Origin: Dehalococcoidia bacterium
Lineage (GTDB): Bacteria; Chloroflexota; Dehalococcoidia; UBA2979
Reading direction: 5' to 3'
Assembly: GCA_965262725.1 (NCBI GenBank)
Contig: OZ253555.1
Coordinates: 928,001-992,000, forward strand
Length of the DNA stretch: 64,000 bases
Positions 1 to 64,000 of this stretch are shown piece by piece. The position numbers and the translations under genes are program-made. How positions within the stretch are numbered: position 1 is the stretch's first letter; every line of letters starts with the position of its first letter. Under the pieces are notes generated by a model. The model was not told the origin of the DNA. It was given only the letters and a program-made list of their open reading frames with translations, and searched no databases.

Positions 1-1167
1 CGGTCCCGCCGCCGAGAAGACGAGCTGGAAGGGCATCGCGACGCCGCGCACGCCGCCGAGGTAGCGGCGTCCGAAGAAGGCCGCCCAGATCACCTCCTGC
101 ATCGGCACGAATCCGGCGATCCCGGATCCGAAGGTGAGAAAGCCGAGCGCGACGAAGGGCGTGCTGCCGGCGCGGGCCGCCGGGATGACGATCGTCATCG
201 CTGCGGCGGTGGCGAGGAAGGCTGCGGCCGCGAGCAGCCGCGGCTGGATGCGCTCCGCGAGCAGGCCCCAGAACGGTCGGGTCAGAAGACCCGGCAGCGC
301 GAAGAGCGAGAGCATCGCCGCCGCGGTCGTGCGGCTGAATCCCGAGTCGGTGAGGAAGGGGATCGTCTGCGCGCCGAGCGCCGTAAAGGAGAGCCCCCCG
401 AAGCCGAATGCCGCGATCAGGAGCCAGAGCGAGGTACTCCGGATCGCCTCGCGGCGCGTCAGGGAAGTGTCATAGTCGAGCCGGGCGAACTCGGCCTCGG
501 CGGCGCTGCCCGGATCCTCCGCGCCGCGTCCGTCGGGAAGCAGCCCGTGGTCCTCCGGCTGCCTCCGCATGACCAGTGCCGCCGAGACCATGAGGATGAG
601 CGTTGCGACCGCGAGCACACGCCAGCCGGTGCGCCAGTCGTAGCCGTCGACGACGGGCGTCAGCAAGGTCGGGGTGAGGACGCCCGCGAGCGAGAGCCCG
701 GTGACCGCGATGCCGAGCGCGCGCCCGCGATAGCGGACGAACCACTTCGAGAGCACGACGTTGGCGACAAGCAGGCCGCCCAGGCCGATCCCGATCGCCT
801 GCACGACGCCGCGCAGCACGATCCACTGCCAGAGCTCGGTGACCTCGGCGGTGGCGAGAAGCGCGGCCGACGTGACGAGCCCCCCAACGATCATCAGCAT
901 GCGCCCGCCGTGGCGATCGATGAGCCCGCCGATGAGCGCGCCGACGATCGCCATCACGAACTGCGAGATCGTGAGCGCGATGATGAATTCAGTGCGCGAC
1001 CAGCCGAGGTCGTCGGTCATCGGCACGAAGAAGACGCCGGTGGAGTAGCCCTGCAGGCAGGCGGACATGCCGTTGGTGGCGAGTGCCGCGCCGACGATGT
1101 ACCAGCCGTAGTAGATGCGCCCGCGGGGCCGAGCCGGCGCCGCGCGGACCAGGGGATCGCCGCTCAC
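1..1167 (-). CDS. MFS transporter (3' end runs off the window)
   Basis: Not in the ORF track because it is truncated. Manual translation from GTG 1167 (GTGA overlap with the upstream stop) gives MSGDPLV...RIYYGWYIVGAALATNGMSACLQGYSTGVFFVPMTDDLGWSRTEF...GGLIDRHGGR, which includes MFS motif A and many hydrophobic helices. Confidence 0.88.
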   Translation of the reverse strand, partial: MSGDPLVRAAPARPRGRIYYGWYIVGAALATNGMSACLQGYSTGVFFVPMTDDLGWSRTEFIIALTISQFVMAIVGALIGGLIDRHGGRMLMIVGGLVTSAALLATAEVTELWQWIVLRGVVQAIGIGLGGLLVANVVLSKWFVRYRGRALGIAVTGLSLAGVLTPTLLTPVVDGYDWRTGWRVLAVATLILMVSAALVMRRQPEDHGLLPDGRGAEDPGSAAEAEFARLDYDTSLTRREAIRSTSLWLLIAAFGFGGLSFTALGAQTIPFLTDSGFSRTTAAAMLSLFALPGLLTRPFWGLLAERIQPRLLAAAAFLATAAAMTIVIPAARAGSTPFVALGFLTFGSGIAGFVPMQEVIWAAFFGRRYLGGVRGVAMPFQLVFSAAGP

Positions 1168-2516
1168 GGGGCGGGCGGCGCCCCCGCGGCGGGCCGCCTC
1201 GGCGCGCCGGGGGGACGGGGCGGCGTCGCGAGCAGGAAGAAGCCCGAGCCGGCGGCAGCCAGCGCCGCGAGCAGCAGGAAGGCGCCGCGGTAGCTGCCAA
1301 AGCCGTCGACGAAGGCACCGACCACGAGCGGACCGATGGTCATCCCGGCCATCGCGAAGATGTTCGCGAACCCCATGATCACGCCGAAGGCGCGCCGACC
1401 GAAGTAGTCCGCGCGGATCGACCCCATCAGCGGGCCGCGCACCCCCCACGCGAAACCGTGGATCACGGCGAACGCGAGCACCATCCAGAGCGCGTTCGCC
1501 GTCGCCAGGGTTGCCAGCGCCACCGCGTGCGCCACCATGCAGAGGGCCGCCGTGAGCCTCTTGTTGACGCGGTCGCCGATGGCGCCTCCGATCAGCATGC
1601 CCGCGGCCTGCAGCAGTGTGAGCAGCAGCACGACCTGGGAGGCGCCCTGTAGCGAGTAGCCGAGCTCCTCCGTGGCATAGGGGACGAAGTGCACCAAAAG
1701 CGCCGCGACGAACATGAGCGCGGTGCCGTGGCCCGCCGAGACGAGCCAGAAGGCTGGCGCGCGGAGCGCCTCGCCGACGGTGAAGTCGATGCCCCCCGCC
1801 GGCGAGGGCACCTCGCGCTCGGCGGCCTCCTCGGGGTCGATCCCGTCGGGATGCTCGCCGAGCTCGCCCGGGCGGTGACGCATCACGTGCACCATCGGCG
1901 CGCCGAGCGCGATCGAGAGCACGCCGGAGAGGAAGGCCGTCTCGCGCCAGCCCCAGCCCTCGAGAGCCAGCGCGACGACCGGCTGCAGGACGCCTCCAAA
2001 CGCGAAGCCCATGAAGGCGATCGCGATCGCGAGCGAACGCCGCCGCTCGAACCAGTGCACGAGCGGCACGAGGATCGAGAGAAATCCGCCCAGGGTCGCC
2101 CCGAGCGAGATGACCAGAAACGCTGCGTAGAAGCCCGCGATGCTGTTGATCTGGCTGAAGAGGATGAGCCCGGCGCCGAAGAGGAGCACGCCGACGTGCA
2201 TCACCGTCCTGGGCCCGAGTCTGTCGAGCAACCAACCCTGACCCGGCCCGGCGGCTCCCTCCACAACGCGCGCGATCGCGAAGCCACCGGCGAGCACCGT
2301 CTTGCTCCAGCCGAACTGCGCGGCGAGGAGCACGACGTAGGCACCGAAGGAGTGGAAGAAGAAGGCGCCCATCAGCGCCTCGATGCCCGCGCCGGCTCCG
2401 ACGATGCGCCAGCCGTAGAAGCGCCACGCCGCCCGGCGGGGACGCGGAGCACCGGGGCCGCGCGGCTCGCCGGCCGTCCCGGGAGCCGCTTCCCCCGTGT
2501 CCGTCATGGGAGGCAT
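1164..2516 (-). CDS. MFS transporter (OFA/MCT-like)
   Basis: FYGWRIV N-terminus, GWLLDRLGPR motif A, ADYFGRRAFG, about 12 hydrophobic segments. Start could be ATG 2507. Confidence 0.9.
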   Translation of the reverse strand: MPPMTDTGEAAPGTAGEPRGPGAPRPRRAAWRFYGWRIVGAGAGIEALMGAFFFHSFGAYVVLLAAQFGWSKTVLAGGFAIARVVEGAAGPGQGWLLDRLGPRTVMHVGVLLFGAGLILFSQINSIAGFYAAFLVISLGATLGGFLSILVPLVHWFERRRSLAIAIAFMGFAFGGVLQPVVALALEGWGWRETAFLSGVLSIALGAPMVHVMRHRPGELGEHPDGIDPEEAAEREVPSPAGGIDFTVGEALRAPAFWLVSAGHGTALMFVAALLVHFVPYATEELGYSLQGASQVVLLLTLLQAAGMLIGGAIGDRVNKRLTAALCMVAHAVALATLATANALWMVLAFAVIHGFAWGVRGPLMGSIRADYFGRRAFGVIMGFANIFAMAGMTIGPLVVGAFVDGFGSYRGAFLLLAALAAAGSGFFLLATPPRPPGAPRRPAAGAPPAP

Positions 2517-2629
2517 TGTAGATGGTGGGGTGGGAGCGCATCGGGGGCTGGCCCGCCCCGGGCGTCGCCACCACGCGGCCCCAAAACGCGATAAGCTAGA
2601 GACGGGTGCGAGGCGGTCGGAGGATGCGT

Positions 2630-3235
2630 GTGAGCGAAGGGACAGCCGCTCCGAGCGTGCTCGTCACCGACGAGGCGCTCGCGAAGCTCCAGGACGCAGC
2701 GCGGAGCTTCCCCGAGCCGATCGCGGGGATCCAGATCTCGCTGGTCGGTCGCGGGCCCGAGGGGTTCACGCACCGCCTGGCGCTCGTCGACGAGGGCGAG
2801 GAGCCCGCGGAGGACATCGCTGTCCCGCTCGACGACGGGCTCACGCTCTTCGTCGAGGCGGCCAACGTCGACTACCTCGACGGCGTGACGGTCCACTTCG
2901 ATCCGGCCGATCCGAGTTCCAACGGCTTCGTGTTCCACAATCCGAATCCGCTGTGGCGCGACGAGCTCGCGATGGAACTCCAGCAGCTCATCGACCAGAG
3001 CATCAACCCGGGGATCGCGGCGCACGGGGGCTATGTGACGCTGCTCGACTTCCGTGATCGCGTGGCCTACATCGAGATGGGCGGCGGGTGCCAGGGCTGC
3101 GGGCTCGCCGCCGTGACGCTGACGCAGGGCATCGAGGCCGCCGTGCGCGAGGCCCTTCCCGAAATCGAGCGCATCATCGACACCACCAACCATGAGGGCG
3201 GCGAGAACCCCTACTACGCCCCGCAGAAGAAGTGA
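2630..3235 (+). CDS. nfuA: NfuA-like Fe-S cluster carrier (degenerate A-type N-domain plus NifU C-domain)
   Basis: YLDGVTVHF..GFVFHNPN N-domain; INPGIAAHGG and MGGGCQGC (CxxC) NifU motif; DTTNHEGGENPYY C-terminus. GGAGG at 2619-2623 precedes GTG 2630. Confidence 0.88.
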   Translation: MSEGTAAPSVLVTDEALAKLQDAARSFPEPIAGIQISLVGRGPEGFTHRLALVDEGEEPAEDIAVPLDDGLTLFVEAANVDYLDGVTVHFDPADPSSNGFVFHNPNPLWRDELAMELQQLIDQSINPGIAAHGGYVTLLDFRDRVAYIEMGGGCQGCGLAAVTLTQGIEAAVREALPEIERIIDTTNHEGGENPYYAPQKK

Positions 3236-3245
3236 TGCGTCCGGC

Positions 3246-4826
3246 GTGACCGGGCGCCGCCTCGCCGGGGGTGAGTCGCCGCTCCCGCGGGGCCCGGGGA
3301 GGGCAGCCGACGCCCTGCTCGTCTCGACCTACGAACTCGGGCACCAGCCGCTGCTCCTGGCACAGGCGCAGGCGGCGCTCAGGCAGGCGGGCCACCGCGT
3401 GCGCTGCGTCGACCTCGCCGTCGAGGAGCCAGAGGCGCTGCTCGCCGGCGTCGTCGGCGCGGAGCTGGTGGCGGTTGCCGTCCCGATGCACACGGCGGCG
3501 CGCCTCGCCGTGGCGCTCGCGCCGCGGCTGCGCGAGGCGGCGCCGGCCGCGCACCTCTGCCTCTTCGGACTCTACGCAAGCGAGCTCGGGGAATCGTCTC
3601 CCCGTGTGGCCGCCTCCGGGTCGTCGCTGGCCTCCACCGCCGACTCGCTGGTCGGCGGCGAGTTTGAGCCCGGGCTCGTGGCGCTCGCGGATGCGATCGC
3701 AGCGCGCGCGCCGGGCGTCGCCGCCCGCTCCGTCGCGCCGCCGCCCGGGGGTGAGCCCCGCGGGCCCATCCCCGCGTTCCCGAGGCAGCGCTTCCTGCGG
3801 CCGGAGCGCTCCGGGCTCCCGCCGCTCGAGCACTACGCCCGCTGCGACACCGGCAACGGGCTCGTGCTCGCGGGCTACGTCGAGGCGAGCCGGGGCTGTG
3901 CACACCGGTGCACGCACTGCCCGATCACGCCCGTCTACGGAGGCAGGCTCCGGCTTGTCGACCGCGAAGTCGTGCTGCGCGACGCGGCTCAGCAGATCGA
4001 GGCCGGCGCGGGGCACATCACATTCGGCGATCCGGATTTCCTGAACGCGGTGCCGCACACGCTCGCGATCGTCGACGCGCTGGCGCGGCGCCACCCCGGC
4101 GTCACGTTCGACGCCACGGCGAAGGTGGAGCATCTCCTCGCGCACCGGGAGCTCTTGCCCAGGCTGCGGGATGCCGGGCTGCTCTTCGTCACCTCGGCCT
4201 TCGAGTCGACGAGCGATCACGTTCTGGCGGAGCTGGAGAAGGCTCATGTCGCTGCCGATCTGGAGCGGGTCGTGGAGGTGACGCGTCGGCACGGCGTGGC
4301 GCTCCGCCCGACCTGGGTGGCGTTCACGCCGTGGGGCGGGCTGGGAGACTACCTCGCGATGCTCGACTTCGTGGAGCGTCACGAACTCCACGGCGCTGCT
4401 CCCCCGGTGCAGTACGCGCTCCGGTTGCTGCTCCCGCCGGGCTCGCCCCTTGTGTCGCGGATCGCCTCCGCTGGCCTCCTCGACGGCTTCGATCAGGCGA
4501 GACTGACGTACCGCTGGCGTCACCCCGACCCGCGCATGGAGAGGCTAGCGGCCGACGCCGGGGCCATCGCGAGCGCGGACGCGGCCTCCCCGGCCGCGTG
4601 CGGCGCCCACGCCGGCCGGCGCGCCGCCCTGACCACCGCCGCCGTCCTCGGGGCTCTCCGCGACGCGGCCGCCAGGGCGGCCGGTGTGCCGCCTCCGGGC
4701 CCCTCCGCCGCGGACGCGTCGCCGCCCTTTGTCCCCGGCCTGACCGAGGCCTGGTTCTGCTGAGCGGAGCCCACCGCGGGGCAGTTCGCCTCGCTTCCGG
4801 ACGCCGCCGTTTCGCCCATCGTCTGA
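3246..4826 (+). CDS. CUAEP/CCAEP-tail radical SAM selenoprotein (TGA 4761-4763 read as Sec)
   Basis: N-terminal LLVSTYELGHQP (B12-binding-like domain) and a CAHRCTHC CxxxCxxC motif. The track stops at TEAWFC-TGA, but the frame continues AEPTAGQFASLPDAAVSPIV to TGA 4824-4826, giving the C-U-A-E-P tail. A SECIS-like hairpin follows the TGA. Confidence 0.88.
4764..4799 (+). promoter_or_regulatory. Putative bacterial SECIS element
   Basis: Lower stem CGGAG(4765-69)/TTCCG(4795-99), bulge CCCACC, upper stem GCGGGGC(4776-82)/GCCTCGC(4788-94), loop AGTTC with G at position 2, 19 nt after the UGA. Folded by eye. Confidence 0.7.
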
Positions 4827-4851
4827 GCCGACCCAGCGCCCCTAGCGCTCA

Positions 4852-6159
4852 TCACCCCGCGAGGCGCTCCACCTCGATACGGAGAGCGGCGTGCGCGGCG
4901 CGCAGCGCCGCCTCCACCTCGGCCGGGGTCCCGGCGCGGGCGAAGAGGAAGCCCAGGTACTCGCCGCCCTCGGGCAAGGGAACAAGCCGGCGGCCCGGCG
5001 TCACGGTGATCGTGAGACCGGTGATGCCGGCGATCCCCTCCGCCTCGGCGGTACCCGAGACCGATCGCAGGACGCCGGCGCCGGGTATCGGGATCATCAT
5101 CACGCCCGCCGCGGCGCTCTCGCGAGAGTAGCCCGCGGTGGCGGCGGGGCCGCCGACCGCGTCGCGCAGCAACAGTTCCTCAAGCGAGACGCCCGCGCTC
5201 TCGCCCCCCGACCGGGGTGGAGCGAAGCGGAGGGAGCGTGCGCAGAGTCCGCCGATGGAGCGAGCGGCGAGGTCGACCGGCCACGCGCCCGCGTCGTTCA
5301 GGCGCAGCTCGGCGTGGAGCGGCCCCTGCCGGAGTCCGAGCGCGCGTGCGGCGCGCTCAGCGGTTTTGGTCGCGAGCGTCCGCTCGTGGGCGGGCAGCCG
5401 CGACGGCGTGACGTAGATCGTCTCCTCGAAGTAGGGGCCCTCGAGCGGGTCGGGCTTGTCGAAGATCGCCAGCACCCGCAGCCGCGGCTCGCCCTCGGCG
5501 CCTTCCTCGAGCAATCCCTCGATCGCGATCTCGCGCCCTGGAATGTAGCCCTCGACGATCAGGTCGGCGCTACCGCCGCACTCGCGTAAGACCTCCGGGC
5601 GGCGCAGCAGGCCTCGCACCCGTTCCACGGCCACGGTGAAGGCGTCGGGGCCGTCGGCGCGGATCACCCCGCGGCTGCCGGAGAGGGAGAGCGGCTTCAC
5701 CACGCAGGGGTACTCCACCTGCCGGGCGAGGGTCGCGGGATCGTCGTCTTCGCGCAGCCGCCACCAGGGGGGCGAGGGGACGCCGGCCTGAGCAAGTCGC
5801 TCCCTCAGGAGCGACTTGTCGCGCGTCGTGGCGACGGCGGCGACCGGGTTCCCGGGGAGACCGAGGCGCTCTGCGGCGTGCGCGGCGATCAGCGTTCCGC
5901 CGTCGTCGACGGCGACGACCCGATCGAGATCACGTCCCGGCTCGGCGTCGGTGAAGGCGGCTATCTGCCGCGCCGCGCGCTCCGGCTCCGAGAAGTCGAG
6001 CGTCAGGAAGCGCCCGGGGAGGAGCGGTGCGAGCGCGCTCTCCGCGTCGCTCCCGACGACGAGATCGATATCGAGCTCCTTCCCGAGGCGCGACGCCGCT
6101 CCCACGAAGTCGCTGGCGCGGTAGGTCTCGCCGGGGAGCAGCAGCAGCATGCGGGTCAT
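4852..6159 (-). CDS. ATP-grasp domain-containing ligase
   Basis: RDKSLLRERL, YPCVVKPLSLSGSRGVIRAD, IVEGYIPGREIAIEG, GPLHAELR, DLAARSIGG. ATG 6159 has a GGAGG RBS. Confidence 0.88.
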   Translation of the reverse strand: MTRMLLLLPGETYRASDFVGAASRLGKELDIDLVVGSDAESALAPLLPGRFLTLDFSEPERAARQIAAFTDAEPGRDLDRVVAVDDGGTLIAAHAAERLGLPGNPVAAVATTRDKSLLRERLAQAGVPSPPWWRLREDDDPATLARQVEYPCVVKPLSLSGSRGVIRADGPDAFTVAVERVRGLLRRPEVLRECGGSADLIVEGYIPGREIAIEGLLEEGAEGEPRLRVLAIFDKPDPLEGPYFEETIYVTPSRLPAHERTLATKTAERAARALGLRQGPLHAELRLNDAGAWPVDLAARSIGGLCARSLRFAPPRSGGESAGVSLEELLLRDAVGGPAATAGYSRESAAAGVMMIPIPGAGVLRSVSGTAEAEGIAGITGLTITVTPGRRLVPLPEGGEYLGFLFARAGTPAEVEAALRAAHAALRIEVERLAG

Positions 6160-6278
6160 GGTTCCTCCCGGAGGCGATCGTACGCCGCCTGAGTGCGCTA
6201 CCCTCCCGGGCGACCCGCCGCGAGTGCCGACGGACGGGTGGAGAGGCGCGAGCGGGCGGGCGCGGAGAGGGTGGGCAG

Positions 6279-7499
6279 ATGGATTGGGCCGACAGCGCCA
6301 GCGAAGCGACGTTCCGCTCCGAGGTGCGCGCGCTGATCGGGACCAGGCTGCCCGCCTACTACCGCGACCGCTCCATCCAGCTGCGTCGCCGCACACATCG
6401 CCCGTGGCAGGGTGACCGCATCGCTCCGGAGCAGGAGCGACGCGAGGCGGCGCAGGCGTGGCGCGAGGCGCTCGTCGAGCGCGGGTGGGTGGCGCCGCAC
6501 TGGCCGACGGAGTACGGCGGGGCGGGGCTCACCGTCCGCGAGCAGTTCATCCTCAACCAGGAGATGGCGGTCGCCGACGCGCCGGACATCGGCGGGCTCG
6601 GCACGCAGATGATCGGCCCCACGCTGATCGTTCACGGCTCCGCCGAGCAGAAGCGCCGGCATCTGCCGGAGGTGCTCGCCGGACGCGTGATCTGGGGGCA
6701 GGGCTACTCCGAGCCAGGCGCGGGCTCCGACCTCGCCTCGCTCCAGACGCGCGCCGTCCGCGATGGCGACGAGTACGTGGTGAACGGCCAGAAGATCTGG
6801 ACGACACTCGCGCACCAGGCCGACTGGCTCTTCGTCCTGACGCGAACCGACATCGACGCGCCCAAGCACCGGGGCATCTCGCTGCTCTTGATGGATCGCG
6901 GCACGTCCGGCATCTCGATCCGGCCGCTTGTGAACATGGCGAACGAGCACATCTTCAACGAGGTCTTCTTCGAGGGCGTGCGCGTTCCGGCCGAGAACGT
7001 GGTGGGCGAGGAAAACAGGGGCTGGTACGTTGCGATGACCCTGCTGGACTTCGAGCGCTCCAACGTGGCGGGCGGCGTGAGGGCCCAGGCGCAGATCCGC
7101 CTCATCCTCGCCGAGGCCAGCGAGCGGGAGGCGGCCTCCGGCCGAAGTCTCGCTCCCTCCGTGCGTGCGCTGCTCGCCGATCGCTACATCGACACCGAGG
7201 TCGTGCAGCAGCTCTCGGCGCGCATCGCCTCGATCCAGGCGGGAGGCCTCGTACCGAACTACGAGGCCTCGATGGGGAAGCTCTTCGCCTCGGAGCTCTC
7301 GCAGAAGATCGCGGTCGCGATGGCGAAGGCACTGGGTCTCTTCGGGCAGCTCACCGGCGCCGACGAGCCGCGCACGCCGCTCTATGGCTTCGTCGGCTAC
7401 CAGTACATGGAGTCCGTCTCGAGCACGATCCGCGGAGGAACCTCCGAGATCCAGCGCAACGTCATAGCCACCCGCGGCCTCGGCTTGCCGCGCTCGTAG
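6279..7499 (+). CDS. Acyl-CoA dehydrogenase family protein
   Basis: WPTEYGGAG, QGYSEPGAGSDLASL, NGQKIWT, FNEVFF, TIRGGTSEIQRNVIA. True start MDWADS at 6279. Confidence 0.93.
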   Translation: MDWADSASEATFRSEVRALIGTRLPAYYRDRSIQLRRRTHRPWQGDRIAPEQERREAAQAWREALVERGWVAPHWPTEYGGAGLTVREQFILNQEMAVADAPDIGGLGTQMIGPTLIVHGSAEQKRRHLPEVLAGRVIWGQGYSEPGAGSDLASLQTRAVRDGDEYVVNGQKIWTTLAHQADWLFVLTRTDIDAPKHRGISLLLMDRGTSGISIRPLVNMANEHIFNEVFFEGVRVPAENVVGEENRGWYVAMTLLDFERSNVAGGVRAQAQIRLILAEASEREAASGRSLAPSVRALLADRYIDTEVVQQLSARIASIQAGGLVPNYEASMGKLFASELSQKIAVAMAKALGLFGQLTGADEPRTPLYGFVGYQYMESVSSTIRGGTSEIQRNVIATRGLGLPRS

Positions 7500-7550
7500 G
7501 CGCCCGCGGCACCCCTCCGCGCGCGCGTCTTTCTCCGCGCCGCGCGCCTC

Positions 7551-8282
7551 TCAGGGAGCCGGCGGCGCGGGAGAGCGCAGCTGGCGCCACGCAGCCCCGG
7601 CGATCGCCCCGGCGCCGACGAGGGCGAGCGCGGCCTCCGCGACGCCCCAGCCGCTCCAGCCGGTCGCGGAGAGCGGAGTGAGCGCGAGTCGGAGCAGCGC
7701 GACGCCGCCCACGAGCGCGAGCGCGGCGACTCCCGGCCGCCAGTGCCGCCAGCTGAGCAAGAGCGCACCCATCAGGGCGAGCAGCAGCACTCCCTCGATC
7801 GCGGGCGTGGCGAGCCTGGTGTCGGCGAGCCCTGACATCGCGAAGCCCAGCGGCGGCTCCGCGCGCGCGCCCCAGCAGGCGTCGCGCACCGGGCAGCTGA
7901 GGTCGTAGGCGGCGACCGCGAGCGCGAGTCCCGTAGCCCAAGCCGTCGCGAGGGGCCAGCACGCGGCTCTCCCCGCCCCCCGCGCCGCCCACGCGAGCAC
8001 GGCGAGCGTCGCGGCCGCCCCCCACAGCGGCTCGATCCCGCCCTGGATACGGATCGCAACCATGGGGTCGAGGAGCGTCTCCGGCGACTCGGCGACCAGG
8101 TAGCCGAGACGGCCGACCACGACGAAGACGATCACGGCGTCCGAGTAAAGGGAGCCGACGGGCGCGCGGGGGAGCGCGATCAGGGCCGCGACGCGCGGCG
8201 CCGCGAGCCAGAGCAGGAGTACGACGACGACGAGCGAGACGAACTCGCCGCGCGGGTATACGAAGTCGAGCACCTCGCTCAC
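7551..8282 (-). CDS. Membrane protein distantly resembling prolipoprotein diacylglyceryl transferase (Lgt-like, degenerate)
   Basis: Multiple TM helices. VVGRLGYL...IRIQGG and SCPVRDACWG..PPLG..TRLATPAIEG echo the Lgt GRxxY, GG, GCxxxGCCYG and RHPTQLYE motifs. Translationally coupled to the upstream TlpA gene. Confidence 0.55.
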   Translation of the reverse strand: MSEVLDFVYPRGEFVSLVVVVLLLWLAAPRVAALIALPRAPVGSLYSDAVIVFVVVGRLGYLVAESPETLLDPMVAIRIQGGIEPLWGAAATLAVLAWAARGAGRAACWPLATAWATGLALAVAAYDLSCPVRDACWGARAEPPLGFAMSGLADTRLATPAIEGVLLLALMGALLLSWRHWRPGVAALALVGGVALLRLALTPLSATGWSGWGVAEAALALVGAGAIAGAAWRQLRSPAPPAP

Positions 8283-8884
8283 GGCACCGCCGCGGCGCTG
8301 ACCAGCGCCTCCTCGATGAGGACCGCGAGCCGGGACTCCGAGATTGGGCCGACGTGCGTCGCGGTGAGGCGTCCCGCCGGGTCGATCACGAAGGTCATCG
8401 GCAGGCCTCGGACGCCGTAGGCGCGGGCGAACGAGCCGTCGTCGACGGCCTGCGCGTAGAGGAGACTAAAGCGCTCGGCGAAGTCGCGCGCGGAACTCTC
8501 GGAGTCGTTGCGCACGACGCCGAGGAAGGTGACGCGCCCCGGATCGGCCGCCTCGTGGGCGCGCCTGAGCGCCGGCGCCTCCTCGCGGCACGGCGGGCAC
8601 CAGGAGGCCCAGACGTTGATCACGGTCGCGCGACCCGCGAAGTCCCGAGAGCTCACGCCGGTAGCGTCGCCGCCGTCGAGCAGCGGCAGGGCGAACGCGG
8701 GGGCCGCCTGGCCGGAGAGGGGGCCGCGCGGTGCTCCCGCCTGAGCGCCCTTCCCCGCCAGCACCGCGAGCACGATCGCGGCCGCTCCCAGCAGCAGCCA
8801 GGCCAGCCGCCTCGCGCGCTCCGCATCGCCGGGCGGAGCCGGCGTGCTGCTCTCACCGTCCGCGGGGTTCTTTGACTCACTCAC
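8279..8884 (-). CDS. Membrane-anchored TlpA/ResA-like thiol-disulfide oxidoreductase
   Basis: N-terminal TM, APAFALPLLDG, INVWASWCPPCREEAP, YGVRGLPMTFVID. Start uncertain (GTG 8884 or 8944). Confidence 0.9.
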   Translation of the reverse strand: MSESKNPADGESSTPAPPGDAERARRLAWLLLGAAAIVLAVLAGKGAQAGAPRGPLSGQAAPAFALPLLDGGDATGVSSRDFAGRATVINVWASWCPPCREEAPALRRAHEAADPGRVTFLGVVRNDSESSARDFAERFSLLYAQAVDDGSFARAYGVRGLPMTFVIDPAGRLTATHVGPISESRLAVLIEEALVSAAAVP

Positions 8885-8919
8885 GGGCTCGACCGCGCAC
8901 TCTGCCGGGCCGCCCGGCC

Positions 8920-9312
8920 CTAGATGCCGAGCCGGCGCCACCACCCGGGCGCGCGCTCGCCCTGGGGGTGGTCATCCCCTGCGTCGCCGCCGAACGGAAT
9001 GCCGTGCCGGCGCAGGAAGGGACCGATCTGTCCGGGGTTGGGCTCCGTGAGCATCGTGCCCCGGTCGACGGCGCGCGGGCCGCGGTTCCCCAGTTGCTCC
9101 GGCTCCTTGATCGGATCGATGCTGTCGTCGGGTGCGATCACGAGCGTGGGCACCGACTCGTGCCCCGTCCAGCCGACGACCTTCGCGTAGGCTTCCTCGT
9201 CGCGCTCGATATCCAGCTCGACGTAGGAGAGGGGGTGCTCGTCGACCCACCGGCGCCAGCGGTGCATGTCGGGGCAGAACGAGGATCGTGCGTAGACCAC
9301 GAGTCGCGCCAT
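8920..9312 (-). CDS. Glutaredoxin-like protein (single-Cys CPDM site)
   Basis: MARLVVYARSSFCPDM...YVELDIERDEEA...WTGHESVPTLVI shows the Grx fold with the cis-Pro VPT motif. ATG 9312 has GGAGGGGAG upstream. Confidence 0.75.
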   Translation of the reverse strand: MARLVVYARSSFCPDMHRWRRWVDEHPLSYVELDIERDEEAYAKVVGWTGHESVPTLVIAPDDSIDPIKEPEQLGNRGPRAVDRGTMLTEPNPGQIGPFLRRHGIPFGGDAGDDHPQGERAPGWWRRLGI

Positions 9313-9396
9313 CGGCTCCCCTCCGTCCAGCCGCCGACCGCAGCGTAGCGACTCGCACTGATCTACGCGCGGTGTCCCGGTCGCCGCCCCGCGCCG

Positions 9397-9423
9397 TACG
9401 ATTGAGTCCCGGAGGAAGGGAGG
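9397..9423 (+). promoter_or_regulatory. Putative -10 element (TACGAT) and strong RBS of the small selenoprotein gene
   Basis: TACGAT at 9397-9402; the same hexamer lies upstream of the ATP-grasp, amidohydrolase 17663 and Lhr genes. GGAGGAAGGGAGG at 9411-9423 ends 5 nt before GTG 9429. Confidence 0.5.
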
Positions 9424-9428
9424 TCGCC

Positions 9429-9737
9429 GTGGAGTTGCAGCTGACGGAGGATGCGGTGGGGCTGCTCCGGAGGCGCGGCGGCCGGATGGCACTCGACTTC
9501 ATACCTCCTATCGGCTGAACGGGCCGGCTCGAGGTGCCGGTCGACACCTACCTCAAGGGCAAGAACCTCTCCCGCTACGAGACGGTGGCTCTCGGCGATC
9601 TGCGCATTCACGTCGCGCTGGCGCTCGGCCGATGGGCGGAGCGGGTCGTCGTCGACGCCGAGCGCGTGCTGCTCCTCTGGCGGCGCTTCGACGTGCGCGT
9701 GGCGCATCGCCACCAGCCGACCTGAACTCACGGATGA
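9429..9737 (+). CDS. Small putative selenoprotein with two in-frame TGA codons (Sec30, Sec99); HesB/A-type-like N-terminus and His-rich tail
   Basis: Track ORFs 9132..9518 and 9534..9725 share one frame, separated by TGA 9516-9518. Joined product: MELQLTEDAVGLLRRRGGRMALDFIPPIG-U-TGRLEVPVDTYLKGKNLSRYETVALGDLRIHVALALGRWAERVVVDAERVLLLWRRFDVRVAHRHQPT-U-THG. Strong RBS, and hairpins 12-13 nt after each TGA. If the second TGA is a stop, the gene ends at 9725. Confidence 0.72.
9519..9549 (+). promoter_or_regulatory. Putative SECIS for TGA 9516
   Basis: Stem AGGTG(9532-36)/CACCT(9545-49), a C-A mismatch, a C-G pair, and apical loop GGTC starting 20 nt after the UGA. An alternative stem GGCCGGC/GCCGGTC is possible. 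Confidence 0.55.
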
Positions 9738-9759
9738 GCCCCCGCCGGCGGCGGGGGGC
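9738..9759 (+). promoter_or_regulatory. Hairpin: putative SECIS for TGA 9723 (alternatively a terminator or stabiliser)
   Basis: CCCCCGCC(9739-46)/GGCGGGGG(9750-57) with a GGC loop starting 21 nt after the UGA; no U-tract follows. Confidence 0.5.
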
Positions 9760-9873
9760 GCGGGCAACCGTTGACACGCCGGCGCTGAGCCCTCTACTAC
9801 ATGGCAGGTGGGCGGACGGCGTGCCCGTGCCGTCCCGCTCCTAGCGAGCCGAGCCCACCTGAGGAGGCCCCCC

Positions 9874-10797
9874 ATGACTGTCGAGTCCCTGTCCGTCATC
9901 CCCGCAACCCACAAGCTGGCGGATGGGATCGACGGCGACGCGTTCTACGACCTACACCCCGGACCGCTCGGCAGCTACGAGATGACCATCACCGAGGCCG
10001 ACGTGGAGCGGTGGTGCGACATCCACGAGGACACGGTCCCGTGGCGCGCCGAGCCGGGCGCCGATCCCAGCGCGCCGCCGTACATCGGCTACTACGCCTG
10101 CATGAACGCGCTCGCCCCGATCCGCTACTTCGGCAACACCGGCCGCCCCAACTATGGACCCGGGGGGCTCGCGCGCTACTGGGCGGAGTTCCACGCTCCG
10201 CTCCCGGTGGGTGTCCCGCTCCAGGTCACCGGCCGCGTCACCGACAAGTACACGCGCCGGGGCATCGGCTACACGGACTGGGAGGTCGACATCACACACG
10301 AGGGCCGGCTGCTGCAGCGCACCGGCCGCGCCTGGGCGACTAGCCTCCCGCCCGAGGAGCAGGAGAAGTGGCCGGAGCGCGAGGGACGTCCGCGCCCGCC
10401 GGAGGTGCCGGAGGGCGCCGACGTGCTGGGCCCGCTCGTCTACGTCACGTCGCAGCAGCACGTCGACGATCTCGAGGGGCCCGGAGAGCACAACAACCAC
10501 ACCGACGTGGAGACGGCCCTCGCCCAGGGGCTGCGCGGGCCGCGCGCGCAGGGCGAGCTCTCGTTCGCGCTGGTGGCGCGCCTGATGGCGCGGCACTTCG
10601 GCACGAGATTCGCGAACGGCGGATCACTCGACATCCGACTCATAGGCGAGGTGCAGGCGGGCGACGCGCAGACGGCCCACGCCGCGGTCGCCGAGAGGCG
10701 CGACGACGGGAGCGAACTCTGCCGCGTCTGGGCTACGAACCAGGAGGGCCAGCTCGTTACCGTCGGGACGGCGACGCACGCGGGGACGTCCGCGTGA
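9874..10797 (+). CDS. Double hot-dog fold / MaoC-like dehydratase
   Basis: EFHAPLPVGVPLQVTGRVTDKYTRRG (hot-dog 1); NNHTDVETALAQGLRGPRAQG and LDIRLIGEVQAGD (MaoC-like domain 2). GAGGAGG RBS before ATG 9874. Confidence 0.75.
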   Translation: MTVESLSVIPATHKLADGIDGDAFYDLHPGPLGSYEMTITEADVERWCDIHEDTVPWRAEPGADPSAPPYIGYYACMNALAPIRYFGNTGRPNYGPGGLARYWAEFHAPLPVGVPLQVTGRVTDKYTRRGIGYTDWEVDITHEGRLLQRTGRAWATSLPPEEQEKWPEREGRPRPPEVPEGADVLGPLVYVTSQQHVDDLEGPGEHNNHTDVETALAQGLRGPRAQGELSFALVARLMARHFGTRFANGGSLDIRLIGEVQAGDAQTAHAAVAERRDDGSELCRVWATNQEGQLVTVGTATHAGTSA

Positions 10798-11699
10798 GCG
10801 CCCTGGACCTCCCCGAGATCCCGGCGACTCGCCACCTCGACGAGGGGGTCGAGGGGGATCCGTTCCGCGATATGCACGTGGGGTCGCTCGGCCGCTATCA
10901 GGTCGTGGTGCGCCCGGAGGATGTCGAGCGCTGGGCGCGCATCCACGAGGAGCCGTTTCCGTGGAGCGCTGGCGAGGGCTCAGAACCCGCCGCTCCGCCC
11001 TCGATCCTCTACTACGCCTCGATGAACATTCTCGCGCCGATCCGCTATTTCCGGCCGCGCAACTCCCCGGGGGGCGCGGCCCTCGCGCGCTACTGGGCGG
11101 AGTTCCATGCGCCGCTTCCTGTCGGCGTCTCGATCGAGGTGAGCGGGGAGGTGACGGACAAGTACACGCGCCGGGGCCGGGGCTTTGTCGACTGGCACAT
11201 CGAAGCGTGGGCAGGGGGTCGACTGTTGCAGCGCAACGGGAAGAACTGGTTCTCCGGGATCCCGGAGGACGAGGCCGCGAAATGGCCCGAGCGCCCCGGC
11301 GGAGAACGCCCGCCCGAGGCGCCCGAGGGAGTCGAGCGCTTCGGCCCGATCACCTACCCCGTGACACAGGACCACATGGCCGACTTCGAGGGAGGCGACC
11401 GTAACACGCACTCGAGCGCCGACCTCGCGCGCGAGCAGGGTGAGACGCGCACGACGGCGCAGGGAGCGCTCAGCTTCGGGCTCCTGAGCCGGCTCGCGAC
11501 GGAGCGCTTCGGCGAGTCGTTCACGGCCGGCGGCTCGCTCGACGTGCGCTTCATCCAGCGCGTCCACGGTGGCGACGTGCTCACGGCCCAGGGGGCACTG
11601 CTCGGCCTGGACGGAGAGGGCCGCCACCGGGCCCGCGTGTGGGCGCAGAACCAGCAGGGCGCGCTGACCGCGGTCGGCGTCGCGACCGCGCGCGCCTGA
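10794..11699 (+). CDS. Double hot-dog fold / MaoC-like dehydratase, tandem paralog
   Basis: GTGA overlap with the previous gene. Shares LAPIRYF, LARYWAEFHAPLPVGV and VTDKYTRRG blocks; also DRNTHSS..AREQG and LDVRFIQRVHGGD. Confidence 0.75.
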   Translation: MSALDLPEIPATRHLDEGVEGDPFRDMHVGSLGRYQVVVRPEDVERWARIHEEPFPWSAGEGSEPAAPPSILYYASMNILAPIRYFRPRNSPGGAALARYWAEFHAPLPVGVSIEVSGEVTDKYTRRGRGFVDWHIEAWAGGRLLQRNGKNWFSGIPEDEAAKWPERPGGERPPEAPEGVERFGPITYPVTQDHMADFEGGDRNTHSSADLAREQGETRTTAQGALSFGLLSRLATERFGESFTAGGSLDVRFIQRVHGGDVLTAQGALLGLDGEGRHRARVWAQNQQGALTAVGVATARA

Positions 11700-11737
11700 A
11701 CGGCGACCGCCGCCTCCCGCGAGCCGGTGAGCGGTCG

Positions 11738-12970
11738 CTAACCTCGAGGCAGTCCGAGTCCCCGCGAGGCGATGATGTTGCGCTGGATCTCGTGCGTCCC
11801 GCCCGCGATCGAGGCCGAGATCGTGTGCACCGACCTCTGCGTGTAGCGCGCGTTCAGGGGCGCGTAGTCCTCGGCCGGATCCCAGATCTGGGAGTAGAGG
11901 CCAAAGACCTTCATCCCCGTCTGCTGCATCTGCTGGAACAGTGTCCCGCCGAAGACCTTCGACATCGACGCCTCGTAGTTCGGTATCTGCCCGGCGTGCT
12001 GCATCGAGATGATGCGCATCGCGAACTGCGAGAGCACCTCCGTCTCGATGTAGCGGGTCGTCAGGTGCTCACGCGTGGAGTCGAGCTCGTTCGTGCGCGA
12101 GCAGAGCCGCCCGTCCTCCGTGTTGAGGAACTTGATGAGTTCGTCGAGATCCTTGCGCTGGTCGACGGCTCCGGTGATGTTCGAGCGCTCGTAGTCGAGG
12201 AGCGTCATCGCCACGTACCAGCCGCGGTTCTCCTCGCCGACGCGCTGCGAGATCGGGACGCGCACGTGCTCGTAGAAGGACTCGTTGGTCGCGTGCTCCC
12301 AGCCGCCGGAGATGAGTGGCCGCACCTCGACGCCGGGTGTGTCCTTGCGCAGCAGCAGGAAGGAGATCCCGCGGTGCTTCGGCGCGTCGGGATCGGTGCG
12401 GACCAGCATGAAGAACCAGTTCGCCTTGTGCCCCATCGAGGTCCAGATCTTCTGGCCGTTGATGACGTAGTCGTCGCCATCGCGAACGGCGCGCGTCTGG
12501 AGCGAGGCGAGGTCGGAGCCCGCCCCGGGCTCCGAGTATCCCTGCGCCCACGTGATCTCGCCGGAGAGTGTCTTCGGCAGGAACTCCCGCCGCTGCTCCT
12601 CGGTGCCGTGGTGGATCAGCGTGGGGCCGAGCATGGAGGCGCCCGGCCCGCCGACCACCGGCGCTCCGTTCAACGCAAGCTGCTGCTTGAAGATGAACTG
12701 CTCCATCGCGGTGAGACCGGCCCCGCCGTACTCGGGCGGCCAGTGCGGTGCGGACCAGCCGTGCTCCGCCAGCGCCTCGGCCCACTCGCGCGCCGCCGCC
12801 TGCGCGTCGGGCTCCCCCAGCATGAGGTCGTACTGCCAGTCGCTGTTGTGCACACCCGGGCCCTTGCCGCCGCTCCGGCGCTCCCGGTAGAGCTCGGGAA
12901 GGCGCTCCTCGATGAAGTCGGCGACCTGCGTGCGGAATGCCGTCTGCTCTTCGGTGTCGGCCCAGTCCAT
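11738..12970 (-). CDS. Acyl-CoA dehydrogenase family protein
   Basis: WPPEYGGAG, QGYSEPGAGSDLASL, NGQKIWT, IAGGTHEIQRNIIA. Confidence 0.93.
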   Translation of the reverse strand: MDWADTEEQTAFRTQVADFIEERLPELYRERRSGGKGPGVHNSDWQYDLMLGEPDAQAAAREWAEALAEHGWSAPHWPPEYGGAGLTAMEQFIFKQQLALNGAPVVGGPGASMLGPTLIHHGTEEQRREFLPKTLSGEITWAQGYSEPGAGSDLASLQTRAVRDGDDYVINGQKIWTSMGHKANWFFMLVRTDPDAPKHRGISFLLLRKDTPGVEVRPLISGGWEHATNESFYEHVRVPISQRVGEENRGWYVAMTLLDYERSNITGAVDQRKDLDELIKFLNTEDGRLCSRTNELDSTREHLTTRYIETEVLSQFAMRIISMQHAGQIPNYEASMSKVFGGTLFQQMQQTGMKVFGLYSQIWDPAEDYAPLNARYTQRSVHTISASIAGGTHEIQRNIIASRGLGLPRG

Positions 12971-12993
12971 GTCGCGCCCCCTTCCCCGCGCCG

Positions 12994-13002
12994 ACTATAG
13001 CA
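12994..13002 (-). promoter_or_regulatory. Putative extended -10 promoter (TGcTATAGT) of the acyl-CoA dehydrogenase
   Basis: Near-consensus TGn-TATAGT about 24 nt upstream of ATG 12970 in a divergent intergenic region. Confidence 0.45.
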
Positions 13003-13106
13003 GTCGCCTCGCGCGTTTGGCGGGGCGTGAAGCGGGCCCCGGGAGCGGTATCATGACTCGCCCTGCTCGACGCCGGACGGGCATCGCCGGAGCAAAGAGG
13101 ACCGAC

Positions 13107-14066
13107 GTGAGCGAGAACACCGGCAGACCGGATCGCGCGCCGCGCGTGACCGTGCTGGCGGGCGGCGTGGGCGGCGCGCGGCTCGCGGACGGCGTCGCGC
13201 GCGCGGCGCCCGACGCCGAGCTCACGGTCGTCGTCAACGTCGGCGACGACTTCGAGTGGCAGGGCCTTCGCGTCTCACCGGATCTGGACACCGTGCTCTA
13301 TACGCTCGCGGGTCGCGAGGGGGAGCAGGGATGGGGGCTTGCGGGCGACAGCACCGTCGTGCTGGAGGCGCTTCGCGCGCTTGGCGGCGATGCGTGGTTC
13401 CAGATCGGAGACCACGACCTCGCGACGCACCTCCGCCGCACCGCGCTGCTCCTTGCCGGCCGTCCGCTCTCGGAGGCGACGGCGGAGCTCGCCTCGGCAC
13501 TGGGCGTGGGTGCCCGCCTCCTTCCCGTCACTGACGACCTGCACCCGACCGTGATCGCAACCGACGCGGGCGAGCTCGCCTTCCAGGAGTATTTCGTGCA
13601 GCGCCGCCAGCGAGACGACGTGCGGGGGGTCCGATTCCCCGGCGCCGAGGGCGCGCGGCCCGCCCCCGGCGTGCTTGAGGCCATCGCGGAGGCAGACCTG
13701 CTCCTGCTGGCCCCCTCCAATCCCTTCGTGTCGATAGCGCCGCTCCTGGCGGTTCCCGGCGTGCGCGCGGCCATTGAAGCGGCTGAGGCGCCGCGCCTCG
13801 CCGTCAGCCCCATCGTGGGCGGCGCGGCGGTGAAGGGGCCCGCAGCCGCAATGTTGCGCTCGATGGGGCACGAGGTGTCGGCGCTCGGCGTTGCCCGGCT
13901 GCTCGTCGGGCTCGCCGACGTCTTCGTGCTGGACGCGGTGGACGCCGAGCTCGCCCCGGCGGTGCACGCGCTGGGGTTCGAGCCGCTCGTCACGGGCACG
14001 ATGATGACGGACCGGTCGCGCCGCGCCGCGCTCGCGGGCGTGTTGATCGGGCGGTTGCGCCCGTGA
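13107..14066 (+). CDS. cofD: 2-phospho-L-lactate transferase (F420 biosynthesis)
   Basis: [71 protein letters not shown]. Confidence 0.95.
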
Positions 14067-14737
14067 GCGTTCCCCTCGCGAGCCGGACCGTGGTGCTCGT
14101 GCCGGTGAAGCCGCTCTCGGAGGCGAAGTCGCGCCTCGCCTCGGCCCTGCCGATCGAGGCCCGGCAGTCGCTCGTCCGGGCGATGCTGGCCGACGTGCTC
14201 GCCGCGGTGCGCGCCGCCCACGCGGGCCCGCTGATCGTGCTCTCCCCCGACGACGCCTACGACGACTTGATCGCTCGCGCCGGCGCGAGGCACCTGCAGG
14301 ACGCGGGCACGGGCTACCGCGCCGCCGTGGAGCTGGGCCTCGCCTCGGACGAGGTGCGCCGGTCGGGATCGGCGCTCGTGATCCCCGCGGATCAGCCGCG
14401 CGCGCAGCCCCACGACATCGCGCGCGCCCTCGGGGCGCTCGCTCAGGCGGAGGTAGTGATGGTGGAGGCCGTCGACGGCGGGACGGGGGCGCTGGGCCTC
14501 TCGCCCCCCGATGCGATCCCACTCGCGTTCGGCGAGTGCTCCGCCGCCGCGCACCGCCGCCTCGCGCACCAGGACGGGCGGCGGTTCGTCGAGCTCGATT
14601 GCCCGTCGCTGGCGCACGATGTCGACCACTTCGAGGAGCTGCTCGATCCCACCGCCCCGCCGCCGGGTCCGGCCACCTCGCGTCTTCTGGGGGAAGAGCC
14701 GCTCGCTTCGGTCGTCGAATCGATCGCCGGGGCGTAG
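14063..14737 (+). CDS. cofC: 2-phospho-L-lactate/PEP guanylyltransferase (F420 biosynthesis)
   Basis: VPVKPLSEAKSRLA, AMLADVL, IPADQP, DGGTGAL, FGECSAAAH, DVD; GTGA-coupled to cofD. Confidence 0.9.
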   Translation: MSVPLASRTVVLVPVKPLSEAKSRLASALPIEARQSLVRAMLADVLAAVRAAHAGPLIVLSPDDAYDDLIARAGARHLQDAGTGYRAAVELGLASDEVRRSGSALVIPADQPRAQPHDIARALGALAQAEVVMVEAVDGGTGALGLSPPDAIPLAFGECSAAAHRRLAHQDGRRFVELDCPSLAHDVDHFEELLDPTAPPPGPATSRLLGEEPLASVVESIAGA

Positions 14738-14788
14738 GGACGAGGCGGTCCCTTCCGACCGGCAGGCGCTGCGAATAGCTCCGACGGT

Positions 14789-15547
14789 CTACCCGGATGG
14801 CCTCCGCGGTCGCTCTAGGAGTTCGCCGTCGACGTAGAGGTCGACCCTCTCGTTGTAGAAGGCGAGCAGTCCCTCGACCTTCGGGCATTCCGGGACCGGG
14901 AAGGGGTAGTGCCAGACGATGTCTCGGAAGTGTTCACGTCCGACCGTCACGGAGTGGTAGGAGGCGACGCCCTTGTACGGGCACTGCGTGTGGCTCTCGG
15001 AGGGCTCCAGGAGGTCGAGCCTCACGTCCTGCTTCGGGATGTAGTAGCGCGTCGGGAGCCCGGTCTCGAAGAGCAGCACCGGGCGCGTCGTATCGGCGAT
15101 GGTCTCGCCTGCGATCACCACGCGCACGTGGCGCGAGCTGTGGATGGCGTCGATCCGCTTGTGCGGGTCGCGCGGGTGGACGAAGACCTCCTCGTCCTCC
15201 TCGAACCACTGGTCCACCCGGTTCCAGTAGAAGGAGATGTGCTCGGCGAGCCGCTCCTGACCCGGGATCGGACGCTCGTAGCTCCACGCGACGTCCTCCT
15301 CGACGCGGCCACCGACGCGCAGCGTGTAGTACGCCGCCTCGCCCTTCGCCTCGCAGCGCGTCCGCTTCGTTCCCCGCTCGAGCAGGTCCATCCGCACGTC
15401 CGCCTTCGGGAGGTAGTAGACGGGCGTCAGTCCCTCCTCGAGCATCAGGAGCGGCAAGGTGGTGTCGGCGATCCACTCGCCGCCCGCCCGCACGCGCACG
15501 CGCCGCTCGCTCCGCTCGATCCGGACCTCCCGCGTCGTCTCCGCCAT
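14789..15547 (-). CDS. Tandem DUF427 domain protein
   Basis: Two repeats of the pattern IADT..P.LL.E.GL..xYY.PK.DVR.DLL....T.C..KG.A.Y...VAWSY/IVWHY. Confidence 0.88.
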   Translation of the reverse strand: MAETTREVRIERSERRVRVRAGGEWIADTTLPLLMLEEGLTPVYYLPKADVRMDLLERGTKRTRCEAKGEAAYYTLRVGGRVEEDVAWSYERPIPGQERLAEHISFYWNRVDQWFEEDEEVFVHPRDPHKRIDAIHSSRHVRVVIAGETIADTTRPVLLFETGLPTRYYIPKQDVRLDLLEPSESHTQCPYKGVASYHSVTVGREHFRDIVWHYPFPVPECPKVEGLLAFYNERVDLYVDGELLERPRRPSG

Positions 15548-15596
15548 CGCCGTGCCTCCCTTTCGGCCGCGCCCCTCCCGACGGTCGAGGCTGGGG

Positions 15597-16784
15597 TCAA
15601 CCGCCCAGCCAGCGGTAGAGGATGCCGATCAGCGCGCCGCCGAGCACCAGCCACGCCGAGTTCACACGGAAGCGCACCACCAAGATCGCCGCGAGGACGG
15701 CAAGCGCTCCGGACATAACGTCCACGACCGCGTCGCGGGCGAGGATCACCGTGACCGCGGCCATCAGTCCCAGGGCCGCCACGTTGACGCCGTCGAGCAG
15801 CGCCGCCGTCCACGCGTGCCGGCGGAGCCGCGGCAGGAGGGGCCCGATCAGGCCGACGAAGAGGAACGACGGTACGAAGATCGCGACCGTCGCGATCACC
15901 GCTCCGGCGAATCCCCCCACGATGTAGCCGACGAAGGTCGCCGTCGTGAAGACGGGACCAGGCGTGACCTGCCCGACCGCGATCGCGTCCAGGAGTTGCT
16001 GGTCGGTGAGCCATCCCAGCCCCTCGACCAGGTCGCCGCGGAGGAAGGCGAGGAGGACGTAGCCGGAGCCGTAGAGGAGTGCCCCGACCTTGAGCATGAC
16101 CAGAAAGAGCGTGAACGCTGAGTAGCCGCTCACGCTGCCCGCCGCGGCGGGCGCCGCGGCGGCCGGCGCGAAGAGCAGGGTGAGCGGGAGCGCCCCGGCC
16201 GCGCGGCTCCGCTTGAGGGCGAGCCCGCCCCGCACGAGCGCGACCGCAAGCGCGCCCCCGAAGAGGAGCAGTAGTTCGTCTCCGCCGGCGAAGAAGAGAG
16301 CCGCCACCCCCACGCCCGCTGCGGCGAGCAGCGGCCCGCGCATGGCGGTGCGCCCGAGTCCCACGATCGCGTTGAGCACCACGGCGATCACGACGGGCTT
16401 CACGCCGTAGAGGAGATCCTGAGCCCACGGCCGCGTCCCGTACTCGACGTAGGCCCACGCGAGCGCCAGCACCATCACCGCCGCCGGGATGATGAAGGCG
16501 AGCCCCGCGACGATGAGGCCGCGCCAGCCCGCGCGCCGGTAGCCAAGGTGAATCGCAAGCTCGGTCGAGTTGGGACCGGGGATCAGGTTCGTCGCCCCGA
16601 GCAGGTCGAGGAAGTCTCCATCCGTCATCCAGCGCCGACGCGTCACGACTTGCTCGCGCATCATCGCGATATGGGCGGCCGGACCGCCGAAGGCGGTCGT
16701 CCCCAGCAGCAGGAAGAGCCGGGCGACCTCACGGACTGCTCCGCGCGCCGATTGCGGGGCCGGCAGCGGCGGACCGTCGGTCAC
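15597..16784 (-). CDS. chrA: Chromate efflux transporter (long-chain CHR)
   Basis: AFGGPAAHIAMM, NLIPGPNSTELAIHLG, YGSGYVL, GQVTPGPVFTTATFVG. Confidence 0.92.
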   Translation of the reverse strand: MTDGPPLPAPQSARGAVREVARLFLLLGTTAFGGPAAHIAMMREQVVTRRRWMTDGDFLDLLGATNLIPGPNSTELAIHLGYRRAGWRGLIVAGLAFIIPAAVMVLALAWAYVEYGTRPWAQDLLYGVKPVVIAVVLNAIVGLGRTAMRGPLLAAAGVGVAALFFAGGDELLLLFGGALAVALVRGGLALKRSRAAGALPLTLLFAPAAAAPAAAGSVSGYSAFTLFLVMLKVGALLYGSGYVLLAFLRGDLVEGLGWLTDQQLLDAIAVGQVTPGPVFTTATFVGYIVGGFAGAVIATVAIFVPSFLFVGLIGPLLPRLRRHAWTAALLDGVNVAALGLMAAVTVILARDAVVDVMSGALAVLAAILVVRFRVNSAWLVLGGALIGILYRWLGG

Positions 16785-16796
16785 GCGCCTTGGCTC

Positions 16797-17663
16797 CTAG
16801 AGCTCGAGTCCGTACACGCGCGCGACGTTGTCGCGCAAGAGCTTGCGCCGGGAGCCCGGCCTGAGTCCCAGCTCATCGATCTCACTCATCGTCCGTTCGA
16901 AGTCGAGCACGGGGAAGTCCGTGCCGAAGAGCACCTTGTCCTGCCCGTAGCTGTCGATGTAACGAACGAATTCGGGCGGCCAGTAGCGGGGCGAGTGCGC
17001 GTCCGAACCGATGTAGACGTTCGGGTGCTTCCACGCCATCGCGATCATCTCCGATGTCCAGGGGATGCCCACGTGGATGCCGATGAGCACGAGCTCCGGG
17101 AAGTCGCAGGCGACGGCATCGAGGGCTATGGGCCGTCCCGTCGAGCGCAGCGGGCGATCCGGCGCGTAGATCAGGGATTGTCCGACCTGCATCTGGATCG
17201 GCACCCCCAGCTCCACGCACTTGGCGTAGAACGGGTACATCTTTGCGTGGTCGGGCGGCAGCTCGAACCAGTGCGGGTAGAAGTGCGCGCCGATGAAGCC
17301 GAGTTCCGTGACGGCGCGTTCGAGCTCACGGACGCCCGCCATTCCCTCGGTCGGATCCACGCCGGCGAGGCCGTAGAAGCGGTCGGGGTGCTGTGCCACC
17401 GCGTCGGCCACCACCTCGTAGGGGATCCGCGCCGATGTCGGGTGGTGCTCGGGTCCCGCGCGCACGGCGACGAGGAAGGCGCGCTCTACCCCGGCCGCGT
17501 CCATGCGGTCGATGAGTTCGGGGAGGGTGAGCCCGGCGACCAGCCCGGGGTCGGCGCCGATCTTCCCGACCAGGAAGGTCTCCCGCCACATCGGCCGGTG
17601 CACGAGCGCCTCCGGCGTCCAGATGTTGACGACACAATCGATCGCCCGTACATCGTCGGTCAT
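16797..17663 (-). CDS. Amidohydrolase family protein (Amidohydro_2)
   Basis: MDAAGVERA, HPDRFYGLAGVDP, YPFYAKCVELGVPI, IGIHVGIPW, KVLFGTDFP. Start MTDDVR at 17663. Confidence 0.88.
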   Translation of the reverse strand: MTDDVRAIDCVVNIWTPEALVHRPMWRETFLVGKIGADPGLVAGLTLPELIDRMDAAGVERAFLVAVRAGPEHHPTSARIPYEVVADAVAQHPDRFYGLAGVDPTEGMAGVRELERAVTELGFIGAHFYPHWFELPPDHAKMYPFYAKCVELGVPIQMQVGQSLIYAPDRPLRSTGRPIALDAVACDFPELVLIGIHVGIPWTSEMIAMAWKHPNVYIGSDAHSPRYWPPEFVRYIDSYGQDKVLFGTDFPVLDFERTMSEIDELGLRPGSRRKLLRDNVARVYGLEL

Positions 17664-17775
17664 TGTTCCCCCAGACCGCTCCCGCTCCGCGGGATCCCTT
17701 CCGGCTGGGCGGCATCGTACGGGGCGAGGGGGACCCGCGCTCGCCAGAATCGCCGAGAGCTGCCATCGTTTTGGC

Positions 17776-19023
17776 ATGAGCTCAGGCGCGGTGACGATCG
17801 CGGACGTCGAGGGCGCTGCTCGGCGCCTCTCCGGCATCGTCCGCCGCACTCCGCTCTGGCCCTCCGTCGAGCTTTCCGACCGCCTGGGCGTTCCGGTCTC
17901 ACTGAAGTGCGAGAGTCTGCAGCGCACGGGCTCCTTCAAGATGCGCGGCGCCTCTAACATGCTCGCCACCGCGGATCCGCGCCCGCCGGGCGTCGTCGCC
18001 GCCTCGGCCGGGAACCACGCGCAGGGCGTGGCGCTCGCCGCGCGTGAGCTCGGTCTCCCGGCGACGGTGGTGATGCCGCGGCTGGCTCCGCTGGCGAAGA
18101 GGCGCGCGACGCGCGAGTACGGCGCCACCATCGAACTCCTCGACGGTCCGCTCGCGGCGTGCCAGGAGCGCGCCCGCGCGATCGCCGCCGAGCGAGGGCT
18201 GCTCTACGTCCCGCCCTACGACGCCCCCGACATCGTGGCCGGGCAGGGCACCCTCGGTCTGGAGGTAGTGGAGGACGTGCCCGATCTCGAGACGGTCCTC
18301 GTACCGGCGGGCGGCGGCGGGCTGCTGGCGGGAGTGGCCGTCGCGGTGAAGGCCCGCCGTCCTCAGGCGCGAGTCATCGGCGTGCAGACGCAGGCGATGC
18401 CGGGGATCCTCGATTCGCTGGCGTCCGGCGAGCCGCGGCAACTGCCGGCGCGGCACACGATCGCGGACGGCGCCGCCGTCTCTGGCCCCTCCGGGCTCAC
18501 CCTGGACCTGATTCGCCGCCACGTCACGGATGTCGTCGCCGTCAGCGAGGAGGAGGTGGCGCGTGGCCTGCTCTTCCTGCTGGAGACCTCGCGCCTCGTG
18601 GCGGAGGGGGCCGGCGCACTCGGCGTGGCGGCGCTGCTCGGCGGCCACGTGGAGCTCCGCGGGCCCACGGTGGCCGTCGTCTCCGGAGGGAATATCGACG
18701 TCAACCGCCTGGGGTGGCTGCTCGCTCGCGGGCTTGCCGCCGACGGGAGGCAGCGGACTCTCACCGTTGCCTGTGCGCATGTCCCGGGCGAGCTGGCGCG
18801 CATCACCGTCGCGATCGCGGCTCAGGGAGTCAACGTCGTCGAGATCGACCACGACCTGAGGTCGCCGGAGCTCCCGGTCGGGGTCGCGCGCGTCCGCCTG
18901 CGCCTCGACGTCGATGGCGCGGCGGCCTTCGACGCGCTCGTCGACTCGCTCCTCGACGCGGGCTTCCGCCGGGGCACGGCGACCGACCTAGAGACGCCGG
19001 CCGCGGCCGAGAATCCGCACTAG
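17776..19023 (+). CDS. ilvA: Threonine/serine ammonia-lyase with C-terminal ACT domain
   Basis: KCESLQRTGSFKMRGA (PLP Lys), ASAGNHAQGVA, GQGTLGLE, GGGGL, SGGNID; ACT-like PGELARIT..GVNVVEIDH. Confidence 0.88.
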   Translation: MSSGAVTIADVEGAARRLSGIVRRTPLWPSVELSDRLGVPVSLKCESLQRTGSFKMRGASNMLATADPRPPGVVAASAGNHAQGVALAARELGLPATVVMPRLAPLAKRRATREYGATIELLDGPLAACQERARAIAAERGLLYVPPYDAPDIVAGQGTLGLEVVEDVPDLETVLVPAGGGGLLAGVAVAVKARRPQARVIGVQTQAMPGILDSLASGEPRQLPARHTIADGAAVSGPSGLTLDLIRRHVTDVVAVSEEEVARGLLFLLETSRLVAEGAGALGVAALLGGHVELRGPTVAVVSGGNIDVNRLGWLLARGLAADGRQRTLTVACAHVPGELARITVAIAAQGVNVVEIDHDLRSPELPVGVARVRLRLDVDGAAAFDALVDSLLDAGFRRGTATDLETPAAAENPH

Positions 19024-19097
19024 CCCGCCGGCGCCGTCCCCACGCCGTCTGTGCTCGCGATCCGCGGCCTGCGCGCCTCGGAGGGAGGCGCCGGCGG

Positions 19098-19982
19098 CTA
19101 TCGCCGCGTCGCGAGCTCGGTCGATTCCGCGCCGTCGGGCCAGCCGAGGTACTCGGCGAGCGCTCGCCCGAGGATCCACTCGCGGTCGTCGTCGTCGAGG
19201 AAGTCCGCCTGCACGCGGACCACGTCGAGCTGCTCCTCGTAGCGGTCGTAGCCGATGCGCAGAGACTGCGTGTAGTCGGTCCCCCAAAAGAGGCGCTCGG
19301 GTCCGTACGCCTCGAAGACCCGGCGGAGGAGCGCGACACCGATCGGCGAGCGGTCGAAGGGGGGCTTCGCCGACACCTTGACCGCGACTCGGGGATGGCG
19401 GGCGAGATCGAGCACCTGCCCAATCTCGGGGTGGTCGAGGTCGGCCACGGCGTCGCCCCGGGCCTGGGCCAGCGCCTCAGCAACCGGCAGCCCCATGTGG
19501 TCGATGATCAGGCGCAGGCCGGGGTGGCGCCGAACGATTCGCTCCACGTAGTCTTTCGCGCCGGTGCTGAAGACGGCGACGGGTACATCGTGCCGCTCGC
19601 ACGCCTCCCAGAACGGATCGGCGGCCTCGTCGGATCCCCAGAAGGTGCGCAGGCGCGCGTGCACGTGCGTGCGGATGCCTATCATCCCCGGCTGGGAGAG
19701 CCATCCCGCGACCCGCTCGGGGGCGTCGGGAGCGGCCGGGTTGATGAGCCCCATCACGGCGAGTCGGGTCGGGTGGCGGGCGGCGCACTCCAGCCCGTAC
19801 TCGTTGTTCGTCCCCATGAACCCGGGCGGTACGATCACCGCGCGGTCGACGTCGGCGCGGTCCAGCACCGGGAGGAAGCGCTCCGGACCGTAAGGCTGGG
19901 GGAGGTTGGGTTCGCTGATCCCCGTCCACGGCCGATCGGGCCGGTTCTCTTCCCAGAGGTGGATCTGCGAGTCGGTGATCAC
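19098..19982 (-). CDS. Amidohydrolase family protein (Amidohydro_2)
   Basis: DSQIHLW, LRLIIDHMG, VAVKVSA, ERLFWGTDY; GTG 19982 overlaps the upstream stop. Confidence 0.85.
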   Translation of the reverse strand: MITDSQIHLWEENRPDRPWTGISEPNLPQPYGPERFLPVLDRADVDRAVIVPPGFMGTNNEYGLECAARHPTRLAVMGLINPAAPDAPERVAGWLSQPGMIGIRTHVHARLRTFWGSDEAADPFWEACERHDVPVAVFSTGAKDYVERIVRRHPGLRLIIDHMGLPVAEALAQARGDAVADLDHPEIGQVLDLARHPRVAVKVSAKPPFDRSPIGVALLRRVFEAYGPERLFWGTDYTQSLRIGYDRYEEQLDVVRVQADFLDDDDREWILGRALAEYLGWPDGAESTELATRR

Positions 19983-20746
19983 GGGGCCGCGACCCCCTCC
20001 CGGGCGAGGTCGGCGCGGTAGCGCTCGATCCCGGCGTACGTGTCGGACGGGAGACCCTCCAGGTACTCGCTGATCTCGGCCAGGGGGAGCACGTCCCCGT
20101 ACTTGTTGTGGATGTCGAAAAGGTTGACGCGGTGGGTCACCTCGCCGCGGTCGAAGGTGCATTCCTCCACGACCTGCACGCGGTAGTTGAGGTTGAAGGC
20201 TTCGATCACGGTGGCCCGCACGCAGCCCGAGGTCGCGGTGCCGCAGATGATGACGTCGTCGATCCCAAGCAGCGTGAGGTAGCTCGCGAGCGGCGTGCCG
20301 TAGAACGCCGCGGGCTTCGTCTTCTCGATCACGAGCTCACCGGGGGCGGGCGCGATCTCCTCGACGATCTGCATGCCGATGCGCCGCGAGATCTCCGACT
20401 TGACGCGGGTCTCGCCGCGCGCGTTCTTCCACAGCCAGCCGCCGCGCTGGATCAGCGTCGCCTCGCGGGGGCCGGTGGTGTAGAAGACCGGCACGCCGCG
20501 CGCCCGGGCCTCCGCGAGCAGCACGCGGATCTGCCCGATGGCATCCCACGCCGCCTCGCCGCACGAGTTGTGGAAGCGCCTCTGCGACTCGCGGATGGGC
20601 TCGCGCCGATCGCCGGTGAAGTCGTAGCTCACGTCGATCACCAGCACGGCCGGCCGCGCGCCGAACTCGCCCCGCCGCCCGTAGCCGGCGGCCTCCCAGA
20701 TCTCCCGCTCCGACTCGGGGATCACCTCGTCCCATATGCGCGGCAT
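19979..20746 (-). CDS. Isochorismatase-family cysteine hydrolase (N-carbamoyl/maleamate amidase-like)
   Basis: PAVLVIDV, IEKTKPAAFYGT, GTATSGCVRATV (Asp-Lys-Cys triad), FDIHNKYGDV. Confidence 0.9.
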   Translation of the reverse strand: MPRIWDEVIPESEREIWEAAGYGRRGEFGARPAVLVIDVSYDFTGDRREPIRESQRRFHNSCGEAAWDAIGQIRVLLAEARARGVPVFYTTGPREATLIQRGGWLWKNARGETRVKSEISRRIGMQIVEEIAPAPGELVIEKTKPAAFYGTPLASYLTLLGIDDVIICGTATSGCVRATVIEAFNLNYRVQVVEECTFDRGEVTHRVNLFDIHNKYGDVLPLAEISEYLEGLPSDTYAGIERYRADLAREGVAAP

Positions 20747-20787
20747 CCGCGTCCCCTCCCGCTCGAGTGACTCACCCGCCGGTGCGG

Positions 20788-22167
20788 CTATGCCGCCCCC
20801 CGCAGCTCGCGGCGCAGATAGCGGCCGTCGCCGGGGCTCCCGGTGATCTCGCCCTCCTCCATCACCACGCGCCCGCCCAGCACGGTCGCCACTGGCCAGC
20901 CACGGAAGCGCTCGCCCTCGAAGAGCGAGTAGTCGACGCCCAGGAGCTCCGCGCGGAAGTTGACCTCGCGGGCAAGATCGACGACGACGAGGTCGGCATC
21001 GGCCCCCGGCGCGATGCGCCCCTTCCCCACGAGCCCGAAGAGGCGCGCGGCGTTGGCGCTGGTGACCGCGGCCACCTGCGGCAGCGTGAGACGCCCCTCG
21101 CTGACGCCGCGTGCGAGCAGGAGGGGGAGGATCGTTGCCGAGCCCGGGACGCCGCCCCGGGCCTCCCAGATGTCGTCGAAGCCGCCCGCGCTCTTCTGGT
21201 CCCAGCGGATCGGGATGTGATCGGAGCCCATGCAGCTCACGCCGCCGTCACCGAGCGCCAGCCAGAGCGCCTCGTTGTCGGCGCGCCACTTGATGGCCGG
21301 GTTGTACTTCGCGAGCATCGCCTTCTCGTGGTCGGCGTGGATCTCGAGGTAGTGCGGGCAGGTCTCCCCGTCCATGCGCACGCCCCGCGAGCGAGCCTCG
21401 CGGATCACCTGCGGACCCTCGGCCGTGCTCATGTGCACCACGTAGAGGGGGCACCCCTGGAGCCCCGCGTAGTAGGCCGCGCGGCGCATGCACTCCTCCT
21501 CCAGGGCGTTGGGGCGCGATTCGCTCCAGGCGGCGGCGTCTCTCCGCCCCTCGGCGCGCAACCGCTCGCCGAGGACGGTCGCGATCTCCCAGTTCTCGGC
21601 GTGCACCATGGCGATCGCGGGGTCGCCGAGCGCCGCTATCTGGCCCAGCGCCTCGTAGAGCACGCCGTCGTCGACCGAGACGGTCGCCGGATAGAGCTCC
21701 CGTCCGCCAGCAGCGAAGTACATCTTGTACGAGGTCGCGCCATGTTCCCGGGCGAGCTCGGGGAGCTCGTGAACGTGCGCCATCGACTCGATGATCGGGG
21801 AGAAGGCGATATCGCAGTGTGCCGCGCTCCCCACCGCATCTATCTGCTGAGCGAGCAGGGGGCCGTACGGCTCGTCGGGGGAGGCGACGAAGACCATCGC
21901 GGTTGTGACGCCTCCCGCGATGAGCGAGCGTGTCTCGCGCTCGCAGATGGAGGCGAAGCCCTCCCCGGACGGCATGTGGACGTGCGGATCGATCACGCCG
22001 GGGAGCACGTGACGCCCGGTGGCCTCGAGCGTGCGCTCGGCGTCAAGCGGCGTACCGGGCTCCACCAGCGCGGCAATCCGGCCTCCCGAGACGGCGATCT
22101 CGCCGTGCCACTCCCCCTCCGGCGTGACGACGGTCCCGCCGACGATCGCCAGCTCGTACTTGGCCAC
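20788..22167 (-). CDS. Cyclic amidohydrolase (dihydropyrimidinase/allantoinase/dihydroorotase family)
   Basis: LPGVIDPHVH, GGVTT, SYKMY, MVHAEN, YVVHMS, GETCPHYL, KYNPAIK, GSDH, KGRIAPGADADLV. Confidence 0.9.
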   Translation of the reverse strand: MAKYELAIVGGTVVTPEGEWHGEIAVSGGRIAALVEPGTPLDAERTLEATGRHVLPGVIDPHVHMPSGEGFASICERETRSLIAGGVTTAMVFVASPDEPYGPLLAQQIDAVGSAAHCDIAFSPIIESMAHVHELPELAREHGATSYKMYFAAGGRELYPATVSVDDGVLYEALGQIAALGDPAIAMVHAENWEIATVLGERLRAEGRRDAAAWSESRPNALEEECMRRAAYYAGLQGCPLYVVHMSTAEGPQVIREARSRGVRMDGETCPHYLEIHADHEKAMLAKYNPAIKWRADNEALWLALGDGGVSCMGSDHIPIRWDQKSAGGFDDIWEARGGVPGSATILPLLLARGVSEGRLTLPQVAAVTSANAARLFGLVGKGRIAPGADADLVVVDLAREVNFRAELLGVDYSLFEGERFRGWPVATVLGGRVVMEEGEITGSPGDGRYLRRELRGAA

Positions 22168-22187
22168 GCCGCCACCCCCGCCCGGCG

Positions 22188-22964
22188 CTAGTCCCCGGTG
22201 AACGTCGCCTCGCGTCCTTCGGCGAAGGAGGTGACCGCCTCGCGGTAGTCGCGCGAGGCGAGCACGCTCTTCGCCGCGTGGTGCAGGTAGTCGCGCGCTT
22301 CGGTGTAGCGCAGCGCGTGCAGAGCAACATCCTTGTAGATCTCGACCGCGCGCGGCGGGTTCGCGAGGATCTTCTTCGCGATCTCGAGCGCGGTCGGCAG
22401 GAGCTCGTCGGGCTCCACCAGGTGCGAGACGAAGCCCCACCTGTGCGCGAGCTCCGCCGGGATCATCTCCCCCGTGAGGCCGAGGTAGCTCGCCACCGCC
22501 GGCGGGTACGCTTTGACGAGCAGGTCGATGCGCCCCACCTGCCCCGCCTTGATCTCGAGATCGCCGAAGCGCGCCGCGGTCGAGGCGATGCGGATGTCAC
22601 AGTCGAGCGCGATGCCGTGCCCGCCGCCGACGCAGAGCCCGTTCACCGCGGCGATGATCGGTTTGCGGATCTCGTGCTGTCCGGGGAGGCCGAAGCGCCG
22701 CGGGTCGCGGCGCTCGGCGCGCGGCGGCTGCCTGCCCTCGCGCGCGTACATCGCGCGCTCCTTGAGGTCGGCCCCGGCGCAGAACGCTCGACCCGCGCCG
22801 GTGATGATGGCGACGCGCAGCCCGTCGTCCTCGTTGAACGCCTCCCACGCGTCACCGAGGTCGTGGTGAAGCTGCTCGTTCAGCGCGTTGAGGGCCTCGG
22901 GTCGGTTCATCGTGATGACCACGACCTCCCCCTGCGGCTCGTAGAGGACCGTCTTCAGTTCCAT
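22188..22964 (-). CDS. Enoyl-CoA hydratase/isomerase (crotonase) family
   Basis: MNRPEALNAL, GAGRAFCAGADL, KPIIAAVNGLCVGGG, CDIRIA. Confidence 0.92.
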   Translation of the reverse strand: MELKTVLYEPQGEVVVITMNRPEALNALNEQLHHDLGDAWEAFNEDDGLRVAIITGAGRAFCAGADLKERAMYAREGRQPPRAERRDPRRFGLPGQHEIRKPIIAAVNGLCVGGGHGIALDCDIRIASTAARFGDLEIKAGQVGRIDLLVKAYPPAVASYLGLTGEMIPAELAHRWGFVSHLVEPDELLPTALEIAKKILANPPRAVEIYKDVALHALRYTEARDYLHHAAKSVLASRDYREAVTSFAEGREATFTGD

Positions 22965-23119
22965 CGCTCGGCTCTCCCGCCCGCTTCGCGCCGCCGCCGG
23001 GCCGGAAGCATACCGCCATAGGAGGCCGGAACGTGGCGTTCGCTCGCTGGGAGCGCGCCGGTCGTGCTCGCAGCGTCCGCGACGCATCGCCTATGCTCGC
23101 CCCGGTACGGGAGGTTCCG

Positions 23120-24064
23120 ATGATCATCGATATGCACATCCACGTCTGGGATGAGGGCTACCAGCCGGAGGGCTACAAGCAGGGGATGGCGCTGGGCGCG
23201 GCGACGCGCCGCTGGCCACCCCGCGATCCGGCAACCATCCGGCCGCGGGTGATGTCAGGAGCGTCGGACCCCGAGGGCGAACTCCTGATCCCCGAACTCG
23301 ACCGCGCGGGCGTCGACGCGGCGGTCGCGATGGTGGTCGATATGGGACCCGCCTACGGCCAGGAACAGGACGTTCCGATCGACGAGGTGCTGGCGCAGCA
23401 CGCGCGGCTGATGGAGCGCTATCCAGGCAGGTTCTACGCTTACTTCGGCCGCGACCCGCGCCGCCCCGATACGCCCGAGCGTTTCCGCGAGGCCGTCGCG
23501 GAACAGGGGTTCCGCGGCATCAAGATCTACCCACCCTGCGGCTACCGGCCCGACGACGAGGTCTGCTGGCCGCTCTACGAGACCTGCATCGAGTTCGGGG
23601 TGCCGGCTCTCTTCCACACCGGGACAGCCTCGCCGCCGCTCGACCCCGGGCTCGTCCATCCGAGCCTGCTCTCGGCGGTCTCCCGGCGCTACCCCGAGCT
23701 GACTGTGATCTACGGCCACATCGGCCGTCCGCACTGGTGGCGGGACATTCTGCACATCTCCGGCAGCAATCCGAACGCGTACCTCGAGCTCTCGCAGTGG
23801 CACCGCGAGGCGAGTGTCGACCCCGGCGGCTTCGCGCTCGTGCTCGCCGAGATGCGCGACACCGTGGGTGCGCACCGCATCCTGATGGGGAGTGACTACT
23901 CAGCAGGCCCCAGGACCACGGGTGATCGTAGCTGGTACCCGGGCTGGATCGAGTACTTGCGGACGCTTCCGGAGCGAGGAGCGGAGTATGGCGTCTCCTT
24001 CTCGGAAGAGGAGATCGCTCTGATCTTGGGCGGAAACGCGCAGCGACTGCTGAAGCTGAGCTAG
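23120..24064 (+). CDS. Amidohydrolase family protein (Amidohydro_2)
   Basis: MIIDMHIH, GFRGIKIYP, VPALFHTG, GHIG, RILMGSDY, ILGGNAQRLL; GGGAGG RBS. Confidence 0.9.
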   Translation: MIIDMHIHVWDEGYQPEGYKQGMALGAATRRWPPRDPATIRPRVMSGASDPEGELLIPELDRAGVDAAVAMVVDMGPAYGQEQDVPIDEVLAQHARLMERYPGRFYAYFGRDPRRPDTPERFREAVAEQGFRGIKIYPPCGYRPDDEVCWPLYETCIEFGVPALFHTGTASPPLDPGLVHPSLLSAVSRRYPELTVIYGHIGRPHWWRDILHISGSNPNAYLELSQWHREASVDPGGFALVLAEMRDTVGAHRILMGSDYSAGPRTTGDRSWYPGWIEYLRTLPERGAEYGVSFSEEEIALILGGNAQRLLKLS

Positions 24065-24094
24065 TCGAGGTCCGGCGGCGAAAGGGGGCGACGG

Positions 24095-25147
24095 ATGAGA
24101 ATCGCGCTGCAGTACGCACCGGGGCCGCGGGTGACCGAACTCGGGCCGCTGTCCCGGGCCGCCGAGGATGCGGGTCTCGACGGCCTCGGCCTCGCATCGC
24201 CGTACGGCTTCTACAGCGGGGCTGGCCGGCTGATCGACTCCACGAAGCGGATCCGGGTGGCGACGAGCGTGCTTCCCCTCTTCCACGGCACACCCTTCTT
24301 GCATGCCTCCTCGGCGATGATGCTGCAGGAGATGTCGGGGGGACGCTTCATCCTGGGCGTCGGTTCGCAGACGAAGGGGCAGGTGCGCACGCAGGCCGGG
24401 TTCGACCCGGAGAAGCCGGCCCTGCGCGCGCGCGACATGGTGCGCGCGATCCGCGCGCTGCTCTCGGGCGAGGGCGGCTACGACGGCGAGTACTACCACG
24501 TCACCGGCGTCGGCTCGCTCGCTGCCGGGGGAGTCGGCGTCTCGCCGCCGCCGATCTATTTCTCCGGCGTCAATCCCCTCAACCTGCGCATTACCGGGGA
24601 AGTCGGCGACGGGATGCTGGCGCACCCGATCTTCTCGCGCCGCTACTACGACGACGTGGTCTGGCCGGCCGTCGAGGAGGGGATGCGCCGCGCAGGTCGT
24701 TCGCGCGCCGATTTCGAGATGTGCGCGATGCCGATGATCTGGGTCGTGGACGAGACGACGAGCCGCGAGGAGGGTCTCCGCCGCGGCAAGCGCAACCTCG
24801 CGAACTACTACTCGACGCGCGCCTACGGCGGGTACATGGAGTTCCATGGGTGGGCTCGCGAACGCGACGATATCAGGGCTGTGTGGGAGCGGGCGCGGAC
24901 GAGCGGGAAGCCCATCGATGGGCACGAGATGGAAGAGATCGTCTCCGACGCGATCGTGGAGGAGATCTGTCTGATCGGCACGGCCGACGAGGTCCGCGAG
25001 CTCGCGCGCGAGCGCTACGGGGGTGTGGCGGAGACACTCTTCATGTACTCGCTGCACGACGGCTACAACCGCGCGGGCGACGAGGCGGAAAAGAACGAAC
25101 AGAACCTCTACCGTGTGATCGAGGCGTTCCGCGGCTTCGAGGGCTGA
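24095..25147 (+). CDS. LLM-class (luciferase-like) oxidoreductase, probably F420-dependent
   Basis: STKRIRVATSV, LQEMSGGRFILGVGS, GEYY, PPIYFSGVNP..LRITGEVGDG. F420 dependence is inferred from cofCD nearby. Confidence 0.85.
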   Translation: MRIALQYAPGPRVTELGPLSRAAEDAGLDGLGLASPYGFYSGAGRLIDSTKRIRVATSVLPLFHGTPFLHASSAMMLQEMSGGRFILGVGSQTKGQVRTQAGFDPEKPALRARDMVRAIRALLSGEGGYDGEYYHVTGVGSLAAGGVGVSPPPIYFSGVNPLNLRITGEVGDGMLAHPIFSRRYYDDVVWPAVEEGMRRAGRSRADFEMCAMPMIWVVDETTSREEGLRRGKRNLANYYSTRAYGGYMEFHGWARERDDIRAVWERARTSGKPIDGHEMEEIVSDAIVEEICLIGTADEVRELARERYGGVAETLFMYSLHDGYNRAGDEAEKNEQNLYRVIEAFRGFEG

Positions 25148-25252
25148 CGGGCGCGTTCCGCTCGTGGACAGCGCCGCAAGTAGCCAGCGTCGCCTGGCGT
25201 CGGGCCGTGGCTCCGCAGCGAGGTCTGAGCGTCCGGGCCTGGTCGAGGGTGG

Positions 25253-27721
25253 CTAGCGGCGCGTGGGCCGCGCGTAGACGCGCAGCATCCCCGGCACGTC
25301 CGCGATCACCGCGCGCTCGCGGAGGCCGGTCAGTTCGTCGTCCGTGATGCCGAGCTCGCGCAACACCTCGTCGTTGTGCTCGGCGAAGAGCGCCGCGGGC
25401 CTCGCGCGTGACGGCGCAGGGGTCTCCGAGAGTCGCCAGGGGAGTCCCTCCCAGCGCTGGAAGCCGATCTCTGGGTGGACGGTGTCCACCCAGTAGCCAC
25501 GCCGGAAGAGGTGTGGGTCGGAGACGATCTCCCAGTTGGCGAACACGGGGCCGGCGGGGACGCCCGCCGCCTGCAGGCGGCGGGTCGCATCGTTGTGGTC
25601 GAGGGGAGCGCTCCACGCCTCGATCGCCGCGTCGATCTCGTCGTGCGCGGCCCGTCGCGCGTCGACGTCGGGGTAGCGGGAGCAGAGCTCGGGGCGGTCG
25701 ATCACCGCGCAGAGTGCGCGCCATTGCTCGTCCGACTCGACTCCTATCGCCAGCCAGCAGTCGTCCCCCGCGGAGCGGTACGCCCCCTGCGGCGCGATGC
25801 GCAGCGACCGGTTTCCCCGCGGCTCTGCGACGTGTCCGCTGAGCCGGTAGTCCATCACCGGCTCCACGGCGAAGAGCGCCCCGGACTCCGAGAGCGCCAT
25901 GTCGAGGTGCTGCCCGCGGCCGCTCCGCTCACGCTCCCATAGGGCCGCCACGACGCCGAGGAAAGCGTGCGTGCCGGTGAGGGGGTCGGCCTGGAAGGAC
26001 CCGGTGGCGTAAAAGTCGCCCGGTGCGTAGCCGGTGCGGGCGATCAGCCCCGCGGCGGCCTCGACGTTGGAGCCGAGACCGAGGTAGTGAGCCTCCGGCC
26101 CCGTCGCTCCGAACCCGGACATGGAACAGAGGATGATGCGCGGATTGCGCTTGGTGAGCGTCTCGTAGGAGAGACCGAGGTTGGGGAAGACGCGCGCGCT
26201 GTTGTTCTCGAGCACGACGTCGGCGCGCTCCACCATCCGCAGAAAGATCTCGCGCCCCTCGGCAGTGGCGAGGTCGAGGCAGATCGCGCGCTTGTTGCGA
26301 TTGAACTGATTCCACGCCGCACCACGGTTGTAGAAGCGTGGCCAGATCTGGGCGCCGGCGAAGTGCTGCCCGCGGGTCGGTTGCGTCAGAGAGCGCTCTA
26401 TGGCGACGACGTCCGCTCCGAGGTCGGCGAAATACATGCCGCACAGGGGCCCGGCCCAGCTGTTGGTCACCTCGATCACGCGCAGCCCCTCGAAGGGGAG
26501 CTTCCCGGCCCGGCCGGGGTGGGGCGGAGGGGCCCGGCCGGCCGACCCGCCGTTCGCGCTGGCGGCGCCTTCGGCGGCGGTATCGCTTGGGCCGTCGTGG
26601 TGGGCGTCGAGCCGGGGCGCCGCGCGGACCGGTCCCGCCGCTGATCGCGAGAAGCGCCACGGCGGGCCGGGTATCTCGATGGTCCCTGCGCGCGGGTGGT
26701 CGACCGCGCGCCAGAAGTCGCGGACGGCGAGCTGCGGCGAGTCGGCGAGGTCGGCGACCGTCTGGACCGGCGTGACGAGCATCCGTAGTGCCTGCGCCCG
26801 CTCGGACACCTCGTGCTTGGGTTGGGTCTTGACCCAGGCCGTGAAGCGATCGAGCACCTCGGGGAGCGCATCGAGCCAGCCCTCCGATGTCTGGAACGCG
26901 GGGTCATCGACGCGCTCGGGCTCGCCCATGAGCAGGAAGATCTCGGGCGTGAAGCGCGTGGCGAAGAGGTGGCCGTCGCCGCAGGGGACAATGATCGCCG
27001 CCGTTCCGTCGCCGCGCCGCTTCACCTGTCCCTCTTGACTCCACATCGAGAGCACGAAGACGTGGGAGGAGACGAGCGATTCGAAGGTCGACACGTCGAC
27101 GTGCTGACCGCGACCCGTGCGGCGCGCGTGCCACAGAGCGGCGGCCGTGCCGGCTGCGACCTGCATCCCGGCGTGTAACTCGCCCTGATGCCCGTGCGCC
27201 ATGAGGGGCGCCCGCTCCGGGTCGCCGCAGAAGTACATCCAGCCGCCCATGGCGTAGTCGACGATCTCGCTCGCGACTCGGTCGGCGTAAGGGCCGTCGT
27301 GCCCGAAGGCGGAGTGCGAGGCGTACACGAGGCCGGGGAAGCGCCGGAGGATCTCGGTGTGCGAGAGCCCGCGGCGCTCCATCACCCGCGGCCCTGTGGA
27401 CTCTACGAGGACGTCTGCGCCGGCAAGCAGGGCCAGGAAGCGCTCGCGGTCGCTCTCCCGGTCGAGGTCGAGGACGATGCTCTGCTTTCCGGCGTTGAGC
27501 GCGAGGTGAAGGCCACCCGCCTCGAGGTCCGGCGTGGCCGCCGCGAACGGGCCCAGTGCGCGCAGTCTGTCGCCGCCCGGCGGCTCGACCTTGATGACGC
27601 TGGCGCCCAGGTCGGCGAGCAGCCGCGATGCATAGCCACCCGCCACGCCCTCCGCGGCGTCGACCACGGTAACGTCGGCGAGTGGTCGCTCGCCGACGTC
27701 CCGAGTTGCCTCCACGCTCAC
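25253..27721 (-). CDS. Family III CoA-transferase (CaiB/BaiF), two fused domains
   Basis: Two copies of L(F)ADLGA.V..(V/I)E, N..K..I.LDL and G.GQH.D in an 822-aa product. Confidence 0.92.
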   Translation of the reverse strand: MSVEATRDVGERPLADVTVVDAAEGVAGGYASRLLADLGASVIKVEPPGGDRLRALGPFAAATPDLEAGGLHLALNAGKQSIVLDLDRESDRERFLALLAGADVLVESTGPRVMERRGLSHTEILRRFPGLVYASHSAFGHDGPYADRVASEIVDYAMGGWMYFCGDPERAPLMAHGHQGELHAGMQVAAGTAAALWHARRTGRGQHVDVSTFESLVSSHVFVLSMWSQEGQVKRRGDGTAAIIVPCGDGHLFATRFTPEIFLLMGEPERVDDPAFQTSEGWLDALPEVLDRFTAWVKTQPKHEVSERAQALRMLVTPVQTVADLADSPQLAVRDFWRAVDHPRAGTIEIPGPPWRFSRSAAGPVRAAPRLDAHHDGPSDTAAEGAASANGGSAGRAPPPHPGRAGKLPFEGLRVIEVTNSWAGPLCGMYFADLGADVVAIERSLTQPTRGQHFAGAQIWPRFYNRGAAWNQFNRNKRAICLDLATAEGREIFLRMVERADVVLENNSARVFPNLGLSYETLTKRNPRIILCSMSGFGATGPEAHYLGLGSNVEAAAGLIARTGYAPGDFYATGSFQADPLTGTHAFLGVVAALWERERSGRGQHLDMALSESGALFAVEPVMDYRLSGHVAEPRGNRSLRIAPQGAYRSAGDDCWLAIGVESDEQWRALCAVIDRPELCSRYPDVDARRAAHDEIDAAIEAWSAPLDHNDATRRLQAAGVPAGPVFANWEIVSDPHLFRRGYWVDTVHPEIGFQRWEGLPWRLSETPAPSRARPAALFAEHNDEVLRELGITDDELTGLRERAVIADVPGMLRVYARPTRR

Positions 27722-27743
27722 GGATCCCCCCGCTCGGCGGCCG

Positions 27744-28973
27744 TTAGCCGCGCGGCAGCCCGAGTCCGCGCGTCGCGATCACGTTGCGCTGGATCTCGGA
27801 TGTGCCGGAGGCGATCGTCGCCGAGACGCCGAGGACGTGGCTCTGCGTGAAGCTCGCCATCATCGGCGCGTGCGGGTCATTGTCATCCCAGATGTTCGCG
27901 TAGAGCCCGAATACCTTGGTCCCCGTGTTGGCGAGGCGCTGCATCAGCTCTGAACCAAAGAGCTTGCTGATCGAGGCCTCGTAGTTGGGAACCTGGCCGG
28001 CGTTCTGGATCGAGATGATCCGGAAGGAGAAGTTGAACAGCACCTCCGCCTCAATCGCGTGGGAGGCGACCTGGTCGCGGATCGACGGGAGGTCGTCGAT
28101 GCGGGCCCGGGCGCGCCCCGAGCCCCCGAGGTGGTCCACGAGCTTGCCGATGCGCCGCCTCACCTCAATCGCGCCCGAGATGTTGGAGCGCTCAAAATCG
28201 AGCAGCGTCATTCCCACGTACCAGCCGCGGTTCTCCTCTCCGACGAGGTTGCCCGCTGGCACGCGGACGGACTCATAGAAGACCTCGTTGAAGTCGTGCT
28301 CCCAGCCCATGTTCATGAGCGGGCGCACGTCGACGCCCTGCGTGTTCCGGTCGAGCAGAAGGAAGGAGATGCCGCGGTGCTTCGGTGCGTCGGGATCCGT
28401 GCGCGCGAGCGTGAAGAGCCAGCTCGCCTCGTGCCCGCGCGTCGTCCAGATCTTCTGCCCGTCGAGCACGAACTCGTCGCCGTCGCGGATGGCGCGAGTT
28501 GTGAGCGAGCTGAGATCGGAGCCCGCGCCGGGCTCCGAGTAGCCCTGCGCCCACACGACCTCCCCCGACAGCACGCGGGGGAGGTGCTCGCGGCGTTGCT
28601 CCTCCGTGCCATGGAGGATCAGCACCGGTCCCAGCATGGAGACGCCGATACCCCCCACAGTGGGTGCCCCCGTCTGCGCGAGCTCCTGGTTGAAGATGAA
28701 CTGCTCCATGGGGGACATGCCACCGCCGCCGTACTCGGCCGGCCAGTGGGGCGCCACCCAGTGCTGTTCCGTGAGCGCTTCAACCCACGCGTCGCCCGCG
28801 GCGTGCTCTTCGTCGTCGCCCGTGAGGCGGTCCGACTGCACCTGCAGGAAGGGGAGACGGGGCCAGGCGTCGCTCGCGGCGCGTCGGCGATAGAGCGCCG
28901 GCAGTCGCGACTCGATGAGGCGACGCACCTCCGCCCGGAACGCCGCCTGCTCGGGGCTATCGGACCACTCCAT
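27744..28973 (-). CDS. Acyl-CoA dehydrogenase family protein
   Basis: WPAEYGGGG, QGYSEPGAGSDLSSL, GQKIWT, FNEVFY, IASGTSEIQRNVIA. Confidence 0.93.
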   Translation of the reverse strand: MEWSDSPEQAAFRAEVRRLIESRLPALYRRRAASDAWPRLPFLQVQSDRLTGDDEEHAAGDAWVEALTEQHWVAPHWPAEYGGGGMSPMEQFIFNQELAQTGAPTVGGIGVSMLGPVLILHGTEEQRREHLPRVLSGEVVWAQGYSEPGAGSDLSSLTTRAIRDGDEFVLDGQKIWTTRGHEASWLFTLARTDPDAPKHRGISFLLLDRNTQGVDVRPLMNMGWEHDFNEVFYESVRVPAGNLVGEENRGWYVGMTLLDFERSNISGAIEVRRRIGKLVDHLGGSGRARARIDDLPSIRDQVASHAIEAEVLFNFSFRIISIQNAGQVPNYEASISKLFGSELMQRLANTGTKVFGLYANIWDDNDPHAPMMASFTQSHVLGVSATIASGTSEIQRNVIATRGLGLPRG

Positions 28974-29148
28974 GGCTTCGCTCCTTCAGAGCTGCGCATC
29001 ACCGCGCGACCCTGTGCTGCTCCCAGCGCGTGCTGACGCGGCACTCCACGGCAGCGTACAGTGTTCGTTTCGCCGCTGCCGGGCAAGGCGGGCGCCGTCG
29101 CCGGGCGGATGAGACGAACCGGCAGGGGCATCTCGCGAGGATCAGCCC

Positions 29149-29541
29149 TCAGATCATGGAGCTCTCGTCCACGAGTGAGCGCGCGAGGTCGAGGTTGTCG
29201 GCGCTGAGCGCAATCGTCGCCTGACCGCCGTGGCGGTTGAGGATGTGCATGCTCTGGATGTTCACGCCGGCTTCGCGGAACCGCATCGCGAGTCGGGCGA
29301 GAGCCCCCGGCTCATCGTTCAGTCTCACGATCAGGGCGTCGTCGGCGACGGCACGGTAGCCGGCGTGCGAGAGCGCCAGCAGCGCGCCGTCGTCGTCATC
29401 GGTGGTCACGATCACCATGCCGTGATCGCCGAGGCCCTCCGTGTCGATCGAGTGGAGGTTGATGTCGCGCTCGGCGAGCGTCGCTGTGATCCCGGCGATC
29501 ACGCCGACCTCGTTCTTCGTGCTGACGATGATGCGCTTCAT
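29149..29541 (-). CDS. Stand-alone tandem ACT-domain (amino-acid-binding) protein
   Basis: NEVGVIAGITATLAERDINL and NDEPGALARLAMRFREAGVNI are two ACT repeats; GGAGGAGG RBS. Confidence 0.85.
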   Translation of the reverse strand: MKRIIVSTKNEVGVIAGITATLAERDINLHSIDTEGLGDHGMVIVTTDDDDGALLALSHAGYRAVADDALIVRLNDEPGALARLAMRFREAGVNIQSMHILNRHGGQATIALSADNLDLARSLVDESSMI

Positions 29542-29596
29542 GGGCCTCCTCCGCGGGACGCGGCCGCCCTCGGCGGCCGCGAGCCAATGCGCTCGA

Positions 29597-30730
29597 TCAG
29601 GCGAGCTCGGTGATGGAGCGACCCGCGACCAGATCGTCGGCGAGCCGGTCGATCTGGTCGCGGGTCACGTGGTGCATCGTGATGATGTGCGCGATGTCCT
29701 GGTAGGGCGCGAGTTGCCACTTCTCGATGACGTCGGCGGGCGGCCGTGGGATCACGACCGTTGCCGAGTTCTTGTGGCGCCACGCCGGAATACCGAGGCC
29801 GTTGAAGCGCTCGACGGCGTACGACGCGACGCCCAGCATCTCCTGGACGATCTCCCGGAACCCCTCAGTGCCGAAGCGCTCCCAGGCGAGCCAGAGCATC
29901 AGCGGGGTCAACCCGTTGCGCGAGCCCGTGAGCGTGGTGTCCATCACGCCGACGTACTCGATCGAGCGCGCGATGCGGGCGACGTACTCCGTACGGGTCA
30001 GGGCGACGCCGCAGGGAATCGGTGCGCCGATGAGCTTGTGGCCGCTGATCGACATGCTGTCGAAGCCGTCCGCGAAGGTGTGCGGCTGCGGGTCGTCGAC
30101 GAAGGGGAGAATCATCCCGCTGAGAGCGGCGTCGCCGTGGATGTAGCGACGGGTGATGGCGAGGTCGTCGAAGATCTCGCGCACGCGGCCCACGTCGTCG
30201 ACGGCTCCCTTCATGGTCGTGCCGATGTTCGCCATGAAGATGACCGGAACGTCGCGGTTGATGCGGACCGTCTCGTAGAGGTCGTCGTAGTCGATCTCAC
30301 CGCTCTCCTGGCTCTTGATCATGATGTTGCGGGTCTTGAGGACGCGGGTGATCTTGAGCACGCTGTAGTGGGTGTCCTCCGAGAAGTAGACGATGCCCTC
30401 CGGGAACAGCTCCCGTGCGAGGAACAGGCCGTACATGTTCCCCTCGGTGCCGCCGTTCGTGACATAACCCCACGCTTGGTCGCGCGGAAGGCGCAGCAGG
30501 TCGGAGAAGCGGCGGATGACGTCGCGCTCGATGTCGTGGGTGTTGGTGGCGAAGTTGCTCTCGTGGAACGGGTCGCCGACGTTGTTCACGCAATAGCTCA
30601 GGAACGGGAGCAGGGCCGAGTAGTCGAAGTTCTGGTTGGTGGGGTAACCGAGAAAACGCCCCGCCAGGGCATCGAACTCCGACTTCAGCAACTCCAGGCG
30701 CCGCCATGTCTCGACTCGCAGCTCGGTCAT
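29597..30730 (-). CDS. hdc: PLP-dependent histidine decarboxylase (HdcA/serine decarboxylase clade, group II)
   Basis: LGYPTNQNFDY, NNVGDPF, WGYVTNGGTEGNMYGL, THYSV, ANIGTTMKGAVD, YIHGDAALSG, SISGHKLIGAPIPCG (PLP Lys), GSRNG; 377 aa. Confidence 0.85.
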   Translation of the reverse strand: MTELRVETWRRLELLKSEFDALAGRFLGYPTNQNFDYSALLPFLSYCVNNVGDPFHESNFATNTHDIERDVIRRFSDLLRLPRDQAWGYVTNGGTEGNMYGLFLARELFPEGIVYFSEDTHYSVLKITRVLKTRNIMIKSQESGEIDYDDLYETVRINRDVPVIFMANIGTTMKGAVDDVGRVREIFDDLAITRRYIHGDAALSGMILPFVDDPQPHTFADGFDSMSISGHKLIGAPIPCGVALTRTEYVARIARSIEYVGVMDTTLTGSRNGLTPLMLWLAWERFGTEGFREIVQEMLGVASYAVERFNGLGIPAWRHKNSATVVIPRPPADVIEKWQLAPYQDIAHIITMHHVTRDQIDRLADDLVAGRSITELA

Positions 30731-30999
30731 CGTGGGGTCTCCCGTGCGAGCTGCGACGGTGGCTCGATGTCCCCGCCCCCTATCAGGCTATCGCCCGGGC
30801 GGGCCGCTTGCCTAGGTTGGATTCGCACCGGGAGCCGTGGGGAGGGCGGCGGCACGGGAGACGCGCAAGCCGCCGGCTAAGGCCGGCTCCTGCCCGGACG
30901 TCCATCTCGCACTGCACTCGAGGCCGTGTGGGAGGCGGGCGCACCGGCTCGACAAGTCCTATGTGCTACTCAGAGTCGTCCGGGAGTCGGCACGGCCGC

Positions 31000-31120
31000 G
31001 CCCGGTGACCCGGCGTAGCGGCCCGGGAGGGCTCTCATTCATCAACGCGCAGACGACGGGAACCACGACCAGCGTCAGTATGGTCGAGCTGGCAAGTCCG
31101 CCGATCATGACGGTCGCCCC
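31000..31120 (-). pseudogene. Remnant of the C-terminal helix of an RND (AcrB/CusA-family) efflux permease
   Basis: Translates to ATVMIGGLASSTILTLVVVPVVCALMNE, matching the RND TM12 pattern (VIGGL.SST.LTL..VPV.Y). The ~1000 upstream codons are absent. Confidence 0.65.
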
Positions 31121-31376
31121 CGTGTCCCGGGATCGGTCACGGAGCGGGGGCGACGGTGTCGAGCATGGCAGAGAGGATCGTGAACTCAAGGTCGGCGCAC
31201 GAGCGGGATCGAGGGCAACCCCCACACGCTCGGGGCGTCTGCCCGGCCGAGCGACAGGTCCGCCCGGCACTGCGCACTGGCGCCGCCACGGCATGATCGC
31301 GACCCGACGAACCGGCGCTGGTCGGGGCCCCCAGACGCGCGCCCGTAGATCGAGGGATGACGGGTCGGGCTGTGCT

Positions 31377-31583
31377 CTACATCTCCATCTTCTTCTTGCC
31401 GGAGAGGTAGCCCTCCGCGTCCTCCTCGAACTCCAGACGGCACCCGGTGCCGCAGAAGTAGTACGTGACGCCGTTGTGCTGCGTGGAGCCGCCCGGCGCG
31501 TTCCGCGTGTCGACCTCCATGCCGCACACCGGGTCGATGGCGGTGCGATTCCCGCGTATGCGACCCATCAGCCACGACACCAT
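31377..31583 (-). CDS. YHS domain protein (small metal-binding)
   Basis: AIDPVCGMEVD...HNGVTYYFCGTGCRLEF. Confidence 0.88.
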   Translation of the reverse strand: MVSWLMGRIRGNRTAIDPVCGMEVDTRNAPGGSTQHNGVTYYFCGTGCRLEFEEDAEGYLSGKKKMEM

Positions 31584-31690
31584 CTGCGCCTCCCCTCGTC
31601 GATTCGCGGACAGGCACACCGTACAGTATTCGAGTGGCGTGAGTGGGCCGGACTGGACAGCGTCGAACAGCGAACCACGGGAGGTCTAGC

Positions 31691-33826
31691 ATGACGCCGA
31701 GCGGCGCGGGAGAGGGGGGGCAGAACCGCCTCTCCCGGGAGAGCAGCCCGTACCTTCGCCAGCACGCCGACAACCCCGTCGACTGGTACCCGTGGGGTGA
31801 GGAGGCGTTCGCCCGCGCCCGCGAGGAACGAAAGCCCATCCTGCTCTCGGTCGGCTACTCGACGTGCCACTGGTGCCACGTGATGGCGCACGAGTCGTTC
31901 GAGAACGCCGCTATCGCCGCCCGCATGAACGAGTGGTTCGTCTCCATCAAGGTCGATCGCGAGGAGCGCCCCGACGTGGACGCCGCCTACATGCTGGCGA
32001 CCCAAGCGCTCTCCGGTCACGGCGGATGGCCGATGACGGTCTTCCTGACGCCGGAGCGCGAACCCTTCTATGCGGGGACCTACTACCCGCCGGAGGACCG
32101 CTACGGCCGACCCGGCTTCCCGCGCTTGCTCGAGGGCGTGCACGAGGCGTGGGAGGAGCGTCGCGCCGACGTGCTGAGGGCGGCTGGCTCGATCACGGAG
32201 CGGTTGCGGGCCGCTTCCCGTCACGAGCCGCCGGGCGGCCTGGTGCTCGATCAGGCGGCCGCGGAGCAGGCCGTGGCGCGCCTGCGGATGGACTACGATC
32301 CCCGCTGGGGCGGCTTCGGCGGCGCCCCGAAGTTCCCCTCCCCCCCGACGCTCGAGTTCCTGCTCGCCCACGATGCCCTGGGCGGTTCCGAGTCCGCCAC
32401 GCCGGCCGCCACCGAGATGATCGTGCACACGCTGCGGAAGATGGCTGCCGGCGGCATCTACGATCAGCTCGGCGGGGGCTTCGCCCGCTACTCCGTCGAC
32501 GAGCGCTGGCTGGTCCCGCACTTCGAGAAGATGCTCTACGACAACGCGCAGCTTGCGCGCCTCTATCTGCACGCCCACCAGGTCACCGGCGACGCGCTCT
32601 TCGCGCGGATCGCCCGCGAGACGATCGAGTCCATGGAGGAGGAGCTGCGGCTCCCCGGCGGAGGCTACGCCGCGGCGCTCGACGCAGATAGCGAGGGAAT
32701 CGAGGGGAAGTACTATCTCTGGAGCGTCGCCGAGATCTGCGAACTCTTCGGCGCGGGCTCGGCCGAGGAGCGGCTCACCCGGCTCGCCTACGGGGTGAGC
32801 GAGGGCGGGAACTTCACCGACCCGCACCACGCGGAACTGACCGGCCGGAGCGTGCTCACGCGCCAGCGTCCGGCCGAGGAGTTGGCGGCCGAGCTGGGTG
32901 AGCCGGCCGATGCCGTCGAGGAGCGACTCAAGCGCGTTCGGGGAGGGCTCCTCAAGGCCCGCCGCCGGCGCATCCCACCGCACCGCGACGACAAGCTGCT
33001 TGCCTCCTGGAACGGCCTCGCCCTCGGCGCGCTCGCCGAGGCGGCGCGCGTGCTCGACGAGCCGCGCTACCTCGCCCGCGCGGAGGAACTGGCCACGCTC
33101 TTGTGGGAGGAGATGCGCGATGGGGAGAGGCTGCTCCACGTGCGCCGGGACGCGAGCGGGACGAGCTTGCACGTCGGCGGGATGCTGGAGGATTACGCTT
33201 TCGTCGGACTCGGCCTCATCGAGCTCTACCGTTCGGGAGGCGATCTCGGGCAGCTCGCCCGCGCCGAGCTCCTCGGCGCGCAGCTCGTCGAGCTCTTCCA
33301 CGATGCCGAGGGCGGAGGGTTCTTCGAGACCGCGGCGGATGCCGAACGCCTGATCCTGCGCCAGAAGGGAATCGCCGATCAGGCGACGCCGTCGGGCAAC
33401 GCCGCCGCGGCGCAGCTGCTCGCGTGGCTCGCCCGTTACCGCAGCTCACCGCGGTATGAGGAGCTCGCCTCCGAGGCGGTGGCCTTGGCGCAGGGGCGGA
33501 TGGGCGAGCACGCGGCGGGCTTCGGCGCCGCGTGGCTCGCGCGGGCGCTTCTCGCCGCGCCGCGCCGGGAGGCGGCGTTGGTCGGCGACCCCGACGCGCG
33601 CGCGCCTCTCGCGCGCGAGCTCGCACGGCGCTTCCTGCCCGCGACGGTGATCGCTCCTGCGGACTCCGGGCGCGGGTTGCCGCTCCTAGAGGGGCGCGAT
33701 GTCGACAGCGGAGCCGCGGCCTATCTCTGCGAGGACATGGTCTGCGGCCTCCCCGTGACGACCCCCCGGGAGCTCGCCCGCCAGCTCGACGCGACGTATG
33801 CGGGCGCCGGCACCGCTGGCACCTAG
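31691..33826 (+). CDS. Thioredoxin-domain protein, YyaL/SPATA20 family
   Basis: [77 protein letters not shown]. Confidence 0.93.
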
Positions 33827-33990
33827 GGCGTCCACTCCGGATCGGCTCGACCCGCGCGTGTTCCGCGGTTCCTCCGCAGGCGTGGGGCCGGCACGGGACT
33901 TGTGGCGCACCCCCCGCGACGCCATGCTCGAGCGGCCCGCGAACGCGCGACGGGGGTGGATCTCAGGCAGCGTCGGAAGGGGCGGATCGA

Positions 33991-34770
33991 GTGCCCTTCA
34001 TCACCGTTCCCGGCGGCGTGCGCCTCCACTACCGGGACGCGGGCCGTGCGCAGAGCGCGCTCCCGATGCTGTTCGTCCACGGCTGGTGCAGCAGCCTCCA
34101 CGACTGGGAGCCGCAGGCGCGCGCCTTCTCCCGCAGCCGCCGGGTCGTCCGCATCGACCTCCGCGGCCACGGCGCCTCCGACGCGCCGCGCGGCGGCTAC
34201 CGGCTGCGCGTCTTCGCCTCCGACGCAAAGGCGGTGGCGCACTCGCTCGGCATCGACAGGGCGATCCTGATTGGACACTCGCTGGGCGGCGGCGTGGTGC
34301 TCGAACTCGCGCGTCACGCGCCCGCCCTTGCTGCGGGTGTGGTGATGGTCGACGGCATCACGGGCCGGGGGCGTCCGGCGCGGGAGCTCGATGACCATCC
34401 CGCGATCGCCCCGCTCGCCGGGCCTGGCTACCGCGCCGAGATCGGGAACCGCTACCGTGCCTTCTTCCGGCCGACCGTCGACACGGCGCTGGTCGAACGT
34501 GTGGTCGCGTCGGCGGAGCGGACGCCGCCGCACGTGGCGCTCCTGAGCATCCGCGCGATCTACCGTGATAATGCCGCGGCCGCCGGGCGACGGGTGCGCG
34601 CGCCGGCACTCTACATCGCCGCGTCGACCAACCGGCACACGTCGGAGACAATCCGGCGCGTCGTGCCCGGTGCGGCGTTCGCGCAGGTGGTCGGTGCCGG
34701 ACACTTCGCGCAGCTCGAGGTGCCGGAGCAGGTCAACGCGATGCTGCGTAGCTTCATCAAGGGACTCTGA
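33991..34770 (+). CDS. Alpha/beta fold hydrolase
   Basis: LFVHGW, DLRGHGAS, GHSLGG nucleophile elbow, GAGHFAQLE. Confidence 0.9.
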   Translation: MPFITVPGGVRLHYRDAGRAQSALPMLFVHGWCSSLHDWEPQARAFSRSRRVVRIDLRGHGASDAPRGGYRLRVFASDAKAVAHSLGIDRAILIGHSLGGGVVLELARHAPALAAGVVMVDGITGRGRPARELDDHPAIAPLAGPGYRAEIGNRYRAFFRPTVDTALVERVVASAERTPPHVALLSIRAIYRDNAAAAGRRVRAPALYIAASTNRHTSETIRRVVPGAAFAQVVGAGHFAQLEVPEQVNAMLRSFIKGL

Positions 34771-34803
34771 GCCACCGGAGGGCTCGGGCTGGGAGGAGGT
34801 CCG

Positions 34804-35109
34804 ATGTTCGTCGCAATGAACCGTTTCTCGATCGTTCCCGGGCAGGAGGAGCGTTTCGAGGAAGTATGGCGCAGCCGCGACAGCTATCTGGGCGGTGTGC
34901 CCGGCTTCGTGCGATTCGCGCTCCTACGCGGCGACGAGGCGGGCGACTACATCAGCCACAGCAGCTGGGAGTCGCGCGAGGCCTTCGAGGCGTGGACGCA
35001 GAGCGAGGCCTTCGCGGCTGCGCACCGGCAGGGTTCGCTTGCAGGCGTGCTCGCGGGGCCTCCCCACGTTGCGCTCTACGACACCGTCATGGAGCAGGGC
35101 CGGCCCTGA
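34804..35109 (+). CDS. Antibiotic biosynthesis monooxygenase / IsdG-like heme-degrading family
   Basis: MFVAMNRF, FEEVWRSRDSYL..VPGF, WESREAFEAWTQSEAFAAAH; GGAGGAGG RBS. Confidence 0.88.
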   Translation: MFVAMNRFSIVPGQEERFEEVWRSRDSYLGGVPGFVRFALLRGDEAGDYISHSSWESREAFEAWTQSEAFAAAHRQGSLAGVLAGPPHVALYDTVMEQGRP

Positions 35110-35175
35110 GGCGGACGGCTCGCGGGTGAAACTCCCTGTCGGAGACTCCGCCGCGTCCCGGATGTGGCGGCCGCC

Positions 35176-36408
35176 CTACGGAGCGTCGCGCCCGTCCGGG
35201 TGCGGCCGCGGCGTGAGGGCGATGCCCGCCGGCGCGCCGGCTTCTGCGACGATCGCGGAGCGGCCGTAGAGCCAGCTCACGAGGTGCTTGCCGGCGAGTT
35301 CGTGTCGCCAGCCCGAGAGCAGCGGCAGCCCGGGCGGGGGTTGCCTCCCGCCCCCGGCCCACCAGCGTGCCAGCTCCTCGGCGTCCCCGCGCGAGGCGAC
35401 GAAGCGCGGCGCGACCTCCTCGGCGCGGCAGAGCGCAGTCAAGAGTGCCGTGAGCATTGTGGCCCAGCCCTGCGCCGAGTCGGGCAGGGGCGGGCGTGCG
35501 GCCCGGCGCTCGGGCGGGTCCTCGGCGCCCTCGCGCAGGGCGTGCAGCATCTGGTCTCCGTAGCGGCGCACCGTGCCCTGGGAGAGCCCGCGTGCCTCCG
35601 CCAGGCCGGGCGCGCTCCGCGGAATCCGCCGCGCCAGCTCCACCACCGTGCGATCGGGAACGATGCGGCTCGGCGGCAGGTTGAGCCGCCGAGCCTCGCC
35701 TTCGCGCCAGGCAGCGAGCCCGCGCAGCGCCCCCTGCGCGCGCGGGCTCAGGCTCGCCCATCCGCGCAGCCGCCGGTAGGCCTCCGCGGGCGGGGATCGG
35801 CGCGCGTACGTGGAGACGAGGCGCGCCGACTCCTCCTCCACCCAGCCCAGGCGTCCGCGATCCTCCAGCTCCCGCCGCAACCGCGCCCATGCGCGGGGGA
35901 GGTAGCGCACGTCGTTCAGCGCATACCGGATCTGCTCGCCCGAGAGCGGGCGGTCGAGCCACTGCGTGAACTGCCCGCCCTTGTCGAGGTGGACGCCGAG
36001 CAGGCTCTCGACGAGCGCCCCGTAGCCGATCTGGTCGCCGAGACCGATGAAGCTGGCCGCGATCTGCGTGTCGACCACGGCCTGGGGCGAGACGCCGTGG
36101 CGGCTAGCGAGCAGCGAGACGTCGGCCTGCGCCGCGTGCAGCACGGTCTCGAGCTCCGGATCGCCGACGAGGCAGACCACAGGTCCGGGATCGACCGCGA
36201 GCGGGTCGATGGCGGCGACCGTCGGATCCTCCACATCGCCCCACCCGACCTGCACGAGCCCGAGATCCGGCGTGTAGCGTCCCTCCGACACGAACTCGAG
36301 GTCGATACAGAACCACCCGCACCCGCGGATCGCGGCCGCCACCTCCCGCACGGCCGACGCCGAGGTCGCCGGCTCCGGCGGTGGCGCCGAGGCCCCGGCT
36401 GCGCTCAT
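35176..36408 (-). CDS. rnd: Ribonuclease D
   Basis: IDLEFVSEGRY (ExoI), LHAAQAD, DTQIAA, WLDRPLSGEQIRYALNDV, HRDC-like WREGEARRLNLPP. Confidence 0.88.
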   Translation of the reverse strand: MSAAGASAPPPEPATSASAVREVAAAIRGCGWFCIDLEFVSEGRYTPDLGLVQVGWGDVEDPTVAAIDPLAVDPGPVVCLVGDPELETVLHAAQADVSLLASRHGVSPQAVVDTQIAASFIGLGDQIGYGALVESLLGVHLDKGGQFTQWLDRPLSGEQIRYALNDVRYLPRAWARLRRELEDRGRLGWVEEESARLVSTYARRSPPAEAYRRLRGWASLSPRAQGALRGLAAWREGEARRLNLPPSRIVPDRTVVELARRIPRSAPGLAEARGLSQGTVRRYGDQMLHALREGAEDPPERRAARPPLPDSAQGWATMLTALLTALCRAEEVAPRFVASRGDAEELARWWAGGGRQPPPGLPLLSGWRHELAGKHLVSWLYGRSAIVAEAGAPAGIALTPRPHPDGRDAP

Positions 36409-36863
36409 TGCTCGTCCGCGCCGTCGGCGGTGCTCCCCAGGGGAAGCCGGGCGGCGAAGGAGAGCTCGTGGCCGTCGGGGTCGCGAAGGTGGAAGTAGCG
36501 CTCGCCCCACTCCCCGTCGCGCGGCCGGCCCTCGGGCTCAAGTCCAGCGGCGATCGCGTGCCGATAGAGGGCGTCGACCGCAGCGATGTCTGAGAGGTGG
36601 AAGATGACCCGCCCCCAGCCCGCCGGACCGGCGCCCGTCGCGCCCCCGCTCGCTGTCGACACAGGCCTCAGCGCGAGGTTCAGGTGCTCGTCCGCCCCGA
36701 TGTCGAGAATGGTGAAGGCAGCGTCCGCGTCCCCGTAGCTCGCGCGGAGACCGAGCGCTCCGTAGAAGGCGACCGCGCGCGGCATGTCGGTGGTGGCGAG
36801 GGTCACGGCGTTGATGCTGCGGATTGCCGCCTCCGCACCGCGGTCGTCCGCGCTCGCTCCCAT
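36405..36863 (-). CDS. VOC/glyoxalase family protein
   Basis: VTLATTDMPRAVAFYGALG, WGRVIFH, PRDGEWGERYFHLRDPDGHELSF. Confidence 0.9.
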   Translation of the reverse strand: MGASADDRGAEAAIRSINAVTLATTDMPRAVAFYGALGLRASYGDADAAFTILDIGADEHLNLALRPVSTASGGATGAGPAGWGRVIFHLSDIAAVDALYRHAIAAGLEPEGRPRDGEWGERYFHLRDPDGHELSFAARLPLGSTADGADEQ

Positions 36864-37029
36864 GGCGCCAGCATACGTGCTTCCGCGGGCGCCCGTTCCG
36901 CGGGCCGGTCCGTCGCTCCGACGGGGGCCGAGGCGGGTCGGCATCGCCGATGCGGGCGAGCTTCCGGCGGTCTCGGTGGGCTCGGAGCTGCCATTGTCGC
37001 CACGCCCGCGCCCTGCGCCCGGGCGCGGC

Positions 37030-37431
37030 TCAGCCCGCGAGGAAGGAGAGGCGGACGCGCCGGGAGGGGTTGTCGGTGTTCAGGTCGACCAGCACAACGC
37101 TCTGCCACGTGCCGAGCACGGGTTGGCCGCCCTCGACCGGCAGCACCAGCGAGGGGCTGACGAGGGCCGGGAGGAGGTGGTCGGCGCCGTGTCCGGGCGA
37201 GCCGTGGCGGTGGAGGTAGCGGTCGTCGCGCGGGAGCAGCCGGTAGAGCGCCTCGACGAGGTCGGCGTCGGAGCCCGCGCCCGTCTCCAGCAGCGCCAGT
37301 CCGCAGGTCGCGTGCGGCGCGAAGAGGGAGATCAGACCGTCGCCCCGATCCCGGCAGAAACTCCGCACCTCGTCTGTGAGGTCGACGACGCGCCGGTCGG
37401 ACGTATCGACCGCGATCTCGCAGCTCTCCAC
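37030..37431 (-). CDS. yjbQ: YjbQ / UPF0047 family protein
   Basis: FAPHATCGL, YLHRHGSPGHGADH, LGTWQSVVLVD. Confidence 0.88.
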   Translation of the reverse strand: MESCEIAVDTSDRRVVDLTDEVRSFCRDRGDGLISLFAPHATCGLALLETGAGSDADLVEALYRLLPRDDRYLHRHGSPGHGADHLLPALVSPSLVLPVEGGQPVLGTWQSVVLVDLNTDNPSRRVRLSFLAG

Positions 37432-40400
37432 TATCGGCTCGCGGCGCCGCCGGCAACGGCCGCCACTTCACCTCCGCCCGCCTCCGCGGGAACGCCGTCG
37501 ACGAGGATCACCGCCCGCCCCGGCTGGGCCGGCAGGCGCGCGCCCGGGAGCAGGGCGCCCGTCAGGTTGAGCGGATCGACGGCCGGGACCACCACGCGCT
37601 CGCCGGAGTGCGGCTCCCGCCGCATCCGCCTGAGCGCCTCGACCGCCTCGGGGAGCGCGAATTGCTCGCCGTGCAGCCCGGTGACGAAGCGCCCGCCGCG
37701 GACGAGGCCGCGCGCTTCCAGCCGGCGGAGCGCCCGGAGGACCTCGCGCCAGGGCACCGTGAAGCTCTCGCGCAGGGCGAGGTCGCGGAAGACCACGCCC
37801 CAGCGGTCCAGCAGCACGCGCGCGACCTCCTCTGCGAGCGCCTCGGTGTCGAGGGCGCTCTCGCGCCCGAGGGGAACGGCCGCCTCGAGCAGCGACCAGC
37901 GGCCGGTCGGCCGGCCGCGCAGGAAGACGCGTGGCTCCTCCGCCCGCCCCGTGTGCCACGGCGCGAGCGGCCTCCGGCGCGGCCCCCGCCGCCGCCCTCC
38001 GCCGCGGTGGCGCCCCGCCACGTCCCGGAGGGGCTGCACGCCGTCGGCGGTGATGAGGCCGAGCCCGATCAGCACGCGCAGCCCACGCTCGACGTCCTGC
38101 GGCAGTCGCCGCGTTGCCGCGACGATCTCGTCTAGGAAGAGCGCGCCGCGCTCGGCGAGGAGCGCCCGGATCTCGGCGGCGGCGCCTGCCTCGGGCGCCG
38201 GCGCAGGCGCCGGGCCGTGGCGCCGCACCGCCTCCAGCAGGAGACCGAGATCGGCGCGCGGGGCGAGTGTCACAGGCGTCGCGCGCGAGGCAGGGCCGCG
38301 CCCCGTCCCGGCGGCGGCGCGGCGGGGCGTGAGGCGCGCCCACGCCAGCTCGCCCGAGAGCGCGAACTCGTCGAGCCAGGCGGACTCGTAGTCGGGCACC
38401 CGCGCCGCGAGCAGCTCTCGCTCCCACGAGACTGCCGGCGCCTCGAAGCCGCGGAGGCGGGTGAGGGCTGTCCGCAGCCCCGCGCGCCCCTGGAGCTCCG
38501 AGCCGGGCGCCAGGCCGTGCCAGCGGAGCAGGAAGCGCATCAGCTCTTGCACGGGGAGCGGGGCGATCTCCTGGCGCAGCTGCTCCAGGGTGTAGCGGTG
38601 GATGCGCGCGAGCAGCGCACGGTCGCAGATCTCCTCCTCGGCGGGCGCAAGCGTGAAGCGCCCCCTCAGCACGAAGCCCCCCGCCTCGAGCTGCGCGACG
38701 CCACGCCCCACGTCGACGGCGGCGAGACCGCTGCGGGTCGCGAGCTCGGCGACGGTCACCGGTCCTGAGACCTCGGCGTGGCCGCGGAGCAGCCGCATGC
38801 GCGCCTCCTCGCGGTCCGAGACCGAAATCAGCGCCTCGGCGGGGGGCGCCGCGGCGATCTCGATGCGGGCCCCCAGGTAGAGGAGCGAGACGGCAGGGAT
38901 GTGCTCCGCCGCGAACCACAGCGTCCCGTCGCTCCCCACGCCGCCGAGTCGCGCTCGGCCCGCGCGTCCCGCCTCCGCGAGCTCGGCCAGCCACCGCCCC
39001 CAGCCGGGGACGGCGTCCTCCCGGACGGCGACGAGCCCGAGCAGCGCGTCGTGGACCTCCTCAGCGCTTCGCGGGTTGGGCCACGCCTGCTCCCGCACGC
39101 GCTCGATGGCGGCCGGGTCGAGCGCCCCGAGGTCCCGCTGGTGCTCGGGGAGCGTCCGGCGGAGCTGGACGGCGCGGGCGCGTCGCTCCTCGAGCGGCGC
39201 GTCGTCGAGGTAGGTATAGGATCGGCCCGCGACGATCTCGTGCGCCATCGGCGAGGGCTCCGTGGTGTCCCGCGCGTGGAGGCGGATCGAGCCCGCCTCC
39301 ACGCGTTCGAGGACGGCGCGCGCTCCGTCGACGTCCATCACCTCGCGCAGGCAGTCCCGCATCGTCTGCCGGATCAGCACGTGGTCGGGGAGCTCAAGTG
39401 CTCCCGTTACGTTCTCCTGGCACCCGACGACGTCGGGGAAGACGGAGGCGAGCAGGTCGTCGGCGCGCATGCGCTGCACCCACGGCGCCACGCGCTTCCC
39501 GCCCCGCCGGCGCGGCACGGCGAGCGCGCGGGTCGCGTTCCAGCGCCAGTGCGTCGGCAGGAGCGGCGTGTAGAGCACAGATTGCTCGACGGACTGCTCG
39601 AGGTTCGTGGAGGTCACGTAGCGGAACGACTCCGCCAGCGGGAAGGAGTGCTGGGGCCCCAGTGAGAGCAGGATCGCGTCGTCGGAGGCGGCGGCCTGGA
39701 GCTCGAAGTCGAAGACGACGCAGAAGCGCTTCCGCAGCGCAAGCCCCCACGCGCGGTTGACGCGCGATCCGAACGGCGCGTGCACGACGAGCTGCATCCC
39801 GCCCGATTCGTCGAAGAACCGCTCGAAGACGACGTCCTCGTCGGTCGGGACGAGTCCGAGGCCCTCGCGGGTCGCACGCAGGTAGTCGACGAGCTGTGCG
39901 GTGCCGGCGTCGGGCAGCGACGTCTCCCGGACCAGCCACGCGCGCAGCTCCCTGCTGTCGCCGTCGAGTCGTGCCGCGACGTCGCGCCTGAGCCGGCCGA
40001 CCTCCTCGGAGAGCTCCCGCGTGCGACCGGGCGCCTGCCCCTCCCAGAATGGAATCGTCGGGGGCGCCCCCCCCGCGTCAGCCACGCGCATCGTGTCGCC
40101 GACCAGCCGCCGGATGCGCCACGAGGTCGAGCCGAGGAGGAAGATGTCGCCCGCCGCACTCTCGACCGCGAAGTCCTCGCCGACGCTCCCCACCACGATG
40201 TCGCCGGGCTCGGCGACCACGCGGTAGTCGCCCATCTCGGGGATCGTGCCGCCGTTGAGGAGCGCCGCGAGCCGCGCGGAGCGGCGGCCGCGTAGCACGC
40301 CGTGGATGCGGTCCCGGTGGATGAGCGGCGCGGCGCGGCCCGCGCCCTCGCCGATCCCGTCCGCGAGCATCGCGACGATCTCGTCGTACTCGGAGCGCTC

Positions 40401-41771
40401 GAGCTCGGAGAAGGGATGGGCGCGTCGGGCGAGCGCGAACAGCGCCTCCTCGTCCCACTCCTCCGCGGCGCACTCGGCGACCAGTTGCTGCGCCAGCACG
40501 TCGAGCGGCGCGACCAGGGGCTCGACGCGGTCCAAGCGGCCTCCGCGCACGGCGCGCACCAGCGCCGCGGCCTCGACCAGGTCGTCGCGGGTCGTCGCGA
40601 AGATGCGGCCGCTGGGCCGAAGCCCCAGCGCGTGACCGGATCGCCCGACGCGCTGCAGGAAGGTGGCGATGCTCCGCGGCGAGCCCACCTGGCAGACGAG
40701 GTCGATGGCGCCGATGTCGATGCCGAGCTCGAGTGAGGCGGTGGCGACGAGCGCGCGCAACTCGCCGGCCTTGAGGCGCGACTCCACGCGCTCGCGCCGC
40801 TCGCGCGAGAGCGAGCCGTGGTGGCTCGCGACGGCGTCCTCGCCGAGGCGCTCGGCGAGGCGGTGGGCGACCCGCTCGGAGAGCTGCCGCGTGTTCACGA
40901 AGACCAATGTGGTGTGGTGGCCCGTCACCAGCTCGGCGAGCCGGTCGTAGATCTCGTCCCACTGCTCGCGCGGCGTCACCGCCTCTAGGTCGGTGGGCGG
41001 CACCTCGATCGCCAGATCGAGGTCGCGCTGGTGGCCGAGGTCGACCACCTCGCAGGGCCGTTCCCGGCCTTCGGGCGCCCGGCCCACCAGGAAGCGGGCC
41101 ACCTCGTCAACGGGTCGTACGGTCGCCGAGAGACCGATCCGCACCGGACGGGCGGAGCCCGCGCTCTCGACGACGTGGTCGAGGCGTTCGAGCGAGAGCG
41201 CGAGATGACTCCCTCGCCTGTCGCGGGCGAGCGCGTGGATCTCGTCCACGATCACCGTCTCCACCGTGCGGAGCGCCTCGCGCCCGCGCTGAGAGGTGAG
41301 CAGCAGGTAGAGGGACTCCGGCGTCGTGATGAGGATGTGCGGCGGTCGACGGACCTGCGCCTGCCGCATCGCCGGCGGCGTGTCGCCGGAGCGGACGGCG
41401 ACGCGCAGAGCCGGAAAGATCGCGTGGCGCGCGGCGGCGATCGCGCGGAGCTCGGCGAGAGGCGTCTCGAGGTTGCGGTGGATGTCGTTGCCGAGCGCGC
41501 GCAGCGGGGTGACGTAGAGGATGCTCGTCTGGTCCGAGAGCGCGCCGCGATCGGCGGCGGCGATAAGGTGGTCGAGGCCCCAGAGAAAGGCGGCGAGTGT
41601 CTTTCCGGAGCCGGTCGGGGCCGTGATCAGCGTGTCGCGGCGACGCGCGATGAGGGGCCACCCGGCCGCCTGCGCCTCGGTCGGCGCTCCGAAGCGCGCT
41701 AGGAACCACTCGCGCACGAGCGGGTGGAAGGCCTCCAGGGCGTCGTTCGGGGACGGGGGTGTCCCGGCCAT
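37431..41771 (-). CDS. lhr: Lhr-family ATP-dependent helicase (long form)
   Basis: APTGSGKT, TTPESLYLLLT, DEIH, GLSAT, HHGSLS, ATASLELGIDIG, QRVGRSGH; C-terminal RGGRFVTGLHGEQFA. Confidence 0.92.
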   Translation of the reverse strand: MAGTPPSPNDALEAFHPLVREWFLARFGAPTEAQAAGWPLIARRRDTLITAPTGSGKTLAAFLWGLDHLIAAADRGALSDQTSILYVTPLRALGNDIHRNLETPLAELRAIAAARHAIFPALRVAVRSGDTPPAMRQAQVRRPPHILITTPESLYLLLTSQRGREALRTVETVIVDEIHALARDRRGSHLALSLERLDHVVESAGSARPVRIGLSATVRPVDEVARFLVGRAPEGRERPCEVVDLGHQRDLDLAIEVPPTDLEAVTPREQWDEIYDRLAELVTGHHTTLVFVNTRQLSERVAHRLAERLGEDAVASHHGSLSRERRERVESRLKAGELRALVATASLELGIDIGAIDLVCQVGSPRSIATFLQRVGRSGHALGLRPSGRIFATTRDDLVEAAALVRAVRGGRLDRVEPLVAPLDVLAQQLVAECAAEEWDEEALFALARRAHPFSELERSEYDEIVAMLADGIGEGAGRAAPLIHRDRIHGVLRGRRSARLAALLNGGTIPEMGDYRVVAEPGDIVVGSVGEDFAVESAAGDIFLLGSTSWRIRRLVGDTMRVADAGGAPPTIPFWEGQAPGRTRELSEEVGRLRRDVAARLDGDSRELRAWLVRETSLPDAGTAQLVDYLRATREGLGLVPTDEDVVFERFFDESGGMQLVVHAPFGSRVNRAWGLALRKRFCVVFDFELQAAASDDAILLSLGPQHSFPLAESFRYVTSTNLEQSVEQSVLYTPLLPTHWRWNATRALAVPRRRGGKRVAPWVQRMRADDLLASVFPDVVGCQENVTGALELPDHVLIRQTMRDCLREVMDVDGARAVLERVEAGSIRLHARDTTEPSPMAHEIVAGRSYTYLDDAPLEERRARAVQLRRTLPEHQRDLGALDPAAIERVREQAWPNPRSAEEVHDALLGLVAVREDAVPGWGRWLAELAEAGRAGRARLGGVGSDGTLWFAAEHIPAVSLLYLGARIEIAAAPPAEALISVSDREEARMRLLRGHAEVSGPVTVAELATRSGLAAVDVGRGVAQLEAGGFVLRGRFTLAPAEEEICDRALLARIHRYTLEQLRQEIAPLPVQELMRFLLRWHGLAPGSELQGRAGLRTALTRLRGFEAPAVSWERELLAARVPDYESAWLDEFALSGELAWARLTPRRAAAGTGRGPASRATPVTLAPRADLGLLLEAVRRHGPAPAPAPEAGAAAEIRALLAERGALFLDEIVAATRRLPQDVERGLRVLIGLGLITADGVQPLRDVAGRHRGGGRRRGPRRRPLAPWHTGRAEEPRVFLRGRPTGRWSLLEAAVPLGRESALDTEALAEEVARVLLDRWGVVFRDLALRESFTVPWREVLRALRRLEARGLVRGGRFVTGLHGEQFALPEAVEALRRMRREPHSGERVVVPAVDPLNLTGALLPGARLPAQPGRAVILVDGVPAEAGGGEVAAVAGGAASR

Positions 41772-41908
41772 CGTCTCCTCCCGCGCCGCTGCGACGTGCG
41801 TTGGGGGCGCGATCGTACCAGCGCAGGGCGGGCGGACGGTGCCTGACCGTGAGCGCGTGGCGCACGATGATGGGCGAAGTCCCGCGAAGCGGGGCGGGGG
41901 AGGACGCG

Positions 41909-42844
41909 ATGATGTCGACCGAGGCAGGAAGCGGGGGCGCGGCCCGCGGTCAGGCGATGGTGGCGACGGATGTCGGCGGGACCCAGATGCGCGTCGCCGT
42001 CTACGACGCGGCCGGCCGGCAGCGCCACCATCGCGTCGGCCCGACGCCGCACGAGGATCCCGGGGCCCTCGTGGAGGCGATACGCGAGGCCGTCGCCGCC
42101 TCGCCGCTCCCTGTCGGGGGCGCGGTGGTCGGCATCGCCGGTCCCATCGACTACCACCTAGGCGTTCCGCGCGCGCTCCCGCATCTCCCGGCGTGGGAGG
42201 GGTGCGTCTCCGCGCAGGGCCTCGCGGATGCGGTGGGCATGCCCGTCGTCGTCGCGAACGACGCCGACCTCGCCGCGCTTGGCGAGCAGCGCTTCGGTGC
42301 CGGCGCCGGGGCGCAGGACGTCGTCTATCTCACCGCGAGCACGGGCGTCGGCGGCGGTGTGGTGCTGGGGGGTCGGCTCCTGCGCTCGCGCTACTCCGTC
42401 GCCGAGATCGGGCACACGGTGATCGATCGCCAAAGCGGTGCGAGCGTCGAGGGGCTGGGCTCGGGCACCGCGCTGGCCGAGCTCTCCGGCGATGATCCGG
42501 CGGCGGTCTCGGCGCGCGCCGCCGCGGGCGACGAGCGGGCGGCCGCGCTCTTCCGGGAGGTGGCGGACGCCTTCTCGTTGGGGGTGCTGAACGCCGCGCT
42601 CTGCTTCATGCCGGAGCGCGTCGTGATAGGCGGGGGTATGTCGCAGGCGGGCGACCTGCTGCTCGGCCCCGTGCGCGAGCGCATCGCGGCGGGGCCGGCG
42701 GTGCTTTCCCTTCGCCCGGAGGACGTCGTGCTCGCGACCGGCGGCGACGACGCCGGGCTGCGCGGCGCCTACGCGCTCTGGCTCGACCTCACCGACCCCG
42801 CGCGGGTGCCGGGGGATCTGGACATGGTGGCGCCCGCGGGGTGA
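41909..42844 (+). CDS. ROK family sugar kinase (glucokinase-like)
   Basis: DVGGT, GIAGP, NDADLAALGE, STGVGGG, EIGH, VIGGG; GGAGG before ATG 41909. Confidence 0.88.
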   Translation: MMSTEAGSGGAARGQAMVATDVGGTQMRVAVYDAAGRQRHHRVGPTPHEDPGALVEAIREAVAASPLPVGGAVVGIAGPIDYHLGVPRALPHLPAWEGCVSAQGLADAVGMPVVVANDADLAALGEQRFGAGAGAQDVVYLTASTGVGGGVVLGGRLLRSRYSVAEIGHTVIDRQSGASVEGLGSGTALAELSGDDPAAVSARAAAGDERAAALFREVADAFSLGVLNAALCFMPERVVIGGGMSQAGDLLLGPVRERIAAGPAVLSLRPEDVVLATGGDDAGLRGAYALWLDLTDPARVPGDLDMVAPAG

Positions 42845-42872
42845 GCGCTCCGTGCGGGCGGCTCCCGCGGTT

Positions 42873-44183
42873 CTAGATCGTGAGCGGGCTTTGTGCCTGC
42901 TGCGACCTCACCGTTGCGCCGAAGGGGAGAGCGGAGGTCCCGAGCAACTCCGGCCCGACCATGGGGCCGACGACCGTGTTACGCCGGAGCGTGAACCGGG
43001 GCGGGATCCGCGCCCTCTTTCCGATCATGTTGAGACCGCTCCACAGCAGGTCGGGACGAGCCTCGTTGGGCCCCTCGACCGCGCCGACGCCGATGCGCGC
43101 GCCCGCCCCCACGACGACCTCCTTGTCGATGATCGAGCGTTCCACGATCGCGCCCTCGGCGATGTGGGCGCCGTGGAGGATCACCGAGTCGTAGACGGTG
43201 GCGCCGGGCTCGATGCGCACGCCCGGCGAGATCAGCGAGCGCACCACGGTGCCGTGCACGACCGATCCCGAGCCGAGGATCGACTGCCGCACCTCGGCCG
43301 CGGCGCCGACGCGGGCCGGGGGCTGCTTGTGCGTGCGAGAGACGATGCGCCGCCCCGGCTCGACGAAGCTCACGGGCGGCCGCTCGTCCAGGAGCTCCAT
43401 GCTCGCCTCCCAGTAGGCCTCGATGGTGCCGATGTCGCGCCAGTAGCCGTCGTAGAGGTAGCCGTGGATGCGCAGGCCCTCCCCCAGGGCCTTCGGCAGT
43501 ACGTCGCCGCCGAAGTCGTGGCCGGAGGTCGGGTCCTCGGCATCCTCGACGAGGAGGCGCGTGAGCACGTCGGCCTTGAAGACGTAGATCCCCATCGACG
43601 CGAGGTCGACCGTCGGCCGCTCCGGTTTCTCCTCGAAGTTCGCCACCCACCCGTCTGAGTCGAGCCCGACGAGGCCGAAGCGCGAGGCGTCCTCGAGCGG
43701 CACGCGGGAGAGCCCGACCGTGATGTCGGCGCCGCTGTCGGCGTGGCGGGCCAGCATCTCGCGGTAGTCCATGACGTAGACGTGGTCGCCCGCGAGCACC
43801 AGCACGGTGTCCGAGCGGTTCTCGTCGCGGTTCAGGAAGAAGAGGTTCTGGTAGACCGCGTCGGCCGTGCCGAGATACCAGTCGCTCCCGGGGTGGCGCG
43901 AGAGGTAGGGCTGGAGAACGGAGACGCGGGTCACGTCGCCGCCGTAGCCCCACGGCTGTCCGGCGCCGATATGTTCGTGGAGCGAGACCGGCATGTACTG
44001 CGTGAGGACGCCGACGCGGGGCAGCCGCGAGTTGGCGCAGTTGGAGAGCGCGAAGTCGATGATGCGGTAGCTGCCGCCGAAGGGTACCGCGGGCTTGGCT
44101 CGCTGCTCCGAGAGGACCGAGAGTCTATCGCCAGCGCCGCCGGCCATCAGGAAGGTCATCACCTCGGGCAGGGATCGCTGCAT
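42873..44183 (-). CDS. glgC: Glucose-1-phosphate adenylyltransferase
   Basis: AGGAGDRL..L...RAKPAVPFGG.YRIIDF, WYLGTADAVYQN, LAGDHVYVMDY, FEEKP, YWRDIGT, beta-helix C-terminus. Confidence 0.93.
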   Translation of the reverse strand: MQRSLPEVMTFLMAGGAGDRLSVLSEQRAKPAVPFGGSYRIIDFALSNCANSRLPRVGVLTQYMPVSLHEHIGAGQPWGYGGDVTRVSVLQPYLSRHPGSDWYLGTADAVYQNLFFLNRDENRSDTVLVLAGDHVYVMDYREMLARHADSGADITVGLSRVPLEDASRFGLVGLDSDGWVANFEEKPERPTVDLASMGIYVFKADVLTRLLVEDAEDPTSGHDFGGDVLPKALGEGLRIHGYLYDGYWRDIGTIEAYWEASMELLDERPPVSFVEPGRRIVSRTHKQPPARVGAAAEVRQSILGSGSVVHGTVVRSLISPGVRIEPGATVYDSVILHGAHIAEGAIVERSIIDKEVVVGAGARIGVGAVEGPNEARPDLLWSGLNMIGKRARIPPRFTLRRNTVVGPMVGPELLGTSALPFGATVRSQQAQSPLTI

Positions 44184-44272
44184 AGGCTCCAGTCCCTAGC
44201 CTACACGCCTGGGGCCGTGCAATCGTGGCCCCGGCACACCGGGTGCCGGGTACCCCACCGGAGGAGGATGGG

Positions 44273-45124
44273 ATGTCCGACGCGGAGGTCGCGCTCCCGC
44301 CGCCCGTCGAGTCGCTGCTCACGCGGGTGGTGGGGCGGCGCAGCCTGCTCGTCCTCGACTACGACGGGACGCTGGCGCCATTCCGCGTCGAGCGCATGGA
44401 GGCGGCGCCGGCGCCGGAACTGCTGCCGGCGCTCCGCTGCCTCGCCGACGCCCCCCGCGTCCGCTTGGTCGTGCTCTCCGGGCGACCGCTCGTCGAGCTG
44501 GAGCGCCTCCTCCCACTCGACCCGCTGCCGGAGCTGTGGGGCGTGCACGGGTGGGAGCACCGCCTCCCCAACGGGCGGCGTGACGATCCGCCGCTTCCGG
44601 CCGGCCTGCGGTCGCTGCTGGATGGCGAGGCGAGTCTCCTCGCGGACCTCGCACCGGCGCGGCTGGAGCGCAAGGTCGCCTCGCTCGCGCTCCACTGGCG
44701 CGGAGCCCCGGAGCGCGAGGCGGGAATCCTCGAGGGGCGCATCGCGCCGCGCTGGAGCGATCTCGCGGCCGCCGAGCCCGATCTGCATCTGCGCCGATTC
44801 GACGGGGGCCTGGAGCTGCGGGCCGCCGGCCGCGACAAGGGGAGCGCCCTGCTCGAGATGCTCGCTGGCGAGGAGACGCGGACCCCGGCCTGCTACGTGG
44901 GTGACGACGAGACCGACGAGGACGCCTTCCGGGCGCTTCGAGCCGCCTCGGCTGAGGGTACGCCCGCCGTGGGCGTGCTGGTGGCCGAGGAGAGCCGGCA
45001 GACGCTCGCCGCCTGCCGCATTGCTCCGGGCTCCGTGCGGATGCTCCTGGAGAGCTGGGCCGACGCCGCGGACACGCCCCCGCCCGGGACGCCGATCGAG
45101 GAGTCGGGGACCGGCTCCCCGTGA
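44273..45124 (+). CDS. otsB: Trehalose-6-phosphate phosphatase
   Basis: LDYDGTLAP (HAD motif I), LSGR, DKGSA, VGDDETDEDAF. Confidence 0.92.
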   Translation: MSDAEVALPPPVESLLTRVVGRRSLLVLDYDGTLAPFRVERMEAAPAPELLPALRCLADAPRVRLVVLSGRPLVELERLLPLDPLPELWGVHGWEHRLPNGRRDDPPLPAGLRSLLDGEASLLADLAPARLERKVASLALHWRGAPEREAGILEGRIAPRWSDLAAAEPDLHLRRFDGGLELRAAGRDKGSALLEMLAGEETRTPACYVGDDETDEDAFRALRAASAEGTPAVGVLVAEESRQTLAACRIAPGSVRMLLESWADAADTPPPGTPIEESGTGSP

Positions 45125-46527
45125 GCGAGGGGCCGCTCGTTGTCGTCTCCAATCGGCTGCCCGCGGCGGAGGAGCCGGGACGACCGCTCCCGGCCGGCGG
45201 TCTCGCCTCCGCCCTGCGCCGGGCCCTCGACAAGACGGGGGGCCTCTGGTTCGGGTGGAGCGGCGCGTCGGGCGACCCCGGGGCGGAGCCCGCCAGGCGG
45301 CGCTCCGGAGCCGTCGAGTACGTCGCGGTCGATCTCTCGGCGGAGGAGATACGGGCGTACTACGAGGGGTTCTGCAATCGGGCGCTGTGGCCGCTCTTCC
45401 ACGGCTTCGACGGGCGCGCGCACCTCGACGGGGCCGAGTACGAGGTCTACCGCCGGGTTAACGCGCGCGTCGCCGAGCTCCTGTTGCCGCTCCTCGCGAC
45501 CGGCGCCCGCGTCTGGGTCCACGACTACCACCTGCTGCCGCTGGGGGAGGAGCTACGCCGGCGCGGCTGGCGCGGCCGGCTGGGCTTCTTCCTGCACATC
45601 CCCGTACCGACCGTGGCCGCCTGGGCACGCCTGCCGGGTGCGGCGGAGCTGGCCCGCGCGCTCTCCGCCTACGACCTCGTGGGCGTGCAAACTGGGCGCG
45701 ACCTCGAGGCGGCTCGCGCCGTCATGGAGGCCTACGGCGCCGGCGCGGCCGCGGGGCGACTCGCGGCCCATCCCATCGGGATCGATCCAGAGCACTGGCG
45801 CGACCTCTCCGCCAGCGAGCCGGCGAATCCCCTGGAGCCCGTGGCGCGCGGTCGGCTCGTGCTCTTCGGCGCCGATCGTCTCGACTACAGCAAGGGGATC
45901 CCGCTCCGCCTCGAGGCCTTCGAACGCCTGCTCGAGCGCGAACCGCGCTGGCGCTCGGAGGCGCTGCTCGTGCAGTGGTCGGCGCCCTCGCGCGCGGAGA
46001 TACCGGAGTACCGGGAGGAGCGCGAGCGCGTCGCCGAGCTCGCCGCGCGCATCGAGGCGCGCTTCGGCTCCGCATCGCCCCGGGCCGCGGTGGGGACGGC
46101 GAGCCCAGTCTGGTGTGAGATCGCGACGCGGGAGGCCTCGATCATCGCCGCTGGCTACCGCGAGGCGGCGGTGTCGCTCGTCACCTCGCACGCCGACGGG
46201 ATGAACCTCGTCGCCAAGGAGTTTGTCGCCGTGCAGCGCGCCGGGGATCCGGGCGTCCTGGTTCTTTCGCGGGGATGCGGCGCCGCCGAGGAGCTCAAGG
46301 AGGCGCTCCTGGTCCCGCCGGGCGATGTCGGCGCGCTCGCGAGCGCGATGGCCGAGGCGCTCGCCATGCCCGTGCGCGAGCGCCGCGATCGCTGGCGGGC
46401 GCTCGCCTCGCGCGTCGAGGGCAGCACGGTGCACGACTGGAGCCGCCGCTTCCTCGCGGAGCTGGATGCGGCGCGTCCCGGGGGCGAGGCGTTCCCCCCG
46501 GGCGAGTCGCGCGGAAGCAACGCCTAG
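45121..46527 (+). CDS. otsA: Trehalose-6-phosphate synthase (GT20)
   Basis: VVSNRLP, GGLA, WFGWSG, YYEGFCNRALWPLFH, WVHDYHL, FFLHIP, DRLDYSKG, DGMNLVAKEF. Confidence 0.93.
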   Translation: MSEGPLVVVSNRLPAAEEPGRPLPAGGLASALRRALDKTGGLWFGWSGASGDPGAEPARRRSGAVEYVAVDLSAEEIRAYYEGFCNRALWPLFHGFDGRAHLDGAEYEVYRRVNARVAELLLPLLATGARVWVHDYHLLPLGEELRRRGWRGRLGFFLHIPVPTVAAWARLPGAAELARALSAYDLVGVQTGRDLEAARAVMEAYGAGAAAGRLAAHPIGIDPEHWRDLSASEPANPLEPVARGRLVLFGADRLDYSKGIPLRLEAFERLLEREPRWRSEALLVQWSAPSRAEIPEYREERERVAELAARIEARFGSASPRAAVGTASPVWCEIATREASIIAAGYREAAVSLVTSHADGMNLVAKEFVAVQRAGDPGVLVLSRGCGAAEELKEALLVPPGDVGALASAMAEALAMPVRERRDRWRALASRVEGSTVHDWSRRFLAELDAARPGGEAFPPGESRGSNA

Positions 46528-47183
46528 TCGCGGCCGGAGAGCCCCCGGGCGGCGTCGGCGTCGGCGATCACCTCGATCCGCCCGGCGCGGATGCGCCCGG
46601 CCGGAAGATCCTCGCCGGCGAGCCAGCGCCGGAGCGGCTCGCGCTTGCGGGCGCCGGCGACGAGGAAGAGCGCCACGCGCGCCGCCGCGAGCGCGGGCGG
46701 CGTCAGCGTCAGACGCGCGTGATCGGGCCGCTCCACGCGCGCGACGAGCCGGTCCCGCTCGGCGACGGCGGGATCGCCGGGGAAGAGCGACGCGGTGTGT
46801 CCGTCCTCGCCGAGGCCGAGGAGGGCGACGTCGAAGGCGATCGGTCGCCCGGCACCGAAGACGGAGGCAAGCGTCGCCTCGTAGGCTGCCGCGTCGCAGC
46901 GTGCGCCGTCCATGGCGTGCACGCGTGCCGGGACGCGGTCGAGCAGCGCGCGGCGTGCCATCCCCTCGTTGGAATCGGGGTGGTGGCGCGGCACGCAGCG
47001 CTCGTCTGAGAAGAAGACGTCGACTTCCGCCCAGTCGAGGTCGTCCACCGTGAGCGCCTCGTAGAGGGCGCGCGGCGTCGAGCCGCCAGCGAGCGCCAGG
47101 CGACGGGGACGGAGCGCCCGCAGCCGCTCGCGCGCTGCGGAGGCGAGCTCGCCGGCGGGGACGACGCTCAGATCAGCCCGCAC
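46524..47183 (-). CDS. pgl: 6-phosphogluconolactonase
   Basis: LAGGSTP, FFSDERCVP..HPDSN, LGLGEDGHTASLFP, RLTLT. Confidence 0.93.
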   Translation of the reverse strand: MRADLSVVPAGELASAARERLRALRPRRLALAGGSTPRALYEALTVDDLDWAEVDVFFSDERCVPRHHPDSNEGMARRALLDRVPARVHAMDGARCDAAAYEATLASVFGAGRPIAFDVALLGLGEDGHTASLFPGDPAVAERDRLVARVERPDHARLTLTPPALAAARVALFLVAGARKREPLRRWLAGEDLPAGRIRAGRIEVIADADAARGLSGRD

Positions 47184-47196
47184 GGCACGCGCCCGA

Positions 47197-48618
47197 CTAC
47201 TCGTCGAGGTGCCACGCGCGCGGGCTGATCAGGCTCTCCGCCGCCGGCGGACCCCAGCTGCCCGCGGCGTAGTAGGTGACAGGCGGGAGATCGTTGATAA
47301 CGGGGTCGACGAGCTCCCACGCCCGCTTCACGCCGTCCGCGCGGAGGAAGAGCGTGCGGTCGCCGTCCATTGCGTCGTAGAGCAGCCGCTCGTAGGCCTC
47401 CTGCGGCTCGGTCATGAATGAGTCGCCGTAGGAGAAGGCCATCCGCACCGGCTCGGCGTACACGTCCGGTCCCGGCGGCTTCGCTACGAAGGAGAGGGTG
47501 ATCCCCTCCTCCGGCTGCAGGCGCAGCGTGAGGCGGTTGGGGCGGAGCGTGGAGACCCGCGTCGGCTCGAAGAAGCTGATCGGCGCGTCCCGGAACTGGA
47601 TGGTCACCTCCGAGACGCGGCGCGGCATCCTCTTCCCGGTGCGGATGAAGAACGGCACGCCCGCCCAGCGCCAGCTGTCGATCCGCAGGCGCGCCGCCGC
47701 GAAGGACTCGGTCCGGGAGTCGGGAGCGACTCCCTCCTCCTCCCGGTAGCCGGGAATCGGCTCGCCGTCGATCACGCCGCGCGTGTACTGGCCGAGCACG
47801 ACGTCTGTCGCGTCGATGGGGACGATCGCGTGGAGCGCCTTCACCTTCTCGTCGCGGATCGCCTCCGCCTCGAAGGAGGTTGGGGGCTCCATCGTCAGGA
47901 GCGAGACGACCTGCAGCACGTGGTTCTGCAGGATGTCGCGAAACGCACCGACCTGCTCGTAGGTGGAGCCCCGTCCCTCGAGTCCTATGGACTCGCCGAC
48001 GGTGATCTGCACGTGGTCGATGGCGTCCCGGTTCCACAGCCGCTCGAAGATCGCGTTGCCGAAGCGGAAGACCAGGATGTTCTGGACGGTCTCCTTACCC
48101 AGGTAGTGGTCGATGCGGTAGATCTGATCCTCGTCGAGGTAGCGTCGGAGCTCGGCGTCGAGCTCCGACGCCGAGCGCAGGTCGTAGCCGAACGGCTTCT
48201 CGATGACGACCCGCCCGCCCCGGGTGAGACCGTGCTCGGCGAGCTCGCCCGCGGTCTCGGCGAAGACGGAGGGAGGTGTCGCGAGGTAGATGAGCCGTCG
48301 CTCCTGCTCGCTACGATCCGCCACGCCGGCGAGGCCGTGCTCCCTGGCGCAGACGAAGCGCAGCCGCCGAGCGAGCGGCTCCCACACCGACTCGTCGAAG
48401 TGTCGGCGCGAGTGCTCGCGGACGGCCTCCCGGGCGTGCCGCCGGAAGTCATCGTCGGAGAGCTGGCCGCGGGCGTAGCCGATCACGGCGCCCTCGTCGG
48501 GGAGAAGGCCGTCCAGCGCCAGGTTGTAGAGCGCCGGCAGCAGCTTGCGCCGCGCGAGGTCGCCGGTCGCGCCCACCAGCACGATGTCCTGCGGCTCGGC
48601 CGCCTCCATCCCCCTCAT
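47197..48618 (-). CDS. zwf: Glucose-6-phosphate 1-dehydrogenase
   Basis: GATGDLARRKLLPALY, IEKPFG, YRIDHYLGKETVQN, WAGVPFFIRTGKR, AYERLL. Confidence 0.96.
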   Translation of the reverse strand: MRGMEAAEPQDIVLVGATGDLARRKLLPALYNLALDGLLPDEGAVIGYARGQLSDDDFRRHAREAVREHSRRHFDESVWEPLARRLRFVCAREHGLAGVADRSEQERRLIYLATPPSVFAETAGELAEHGLTRGGRVVIEKPFGYDLRSASELDAELRRYLDEDQIYRIDHYLGKETVQNILVFRFGNAIFERLWNRDAIDHVQITVGESIGLEGRGSTYEQVGAFRDILQNHVLQVVSLLTMEPPTSFEAEAIRDEKVKALHAIVPIDATDVVLGQYTRGVIDGEPIPGYREEEGVAPDSRTESFAAARLRIDSWRWAGVPFFIRTGKRMPRRVSEVTIQFRDAPISFFEPTRVSTLRPNRLTLRLQPEEGITLSFVAKPPGPDVYAEPVRMAFSYGDSFMTEPQEAYERLLYDAMDGDRTLFLRADGVKRAWELVDPVINDLPPVTYYAAGSWGPPAAESLISPRAWHLDE

Positions 48619-48660
48619 CGAGCCACCCTCCCCGAGCGGGCTCCCGGGATCCCGGGTCCC

Positions 48661-49566
48661 TCATCCGGCCGCCGACGATCCGCCTGGGGAGTCGCCCGCG
48701 GCGGACTGCACGGCGTGGCCTCCGAACTCCTGGCGAAGGGCCGCGATCAGCCGCAGCCCGAGGCCGTCCTCGTGACGGGAGTCGAATCGGGCGAAGAGGG
48801 AGTGCGCGATGCCCGTAGCCGGCACTTCCCGCTCCACGGCCTCCATGACCGTCCAGCGCCCCTCGCCAGAGTCCTCGACGAAGGGCCGCAGCCCAGTGAG
48901 ACCCGGATCGCGCGCGAGCGCCCGCTCGGCGAGCTCGAGGAGCCAGGAGCGCACCACGCTGCCGTGGTTCCAGAGGGAGGCGACCGCCCGCAGGTCGAGC
49001 GGCTCGTCGTAGGCGTCGAGGAGCTCGAAGCCCTCCGCGTAGGCCTGGAGCATCGCGTACTCGATGCCGTTGTGGATCATCTTCACGTAGTGGCCGGAGC
49101 CCACGGGGCCGACATGGAGATAGCCGCCCTCGGGCGCGAGGGCGGCGAACACCGGCTCGACCAGGGAGACGGCGTCCTCGGGTCCCCCGACCATCAGGCA
49201 GAAGCCCTCGGCAAGACCCCAGACGCCCCCCGAGGTGCCCGCGTCGAGGAGGCGCACGCCCCCCTCTGCGAGCATCCCCGAGCGGCGGACGGTGTCGCGG
49301 TAGTGGCTGTTGCCTCCCTCGACCACGACATCACCCGCGGAGAGCAGCGCCGCCAGGGCGCGAACGCTCTCCTCGGTCGGCTCGCCAGAGGGGACCATCA
49401 CCCAGACGACGCGCGGCGCAGCGAGCTCCGCCACCATCTCCTCCAGGGAGCCCGCGTCGGAGCTCTCGGGGTTGCGGTCGAAGCCGACGACCTCGTGCCC
49501 GGCGCGCCGGAGCCGCTCCCGGATGCCGGCGCCCATCCGCCCCAGGCCCACGAGCCCGATCTTCAT
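48661..49566 (-). CDS. gnd: 6-phosphogluconate dehydrogenase (decarboxylating, short type)
   Basis: MKIGLVGLGRMG, GGNS, DAGTSGG, GHYVKMIHNGIEY, DSGEGRWT, LRQEFGGHAV. Confidence 0.94.
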   Translation of the reverse strand: MKIGLVGLGRMGAGIRERLRRAGHEVVGFDRNPESSDAGSLEEMVAELAAPRVVWVMVPSGEPTEESVRALAALLSAGDVVVEGGNSHYRDTVRRSGMLAEGGVRLLDAGTSGGVWGLAEGFCLMVGGPEDAVSLVEPVFAALAPEGGYLHVGPVGSGHYVKMIHNGIEYAMLQAYAEGFELLDAYDEPLDLRAVASLWNHGSVVRSWLLELAERALARDPGLTGLRPFVEDSGEGRWTVMEAVEREVPATGIAHSLFARFDSRHEDGLGLRLIAALRQEFGGHAVQSAAGDSPGGSSAAG

Positions 49567-49621
49567 GGTGCCCTCCCTCGTTGGCGCGGCGGTCGGCGGC
49601 GCGCCGGACCCCGCTGTCGAG

Positions 49622-52291
49622 CTAGGTTGCGAGCGCTTCGAGCTCCTCGGCACTGACGCGGGCGACGCGCCGGCCACGCGCCCTCAGCGCCGCGAGGTCG
49701 CCGGCCGCCTGCGCTTGCTTCAGCGTGCCGAAGTCGTACGCGGCGCCGGGGATCGGAAGCGTCACGGGATCCTCGCCGACGAGTTGCAGGTAGACGCCGC
49801 CCGGCGGGCCCCCCTTGTGAAGCTGCCCCGTCGAGTGCAGGAAGCGCGGTCCGTAGCCGACGGTCGTCGCGACCCGGTGGCGATCACGGAGCGCGGCGCG
49901 GACGGCCTGAAGCCAGCGATCGTTCTCTGAGGTGCGCGGCACGTAGGCGAGGATCGCCACGTAGTCGCCGGGTGAGAGCGTCTCGAGCACCTCCTGCGCG
50001 CGTGGCGTTGCGAGGTCGACCGCCTCGCCGGCGAGGACCCTCGCCGTCCGGTCCTTCGCCTCCTGGACGTTCGGCTGATCGAAGGGGTGGATGCCGAGCA
50101 CGTGCCCCGCGACGGCGGTCGCGACCTCCCAGCGGAAGAACTCGGCGCCGAGCTGCTCGGGCGGTGCGTGCGGGAGCCGGATGACGGGATGACCCGCCTC
50201 CTGCAGGGCGTCGAGCGCCGACGCGGTGCCGGCGGGCTCGCCGATTGCCACGAAGAGCCGATCGTTCCCGTAGCTCTCCGGCGGGCCCAGGGCCTCGCCC
50301 TCGACGGGGAGGATGCCCCTCCCCTCCTTCCCGGTGGACTCGGCGAGGAGCTGCTCGATCCAGCTCCCGAGGCTCGCGATCTCCTCGGGGAGCACGAGCG
50401 TGAGCTTGTCGAGGCCGGCCGCCTCAGCCTCGCCGAGCACGGCACCGAGCCAGGCGCCGGGGTTGTCGCGGGCGGGCACGCAGGTGTGGCAGGCGCGGCG
50501 CATGGAGGCGGCTGCCTCGAGCACCGCCCCGACCGGGACCCCCGCCAGCGCGGCCGGGAGCAGCCCGAAGTAGGAGAGCGCCGAGTAACGCCCGCCGATG
50601 TCGGGCGGGTTCTCGAAGACGCGGCGGAAGCCCCGCTCCCCGGCGAGCGCCGCGAGCGGGCTCCCCGGGTCGGTGATCGCGATGAAGTGCCGGCCGGCGC
50701 CGCCCGGAAGCTCGCGCTCAACCCGCTCCCAGAAGAACTCAAGCTGGGAGCGCGTCTCGATGGTGCTGCCGGACTTGCTCGCGGCGATGAAGAGCGTACG
50801 TCCCGGGGGGAGGCGCTCCGCCGCCTCCGCGATCGCCAGCGGGTCGGTGGTGTCGAGGACAACGAGCTCGAGGCCGTCGGGCGTCGCTCCGAATGAGCTC
50901 GCCATCACCTCGGGCGCCAGGCTCGATCCCCCCATCCCCATCAGCACCGCCGTGCGGTAGCCGGCGTCGGCGACCTGCCGCGCGAAGCCCTCGATCTCGC
51001 CGGCGCGGCCGCGCATCTCCTCGTCGACGGTGAGCCAGCCGAGGCGGTCCGAGATCTCGCCGGGATCCTCGGCCCACAGCGTGTGGTCGTGAGCCCAGAG
51101 CCGGCGCACCACCTCCCCCTCGGCGAGCGCCGCGATACGCCGCGAGACCCGGGGCGCGAGCGCGCCGAGCGCGCTCCCGTCGTTGCGGCTGCGGGGGTCG
51201 TTCAGCGTCGCGATGGAGGCGTCGATGCAGTCGAGCAGGGAGCGGAAGTCGGCGGCGAAGGAGTTGAGCCCCTCTGCGAGCAGCTCGTCGGTGGCGCGCC
51301 CGACGTCGATGCCGGCGCCGGCGAGGCGCGCCATCATCTCGTGCGCCTCCGCCATTGCGCGCTCGTCGATGCCGCCCGCGGGGTTCCCGTGGTCGGCGAA
51401 CGCGAGGAGCGTGGGCTCCGGCATCGTGTTGACGGTGTCGGCGGCGACCAGCTCGTCGACGTAGAGCACATCGGAATAGGCCGGGTGCTTCGTGCTTGTC
51501 GAGGCCCAGAGCGGGCGCTGCACGCGCGCCCCGGCGGCGGCGAGCCGCTCCCAGCGCGGTCCGCTGAAGTGCGCCAGGAAGCGCTCGTAGGCGATGCGGG
51601 CGTTCGCGACGGCGGCGCTCCCGGCGAGCTCCGATCCCCCGGGGAGCCAGCCGTCCACCTTGCTGTCGACCCGCGAGACGAAGAAGGAGGCGACCGAGGC
51701 GAGGTCGCCGAGCGGCAGCCCCTGCTCGAGTCGGTGCTCGAGCCCCTCGATGTAGGCCTCGGCGACGCGCTCGTAGACGCCGACGCCAAAGAGGAGCGTG
51801 ACGTTGACGCTGGCGCCCTGCGCCGTGAGCTCGCGCAGCGCCTCGACGCCCGCGGCGGTGCCGGGCACCTTGATCATCACGTTGGGGCGCCCGACGGCCT
51901 CGCGCAGCCGGTGTGCCTCGCGCACGGTCGCCTCGGCGTCGTTCTCGATGCCGGGCGGCGCCTCGAAGGAGACGTAGCCGTCGGCGCCCTCCGTCTCCTC
52001 GTAGACGGCGCGGAAGATGTCGGCGGCGCGGCGCAGGTCGTCGCTGGCGATGCGCACGAAGGCGTCGTAGCCGCTCCCGGTGCTCTCGGCGGCGGCGTCG
52101 CGAAGCGCGTCGTCGTAGTGGGCCGAGCCCGAGATCGCGCGGTTGAAGATCGTCGGATTGGAGGTGAGGCCGGTGATCCAGCCCTCGCTCACGTAGCGCT
52201 CGAGCTGGCCCGATTCGAGCATCCCGCGGTGGATGAAGTCGAGCCAGACGCTCTGTCCGCGCTCGCGCAGCCTCCCGATCGTCTCCGGCAT
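49622..52291 (-). CDS. tal-pgi: Bifunctional transaldolase / phosphoglucose isomerase
   Basis: N-part GQSVWLD, TSNPTIF, NVMIKVP, SFFVSRVD, QRPLWASTS; C-part GMGGSSL, SKSGSTIET, GGRYSALS, EQLLAESTGK, PFDQPNVQEAK. Start MPETIG at 52291. Confidence 0.93.
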   Translation of the reverse strand: MPETIGRLRERGQSVWLDFIHRGMLESGQLERYVSEGWITGLTSNPTIFNRAISGSAHYDDALRDAAAESTGSGYDAFVRIASDDLRRAADIFRAVYEETEGADGYVSFEAPPGIENDAEATVREAHRLREAVGRPNVMIKVPGTAAGVEALRELTAQGASVNVTLLFGVGVYERVAEAYIEGLEHRLEQGLPLGDLASVASFFVSRVDSKVDGWLPGGSELAGSAAVANARIAYERFLAHFSGPRWERLAAAGARVQRPLWASTSTKHPAYSDVLYVDELVAADTVNTMPEPTLLAFADHGNPAGGIDERAMAEAHEMMARLAGAGIDVGRATDELLAEGLNSFAADFRSLLDCIDASIATLNDPRSRNDGSALGALAPRVSRRIAALAEGEVVRRLWAHDHTLWAEDPGEISDRLGWLTVDEEMRGRAGEIEGFARQVADAGYRTAVLMGMGGSSLAPEVMASSFGATPDGLELVVLDTTDPLAIAEAAERLPPGRTLFIAASKSGSTIETRSQLEFFWERVERELPGGAGRHFIAITDPGSPLAALAGERGFRRVFENPPDIGGRYSALSYFGLLPAALAGVPVGAVLEAAASMRRACHTCVPARDNPGAWLGAVLGEAEAAGLDKLTLVLPEEIASLGSWIEQLLAESTGKEGRGILPVEGEALGPPESYGNDRLFVAIGEPAGTASALDALQEAGHPVIRLPHAPPEQLGAEFFRWEVATAVAGHVLGIHPFDQPNVQEAKDRTARVLAGEAVDLATPRAQEVLETLSPGDYVAILAYVPRTSENDRWLQAVRAALRDRHRVATTVGYGPRFLHSTGQLHKGGPPGGVYLQLVGEDPVTLPIPGAAYDFGTLKQAQAAGDLAALRARGRRVARVSAEELEALAT

Positions 52292-52332
52292 AGCGTCTCC
52301 CGTCTCGCCCCCGGCGGATCGCGTCCCGGAAT

Positions 52333-54363
52333 CTATCTCGTGGCCGCCGCCTCCCGCTCGACGAGCCGGGCGGCGCGTCGAGCCACCTCCTCGGCCGTGA
52401 ACCCGAACTGCTCGAAGAGCACCGGCCCCGGTGCGGAGGCGCCGAAACGGTCGAGACCCATTGCCTCGCCGCGGTCGCCGACGTAGCGGTGCCACCCCAT
52501 CGTCGCGGCGGCCTCGATGGAGAGGCGCGCGCGGACGGCGGAGGGGATGACCTGCTCCCGGTAGGAGGCCGGCTGCTCGTCGAAGAGCTCCCAGCTCGGC
52601 ATGCTGACGACGCGTGCGCCCATGCCGCGCTCGGCGAGCAGGTCGCGCGCCGAGCACGCGAGCGTGACCTCCGATCCCGTGGCGAGCAGCAGCACGTCGG
52701 GCGTTTCGCCCACGCTCTCCGGCGCGTCGTGGAGCACGTAGCCGCCTCGCGCCGCCCCGGCGTGCACGCGTTCGGCCGGGCCGAGCACCGGCAGCCCCTG
52801 CCGCGAGAGCGCGAGGGCGGCCGGCGCGCCCCGCTCGATGGCGAGGCGCCAGCACGCAGCCGCCTCGTTCGCGTCGGCCGGCCGGTAGACGGTGAGCCCG
52901 GGCATCGCGCGCAGCGAGGCGAGGTGCTCCACAGGCTGATGCGTGGGGCCGTCCTCACCCAGTCCGATGGAGTCGTGCGTGAAGACGAAGATCGCGTGCA
53001 GCCGCTGCAACGCCGCGAGGCGCAGTGCGGGGCGCATGTAGTCGGAGAAGATCAGGAAGGTCGCGCCGAACGGCAGCACGCCGCCGTGGAGCGCCATCCC
53101 GTTCACGACGTTGCCCATCGCGTGCTCGCGCACGCCGAAGCGCATGTTGCGCCCACCGGGCAACTCGGCCGCGTGGTCGTCGTACCCGTCGAGGTAGGTG
53201 TTGGTCGAGGGCGCGAGATCGGCGGAGCCGCCGATGAGCGTCGGCAGCATCCCCGCGATCGCGTTGAGCACGCGCCCCGAGGCGGCGCGGGTCGCGAGCG
53301 GCCGCTCCCCGGGCTCGAAGGAGGGGATCGCCTCCTCCCACCCCGCGGGGAGCTCGCCATCGAGGGTCGCGCGGAACTCCGCCGCGAGCCCGGGGTGCGC
53401 GCGCCCGTAGTCCCCGAGCAGGGCCCGCCACGCCGCCTCCTGAGCGCGCCCGCGCTCGCGGGCGCTCCCCATCTCGGCGCGCACCGCCTCCGGCACGTGG
53501 AAGGCGGGCTCCTCCGGCCAGCCGAGGGCACGCTTGGAGAGGCGGACCTCCTCCTCGCCGAGGGGTGCGCCGTGAGCGCTCGCGGTGCCGGCCTTGTTCG
53601 GGCTGCCGTGGGCGATGGTCGTCGTGACGATGATGAGGGAGGGCTTCCCCTCCTCGGCGCGCGCGCGCGGAATCGCCGCTGCGATCGCGTCGAGGTCGGT
53701 GCCGTCCGGGACCTCGTCGACGTCCCAGCCGTAGGCGCGGAAGCGCGCGGCGACATCCTCGCGGAAGGCGAGGTCGGTGTCCCCCTCGATCGAGATCCCG
53801 TTGTCGTCGTAGAGGTAGACGATGCGCCCCAGACCGAGTGTTCCCGCGAGCGAGGCGGCCTCCGATGCGACGCCCTCCATCAGATCGCCGTCGGAGACGA
53901 TGCCGTAGACGCCGTGGTCGACCACCGGGAAGCCCGGGCGGTTGTAGCGCGCCGCCAGGAAGCGCCCGGCGACGGCCATCCCCACCCCCATCGCGAAGCC
54001 CGCGCCGAGCGGCCCGGTGGTGAGCTCCACCCCCGGCGTGTCGTTGCGCTCAGGATGGCCCGGCGTGCGGCTCTCCCACTGCCGGAAGCGCTCGATCTCC
54101 GCGAGCGGGAGGTCGTAGCCCGTGAGGTGCAGCAGCGAGTAGAGGAGCATCGAGGCGTGGCCGGCGGAGAGCACGAATCGGTCGCGGTCCGGCCAGTCGG
54201 GGTTCTCGGGGTTGTGCCGGAGGAAGCGTGTCCAGAGCGCGTGCGCCATCGGCGCCGCGCCCATCGGCGCTCCCGGGTGGCCCGAGTTCGCCTTCTGCAC
54301 GGCGTCCATCGACAGCGTCCGGATCGTGTTGACGCCGAGCTCGTCGATGCTCCGGCTCGCCAT
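52333..54363 (-). CDS. tkt: Transketolase
   Basis: [52 protein letters not shown]. Start MASRSI at 54363; the track's upstream extension is a shadow of the M16 gene. Confidence 0.96.
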
Positions 54364-54552
54364 GCGCGCGTCCCCTCTCGTCGCCGCCGGTACATTCTGT
54401 GCCACCGGGTGCGAACAGCGCGAGCAGGACGGCGCTTCCGCGCAGGATCGCGCTCGTGCCGGTGGAGGCCCGGCGGGGGTGTCAGGCTGGCCGCGCGCGT
54501 AAGCTGGCGGCCAGGGAGCGCGTCCCGCTCCGGGCAGCTGCGAGGGGGAGCC

Positions 54553-55914
54553 GTGGCCGACGTGCCGGGAAGGGACTCGGGGAGCGCGTCGGGGCGGCTC
54601 GTGATTCCCTTCCGGGAGCGGCGCCTCTCCAACGGCCTGCGCGTTATCGTCTCGCCCGACGACTCGGCCCCCGTCGTCACGGTGGCCGTCTACTACAACG
54701 TCGGCTTCCGGCTGGAGCCGCGCGGCCGGACGGGCTTCGCCCACCTCTTCGAGCACCTCATGTTTCAGGGCTCGGAGCAGATGGCGAAGCTGGAGTTCAT
54801 CCGCATCGTCCAGCAGACGGGGGGTCTCCTGAACGGGACGACGCGCCCGGACTTCACCAACTACTTCGAGACGCTCCCCGCGCACGCGTTGGAGCTCGCT
54901 CTCTGGATGGAGGCGGACCGCATGCGCGGCCCCGTCATCACCCAGGCCGAGCTCGATAACCAGCGCGACGTGGTGAAGAACGAGATCCGGGTGAACGTCC
55001 TCAACCGCCCGTACGGCGGCTTTCCCTGGATCGATCTTGGAGAGCGGGCCTTTCGGAATTGGGCGAACGCCCACAACGGCTACGGCGATATGCAGGATCT
55101 CGACGCGGCGACGCTTGAGGACGTGCGCGACTTCTTCGCCCGCTACTATGCGCCAGCCAATGCTGTGCTGGTCATGGTGGGTGACCTCGACGCTCCGGAG
55201 GCCCTGAGCCTCGCCGAGCGTCACTTCGACTCGATCCCCTCGTCGGCCGCGCCCGCCGAGCCCGACATCGCCGAGCCGCGACGCCTGCAGGAGGAGCGTT
55301 TCCACACGGTCGACGCGCTTGCCCATCTCCCCGCCCTCGCGGTGGGCTACCACGTGCCGGAGCGGGGCACGCGCGAGTTCTTCGCCCTGGGCCTCCTCGA
55401 TCAGGTACTGCTCCAGGGCGACGACGCACTGCTGCGCCGCGAGCTCGTCCACGAGCGCGGCCTCACCGACGAGCTGCACGGCGGCATGAATCTTCTGGGG
55501 AACATGTACAACGGCCGCACGCCGATGCTCTGGGCGCCGTGGCTCATTCACGGGCAGGAGGCGAACGCGGAGACGGTGCTCGGCGCCATCGACCCGGTGA
55601 TCGAGCGTGTGAGGACGCATCCGCTGCCGGCGGGCGACTTCGAGCGGGCGCGGCTGAAGGCCCGCTCCGCCCTCTACGAGACGGCGGGCGGCGGCATGTT
55701 CCCCGGCCTCGGACGGGCTGACCTGCTCGCGAGCTCCGCGCTGATCGACGGCGACCCCGCCTGGGTGAATGGCGTCGAGGAGAGACTGGAGGAGCTGACC
55801 CCCGAGGTCGTTGTGCATGCGGCGCGGGAGTACCTCCGCCCCACCAACCGCACCGTGCTCGCCGTTGAGGCTGGAGCGGGCGCGGCGGCGTCCACTGCCG
55901 GCGGTGCGCCGTGA
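54553..55914 (+). CDS. M16 family zinc metallopeptidase, catalytic subunit
   Basis: [23 protein letters not shown] (HxxEH), [29 protein letters not shown]. Start GTG 54553 or 54601. Confidence 0.92.
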
Positions 55915-57269
55915 GCGGTCAGGGCCGCCCCGTCGTCGGCCGCCCCCCCGCCTGGCGGCTCGCGCCGCGCGAGGAGATCGAGCTCGCGGGGGGGCTCGGC
56001 GTGACGCTGGTACCGGTCGGCGCGGTGCCGAAGGCGACGCTGAGGCTCGTGACCGGCGCTGGGGCCGCGCTCGAGGCGCCGGGTGAGACCTGGCTCTCCA
56101 GGCTCCTAGCGCGTTACCTGAAGGAGGGCACCGCTGCCCGCGACGCCGCGGCCCTCGCCGACCATGTCGCCGGCCTCGGTGGCGAACTCGACGTCGACGC
56201 CGACGACGACAGCCTCTGGCTGGAAGTGCGCGTCCTCTCTGAGTTCGCGCCGGAGGCGGTGGAGCTGCTCGCGGAGGTCGTGCGCACGCCGGCCCTGCCG
56301 GAGGAGGCGCTGCCGAGGCTGCGCGCCGACCTCGGCCGGCAGCTCGAACTCGCCCGCTCCGAGCCCGGCTGGCTCACCCTCGAGCGCTTCCGCGGCGCAC
56401 TCTACGGCGCCCACCCCTACGGTCGCGTACTCGCCGACGCCGCGGAGATCGAGTCCTTCTCCCTTGCGTCCGTGCGCGCCTTCCTCGAGCGGGCGGTGGG
56501 GGCGGCGGGGAGCCGCCTCTACGTGGCGGGGAGCTTCGACGCTGAGGCAGTGGGCAGGGCGGCCTCCCGAGCACTCGGCGGCTGGGAGACGCCCCCGGCG
56601 GCGAAGGCTCCGGCTCCGGCTCCGGTCTCCGGACGGATGATTCACCTCGGCGACCGCCCCGGTGCCCCGCAGTCGACGATCCAGATCGGCCTCCCAGTGC
56701 CCGGCCCCGCGCACCCCGACTTCGTGCCGCTGATGGTTGCCGATGCGCTGCTGGGGGGCTCCTTCATGTCGCGGATCACGACCAACATCCGCGAGCAGAA
56801 GGGCTACACCTACTCGCCGCGGAGCAGCATCGGCGCGCTCCGCGGCGGCTCCTACTGGCTTGAGACGGCCGACGTGACCACCGCCGTGACGGGAGCCTCG
56901 CTTCGCGAGATCGTCGCGGAAATCGAGCGCCTCGGCTCAGAGCCGCCGCCGGTTCCCGAGCTGGCCGGCATCCAGAACTACGTCGCCGGCGTGCAGCTGA
57001 TGCGCGGCGCCACCGCACCGGGGCTCCTGGGGGTGCTCTCGTTCCTGGATCTGCACGATCTCGGCGAGGAGTGGGCCCAGAGCTTCGTCGCGCGGGTGTA
57101 CGCGGTGACGCCGGAGGACGTCAGGCGAGTCGTCGCCGAGCACCTGCGCCCGGAGGCGATGGCGATTGCGGTCACCGGCGACGCCGAGCAGATCACGGAG
57201 CAGCTGGTCCCCTTCGGCCCCATCGCCGGTGCCGGGGAGGGCCCGGGCGGCTCGGGCCCCGGGGGCTGA
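55911..57269 (+). CDS. M16 family peptidase, non-catalytic partner subunit
   Basis: No HxxEH; HPYG and [22 protein letters not shown] (R/Y pair); GTGA-coupled to the catalytic subunit. Confidence 0.88.
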
Positions 57270-57369
57270 CTTCGACCGCCGCGCCCGGCGAGCGGCGGTC
57301 GGCTATGGTGGCATCCCGCCGCGTGCACAGCGCCAGCGGGGACGGCCCCGGACGGATCGGGAGTGGACG

Positions 57370-57933
57370 ATGAGCGACGCCTCCAGGCCCCCGGCCGTCC
57401 CGCCGCGGCGCGAGAAGAGTGCCGACGAGCTCATCCAGGAGGCGATGCACGAACTCCCGTACGGGATCTACATCATCGGGTCGGTCCGCGACGGGGAGCC
57501 CAACGGCATGATCGCCGACTGGGTTATGCAGGTCTCGTTCCGGCCGCGGCTGCTCGCGGTCGCCTTTGAGCGCAGCTCCTACAGTCTGGCGAGCATCCGC
57601 GGCTGCCGCGCCTTCACGGTGAACCTCCTAGCGGAGGACGGGATGACCTTGGCGGCGCGCTTCCTCCAGCCGCGGCAGGGGGCGAAGATCCGGGGCCGCA
57701 GCGAGCAGGCACAGGCCCTCGTGCACCGCAAGCTGGACGGGGTCGAGTACACGGTCGATGGGCGGGGTTGCCCGCTGCTCGCGGATGCGCTCGCGGTCTA
57801 CGAGTGCGAGGCCGAGCAGTTCGTCGACGCCGGCGACCATGAGCTCGTCGTGGGCCGCGTGCTCGACGCGCGGCTGCTCCGCTCGGCGGATCCCCTGACG
57901 TCCGTCTACACGGGCTGGAGCTACTCCGGCTGA
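57370..57933 (+). CDS. Flavin reductase family protein
   Basis: LPYGIYIIGS, NGMIADWVMQVSFRP, FTVNLL, AGDHELVVGRV. Confidence 0.9.
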   Translation: MSDASRPPAVPPRREKSADELIQEAMHELPYGIYIIGSVRDGEPNGMIADWVMQVSFRPRLLAVAFERSSYSLASIRGCRAFTVNLLAEDGMTLAARFLQPRQGAKIRGRSEQAQALVHRKLDGVEYTVDGRGCPLLADALAVYECEAEQFVDAGDHELVVGRVLDARLLRSADPLTSVYTGWSYSG

Positions 57934-57936
57934 CGG

Positions 57937-57977
57937 CGCGCCCGCCGCGCCCCGGCGCCCCGGGCGCGGCGGGCGCG
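57937..57977. repeat. Perfect 16-bp GC-only inverted repeat (hairpin)
   Basis: CGCGCCCGCCGCGCCC(57937-52), 9-nt loop, GGGCGCGGCGGGCGCG(57962-77); intergenic, no U-tract. Confidence 0.8.
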
Positions 57978-57988
57978 GCACGGAGGTC

Positions 57989-59170
57989 GTGATGGTCGCC
58001 CGCGGGGACCTCGACGCGGACATCGTCGTCGTCGGTGCCGGCATCGTCGGCCTCGCGGTCGCGGCCCGCCTGTCGCGGAAACGCTCCGTGGTCGTGATCG
58101 AGAGGCGAGACGGGCCGGCGCTTGAGACGAGCGCGCACAACTCCCAGGTCGTGCACGCCGGCATCTACTACCCGACCGGGTCGCGGAAGCACCTGCTCTG
58201 CCTCGCCGGCAACCGCGCGCTCTACGCGTGGTGCGAGGAGCGCGGCGTCGCGGTCGCGCGCACGGGCAAGCTGGTCGCGGCGCTCGCCGAGAGCGAGCTC
58301 TCGGGCCTCGAGGCCGTCTGGGAGCAGGCAGCAGCCAACGGCGTCTCAGGCATGAGGCGGCTGACCGCTGCCGAGGCGCGGGCCGTGGAGCCGGCCGTGC
58401 CGTTCGCGGCGGCGCTCCACTCCGAGTCCTCCGGCGTCGTCGACGCCGCGGGCTTCGCGCGCTCGCTCGAGAGCGCCGCGCGCGATCGGGGAGCGCTCGT
58501 CGCCTACCGCCACGAGCTCCGGGGGACGGTGCGCGGCGCGGGCGGCTTCGCTTTGGAGGTGGCGGACCCGGACGGTGCCCCGCAGGAGCTGCGGTGCGCC
58601 GCCCTCGTGAACGCGGCCGGCCACGGGGCGCCGCCCGTCGCCCGGTCGGCCGGCTACCCACTCGACGGTGGCGGGGACGGCGGGGAAGCTGTCCCGGTGC
58701 TCCGGCAGCGCGTGAACAAGGGACGCTACTACGACGTCGTGGACCCCGCCCTGGCGCGCAGCGTGTCGCGTCACATCTACCCGATCCCGCGCGAGGGGGG
58801 CGGCATGGCGGGGCACCTCGCGCGTGCCGGCGGGCTGGGCGTGCACCTGACGGTCGATCTCGATGGCGGCCTCCGCCTCGGGCCGGACACTGAATGGCTC
58901 CCGGAGGGCGCGCCGCTCGACTACCGCGCGGGCGACGACCGGCGTCCGGAGTTCTTGGAGGCGGGTCGCCGGCTGCTCCCGACCCTGCGCGCGGGCGACA
59001 TCGCCCCGGGGCAGGTCGGCTACCGCCCGAAACTGCACGGTCCGGGAGAGCCGGCGGCCGACTTCCTGATCTGGCACGACCGCGGGTACCTGCACCTGGG
59101 GGGGATCGAGTCGCCGGGGCTCACCGCCTCGCTCGCCATCGCCGACGAGGTCGCCGCGCTCCTGCTCTGA
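57989..59170 (+). CDS. FAD-dependent oxidoreductase, L-2-hydroxyglutarate oxidase (LhgO)-like
   Basis: VVGAGIVGL, TSAHNSQVVHAGIYY, TGKLV, GLGVHLT, GPDTEW, GYRPKL, GIESPGLTASLAIA. Confidence 0.88.
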   Translation: MMVARGDLDADIVVVGAGIVGLAVAARLSRKRSVVVIERRDGPALETSAHNSQVVHAGIYYPTGSRKHLLCLAGNRALYAWCEERGVAVARTGKLVAALAESELSGLEAVWEQAAANGVSGMRRLTAAEARAVEPAVPFAAALHSESSGVVDAAGFARSLESAARDRGALVAYRHELRGTVRGAGGFALEVADPDGAPQELRCAALVNAAGHGAPPVARSAGYPLDGGGDGGEAVPVLRQRVNKGRYYDVVDPALARSVSRHIYPIPREGGGMAGHLARAGGLGVHLTVDLDGGLRLGPDTEWLPEGAPLDYRAGDDRRPEFLEAGRRLLPTLRAGDIAPGQVGYRPKLHGPGEPAADFLIWHDRGYLHLGGIESPGLTASLAIADEVAALLL

Positions 59171-59218
59171 CGGGCGGCGAGCGGTGGTCCGGCTGTGGGG
59201 CGGCGGCCGGCGCCGCGC

Positions 59219-60433
59219 CTACTCGCCGGTTCGGAGGTCGACGTCCCTCAGGGCGAGCGTGGCGAACTCCCCGTTGTGGTAGGTGACGACCGCGTATGTC
59301 GCGACGGTGACATCGCCGACCTCGTCGAGGTTGATCGGCCCACTCGCCCCGACGTAATCGATATTCACGCCGTTCTGGATTAGCTCGGAGCACTGCCCGT
59401 AGCTTGAGCACTCGATCCCGCCGCGCGTGATGCCCGAGAGCCCCTCCATCACTGCCGCTCCGCCGGTTCCGCCCGCGCTCTCCGCGGCGAGCGCGAGCAG
59501 CACCACGCAGTCGTAGACGGCGGCGGGGTAGGCCGCCGTGCCCGGGGTGGGGACGGTGAGCCGCGTGTTGAAGGCCCCCCGCGTGGCCGGCTGGACCAGC
59601 CTCAACCCGTCCACTGCGGTCGGGTCGTCGGGGTCGATCTGGCTCGCGAGATTCGGATCGGCGAGCCCGTTGCCGAGGTACTGCCGGTCGGGTCCGTAGC
59701 CGGCCTCGATCAGGCCGCGGATGAGCGGCACGCCCTCGGAGAAGACGAGGTTGACGACGGCGTCCGCGCGGTGGTTCACGACCGCTTCGATCTCGGCGTC
59801 GAACGTCGTCGCCCGGGGGGCGTAGAGCACGACCGTGACCTCGATGCCGATCTCCGGGAGCAGCCGCGCGAGCTCGCCTGAGAGCGGGCGCCCCCAGTCG
59901 TCGTCGCGCGCGACGATCGCGATCCGGGCATGCCCGTCGTCCGCGATGAGGCCGGCGAGAAGCGGGGCGATCGCCCGGTCGGACGGCACCGTGCGGACGT
60001 AGTAGGCGGCGTTCTCCTGCGTGGTGAACGCCGGCGAGGTGTTCGAACCCGCGCATTGCGGAACGCGCTCCCGGAAGAGCGTGCCGATGAACGACTGCGA
60101 CACGCCGGAGGCGCCCGCCCCCACGATCGCGTCCACCCCCTCGCCGAGGAGCCGGTCGACGGCGGCGACCGCGACCGCGGGGTCTGTGCCCGAGTCGGCA
60201 AGCGTGACGGTGTGAAGTCCGCCCGCGGCCCGGATGTCCGCTTCGGCCAGCCTGACGGCCTCGATCATCGGGAGTCCGATGCTCGAGAGTGAGCCAGTCT
60301 CCGGGAGGACGGCGCCGATGTGGAGCGCGACCCCCTCGGAGTCGCCCGCGTCGCCGCAGGCGCGCACCTCGACAAGGGCTGCGAGCAGCACCGCACCGAC
60401 GATCAGCCCGAGCCGCGGGAGCGTGAGTCGCAT
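59219..60433 (-). CDS. Branched-chain amino acid-type ABC transporter substrate-binding protein (orphan)
   Basis: Signal peptide with Cys, IGAVLPETGSL, IVGAGASGVS, YYVRTVPSD, DYVGASGPINLDEVGD; no permease or ATPase adjacent. Confidence 0.85.
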   Translation of the reverse strand: MRLTLPRLGLIVGAVLLAALVEVRACGDAGDSEGVALHIGAVLPETGSLSSIGLPMIEAVRLAEADIRAAGGLHTVTLADSGTDPAVAVAAVDRLLGEGVDAIVGAGASGVSQSFIGTLFRERVPQCAGSNTSPAFTTQENAAYYVRTVPSDRAIAPLLAGLIADDGHARIAIVARDDDWGRPLSGELARLLPEIGIEVTVVLYAPRATTFDAEIEAVVNHRADAVVNLVFSEGVPLIRGLIEAGYGPDRQYLGNGLADPNLASQIDPDDPTAVDGLRLVQPATRGAFNTRLTVPTPGTAAYPAAVYDCVVLLALAAESAGGTGGAAVMEGLSGITRGGIECSSYGQCSELIQNGVNIDYVGASGPINLDEVGDVTVATYAVVTYHNGEFATLALRDVDLRTGE

Positions 60434-60493
60434 CTCCCAGGGAGCATACCGGAACCGAGTCGTCTCCCGGCTCCCGCGCCCGGCGTGCTCCGA

Positions 60494-62003
60494 CTAGCCG
60501 ATCGCGTCGAGAAGCGCCGACGCCAGCGCGTCGTGGCCGGCCTCCCGTGGGTGGATGTCCGGCGGCGTCTCGGTCATGTGCGTGGCCGAGGCGGCGCGCC
60601 CGCTCAGGGGCGTGAAGCCGTCCGCGACCAGCACGCCACGCTCTCCCGCGAGCTTCGCCGCAATGGCGTTGAGCTCAGCTGTTACGCGCTCCGTGTCCCG
60701 CTCGAGGTCGACGTCAGAGCCGAAGCTGAACGGGTTGTAGGTGAGCAGGAATGCGACGGTCGCGTCGGGAGCGGCCTCGACGATCCGGTCCAGCACGCCG
60801 GCGAGGGTCTCGCGGTAGCTGGTGAGCGAGGCCTCGATACGGGCGGCGCAGGCTGGCATCTCCGCTCCCTCCGCGCAATCCGCGGATGCCAGGTGGGGGA
60901 TGATGTCGTTCCCCCCGATATCGAGCGCGATGTAGGCGACGTCGTTGCCCCCGATGAAGTCGAGTGCCGCCTGGAGCTGCCCGCCGCGCACCAGCGTCTC
61001 GGAGGTCTCGCCCGACTTCCCGAAATTGCGCAGCCCGTAGCGCCGTCCGTCCTTGAGCTCGAGATGGCGGTGGAGCCGCGAGACGTAGCCGTCGCGCAAC
61101 TGCGCGACGCCGAGGCCCGACGCGAGCGAGTCGCCGAGCACGACGTAGTAGCGATCGCTCGGCGCCTCGACGCTGTTCACCTCTCCGGGACCGAGCCTCT
61201 CGGCCAGGGGACTCGCCCCGGTACCGAGCGTCGCGGCGCGCCCGCTGAGGCTGGCGACGACCGTCTCGGAGGTGAGAACCTCGCCGTCTCCCTGCGTGCC
61301 GATCACCACCAGCGCGCCGTCCTCGAGTTCTAGGGACTGCACGCTGACCCTGTACTCGGCGAGGGACTCGTTGAGGTCGGTCACCTGCTCGACGAGTCCC
61401 TCCAACGCGTCGCGCACGATCCCCGGGACGGAGAAGGCGCCGGCCTCGACGTTCCGGATCTCGAGCCCGATCTCACCGGCACGTACGCCGTAGGCCACCT
61501 CACCCGTGGCCGTGAGGTCGCCGCTCTTGAACTCGGCGCGGAAGGTCGCGCTCCCCGGCTTCTTGTCGGTGGCTCCGACGATCTCGAGGTCGACCCGGCG
61601 CAGGGGGCTCTCGATCTCCTGCAGGCCCTCCTGGATGAGCGCGGTGAGCTCGGGCTCGGTGAGCCGGACTCGGAAGGCGGCGTCGTTCTCCGCGGCCTCG
61701 CTCTTCTCTTCCGCGCGGCTGAGAGTGACCGGCTCCGGGGCATCGACGGGCCCGGTCGTAGCCGTGATGGCGGAGGCGAGCTGGTATCCGTGGTAGCCCC
61801 CGTAGGCCGCCGCGCAGCGTCGACGCCCCGAAGAGGAGGAGCAGGGGAACGAGCGTGCGGCGGGGGACGAAGCCGGCGCCGAGGGTGGCTAGGGCGAACA
61901 GCAGGAAGAGGGCGCCCGCCGCACGCTCGCCCACGGTAAAGAGCGCGAGCCCGGGGACGACGGTGATAGCCACCACGCCGACGAGGATGGTCGCGATGCG
62001 CAT
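60494..62003 (-). pseudogene. Membrane-anchored SGNH/GDSL hydrolase interrupted by a frameshift near 61815 (pseudogene or sequencing indel)
   Basis: The ATG 62003 frame gives three TM helices up to FGASTL and then becomes low-complexity. A +1 shift continues AAAYGGYHGYQLASAI...RVRLTEPELTALI... without a stop into ORF 60494..61498 (VLGDSLASG, GKSGETS, IGGND, DIHP). Confidence 0.75.
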
Positions 62004-62087
62004 CGTGCCTCCCGGTCTCGTGCTCTAGGGCTCCGCGCGCGATGCTTCAGCGTAGCGGCTCATCGCGGCGCCGCCGCGGTCAGTGAG

Positions 62088-63431
62088 GTGCGTGCGATGG
62101 AGCAGACATCGGCCGACGGCTCAGGGGAGGAGACGGCGGCCCTCGTCGAGCGGCTGTGGAGCGGACGCGAGCGCGTGTCAATGCTGGCTCGGGCCGCGCG
62201 ACCGATGAGTGCCGGGAGCGCGACCGACTGGGGCATTCCGGCCTCCGTCGACGCTCCGAACGACCTGATCATGCTCGGGGGCGGCATCCCCGACCCGGAG
62301 ACCCTTCCGCGGGCCGACCTACTCGAGGCACTGAGGCGGGTGCTTGAGGTGCCGGACGACGGCGCGCTCCGCTACGGCGGTCCGCTGGGCCACGATCCGT
62401 TGCGCGAGGCGATCGCACGCCGCAGCGCCGACGGGTCGGGCGCCGAGCAGATCATGCTCACGAACGGCTCGGCCGGCGCCATCGACACCGTCTGCTCGAC
62501 GTTCCTCGACCCGGGCGACGTCGTGGTCGTCGAGGCGCCGACCTTCTCCGGCTCGACGCGCACCTTTCGCGGTCGCGGCGCCGACGTCTGGACCGTGCCC
62601 GTCGACGAGGACGGGCTCGACGTCGAGTCGCTCGCTGCGCTCCTTGCCCGCCTGGAGGCCGCCGGCCGCCGGGCGAAGCTCGTCTACACCATCCCCACCT
62701 ACCACAACCCGACGGGGGCGACGCTCCCGCTCGATCGGCGTCGTCGGCTGCTGCGCCTCGCCGCCGAGCACGGCGCGCTCGTGCTCGAGGACGACGCCTA
62801 CGGCGAGATCGCCTTCGACGATGCCCGCCTGCCGTCGCTCGCGGCACTCGCGGGTGGCGTCGGGGTGATCGCCGTGCGGACCTTCTCGAAGATCATCGCG
62901 ACGGGGCTCCGGGTGGGCTGGATCCGCGCGGAGGCGCCGCTCATCGAGCAGATGGCCGCCGTGCGCTACGACATGGGGAACAGCCCGCTGCTCCACCGCA
63001 TGCTCGTCGAGTACATGTCGGACGGACGGCTCGATGCGCACGTCGCTCGGATGCGTCCCCTCTACGACTCGCGCGCCCGCGCGCTCGCGGAGGCGCTCGT
63101 CGAGCATGCCGGGCCCTACGTCGATTTCGTCCCGCCGCGCGGGGGCTTCTTCCTCTGGGTGCGGCTGGCCGACGGCCTCTCTGCCCCCGCCCTGCAGCGG
63201 GCCGCGATGGAGGCGGGCGTGTCGTTCCCGGTGGGGCACGCCTTCTTCCCGGAGCGCGGCGCCGAGGGCGACCGGCACATCCGTCTCGCCTACTCCACGC
63301 TGCCCGAGCGGGAGCTGCGCGAGGCGGCGAGGCGTATCGGGCGCGCCTGTCAGCGCGTCTGCGCTCCCGTCGCGGGCCGCCCGGCCGGCAGGCGGCCCCA
63401 GACGAGGAGTCGCTTGAACGGGAAGAAGTAG
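62088..63431 (+). CDS. PLP-dependent aminotransferase class I/II (2-aminoadipate transaminase/MocR-like, no HTH)
   Basis: LGGGIPDP, ALRYG, MLTNGS, YTIPTYHNPTG, EDDAYGE, TFSKIIATGLRVGW, GGFFLW, IRLAYS. Confidence 0.9.
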   Translation: MRAMEQTSADGSGEETAALVERLWSGRERVSMLARAARPMSAGSATDWGIPASVDAPNDLIMLGGGIPDPETLPRADLLEALRRVLEVPDDGALRYGGPLGHDPLREAIARRSADGSGAEQIMLTNGSAGAIDTVCSTFLDPGDVVVVEAPTFSGSTRTFRGRGADVWTVPVDEDGLDVESLAALLARLEAAGRRAKLVYTIPTYHNPTGATLPLDRRRRLLRLAAEHGALVLEDDAYGEIAFDDARLPSLAALAGGVGVIAVRTFSKIIATGLRVGWIRAEAPLIEQMAAVRYDMGNSPLLHRMLVEYMSDGRLDAHVARMRPLYDSRARALAEALVEHAGPYVDFVPPRGGFFLWVRLADGLSAPALQRAAMEAGVSFPVGHAFFPERGAEGDRHIRLAYSTLPERELREAARRIGRACQRVCAPVAGRPAGRRPQTRSRLNGKK

Positions 63432-64000
63432 GGGCGCCGCTCGCCCCCGAGCGCCCGCAGGCGCCTCGCGTACTCGGCGAGCAGCCGCTCGTAGAGCGTC
63501 CCCGCCAGTCGCTCGCGGTAGGGCGTCAGCAGCGAGCCCTCCATCCAGGAGACGACGGAGTCGACGGACGGCAGCAGGTGCTCGTACACCTGCAGGCGCA
63601 CCAGCCGCCGCTCGAAGCCGAGCTCGAAGAGCATCTCGGCGTAGCGCTCCGGCGGGAGCACCGGAAACGGCCGCTCGTATCCCGCCATCGCGTCGCGGTA
63701 CGGCGGCTCGCCGGCGAGCTCGCGCGCGACCGTGTGCGAGGGGTGGTCGTCGCTGACAGGCATCTGCACGGCGATCTGCCCGCCCGGCGCGAGCAGGGCG
63801 GCGAGCCGCGGCCACAGCTCTTCGTGCTGGTCCACCCATTGCAGTGCGGCGTTCGAGAAGAGAAGGTCGGGGTGCCCGGCGGGCCTCCACTCGCGTATAT
63901 CCGCCCGCTCGAAGCGGAGGCTCCGCCGTCCCCTCGGCGCGGCGTGCTCGAGCATCGTCTCCGAGGAGTCGACGCCGATCGTCTCCCCGGCGCCCAGCGT
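63350..64000 (-). CDS. tam: Trans-aconitate 2-methyltransferase-like SAM methyltransferase (5' end outside the window)
   Basis: GVDSSETML, DLLFSNAALQWV, LAPGGQIAVQMP, WMEGSLLTPY, YFFPFKRLLVWG. Confidence 0.85.
   Translation of the reverse strand, partial: TLGAGETIGVDSSETMLEHAAPRGRRSLRFERADIREWRPAGHPDLLFSNAALQWVDQHEELWPRLAALLAPGGQIAVQMPVSDDHPSHTVARELAGEPPYRDAMAGYERPFPVLPPERYAEMLFELGFERRLVRLQVYEHLLPSVDSVVSWMEGSLLTPYRERLAGTLYERLLAEYARRLRALGGERRPYFFPFKRLLVWGRLPAGRPATGAQTR

Follow-up and report, generated by a model that had tools for sequence, protein, structure and literature searches.

A CUAEP-tail radical SAM selenoprotein with a recurring amino-acid-ligase-type partner points to an undescribed small-molecule pathway

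The window, that is the entire 64-kb stretch of DNA analysed here, opens with five genes and a hairpin (Table 1). A sequence-only reading of this region had proposed a biosynthetic module, and all the genes, gaps and the in-frame TGA that it described were found where it had placed them. The stop codon of the NfuA-like gene (TGA 3233-3235) lies 10 nt before the start of the radical SAM gene (GTG 3246), and the convergent stops of the radical SAM and ATP-grasp genes are 25 nt apart (4827-4851). For the NfuA-like gene GTG 2630, six nt after GGAGG 2619-2623, is a more likely start than GTG 2606. The ATP-grasp gene starts with ATG 6159-6157, preceded by GGGAGG 6169-6164, in agreement with the end coordinate proposed before.

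Table 1. Genes and features at the start of the window
Feature	Positions	Strand	Remarks
MFS-A, oxalate/formate-monocarboxylate-type transporter	1..1167	-	cut by window start; PF07690
MFS-B, oxalate/formate-monocarboxylate-type transporter, 450 aa	1164..2516	-	PF07690
NfuA-like Fe-S carrier	2606..3235	+	degenerate A-type N-domain and Nfu C-domain with CQGC
CUAEP-tail radical SAM selenoprotein, 526 aa	3246..4826	+	CX3CX2C = CAHRCTHC
SECIS-like hairpin	4776..4794	+	stem 4776-4782 / 4788-4794, loop AGUUC
ATP-grasp enzyme, L-amino-acid-ligase type, 435 aa	4852..6159	-	convergent with radical SAM gene

The two MFS genes diverge upstream as proposed, both on the minus strand and across about 90-113 nt from the NfuA-like gene. 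The start of MFS-A (GTG 1167-1165) overlaps the stop of MFS-B (1166-1164) in a GTGA and the two genes are therefore coupled. Both match the MFS family (MFS-A E=1.9e-36, MFS-B E=3.3e-38), and SfMCT, the best NCBIfam model of MFS-A, gives 129.9 bits for MFS-A and 149.6 bits for MFS-B against a cutoff of 320. We compared the locus with 80 related loci, 53 of which extend for 4 kb or more to either side. A transporter of the MFS-B sequence cluster occurs in only 5 of the 80, all from Dehalococcoidia/Chloroflexota, and MFS-A is kept only in a close relative (L001). The claimed linkage of MFS genes with this radical SAM family is thus lineage-specific rather than conserved.

The radical SAM protein belongs, judged by its sequence, to the already named family NF040546 ("CUAEP/CCAEP-tail radical SAM (seleno)protein"). 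It scores 525.3 bits against a cutoff of 500, and the alignment runs from end to end, with residues 24-515 covering model positions 2-467 of 468. The second-best NCBIfam model is ArsL (NF040542), with 269.3 bits against a cutoff of 450 over residues 24-435. The cysteines of the cluster motif (C218, C222 and C225) are invariant across the homologue alignment, and the C-[U/C]-A-E-P tail of the family is present as WFC-U-AEPT. The family is large: of 8000 candidates that were scored, 4965 proteins reach E<=1e-10, and there are at least 585 confirmed matches in genomes. Cultured carriers include Solirubrobacter taibaiensis (L038) as well as Virgisporangium, Nonomuraea and Actinopolyspora (L037, L054, L056). 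A structure model of one Cys-type homologue (L057) has a pLDDT of 90.4; its WYCC segment is modelled with intermediate confidence (83, then 57), and the tail ends in disorder. Structurally this model comes closest to AprD4 (E=1e-18, TM 0.69), TsrM, OxsB and MgmA. The earlier description of an undescribed selenoenzyme was too strong, because the enzyme family is already named, and one passage of a 2022 preprint mentions the CUAEP family, listed as uncharacterised, as one more example of a CU dipeptide (bioRxiv 10.1101/2022.07.06.499078).

The reading frame of the radical SAM gene meets a TGA at 4761-4763, immediately after ...TEAWFC. When this codon is read as selenocysteine the frame runs on through AEPTAGQFASLPDAAVSPIV and ends with a second TGA (4824-4826). 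The codon at this position is TGA in 63 of the 80 related loci and a Cys codon in 16, one gene being truncated, and the peptide AEPTxxQ[LF] that follows is conserved among them. A hairpin just 3' of the UGA is a feature expected of a bacterial SECIS. In the window, folding places a hairpin with a 7-bp stem and a GU-containing loop 13 nt past the UGA. For this stem 79% of cells can pair across 64 TGA-type genes, compared with 65% in shuffles, a value that none of 500 shuffles reached, and double-sided changes were counted in 71 cells against 29 in shuffles; the 16 Cys-type genes gave no covariation signal. Stems that run for 5 bp or more without interruption are found in 49/64 TGA-type genes and in 1/16 Cys-type genes. 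Folded alone, the post-UGA stretch of the window is not more stable than its shuffles (z=0.63), and an Rfam search returned no SECIS match. The alternation of TGA and Cys codons, the conserved peptide behind the UGA and a hairpin that covaries in TGA-type genes only support the proposed read-through, and it is well supported from these sequence comparisons that the protein is a true selenoprotein with Sec at TGA 4761-4763.

The convergent gene encodes an ATP-grasp enzyme of the L-amino-acid-ligase type and is, judged by its domains, a predicted amino-acid ligase. It carries ATP-grasp_4 (PF13535, E=1.1e-27), LAL_C2 (PF18603, E=7.8e-16) and ATPgrasp_N (PF18130, E=3.9e-9). Among proteins of solved structure the closest relative is BL00235, an L-amino acid ligase (3VOT; E=8e-35, residues 28-403), and the structure of BacD is matched with E=2.4e-11. 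The protein stays below the curated equivalog cutoffs of BacD (42 bits, cutoff 850) and DdaF (26 bits, cutoff 840). Of the 80 related loci, 38 have an ATP-grasp gene of this type no more than 4 kb from the radical SAM gene; for the 53 with full flanks the count is 31. Of the 38 linked loci, 25 have the two genes side by side (<300 nt); 24 have the ATP-grasp gene downstream on the same strand, 13 have it convergent and 1 has it upstream. The sequence-only reading had offered a lack of conserved linkage as its own refutation, and for the ATP-grasp gene the linkage proved to be conserved, across many phyla and in three arrangements.

It might be argued that these neighbours are unrelated and adjacent by chance, since the ATP-grasp gene is missing within reach in 22 of the 53 full-flank loci (12 of the 53 have none of four partners) and the MFS genes are not conserved. 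We consider this highly improbable and disfavour it. One and the same ATP-grasp family recurs beside the radical SAM gene in about ten bacterial phyla and in three orientations, and it stays near despite insertions such as a restriction-modification gene (L078) or an enoyl-CoA hydratase gene (L007), while the rough expectation for a given family beside a random gene is well under 1 in 80 loci. In the radical SAM tree, moreover, the two groups parted by the deepest split both include loci with the ATP-grasp gene (12/23 and 27/58 rows). Pairwise distances of the two proteins are correlated (Mantel r=0.76, reached by 0 of 2000 permutations), a result that shared vertical descent gives as well. 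A search for fused radical SAM/ATP-grasp proteins found none, which is weak evidence.

After the ligase gene, it is genes for iron or Fe-S proteins that most often lie near the radical SAM gene. The NfuA-like protein of the window contains an Nfu C-domain (PF01106, E=5.3e-19, residues 126-190) with the CQGC motif, and it aligns with positions 3-190 of the 190 positions of the NfuA model TIGR03341, but with 90.4 bits against a cutoff of 269.35. The proposed linkage of NfuA with the radical SAM gene holds in part: NfuA is present in 21/80 loci, whereas 24 other loci have YggX in its place. Either helper is present in 45/80 loci, the sum of 21 and 24, and therefore the two never co-occur. In 16 of the 21 loci with NfuA the gene is on the same strand and directly upstream of the radical SAM gene, a slot that is taken by YggX in 8 loci. 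YggX is an iron-trafficking and oxidative-damage protein; its identity here is given by PF04362 and by NF003817 (128 bits, cutoff 74). DUF169 occurs in 12/80 loci. The L057 locus, a natural Cys-Cys form with the full gene set, carries an additional A-type carrier.

Based on this arrangement we propose, tentatively and with somewhat less than even confidence, that the NfuA-like, CUAEP radical SAM and LAL-type ATP-grasp genes (2606-6159) form one unit that carries out an ArsL-like aminocarboxypropyl transfer and then makes a dipeptide. The helper, NfuA or YggX, would keep the [4Fe-4S] cluster of the radical SAM enzyme loaded; many hosts of the family presumably belong to aerobic groups. The radical SAM enzyme would cleave SAM, as ArsL does, and hand on the 3-amino-3-carboxypropyl group. 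The acceptor might be a soft atom held on the flexible C-terminal Cys-Sec (or Cys-Cys) pair, so that a 2-amino-4-X-butanoate amino acid is formed, which the ATP-grasp ligase would couple with a second amino acid to a dipeptide. The MFS pair at 1-2516 seems to be a lineage-specific addition that may move substrate or product. The C-metalloid amino acid that had been proposed as the radical SAM product would follow by analogy with ArsL only, and the enzyme may instead make an ordinary 5'-deoxyadenosyl radical. More broadly, the recurrence of the gene set across many phyla points to an undescribed small-molecule pathway. In its most far-reaching form this would be a two-enzyme pathway of about ten phyla, in which the Cys-Sec pair holds Se, S, As or another metalloid as the soft atom, the aminocarboxypropyl group is added to it and a dipeptide is made, with NfuA or YggX as a dedicated donor. 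This form is doubtful; if true, the organo-chalcogen or organo-metalloid metabolites so made would be a new class.

The iron helpers might reflect the role of the product and not only the upkeep of the enzyme. In that case the radical SAM enzyme and the ligase would not make an antimetabolite but a small molecule with a metal-handling or redox role, for example a thiol or selenol of low molecular weight, or a nicotianamine/staphylopine-like metallophore built from aminocarboxypropyl units. The frequency of NfuA or YggX is in line with this idea, as are the A-type carrier in L057, a SufT-like protein in L013, DtxR-type repressors in L010 and L014 and a heavy-metal P-type ATPase flanking the unit in five Chloroflexota loci. 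The wide distribution of the family would fit too, and the loci are surrounded by housekeeping genes, with no island that resembles a biosynthetic cluster, a setting that also speaks against the unit proposed above. In one figure legend DUF169 is drawn beside HgcA-like genes of Nitrospina (bioRxiv 10.1101/648329). However, upkeep of an oxygen-sensitive cluster explains NfuA and YggX equally well, genes for metallophore receptors or metallophore uptake do not recur among the flanks, and the chemistry would be as hypothetical as that of the unit proposed above. We regard a metal or redox product as unlikely.

A strict arsenic enzyme would act like ArsL on arsenite or methylarsenite and give arsinothricin-like compounds that are ligated to a peptide. 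ArsL is the nearest characterised model, and methylarsenite needs only two thiolate ligands. Judging from work on ArsI and ArsR, two vicinal residues, Cys-Cys or Cys-Sec, could serve to bind a trivalent organoarsenical. The MFS proteins of the window also match the ArsK arsenite efflux model, although weakly (60.5 and 41.4 bits, cutoff 400). Yet the 64-kb window contains no ars genes (arsM, arsR, arsC, acr3), and likewise no sel genes and no tRNA-Sec. A Pfam scan of 99 of the 292 other flanking ORFs in related loci revealed no ars or sel theme, the sole ars-like match being an ArsB/CitMHS-like fragment in L019. Together with the low ArsL score and a tail that departs from the CCxxC of ArsL, this leaves a dedicated arsenic enzyme quite improbable.

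We give equally little credence to the modification of a peptide or protein, either in a RiPP-like pathway or by action of the ATP-grasp on the enzyme's own tail. RiPP pathways include pairs of radical SAM and ATP-grasp enzymes, and conservation extends into the tail beyond the Cys-Sec pair. The gaps of 10 and 25 nt in the window, however, are too short for a precursor gene, and no ORF of 20-79 aa near the unit is conserved across phyla, the sole recurring small ORFs being antisense shadows of the radical SAM tail. The domain set of the ATP-grasp is moreover that of ligases for free amino acids.

A literature search found no paper that describes the set of radical SAM, ATP-grasp and helper genes. 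Thus, it appears to be the conserved gene set, and not the enzyme family, that is undescribed. To our knowledge ArsL is the only radical SAM enzyme carrying a canonical motif that is known to hand over the aminocarboxypropyl group of SAM, and NF040546 is its closest sister family, much larger and mostly made up of selenoproteins. A ligase partner that is conserved and iron helpers that can replace one another provide a concrete and testable frame for the function of NF040546, and Cys-Cys forms such as that of L057 would need no Sec insertion in a host.

Several known systems resemble parts of this unit. AprD4, TsrM, OxsB and MgmA, the best structural matches, are likewise radical SAM enzymes with a B12-binding-like N-domain, but at 13-19% identity their function is not transferable. 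NfuA is an Fe-S donor to the radical SAM enzymes LipA and MiaB. The window protein shares the two-domain architecture with CXXC of E. coli NfuA, and its position beside a radical SAM client fits that role; it differs in that it is not an equivalog, and in other phyla YggX fills the slot. The CU dipeptide recurs in selenoproteins of the HgcA, SAO-locus and MerT type, which differ in fold and context, and in one passage of the 2022 preprint this rare dipeptide is linked by its authors to heavy-metal handling (bioRxiv 10.1101/2022.07.06.499078). ArsL of the arsinothricin pathway (arsQML) has the same layout, in which a radical SAM core follows a B12-binding-like N-domain and precedes a Cys-rich flexible tail. 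It splits SAM to MTA while handing on the aminocarboxypropyl group, and holds its substrate with the tail (bioRxiv 10.1101/2024.02.01.577332; in part also 10.64898/2026.04.29.721666), and both sources give the tail as a three-Cys arsenic-binding motif, RCCLKC/CCxxC. Unlike ArsL, whose cutoff the window protein does not reach, the tail here reads C-U or C-C and then AEPT, with no third Cys, and therefore offers two ligands instead of three. With two chalcogen ligands in place of three cysteines, the substrate may be quite different. The window also lacks arsM, arsQ and an ars operon, and in place of a methyltransferase the enzyme has an ATP-grasp ligase as its partner. This ligase falls below both the BacD and the DdaF equivalog cutoffs, but it shares the ATP-grasp_4, LAL_C2 and ATPgrasp_N domains with the L-amino acid ligases BL00235, BacD/YwfE of bacilysin and DdaF, and as in bacilysin synthesis it would couple an unusual amino acid.

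The radical SAM protein encoded at the left of the window is a true selenoprotein from a family that is named but uncharacterised. It matches the NCBIfam model NF040546 ("CUAEP/CCAEP-tail radical SAM (seleno)protein") end to end with 525.3 bits at a cutoff of 500. The runner-up model, ArsL (NF040542), covers residues 24-435 and scores 269.3 bits at a cutoff of 450. A check of the sequence confirmed all the gene, gap and TGA measurements made in the sequence-only reading; the features are collected in the table. The G+C content of the region is about 72%, and a scan of 2400-6400 found no promoters or terminators.

Features of the window, with positions counted within it
Feature	Position	Strand	Remarks
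MFS-A, MFS transporter	start GTG 1167-1165, continues past window start	minus	start forms GTGA overlap with MFS-B stop
MFS-B, MFS transporter	1164-2516	minus	
NfuA-like gene	2606 or, more likely, 2630 to 3235	plus	about 90-113 nt past MFS pair
Radical SAM gene	GTG 3246 to TGA 4824-4826	plus	10 nt after NfuA-like gene
In-frame TGA	4761-4763	plus	immediately behind ...PGLTEAWFC
Hairpin stem	4776-4782 / 4788-4794		loop AGUUC, 13 nt past UGA
ATP-grasp gene	ATG 6159 to 4852	minus	GGGAGG ahead of start; convergent with radical SAM gene, stops 25 nt apart
Acyl-CoA dehydrogenase genes	6279-7499, 11738-12970, 27744-28973		
Membrane protein	7551-8282	minus	no Pfam match
TlpA/AhpC-type redoxin with CPPC	8279-8944	minus	overlaps membrane protein gene by 4 nt; also in L001
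Glutaredoxin-like protein	8920-9492	minus	
cofD- and cofC-like genes	12912-14737		neighbouring; coenzyme F420 synthesis
Enoyl-CoA hydratase, family III CoA-transferase and amidohydrolase genes	19-29 kb		
YHS-domain and DUF255 proteins	31377-33826		adjoining
Sugar-phosphate cluster	42873-55818		

When the in-frame TGA is read as selenocysteine, the tail of the protein becomes AEPTAGQFASLPDAAVSPIV. This reading is well supported, and the sequence-only claim of a selenoprotein was right. A scan with one genome per species confirmed at least 585 relatives, and in the best 80 of these loci the homologous codon is TGA in 63 and TGC or TGT in 16, while one contig ends too early. The motif AEPTxxQ[L/F/V] behind the codon is conserved in TGA-type and Cys-type genes alike, and the Cys forms are scattered over about ten separate places of the radical SAM tree. 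Among 33 aligned database homologues 24 stop at ...WFC and nine read WFCCAEPT; the 24 truncated ends thus indicate that gene callers cut these proteins at the TGA. The hairpin behind the codon covaries in the TGA-type sequences only. In 64 of these, 79% of the stem cells are paired compared to 65% after shuffling, a value that none of 500 shuffles reached, and 71 cells are changed on both sides of the stem where 29 are expected (0/500). Sliding the partner strand lowers the pairing to 41-59%. The same columns in the 16 Cys-type sequences are 48% paired versus 47% when shuffled, and 217 of 500 shuffles reach this. Stems of 5 bp or more without interruption are found in 49 of 64 TGA-type sequences but in only one of 16 Cys-type sequences (shuffles: mean 13.8, maximum 25 of 64), and most of the 15 TGA-type sequences with a weaker stem have a single bulge. 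Folded as a single sequence, 4755-4830 is no more stable than its shuffles (z=0.63), and the argument for the hairpin is one of covariation. An Rfam scan of 1-7000 detected no SECIS family, its sole match being a sub-threshold ASdes hit at 773-837, and no selenocysteine machinery is encoded within the 64-kb window. Short antisense ORFs with ...VGSAQQ[NY]Q... recur at 4740-4790 (minus strand) and at the same place in L006, L027, L049, L051, L060, L061, L066 and L079; we rejected them as genes, since they only reflect, on the opposite strand, the conserved WFC-U-AEPT coding sequence.

The association of the radical SAM gene with a single family of ATP-grasp ligases is conserved. We clustered the ORFs of the 80 loci and searched profiles of the recurrent clusters against six-frame translations. 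Of the 80 loci, 38 have a member of the same ATP-grasp family no further than 4 kb from the radical SAM gene; among the 53 with at least 4 kb on both sides the number is 31. The linkage proposed in the sequence-only reading was thus borne out. The linked proteins are 44-81% identical to that of the window, and in 25 of 38 cases the distance between the two genes is below 300 nt. The ligase gene is placed downstream on the same strand in 24 loci, converges on the radical SAM gene in 13, as it does in the window, and lies upstream of it in one. Its hosts include Chloroflexota/Dehalococcoidia, several orders of Acidobacteriota, Planctomycetota, Myxococcota/Deltaproteobacteria, Nitrospiraceae, Gamma- and Alphaproteobacteria, Gemmatimonadota and Actinomycetota, and linkage occurs on either side of the deepest split of the radical SAM tree (12/23 and 27/58 rows). 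Non-pathogenic carriers in culture include Solirubrobacter taibaiensis and Virgisporangium aurantiacum. Pairwise distances of the two proteins are correlated (r=0.76, 0/2000 permutations), although shared descent alone could give the same result. Separated pairs hold unrelated genes between them, such as an XhoI-type restriction gene in L078 or an enoyl-CoA hydratase gene in L007. The radical SAM gene of L078 is flanked by a DNA methylase-HNH gene (5220-8010) and this restriction gene (9558-11321). Locus L044 is without the ligase and carries a phage-type integrase gene (6270-7571) right behind the radical SAM gene. In both loci the unit is broken up by mobile or defence genes. A search at E<=1e-30, which is weak evidence, returned no fused long form of the radical SAM protein.

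A second association is of an either/or kind. NfuA accompanies the radical SAM gene in 21 of 80 loci and in 16 of these is its immediate same-strand upstream neighbour. YggX is found in 24, where it occupies the directly upstream slot in eight and a position just past the ATP-grasp gene in 15. The YggX proteins match Pfam Iron_traffic and the NCBIfam model "oxidative damage protection protein" (128 bits, cutoff 74). Forty-five loci carry one or the other and none carries both. The NfuA linkage suggested earlier held regionally, with YggX present instead in other loci. This exclusivity at a shared upstream slot looks like an in-place swap of iron or Fe-S helpers. Locus L057 carries an additional A-type carrier. 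The DUF169 protein (PF02596), with neither an NCBIfam model nor a solved relative, is encoded in 12 of 80 loci (among them L013, L025, L026, L036, L038, L041, L055, L063 and L072); it is adjacent in nine, and in L025, L041 and L063 its gene is placed between those for radical SAM and ATP-grasp. Of the 80 loci, 56 contain one or more of the four partners ATP-grasp, NfuA, YggX and DUF169, as do 41 of the 53 fully flanked ones. A Cys-type clade of Dehalococcoidia is without any of them.

The two MFS genes, in contrast, had wrongly been counted to the core. Genes of this kind occur in five of 80 loci only, and the pair in the window is a local addition. One of the five is L001, a close relative with the layout of the window. 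The other four come from one subclade of Dehalococcoidia, where the space between the radical SAM and ATP-grasp genes is taken up by an MFS gene and a deacetylase-family gene. In this subclade (L027, L040, L049, L058 and partly L053 and L078) the layout is extended to CocE/NonD hydrolase, NfuA, radical SAM, deacetylase-family, MFS, ATP-grasp and heavy-metal P-type ATPase. Acidimicrobiia loci have an ABC-2 exporter instead, and Vicinamibacterales a sodium:solute symporter. Formyltransferase, DtxR, methyltransferase and SufT-like neighbours were rejected as recurrent partners (2-5 loci each). No conserved small ORF that could encode a RiPP precursor peptide was found near the unit in related loci. 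Of the 292 other flanking ORFs, 99 were scanned with Pfam; their content is mixed, with no ars or sel theme.

The ATP-grasp protein contains the domains ATP-grasp_4, LAL_C2 and ATPgrasp_N, the set of L-amino-acid ligases, and among solved structures the ligase BL00235 (3VOT, E=8e-35) is closest to it, with BacD next. It does not qualify for any curated NCBIfam model. These comparisons were run on 4855-6093, 22 residues short of the start, and the family calls are unchanged. The NfuA-like protein shares the two-domain build and the CQGC motif of NfuA, yet its 90 bits fall short of the cutoff of 269. The two MFS proteins belong to the oxalate/formate-monocarboxylate type and stay below all equivalog cutoffs. 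An AlphaFold model (pLDDT 90.4, pTM 0.90) of a natural Cys-Cys homologue from L057, a locus with the full gene set, has a B12-binding-like N-domain followed by the radical SAM core; confidence drops along the tail from 83 to 57 to 45. Its top structural matches are AprD4, TsrM, OxsB and MgmA. Two loci were dropped as model pairs, L075 because of ambiguous bases in its ATP-grasp gene and L025 because its radical SAM N-terminus lacks the conserved start. In this MAG the ORF (7818-9368) has unrelated sequence in place of the conserved N-terminal LLVSTYELGHQP segment, probably an assembly frameshift.

Elsewhere in the window, the acyl-CoA dehydrogenase genes and the genes at 19-29 kb form a CoA-dependent catabolic region that is unrelated to the unit. 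A three-gene run (7551-9492, minus strand) lies just past the first acyl-CoA dehydrogenase gene. A CofD-domain protein is also encoded close to the unit in L020. The sugar-phosphate cluster comprises a GlmU-like nucleotidyltransferase, trehalose-phosphate phosphatase and synthase, 6-phosphogluconolactonase, glucose-6-phosphate and 6-phosphogluconate dehydrogenases, a fused transaldolase/phosphoglucose isomerase ORF and transketolase; its two longest ORFs overlap as called, and their starts are unsure. The YHS-domain protein is small and its DUF255 thioredoxin-like neighbour has 727 aa. A figure legend in bioRxiv 10.1101/648329 draws both YHS and DUF169 beside Nitrospina HgcA-like genes.

Many hosts of the radical SAM loci belong to groups which we take to be aerobic. 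Because NfuA is swapped in place for YggX, the radical SAM cluster seems to need a dedicated supply of iron or Fe-S clusters; this need might arise from oxygen damage in the hosts or from a chemistry that strains the unique iron. The enzyme family is already known by name, while the conserved module of radical SAM selenoprotein, LAL-type ATP-grasp ligase and NfuA or YggX, sometimes with DUF169, appears to be new: a full-text literature search, with subscription journals outside its reach, found no description of the gene set. The small-molecule interpretation is partly supported, and its chemistry is our proposal. A physiological metabolite would suit the housekeeping surroundings and the wide distribution no less well than an antibiotic would. 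We regard the unit as a good lead for experiments, not as a pathway already demonstrated.

Two ArsL studies (bioRxiv 10.1101/2024.02.01.577332; 10.64898/2026.04.29.721666) describe how the enzyme cleaves SAM at the C-gamma-S bond, yielding MTA, and transfers the aminocarboxypropyl group to arsenite; three Cys of the C-terminal tail hold the arsenite, and the product stays protein-bound until it is oxidised. The proposed ArsL intermediate carries the aminocarboxypropyl group on the unique iron (10.64898/2026.04.29.721666). A related reaction may be catalysed by the CUAEP enzyme, with the substrate bound to its Cys-Sec pair. It would give a 2-amino-4-X-butanoate-type amino acid, from which the ATP-grasp ligase could form a dipeptide, and in the window the MFS pair may carry substrate or product. 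A strict arsenic role is made less likely by the lack of ars genes in the window and of an ars theme among the scanned flanking ORFs. The tail of the CUAEP enzyme offers two ligands, unlike the three-Cys site of ArsL, and hence X need not be arsenic.
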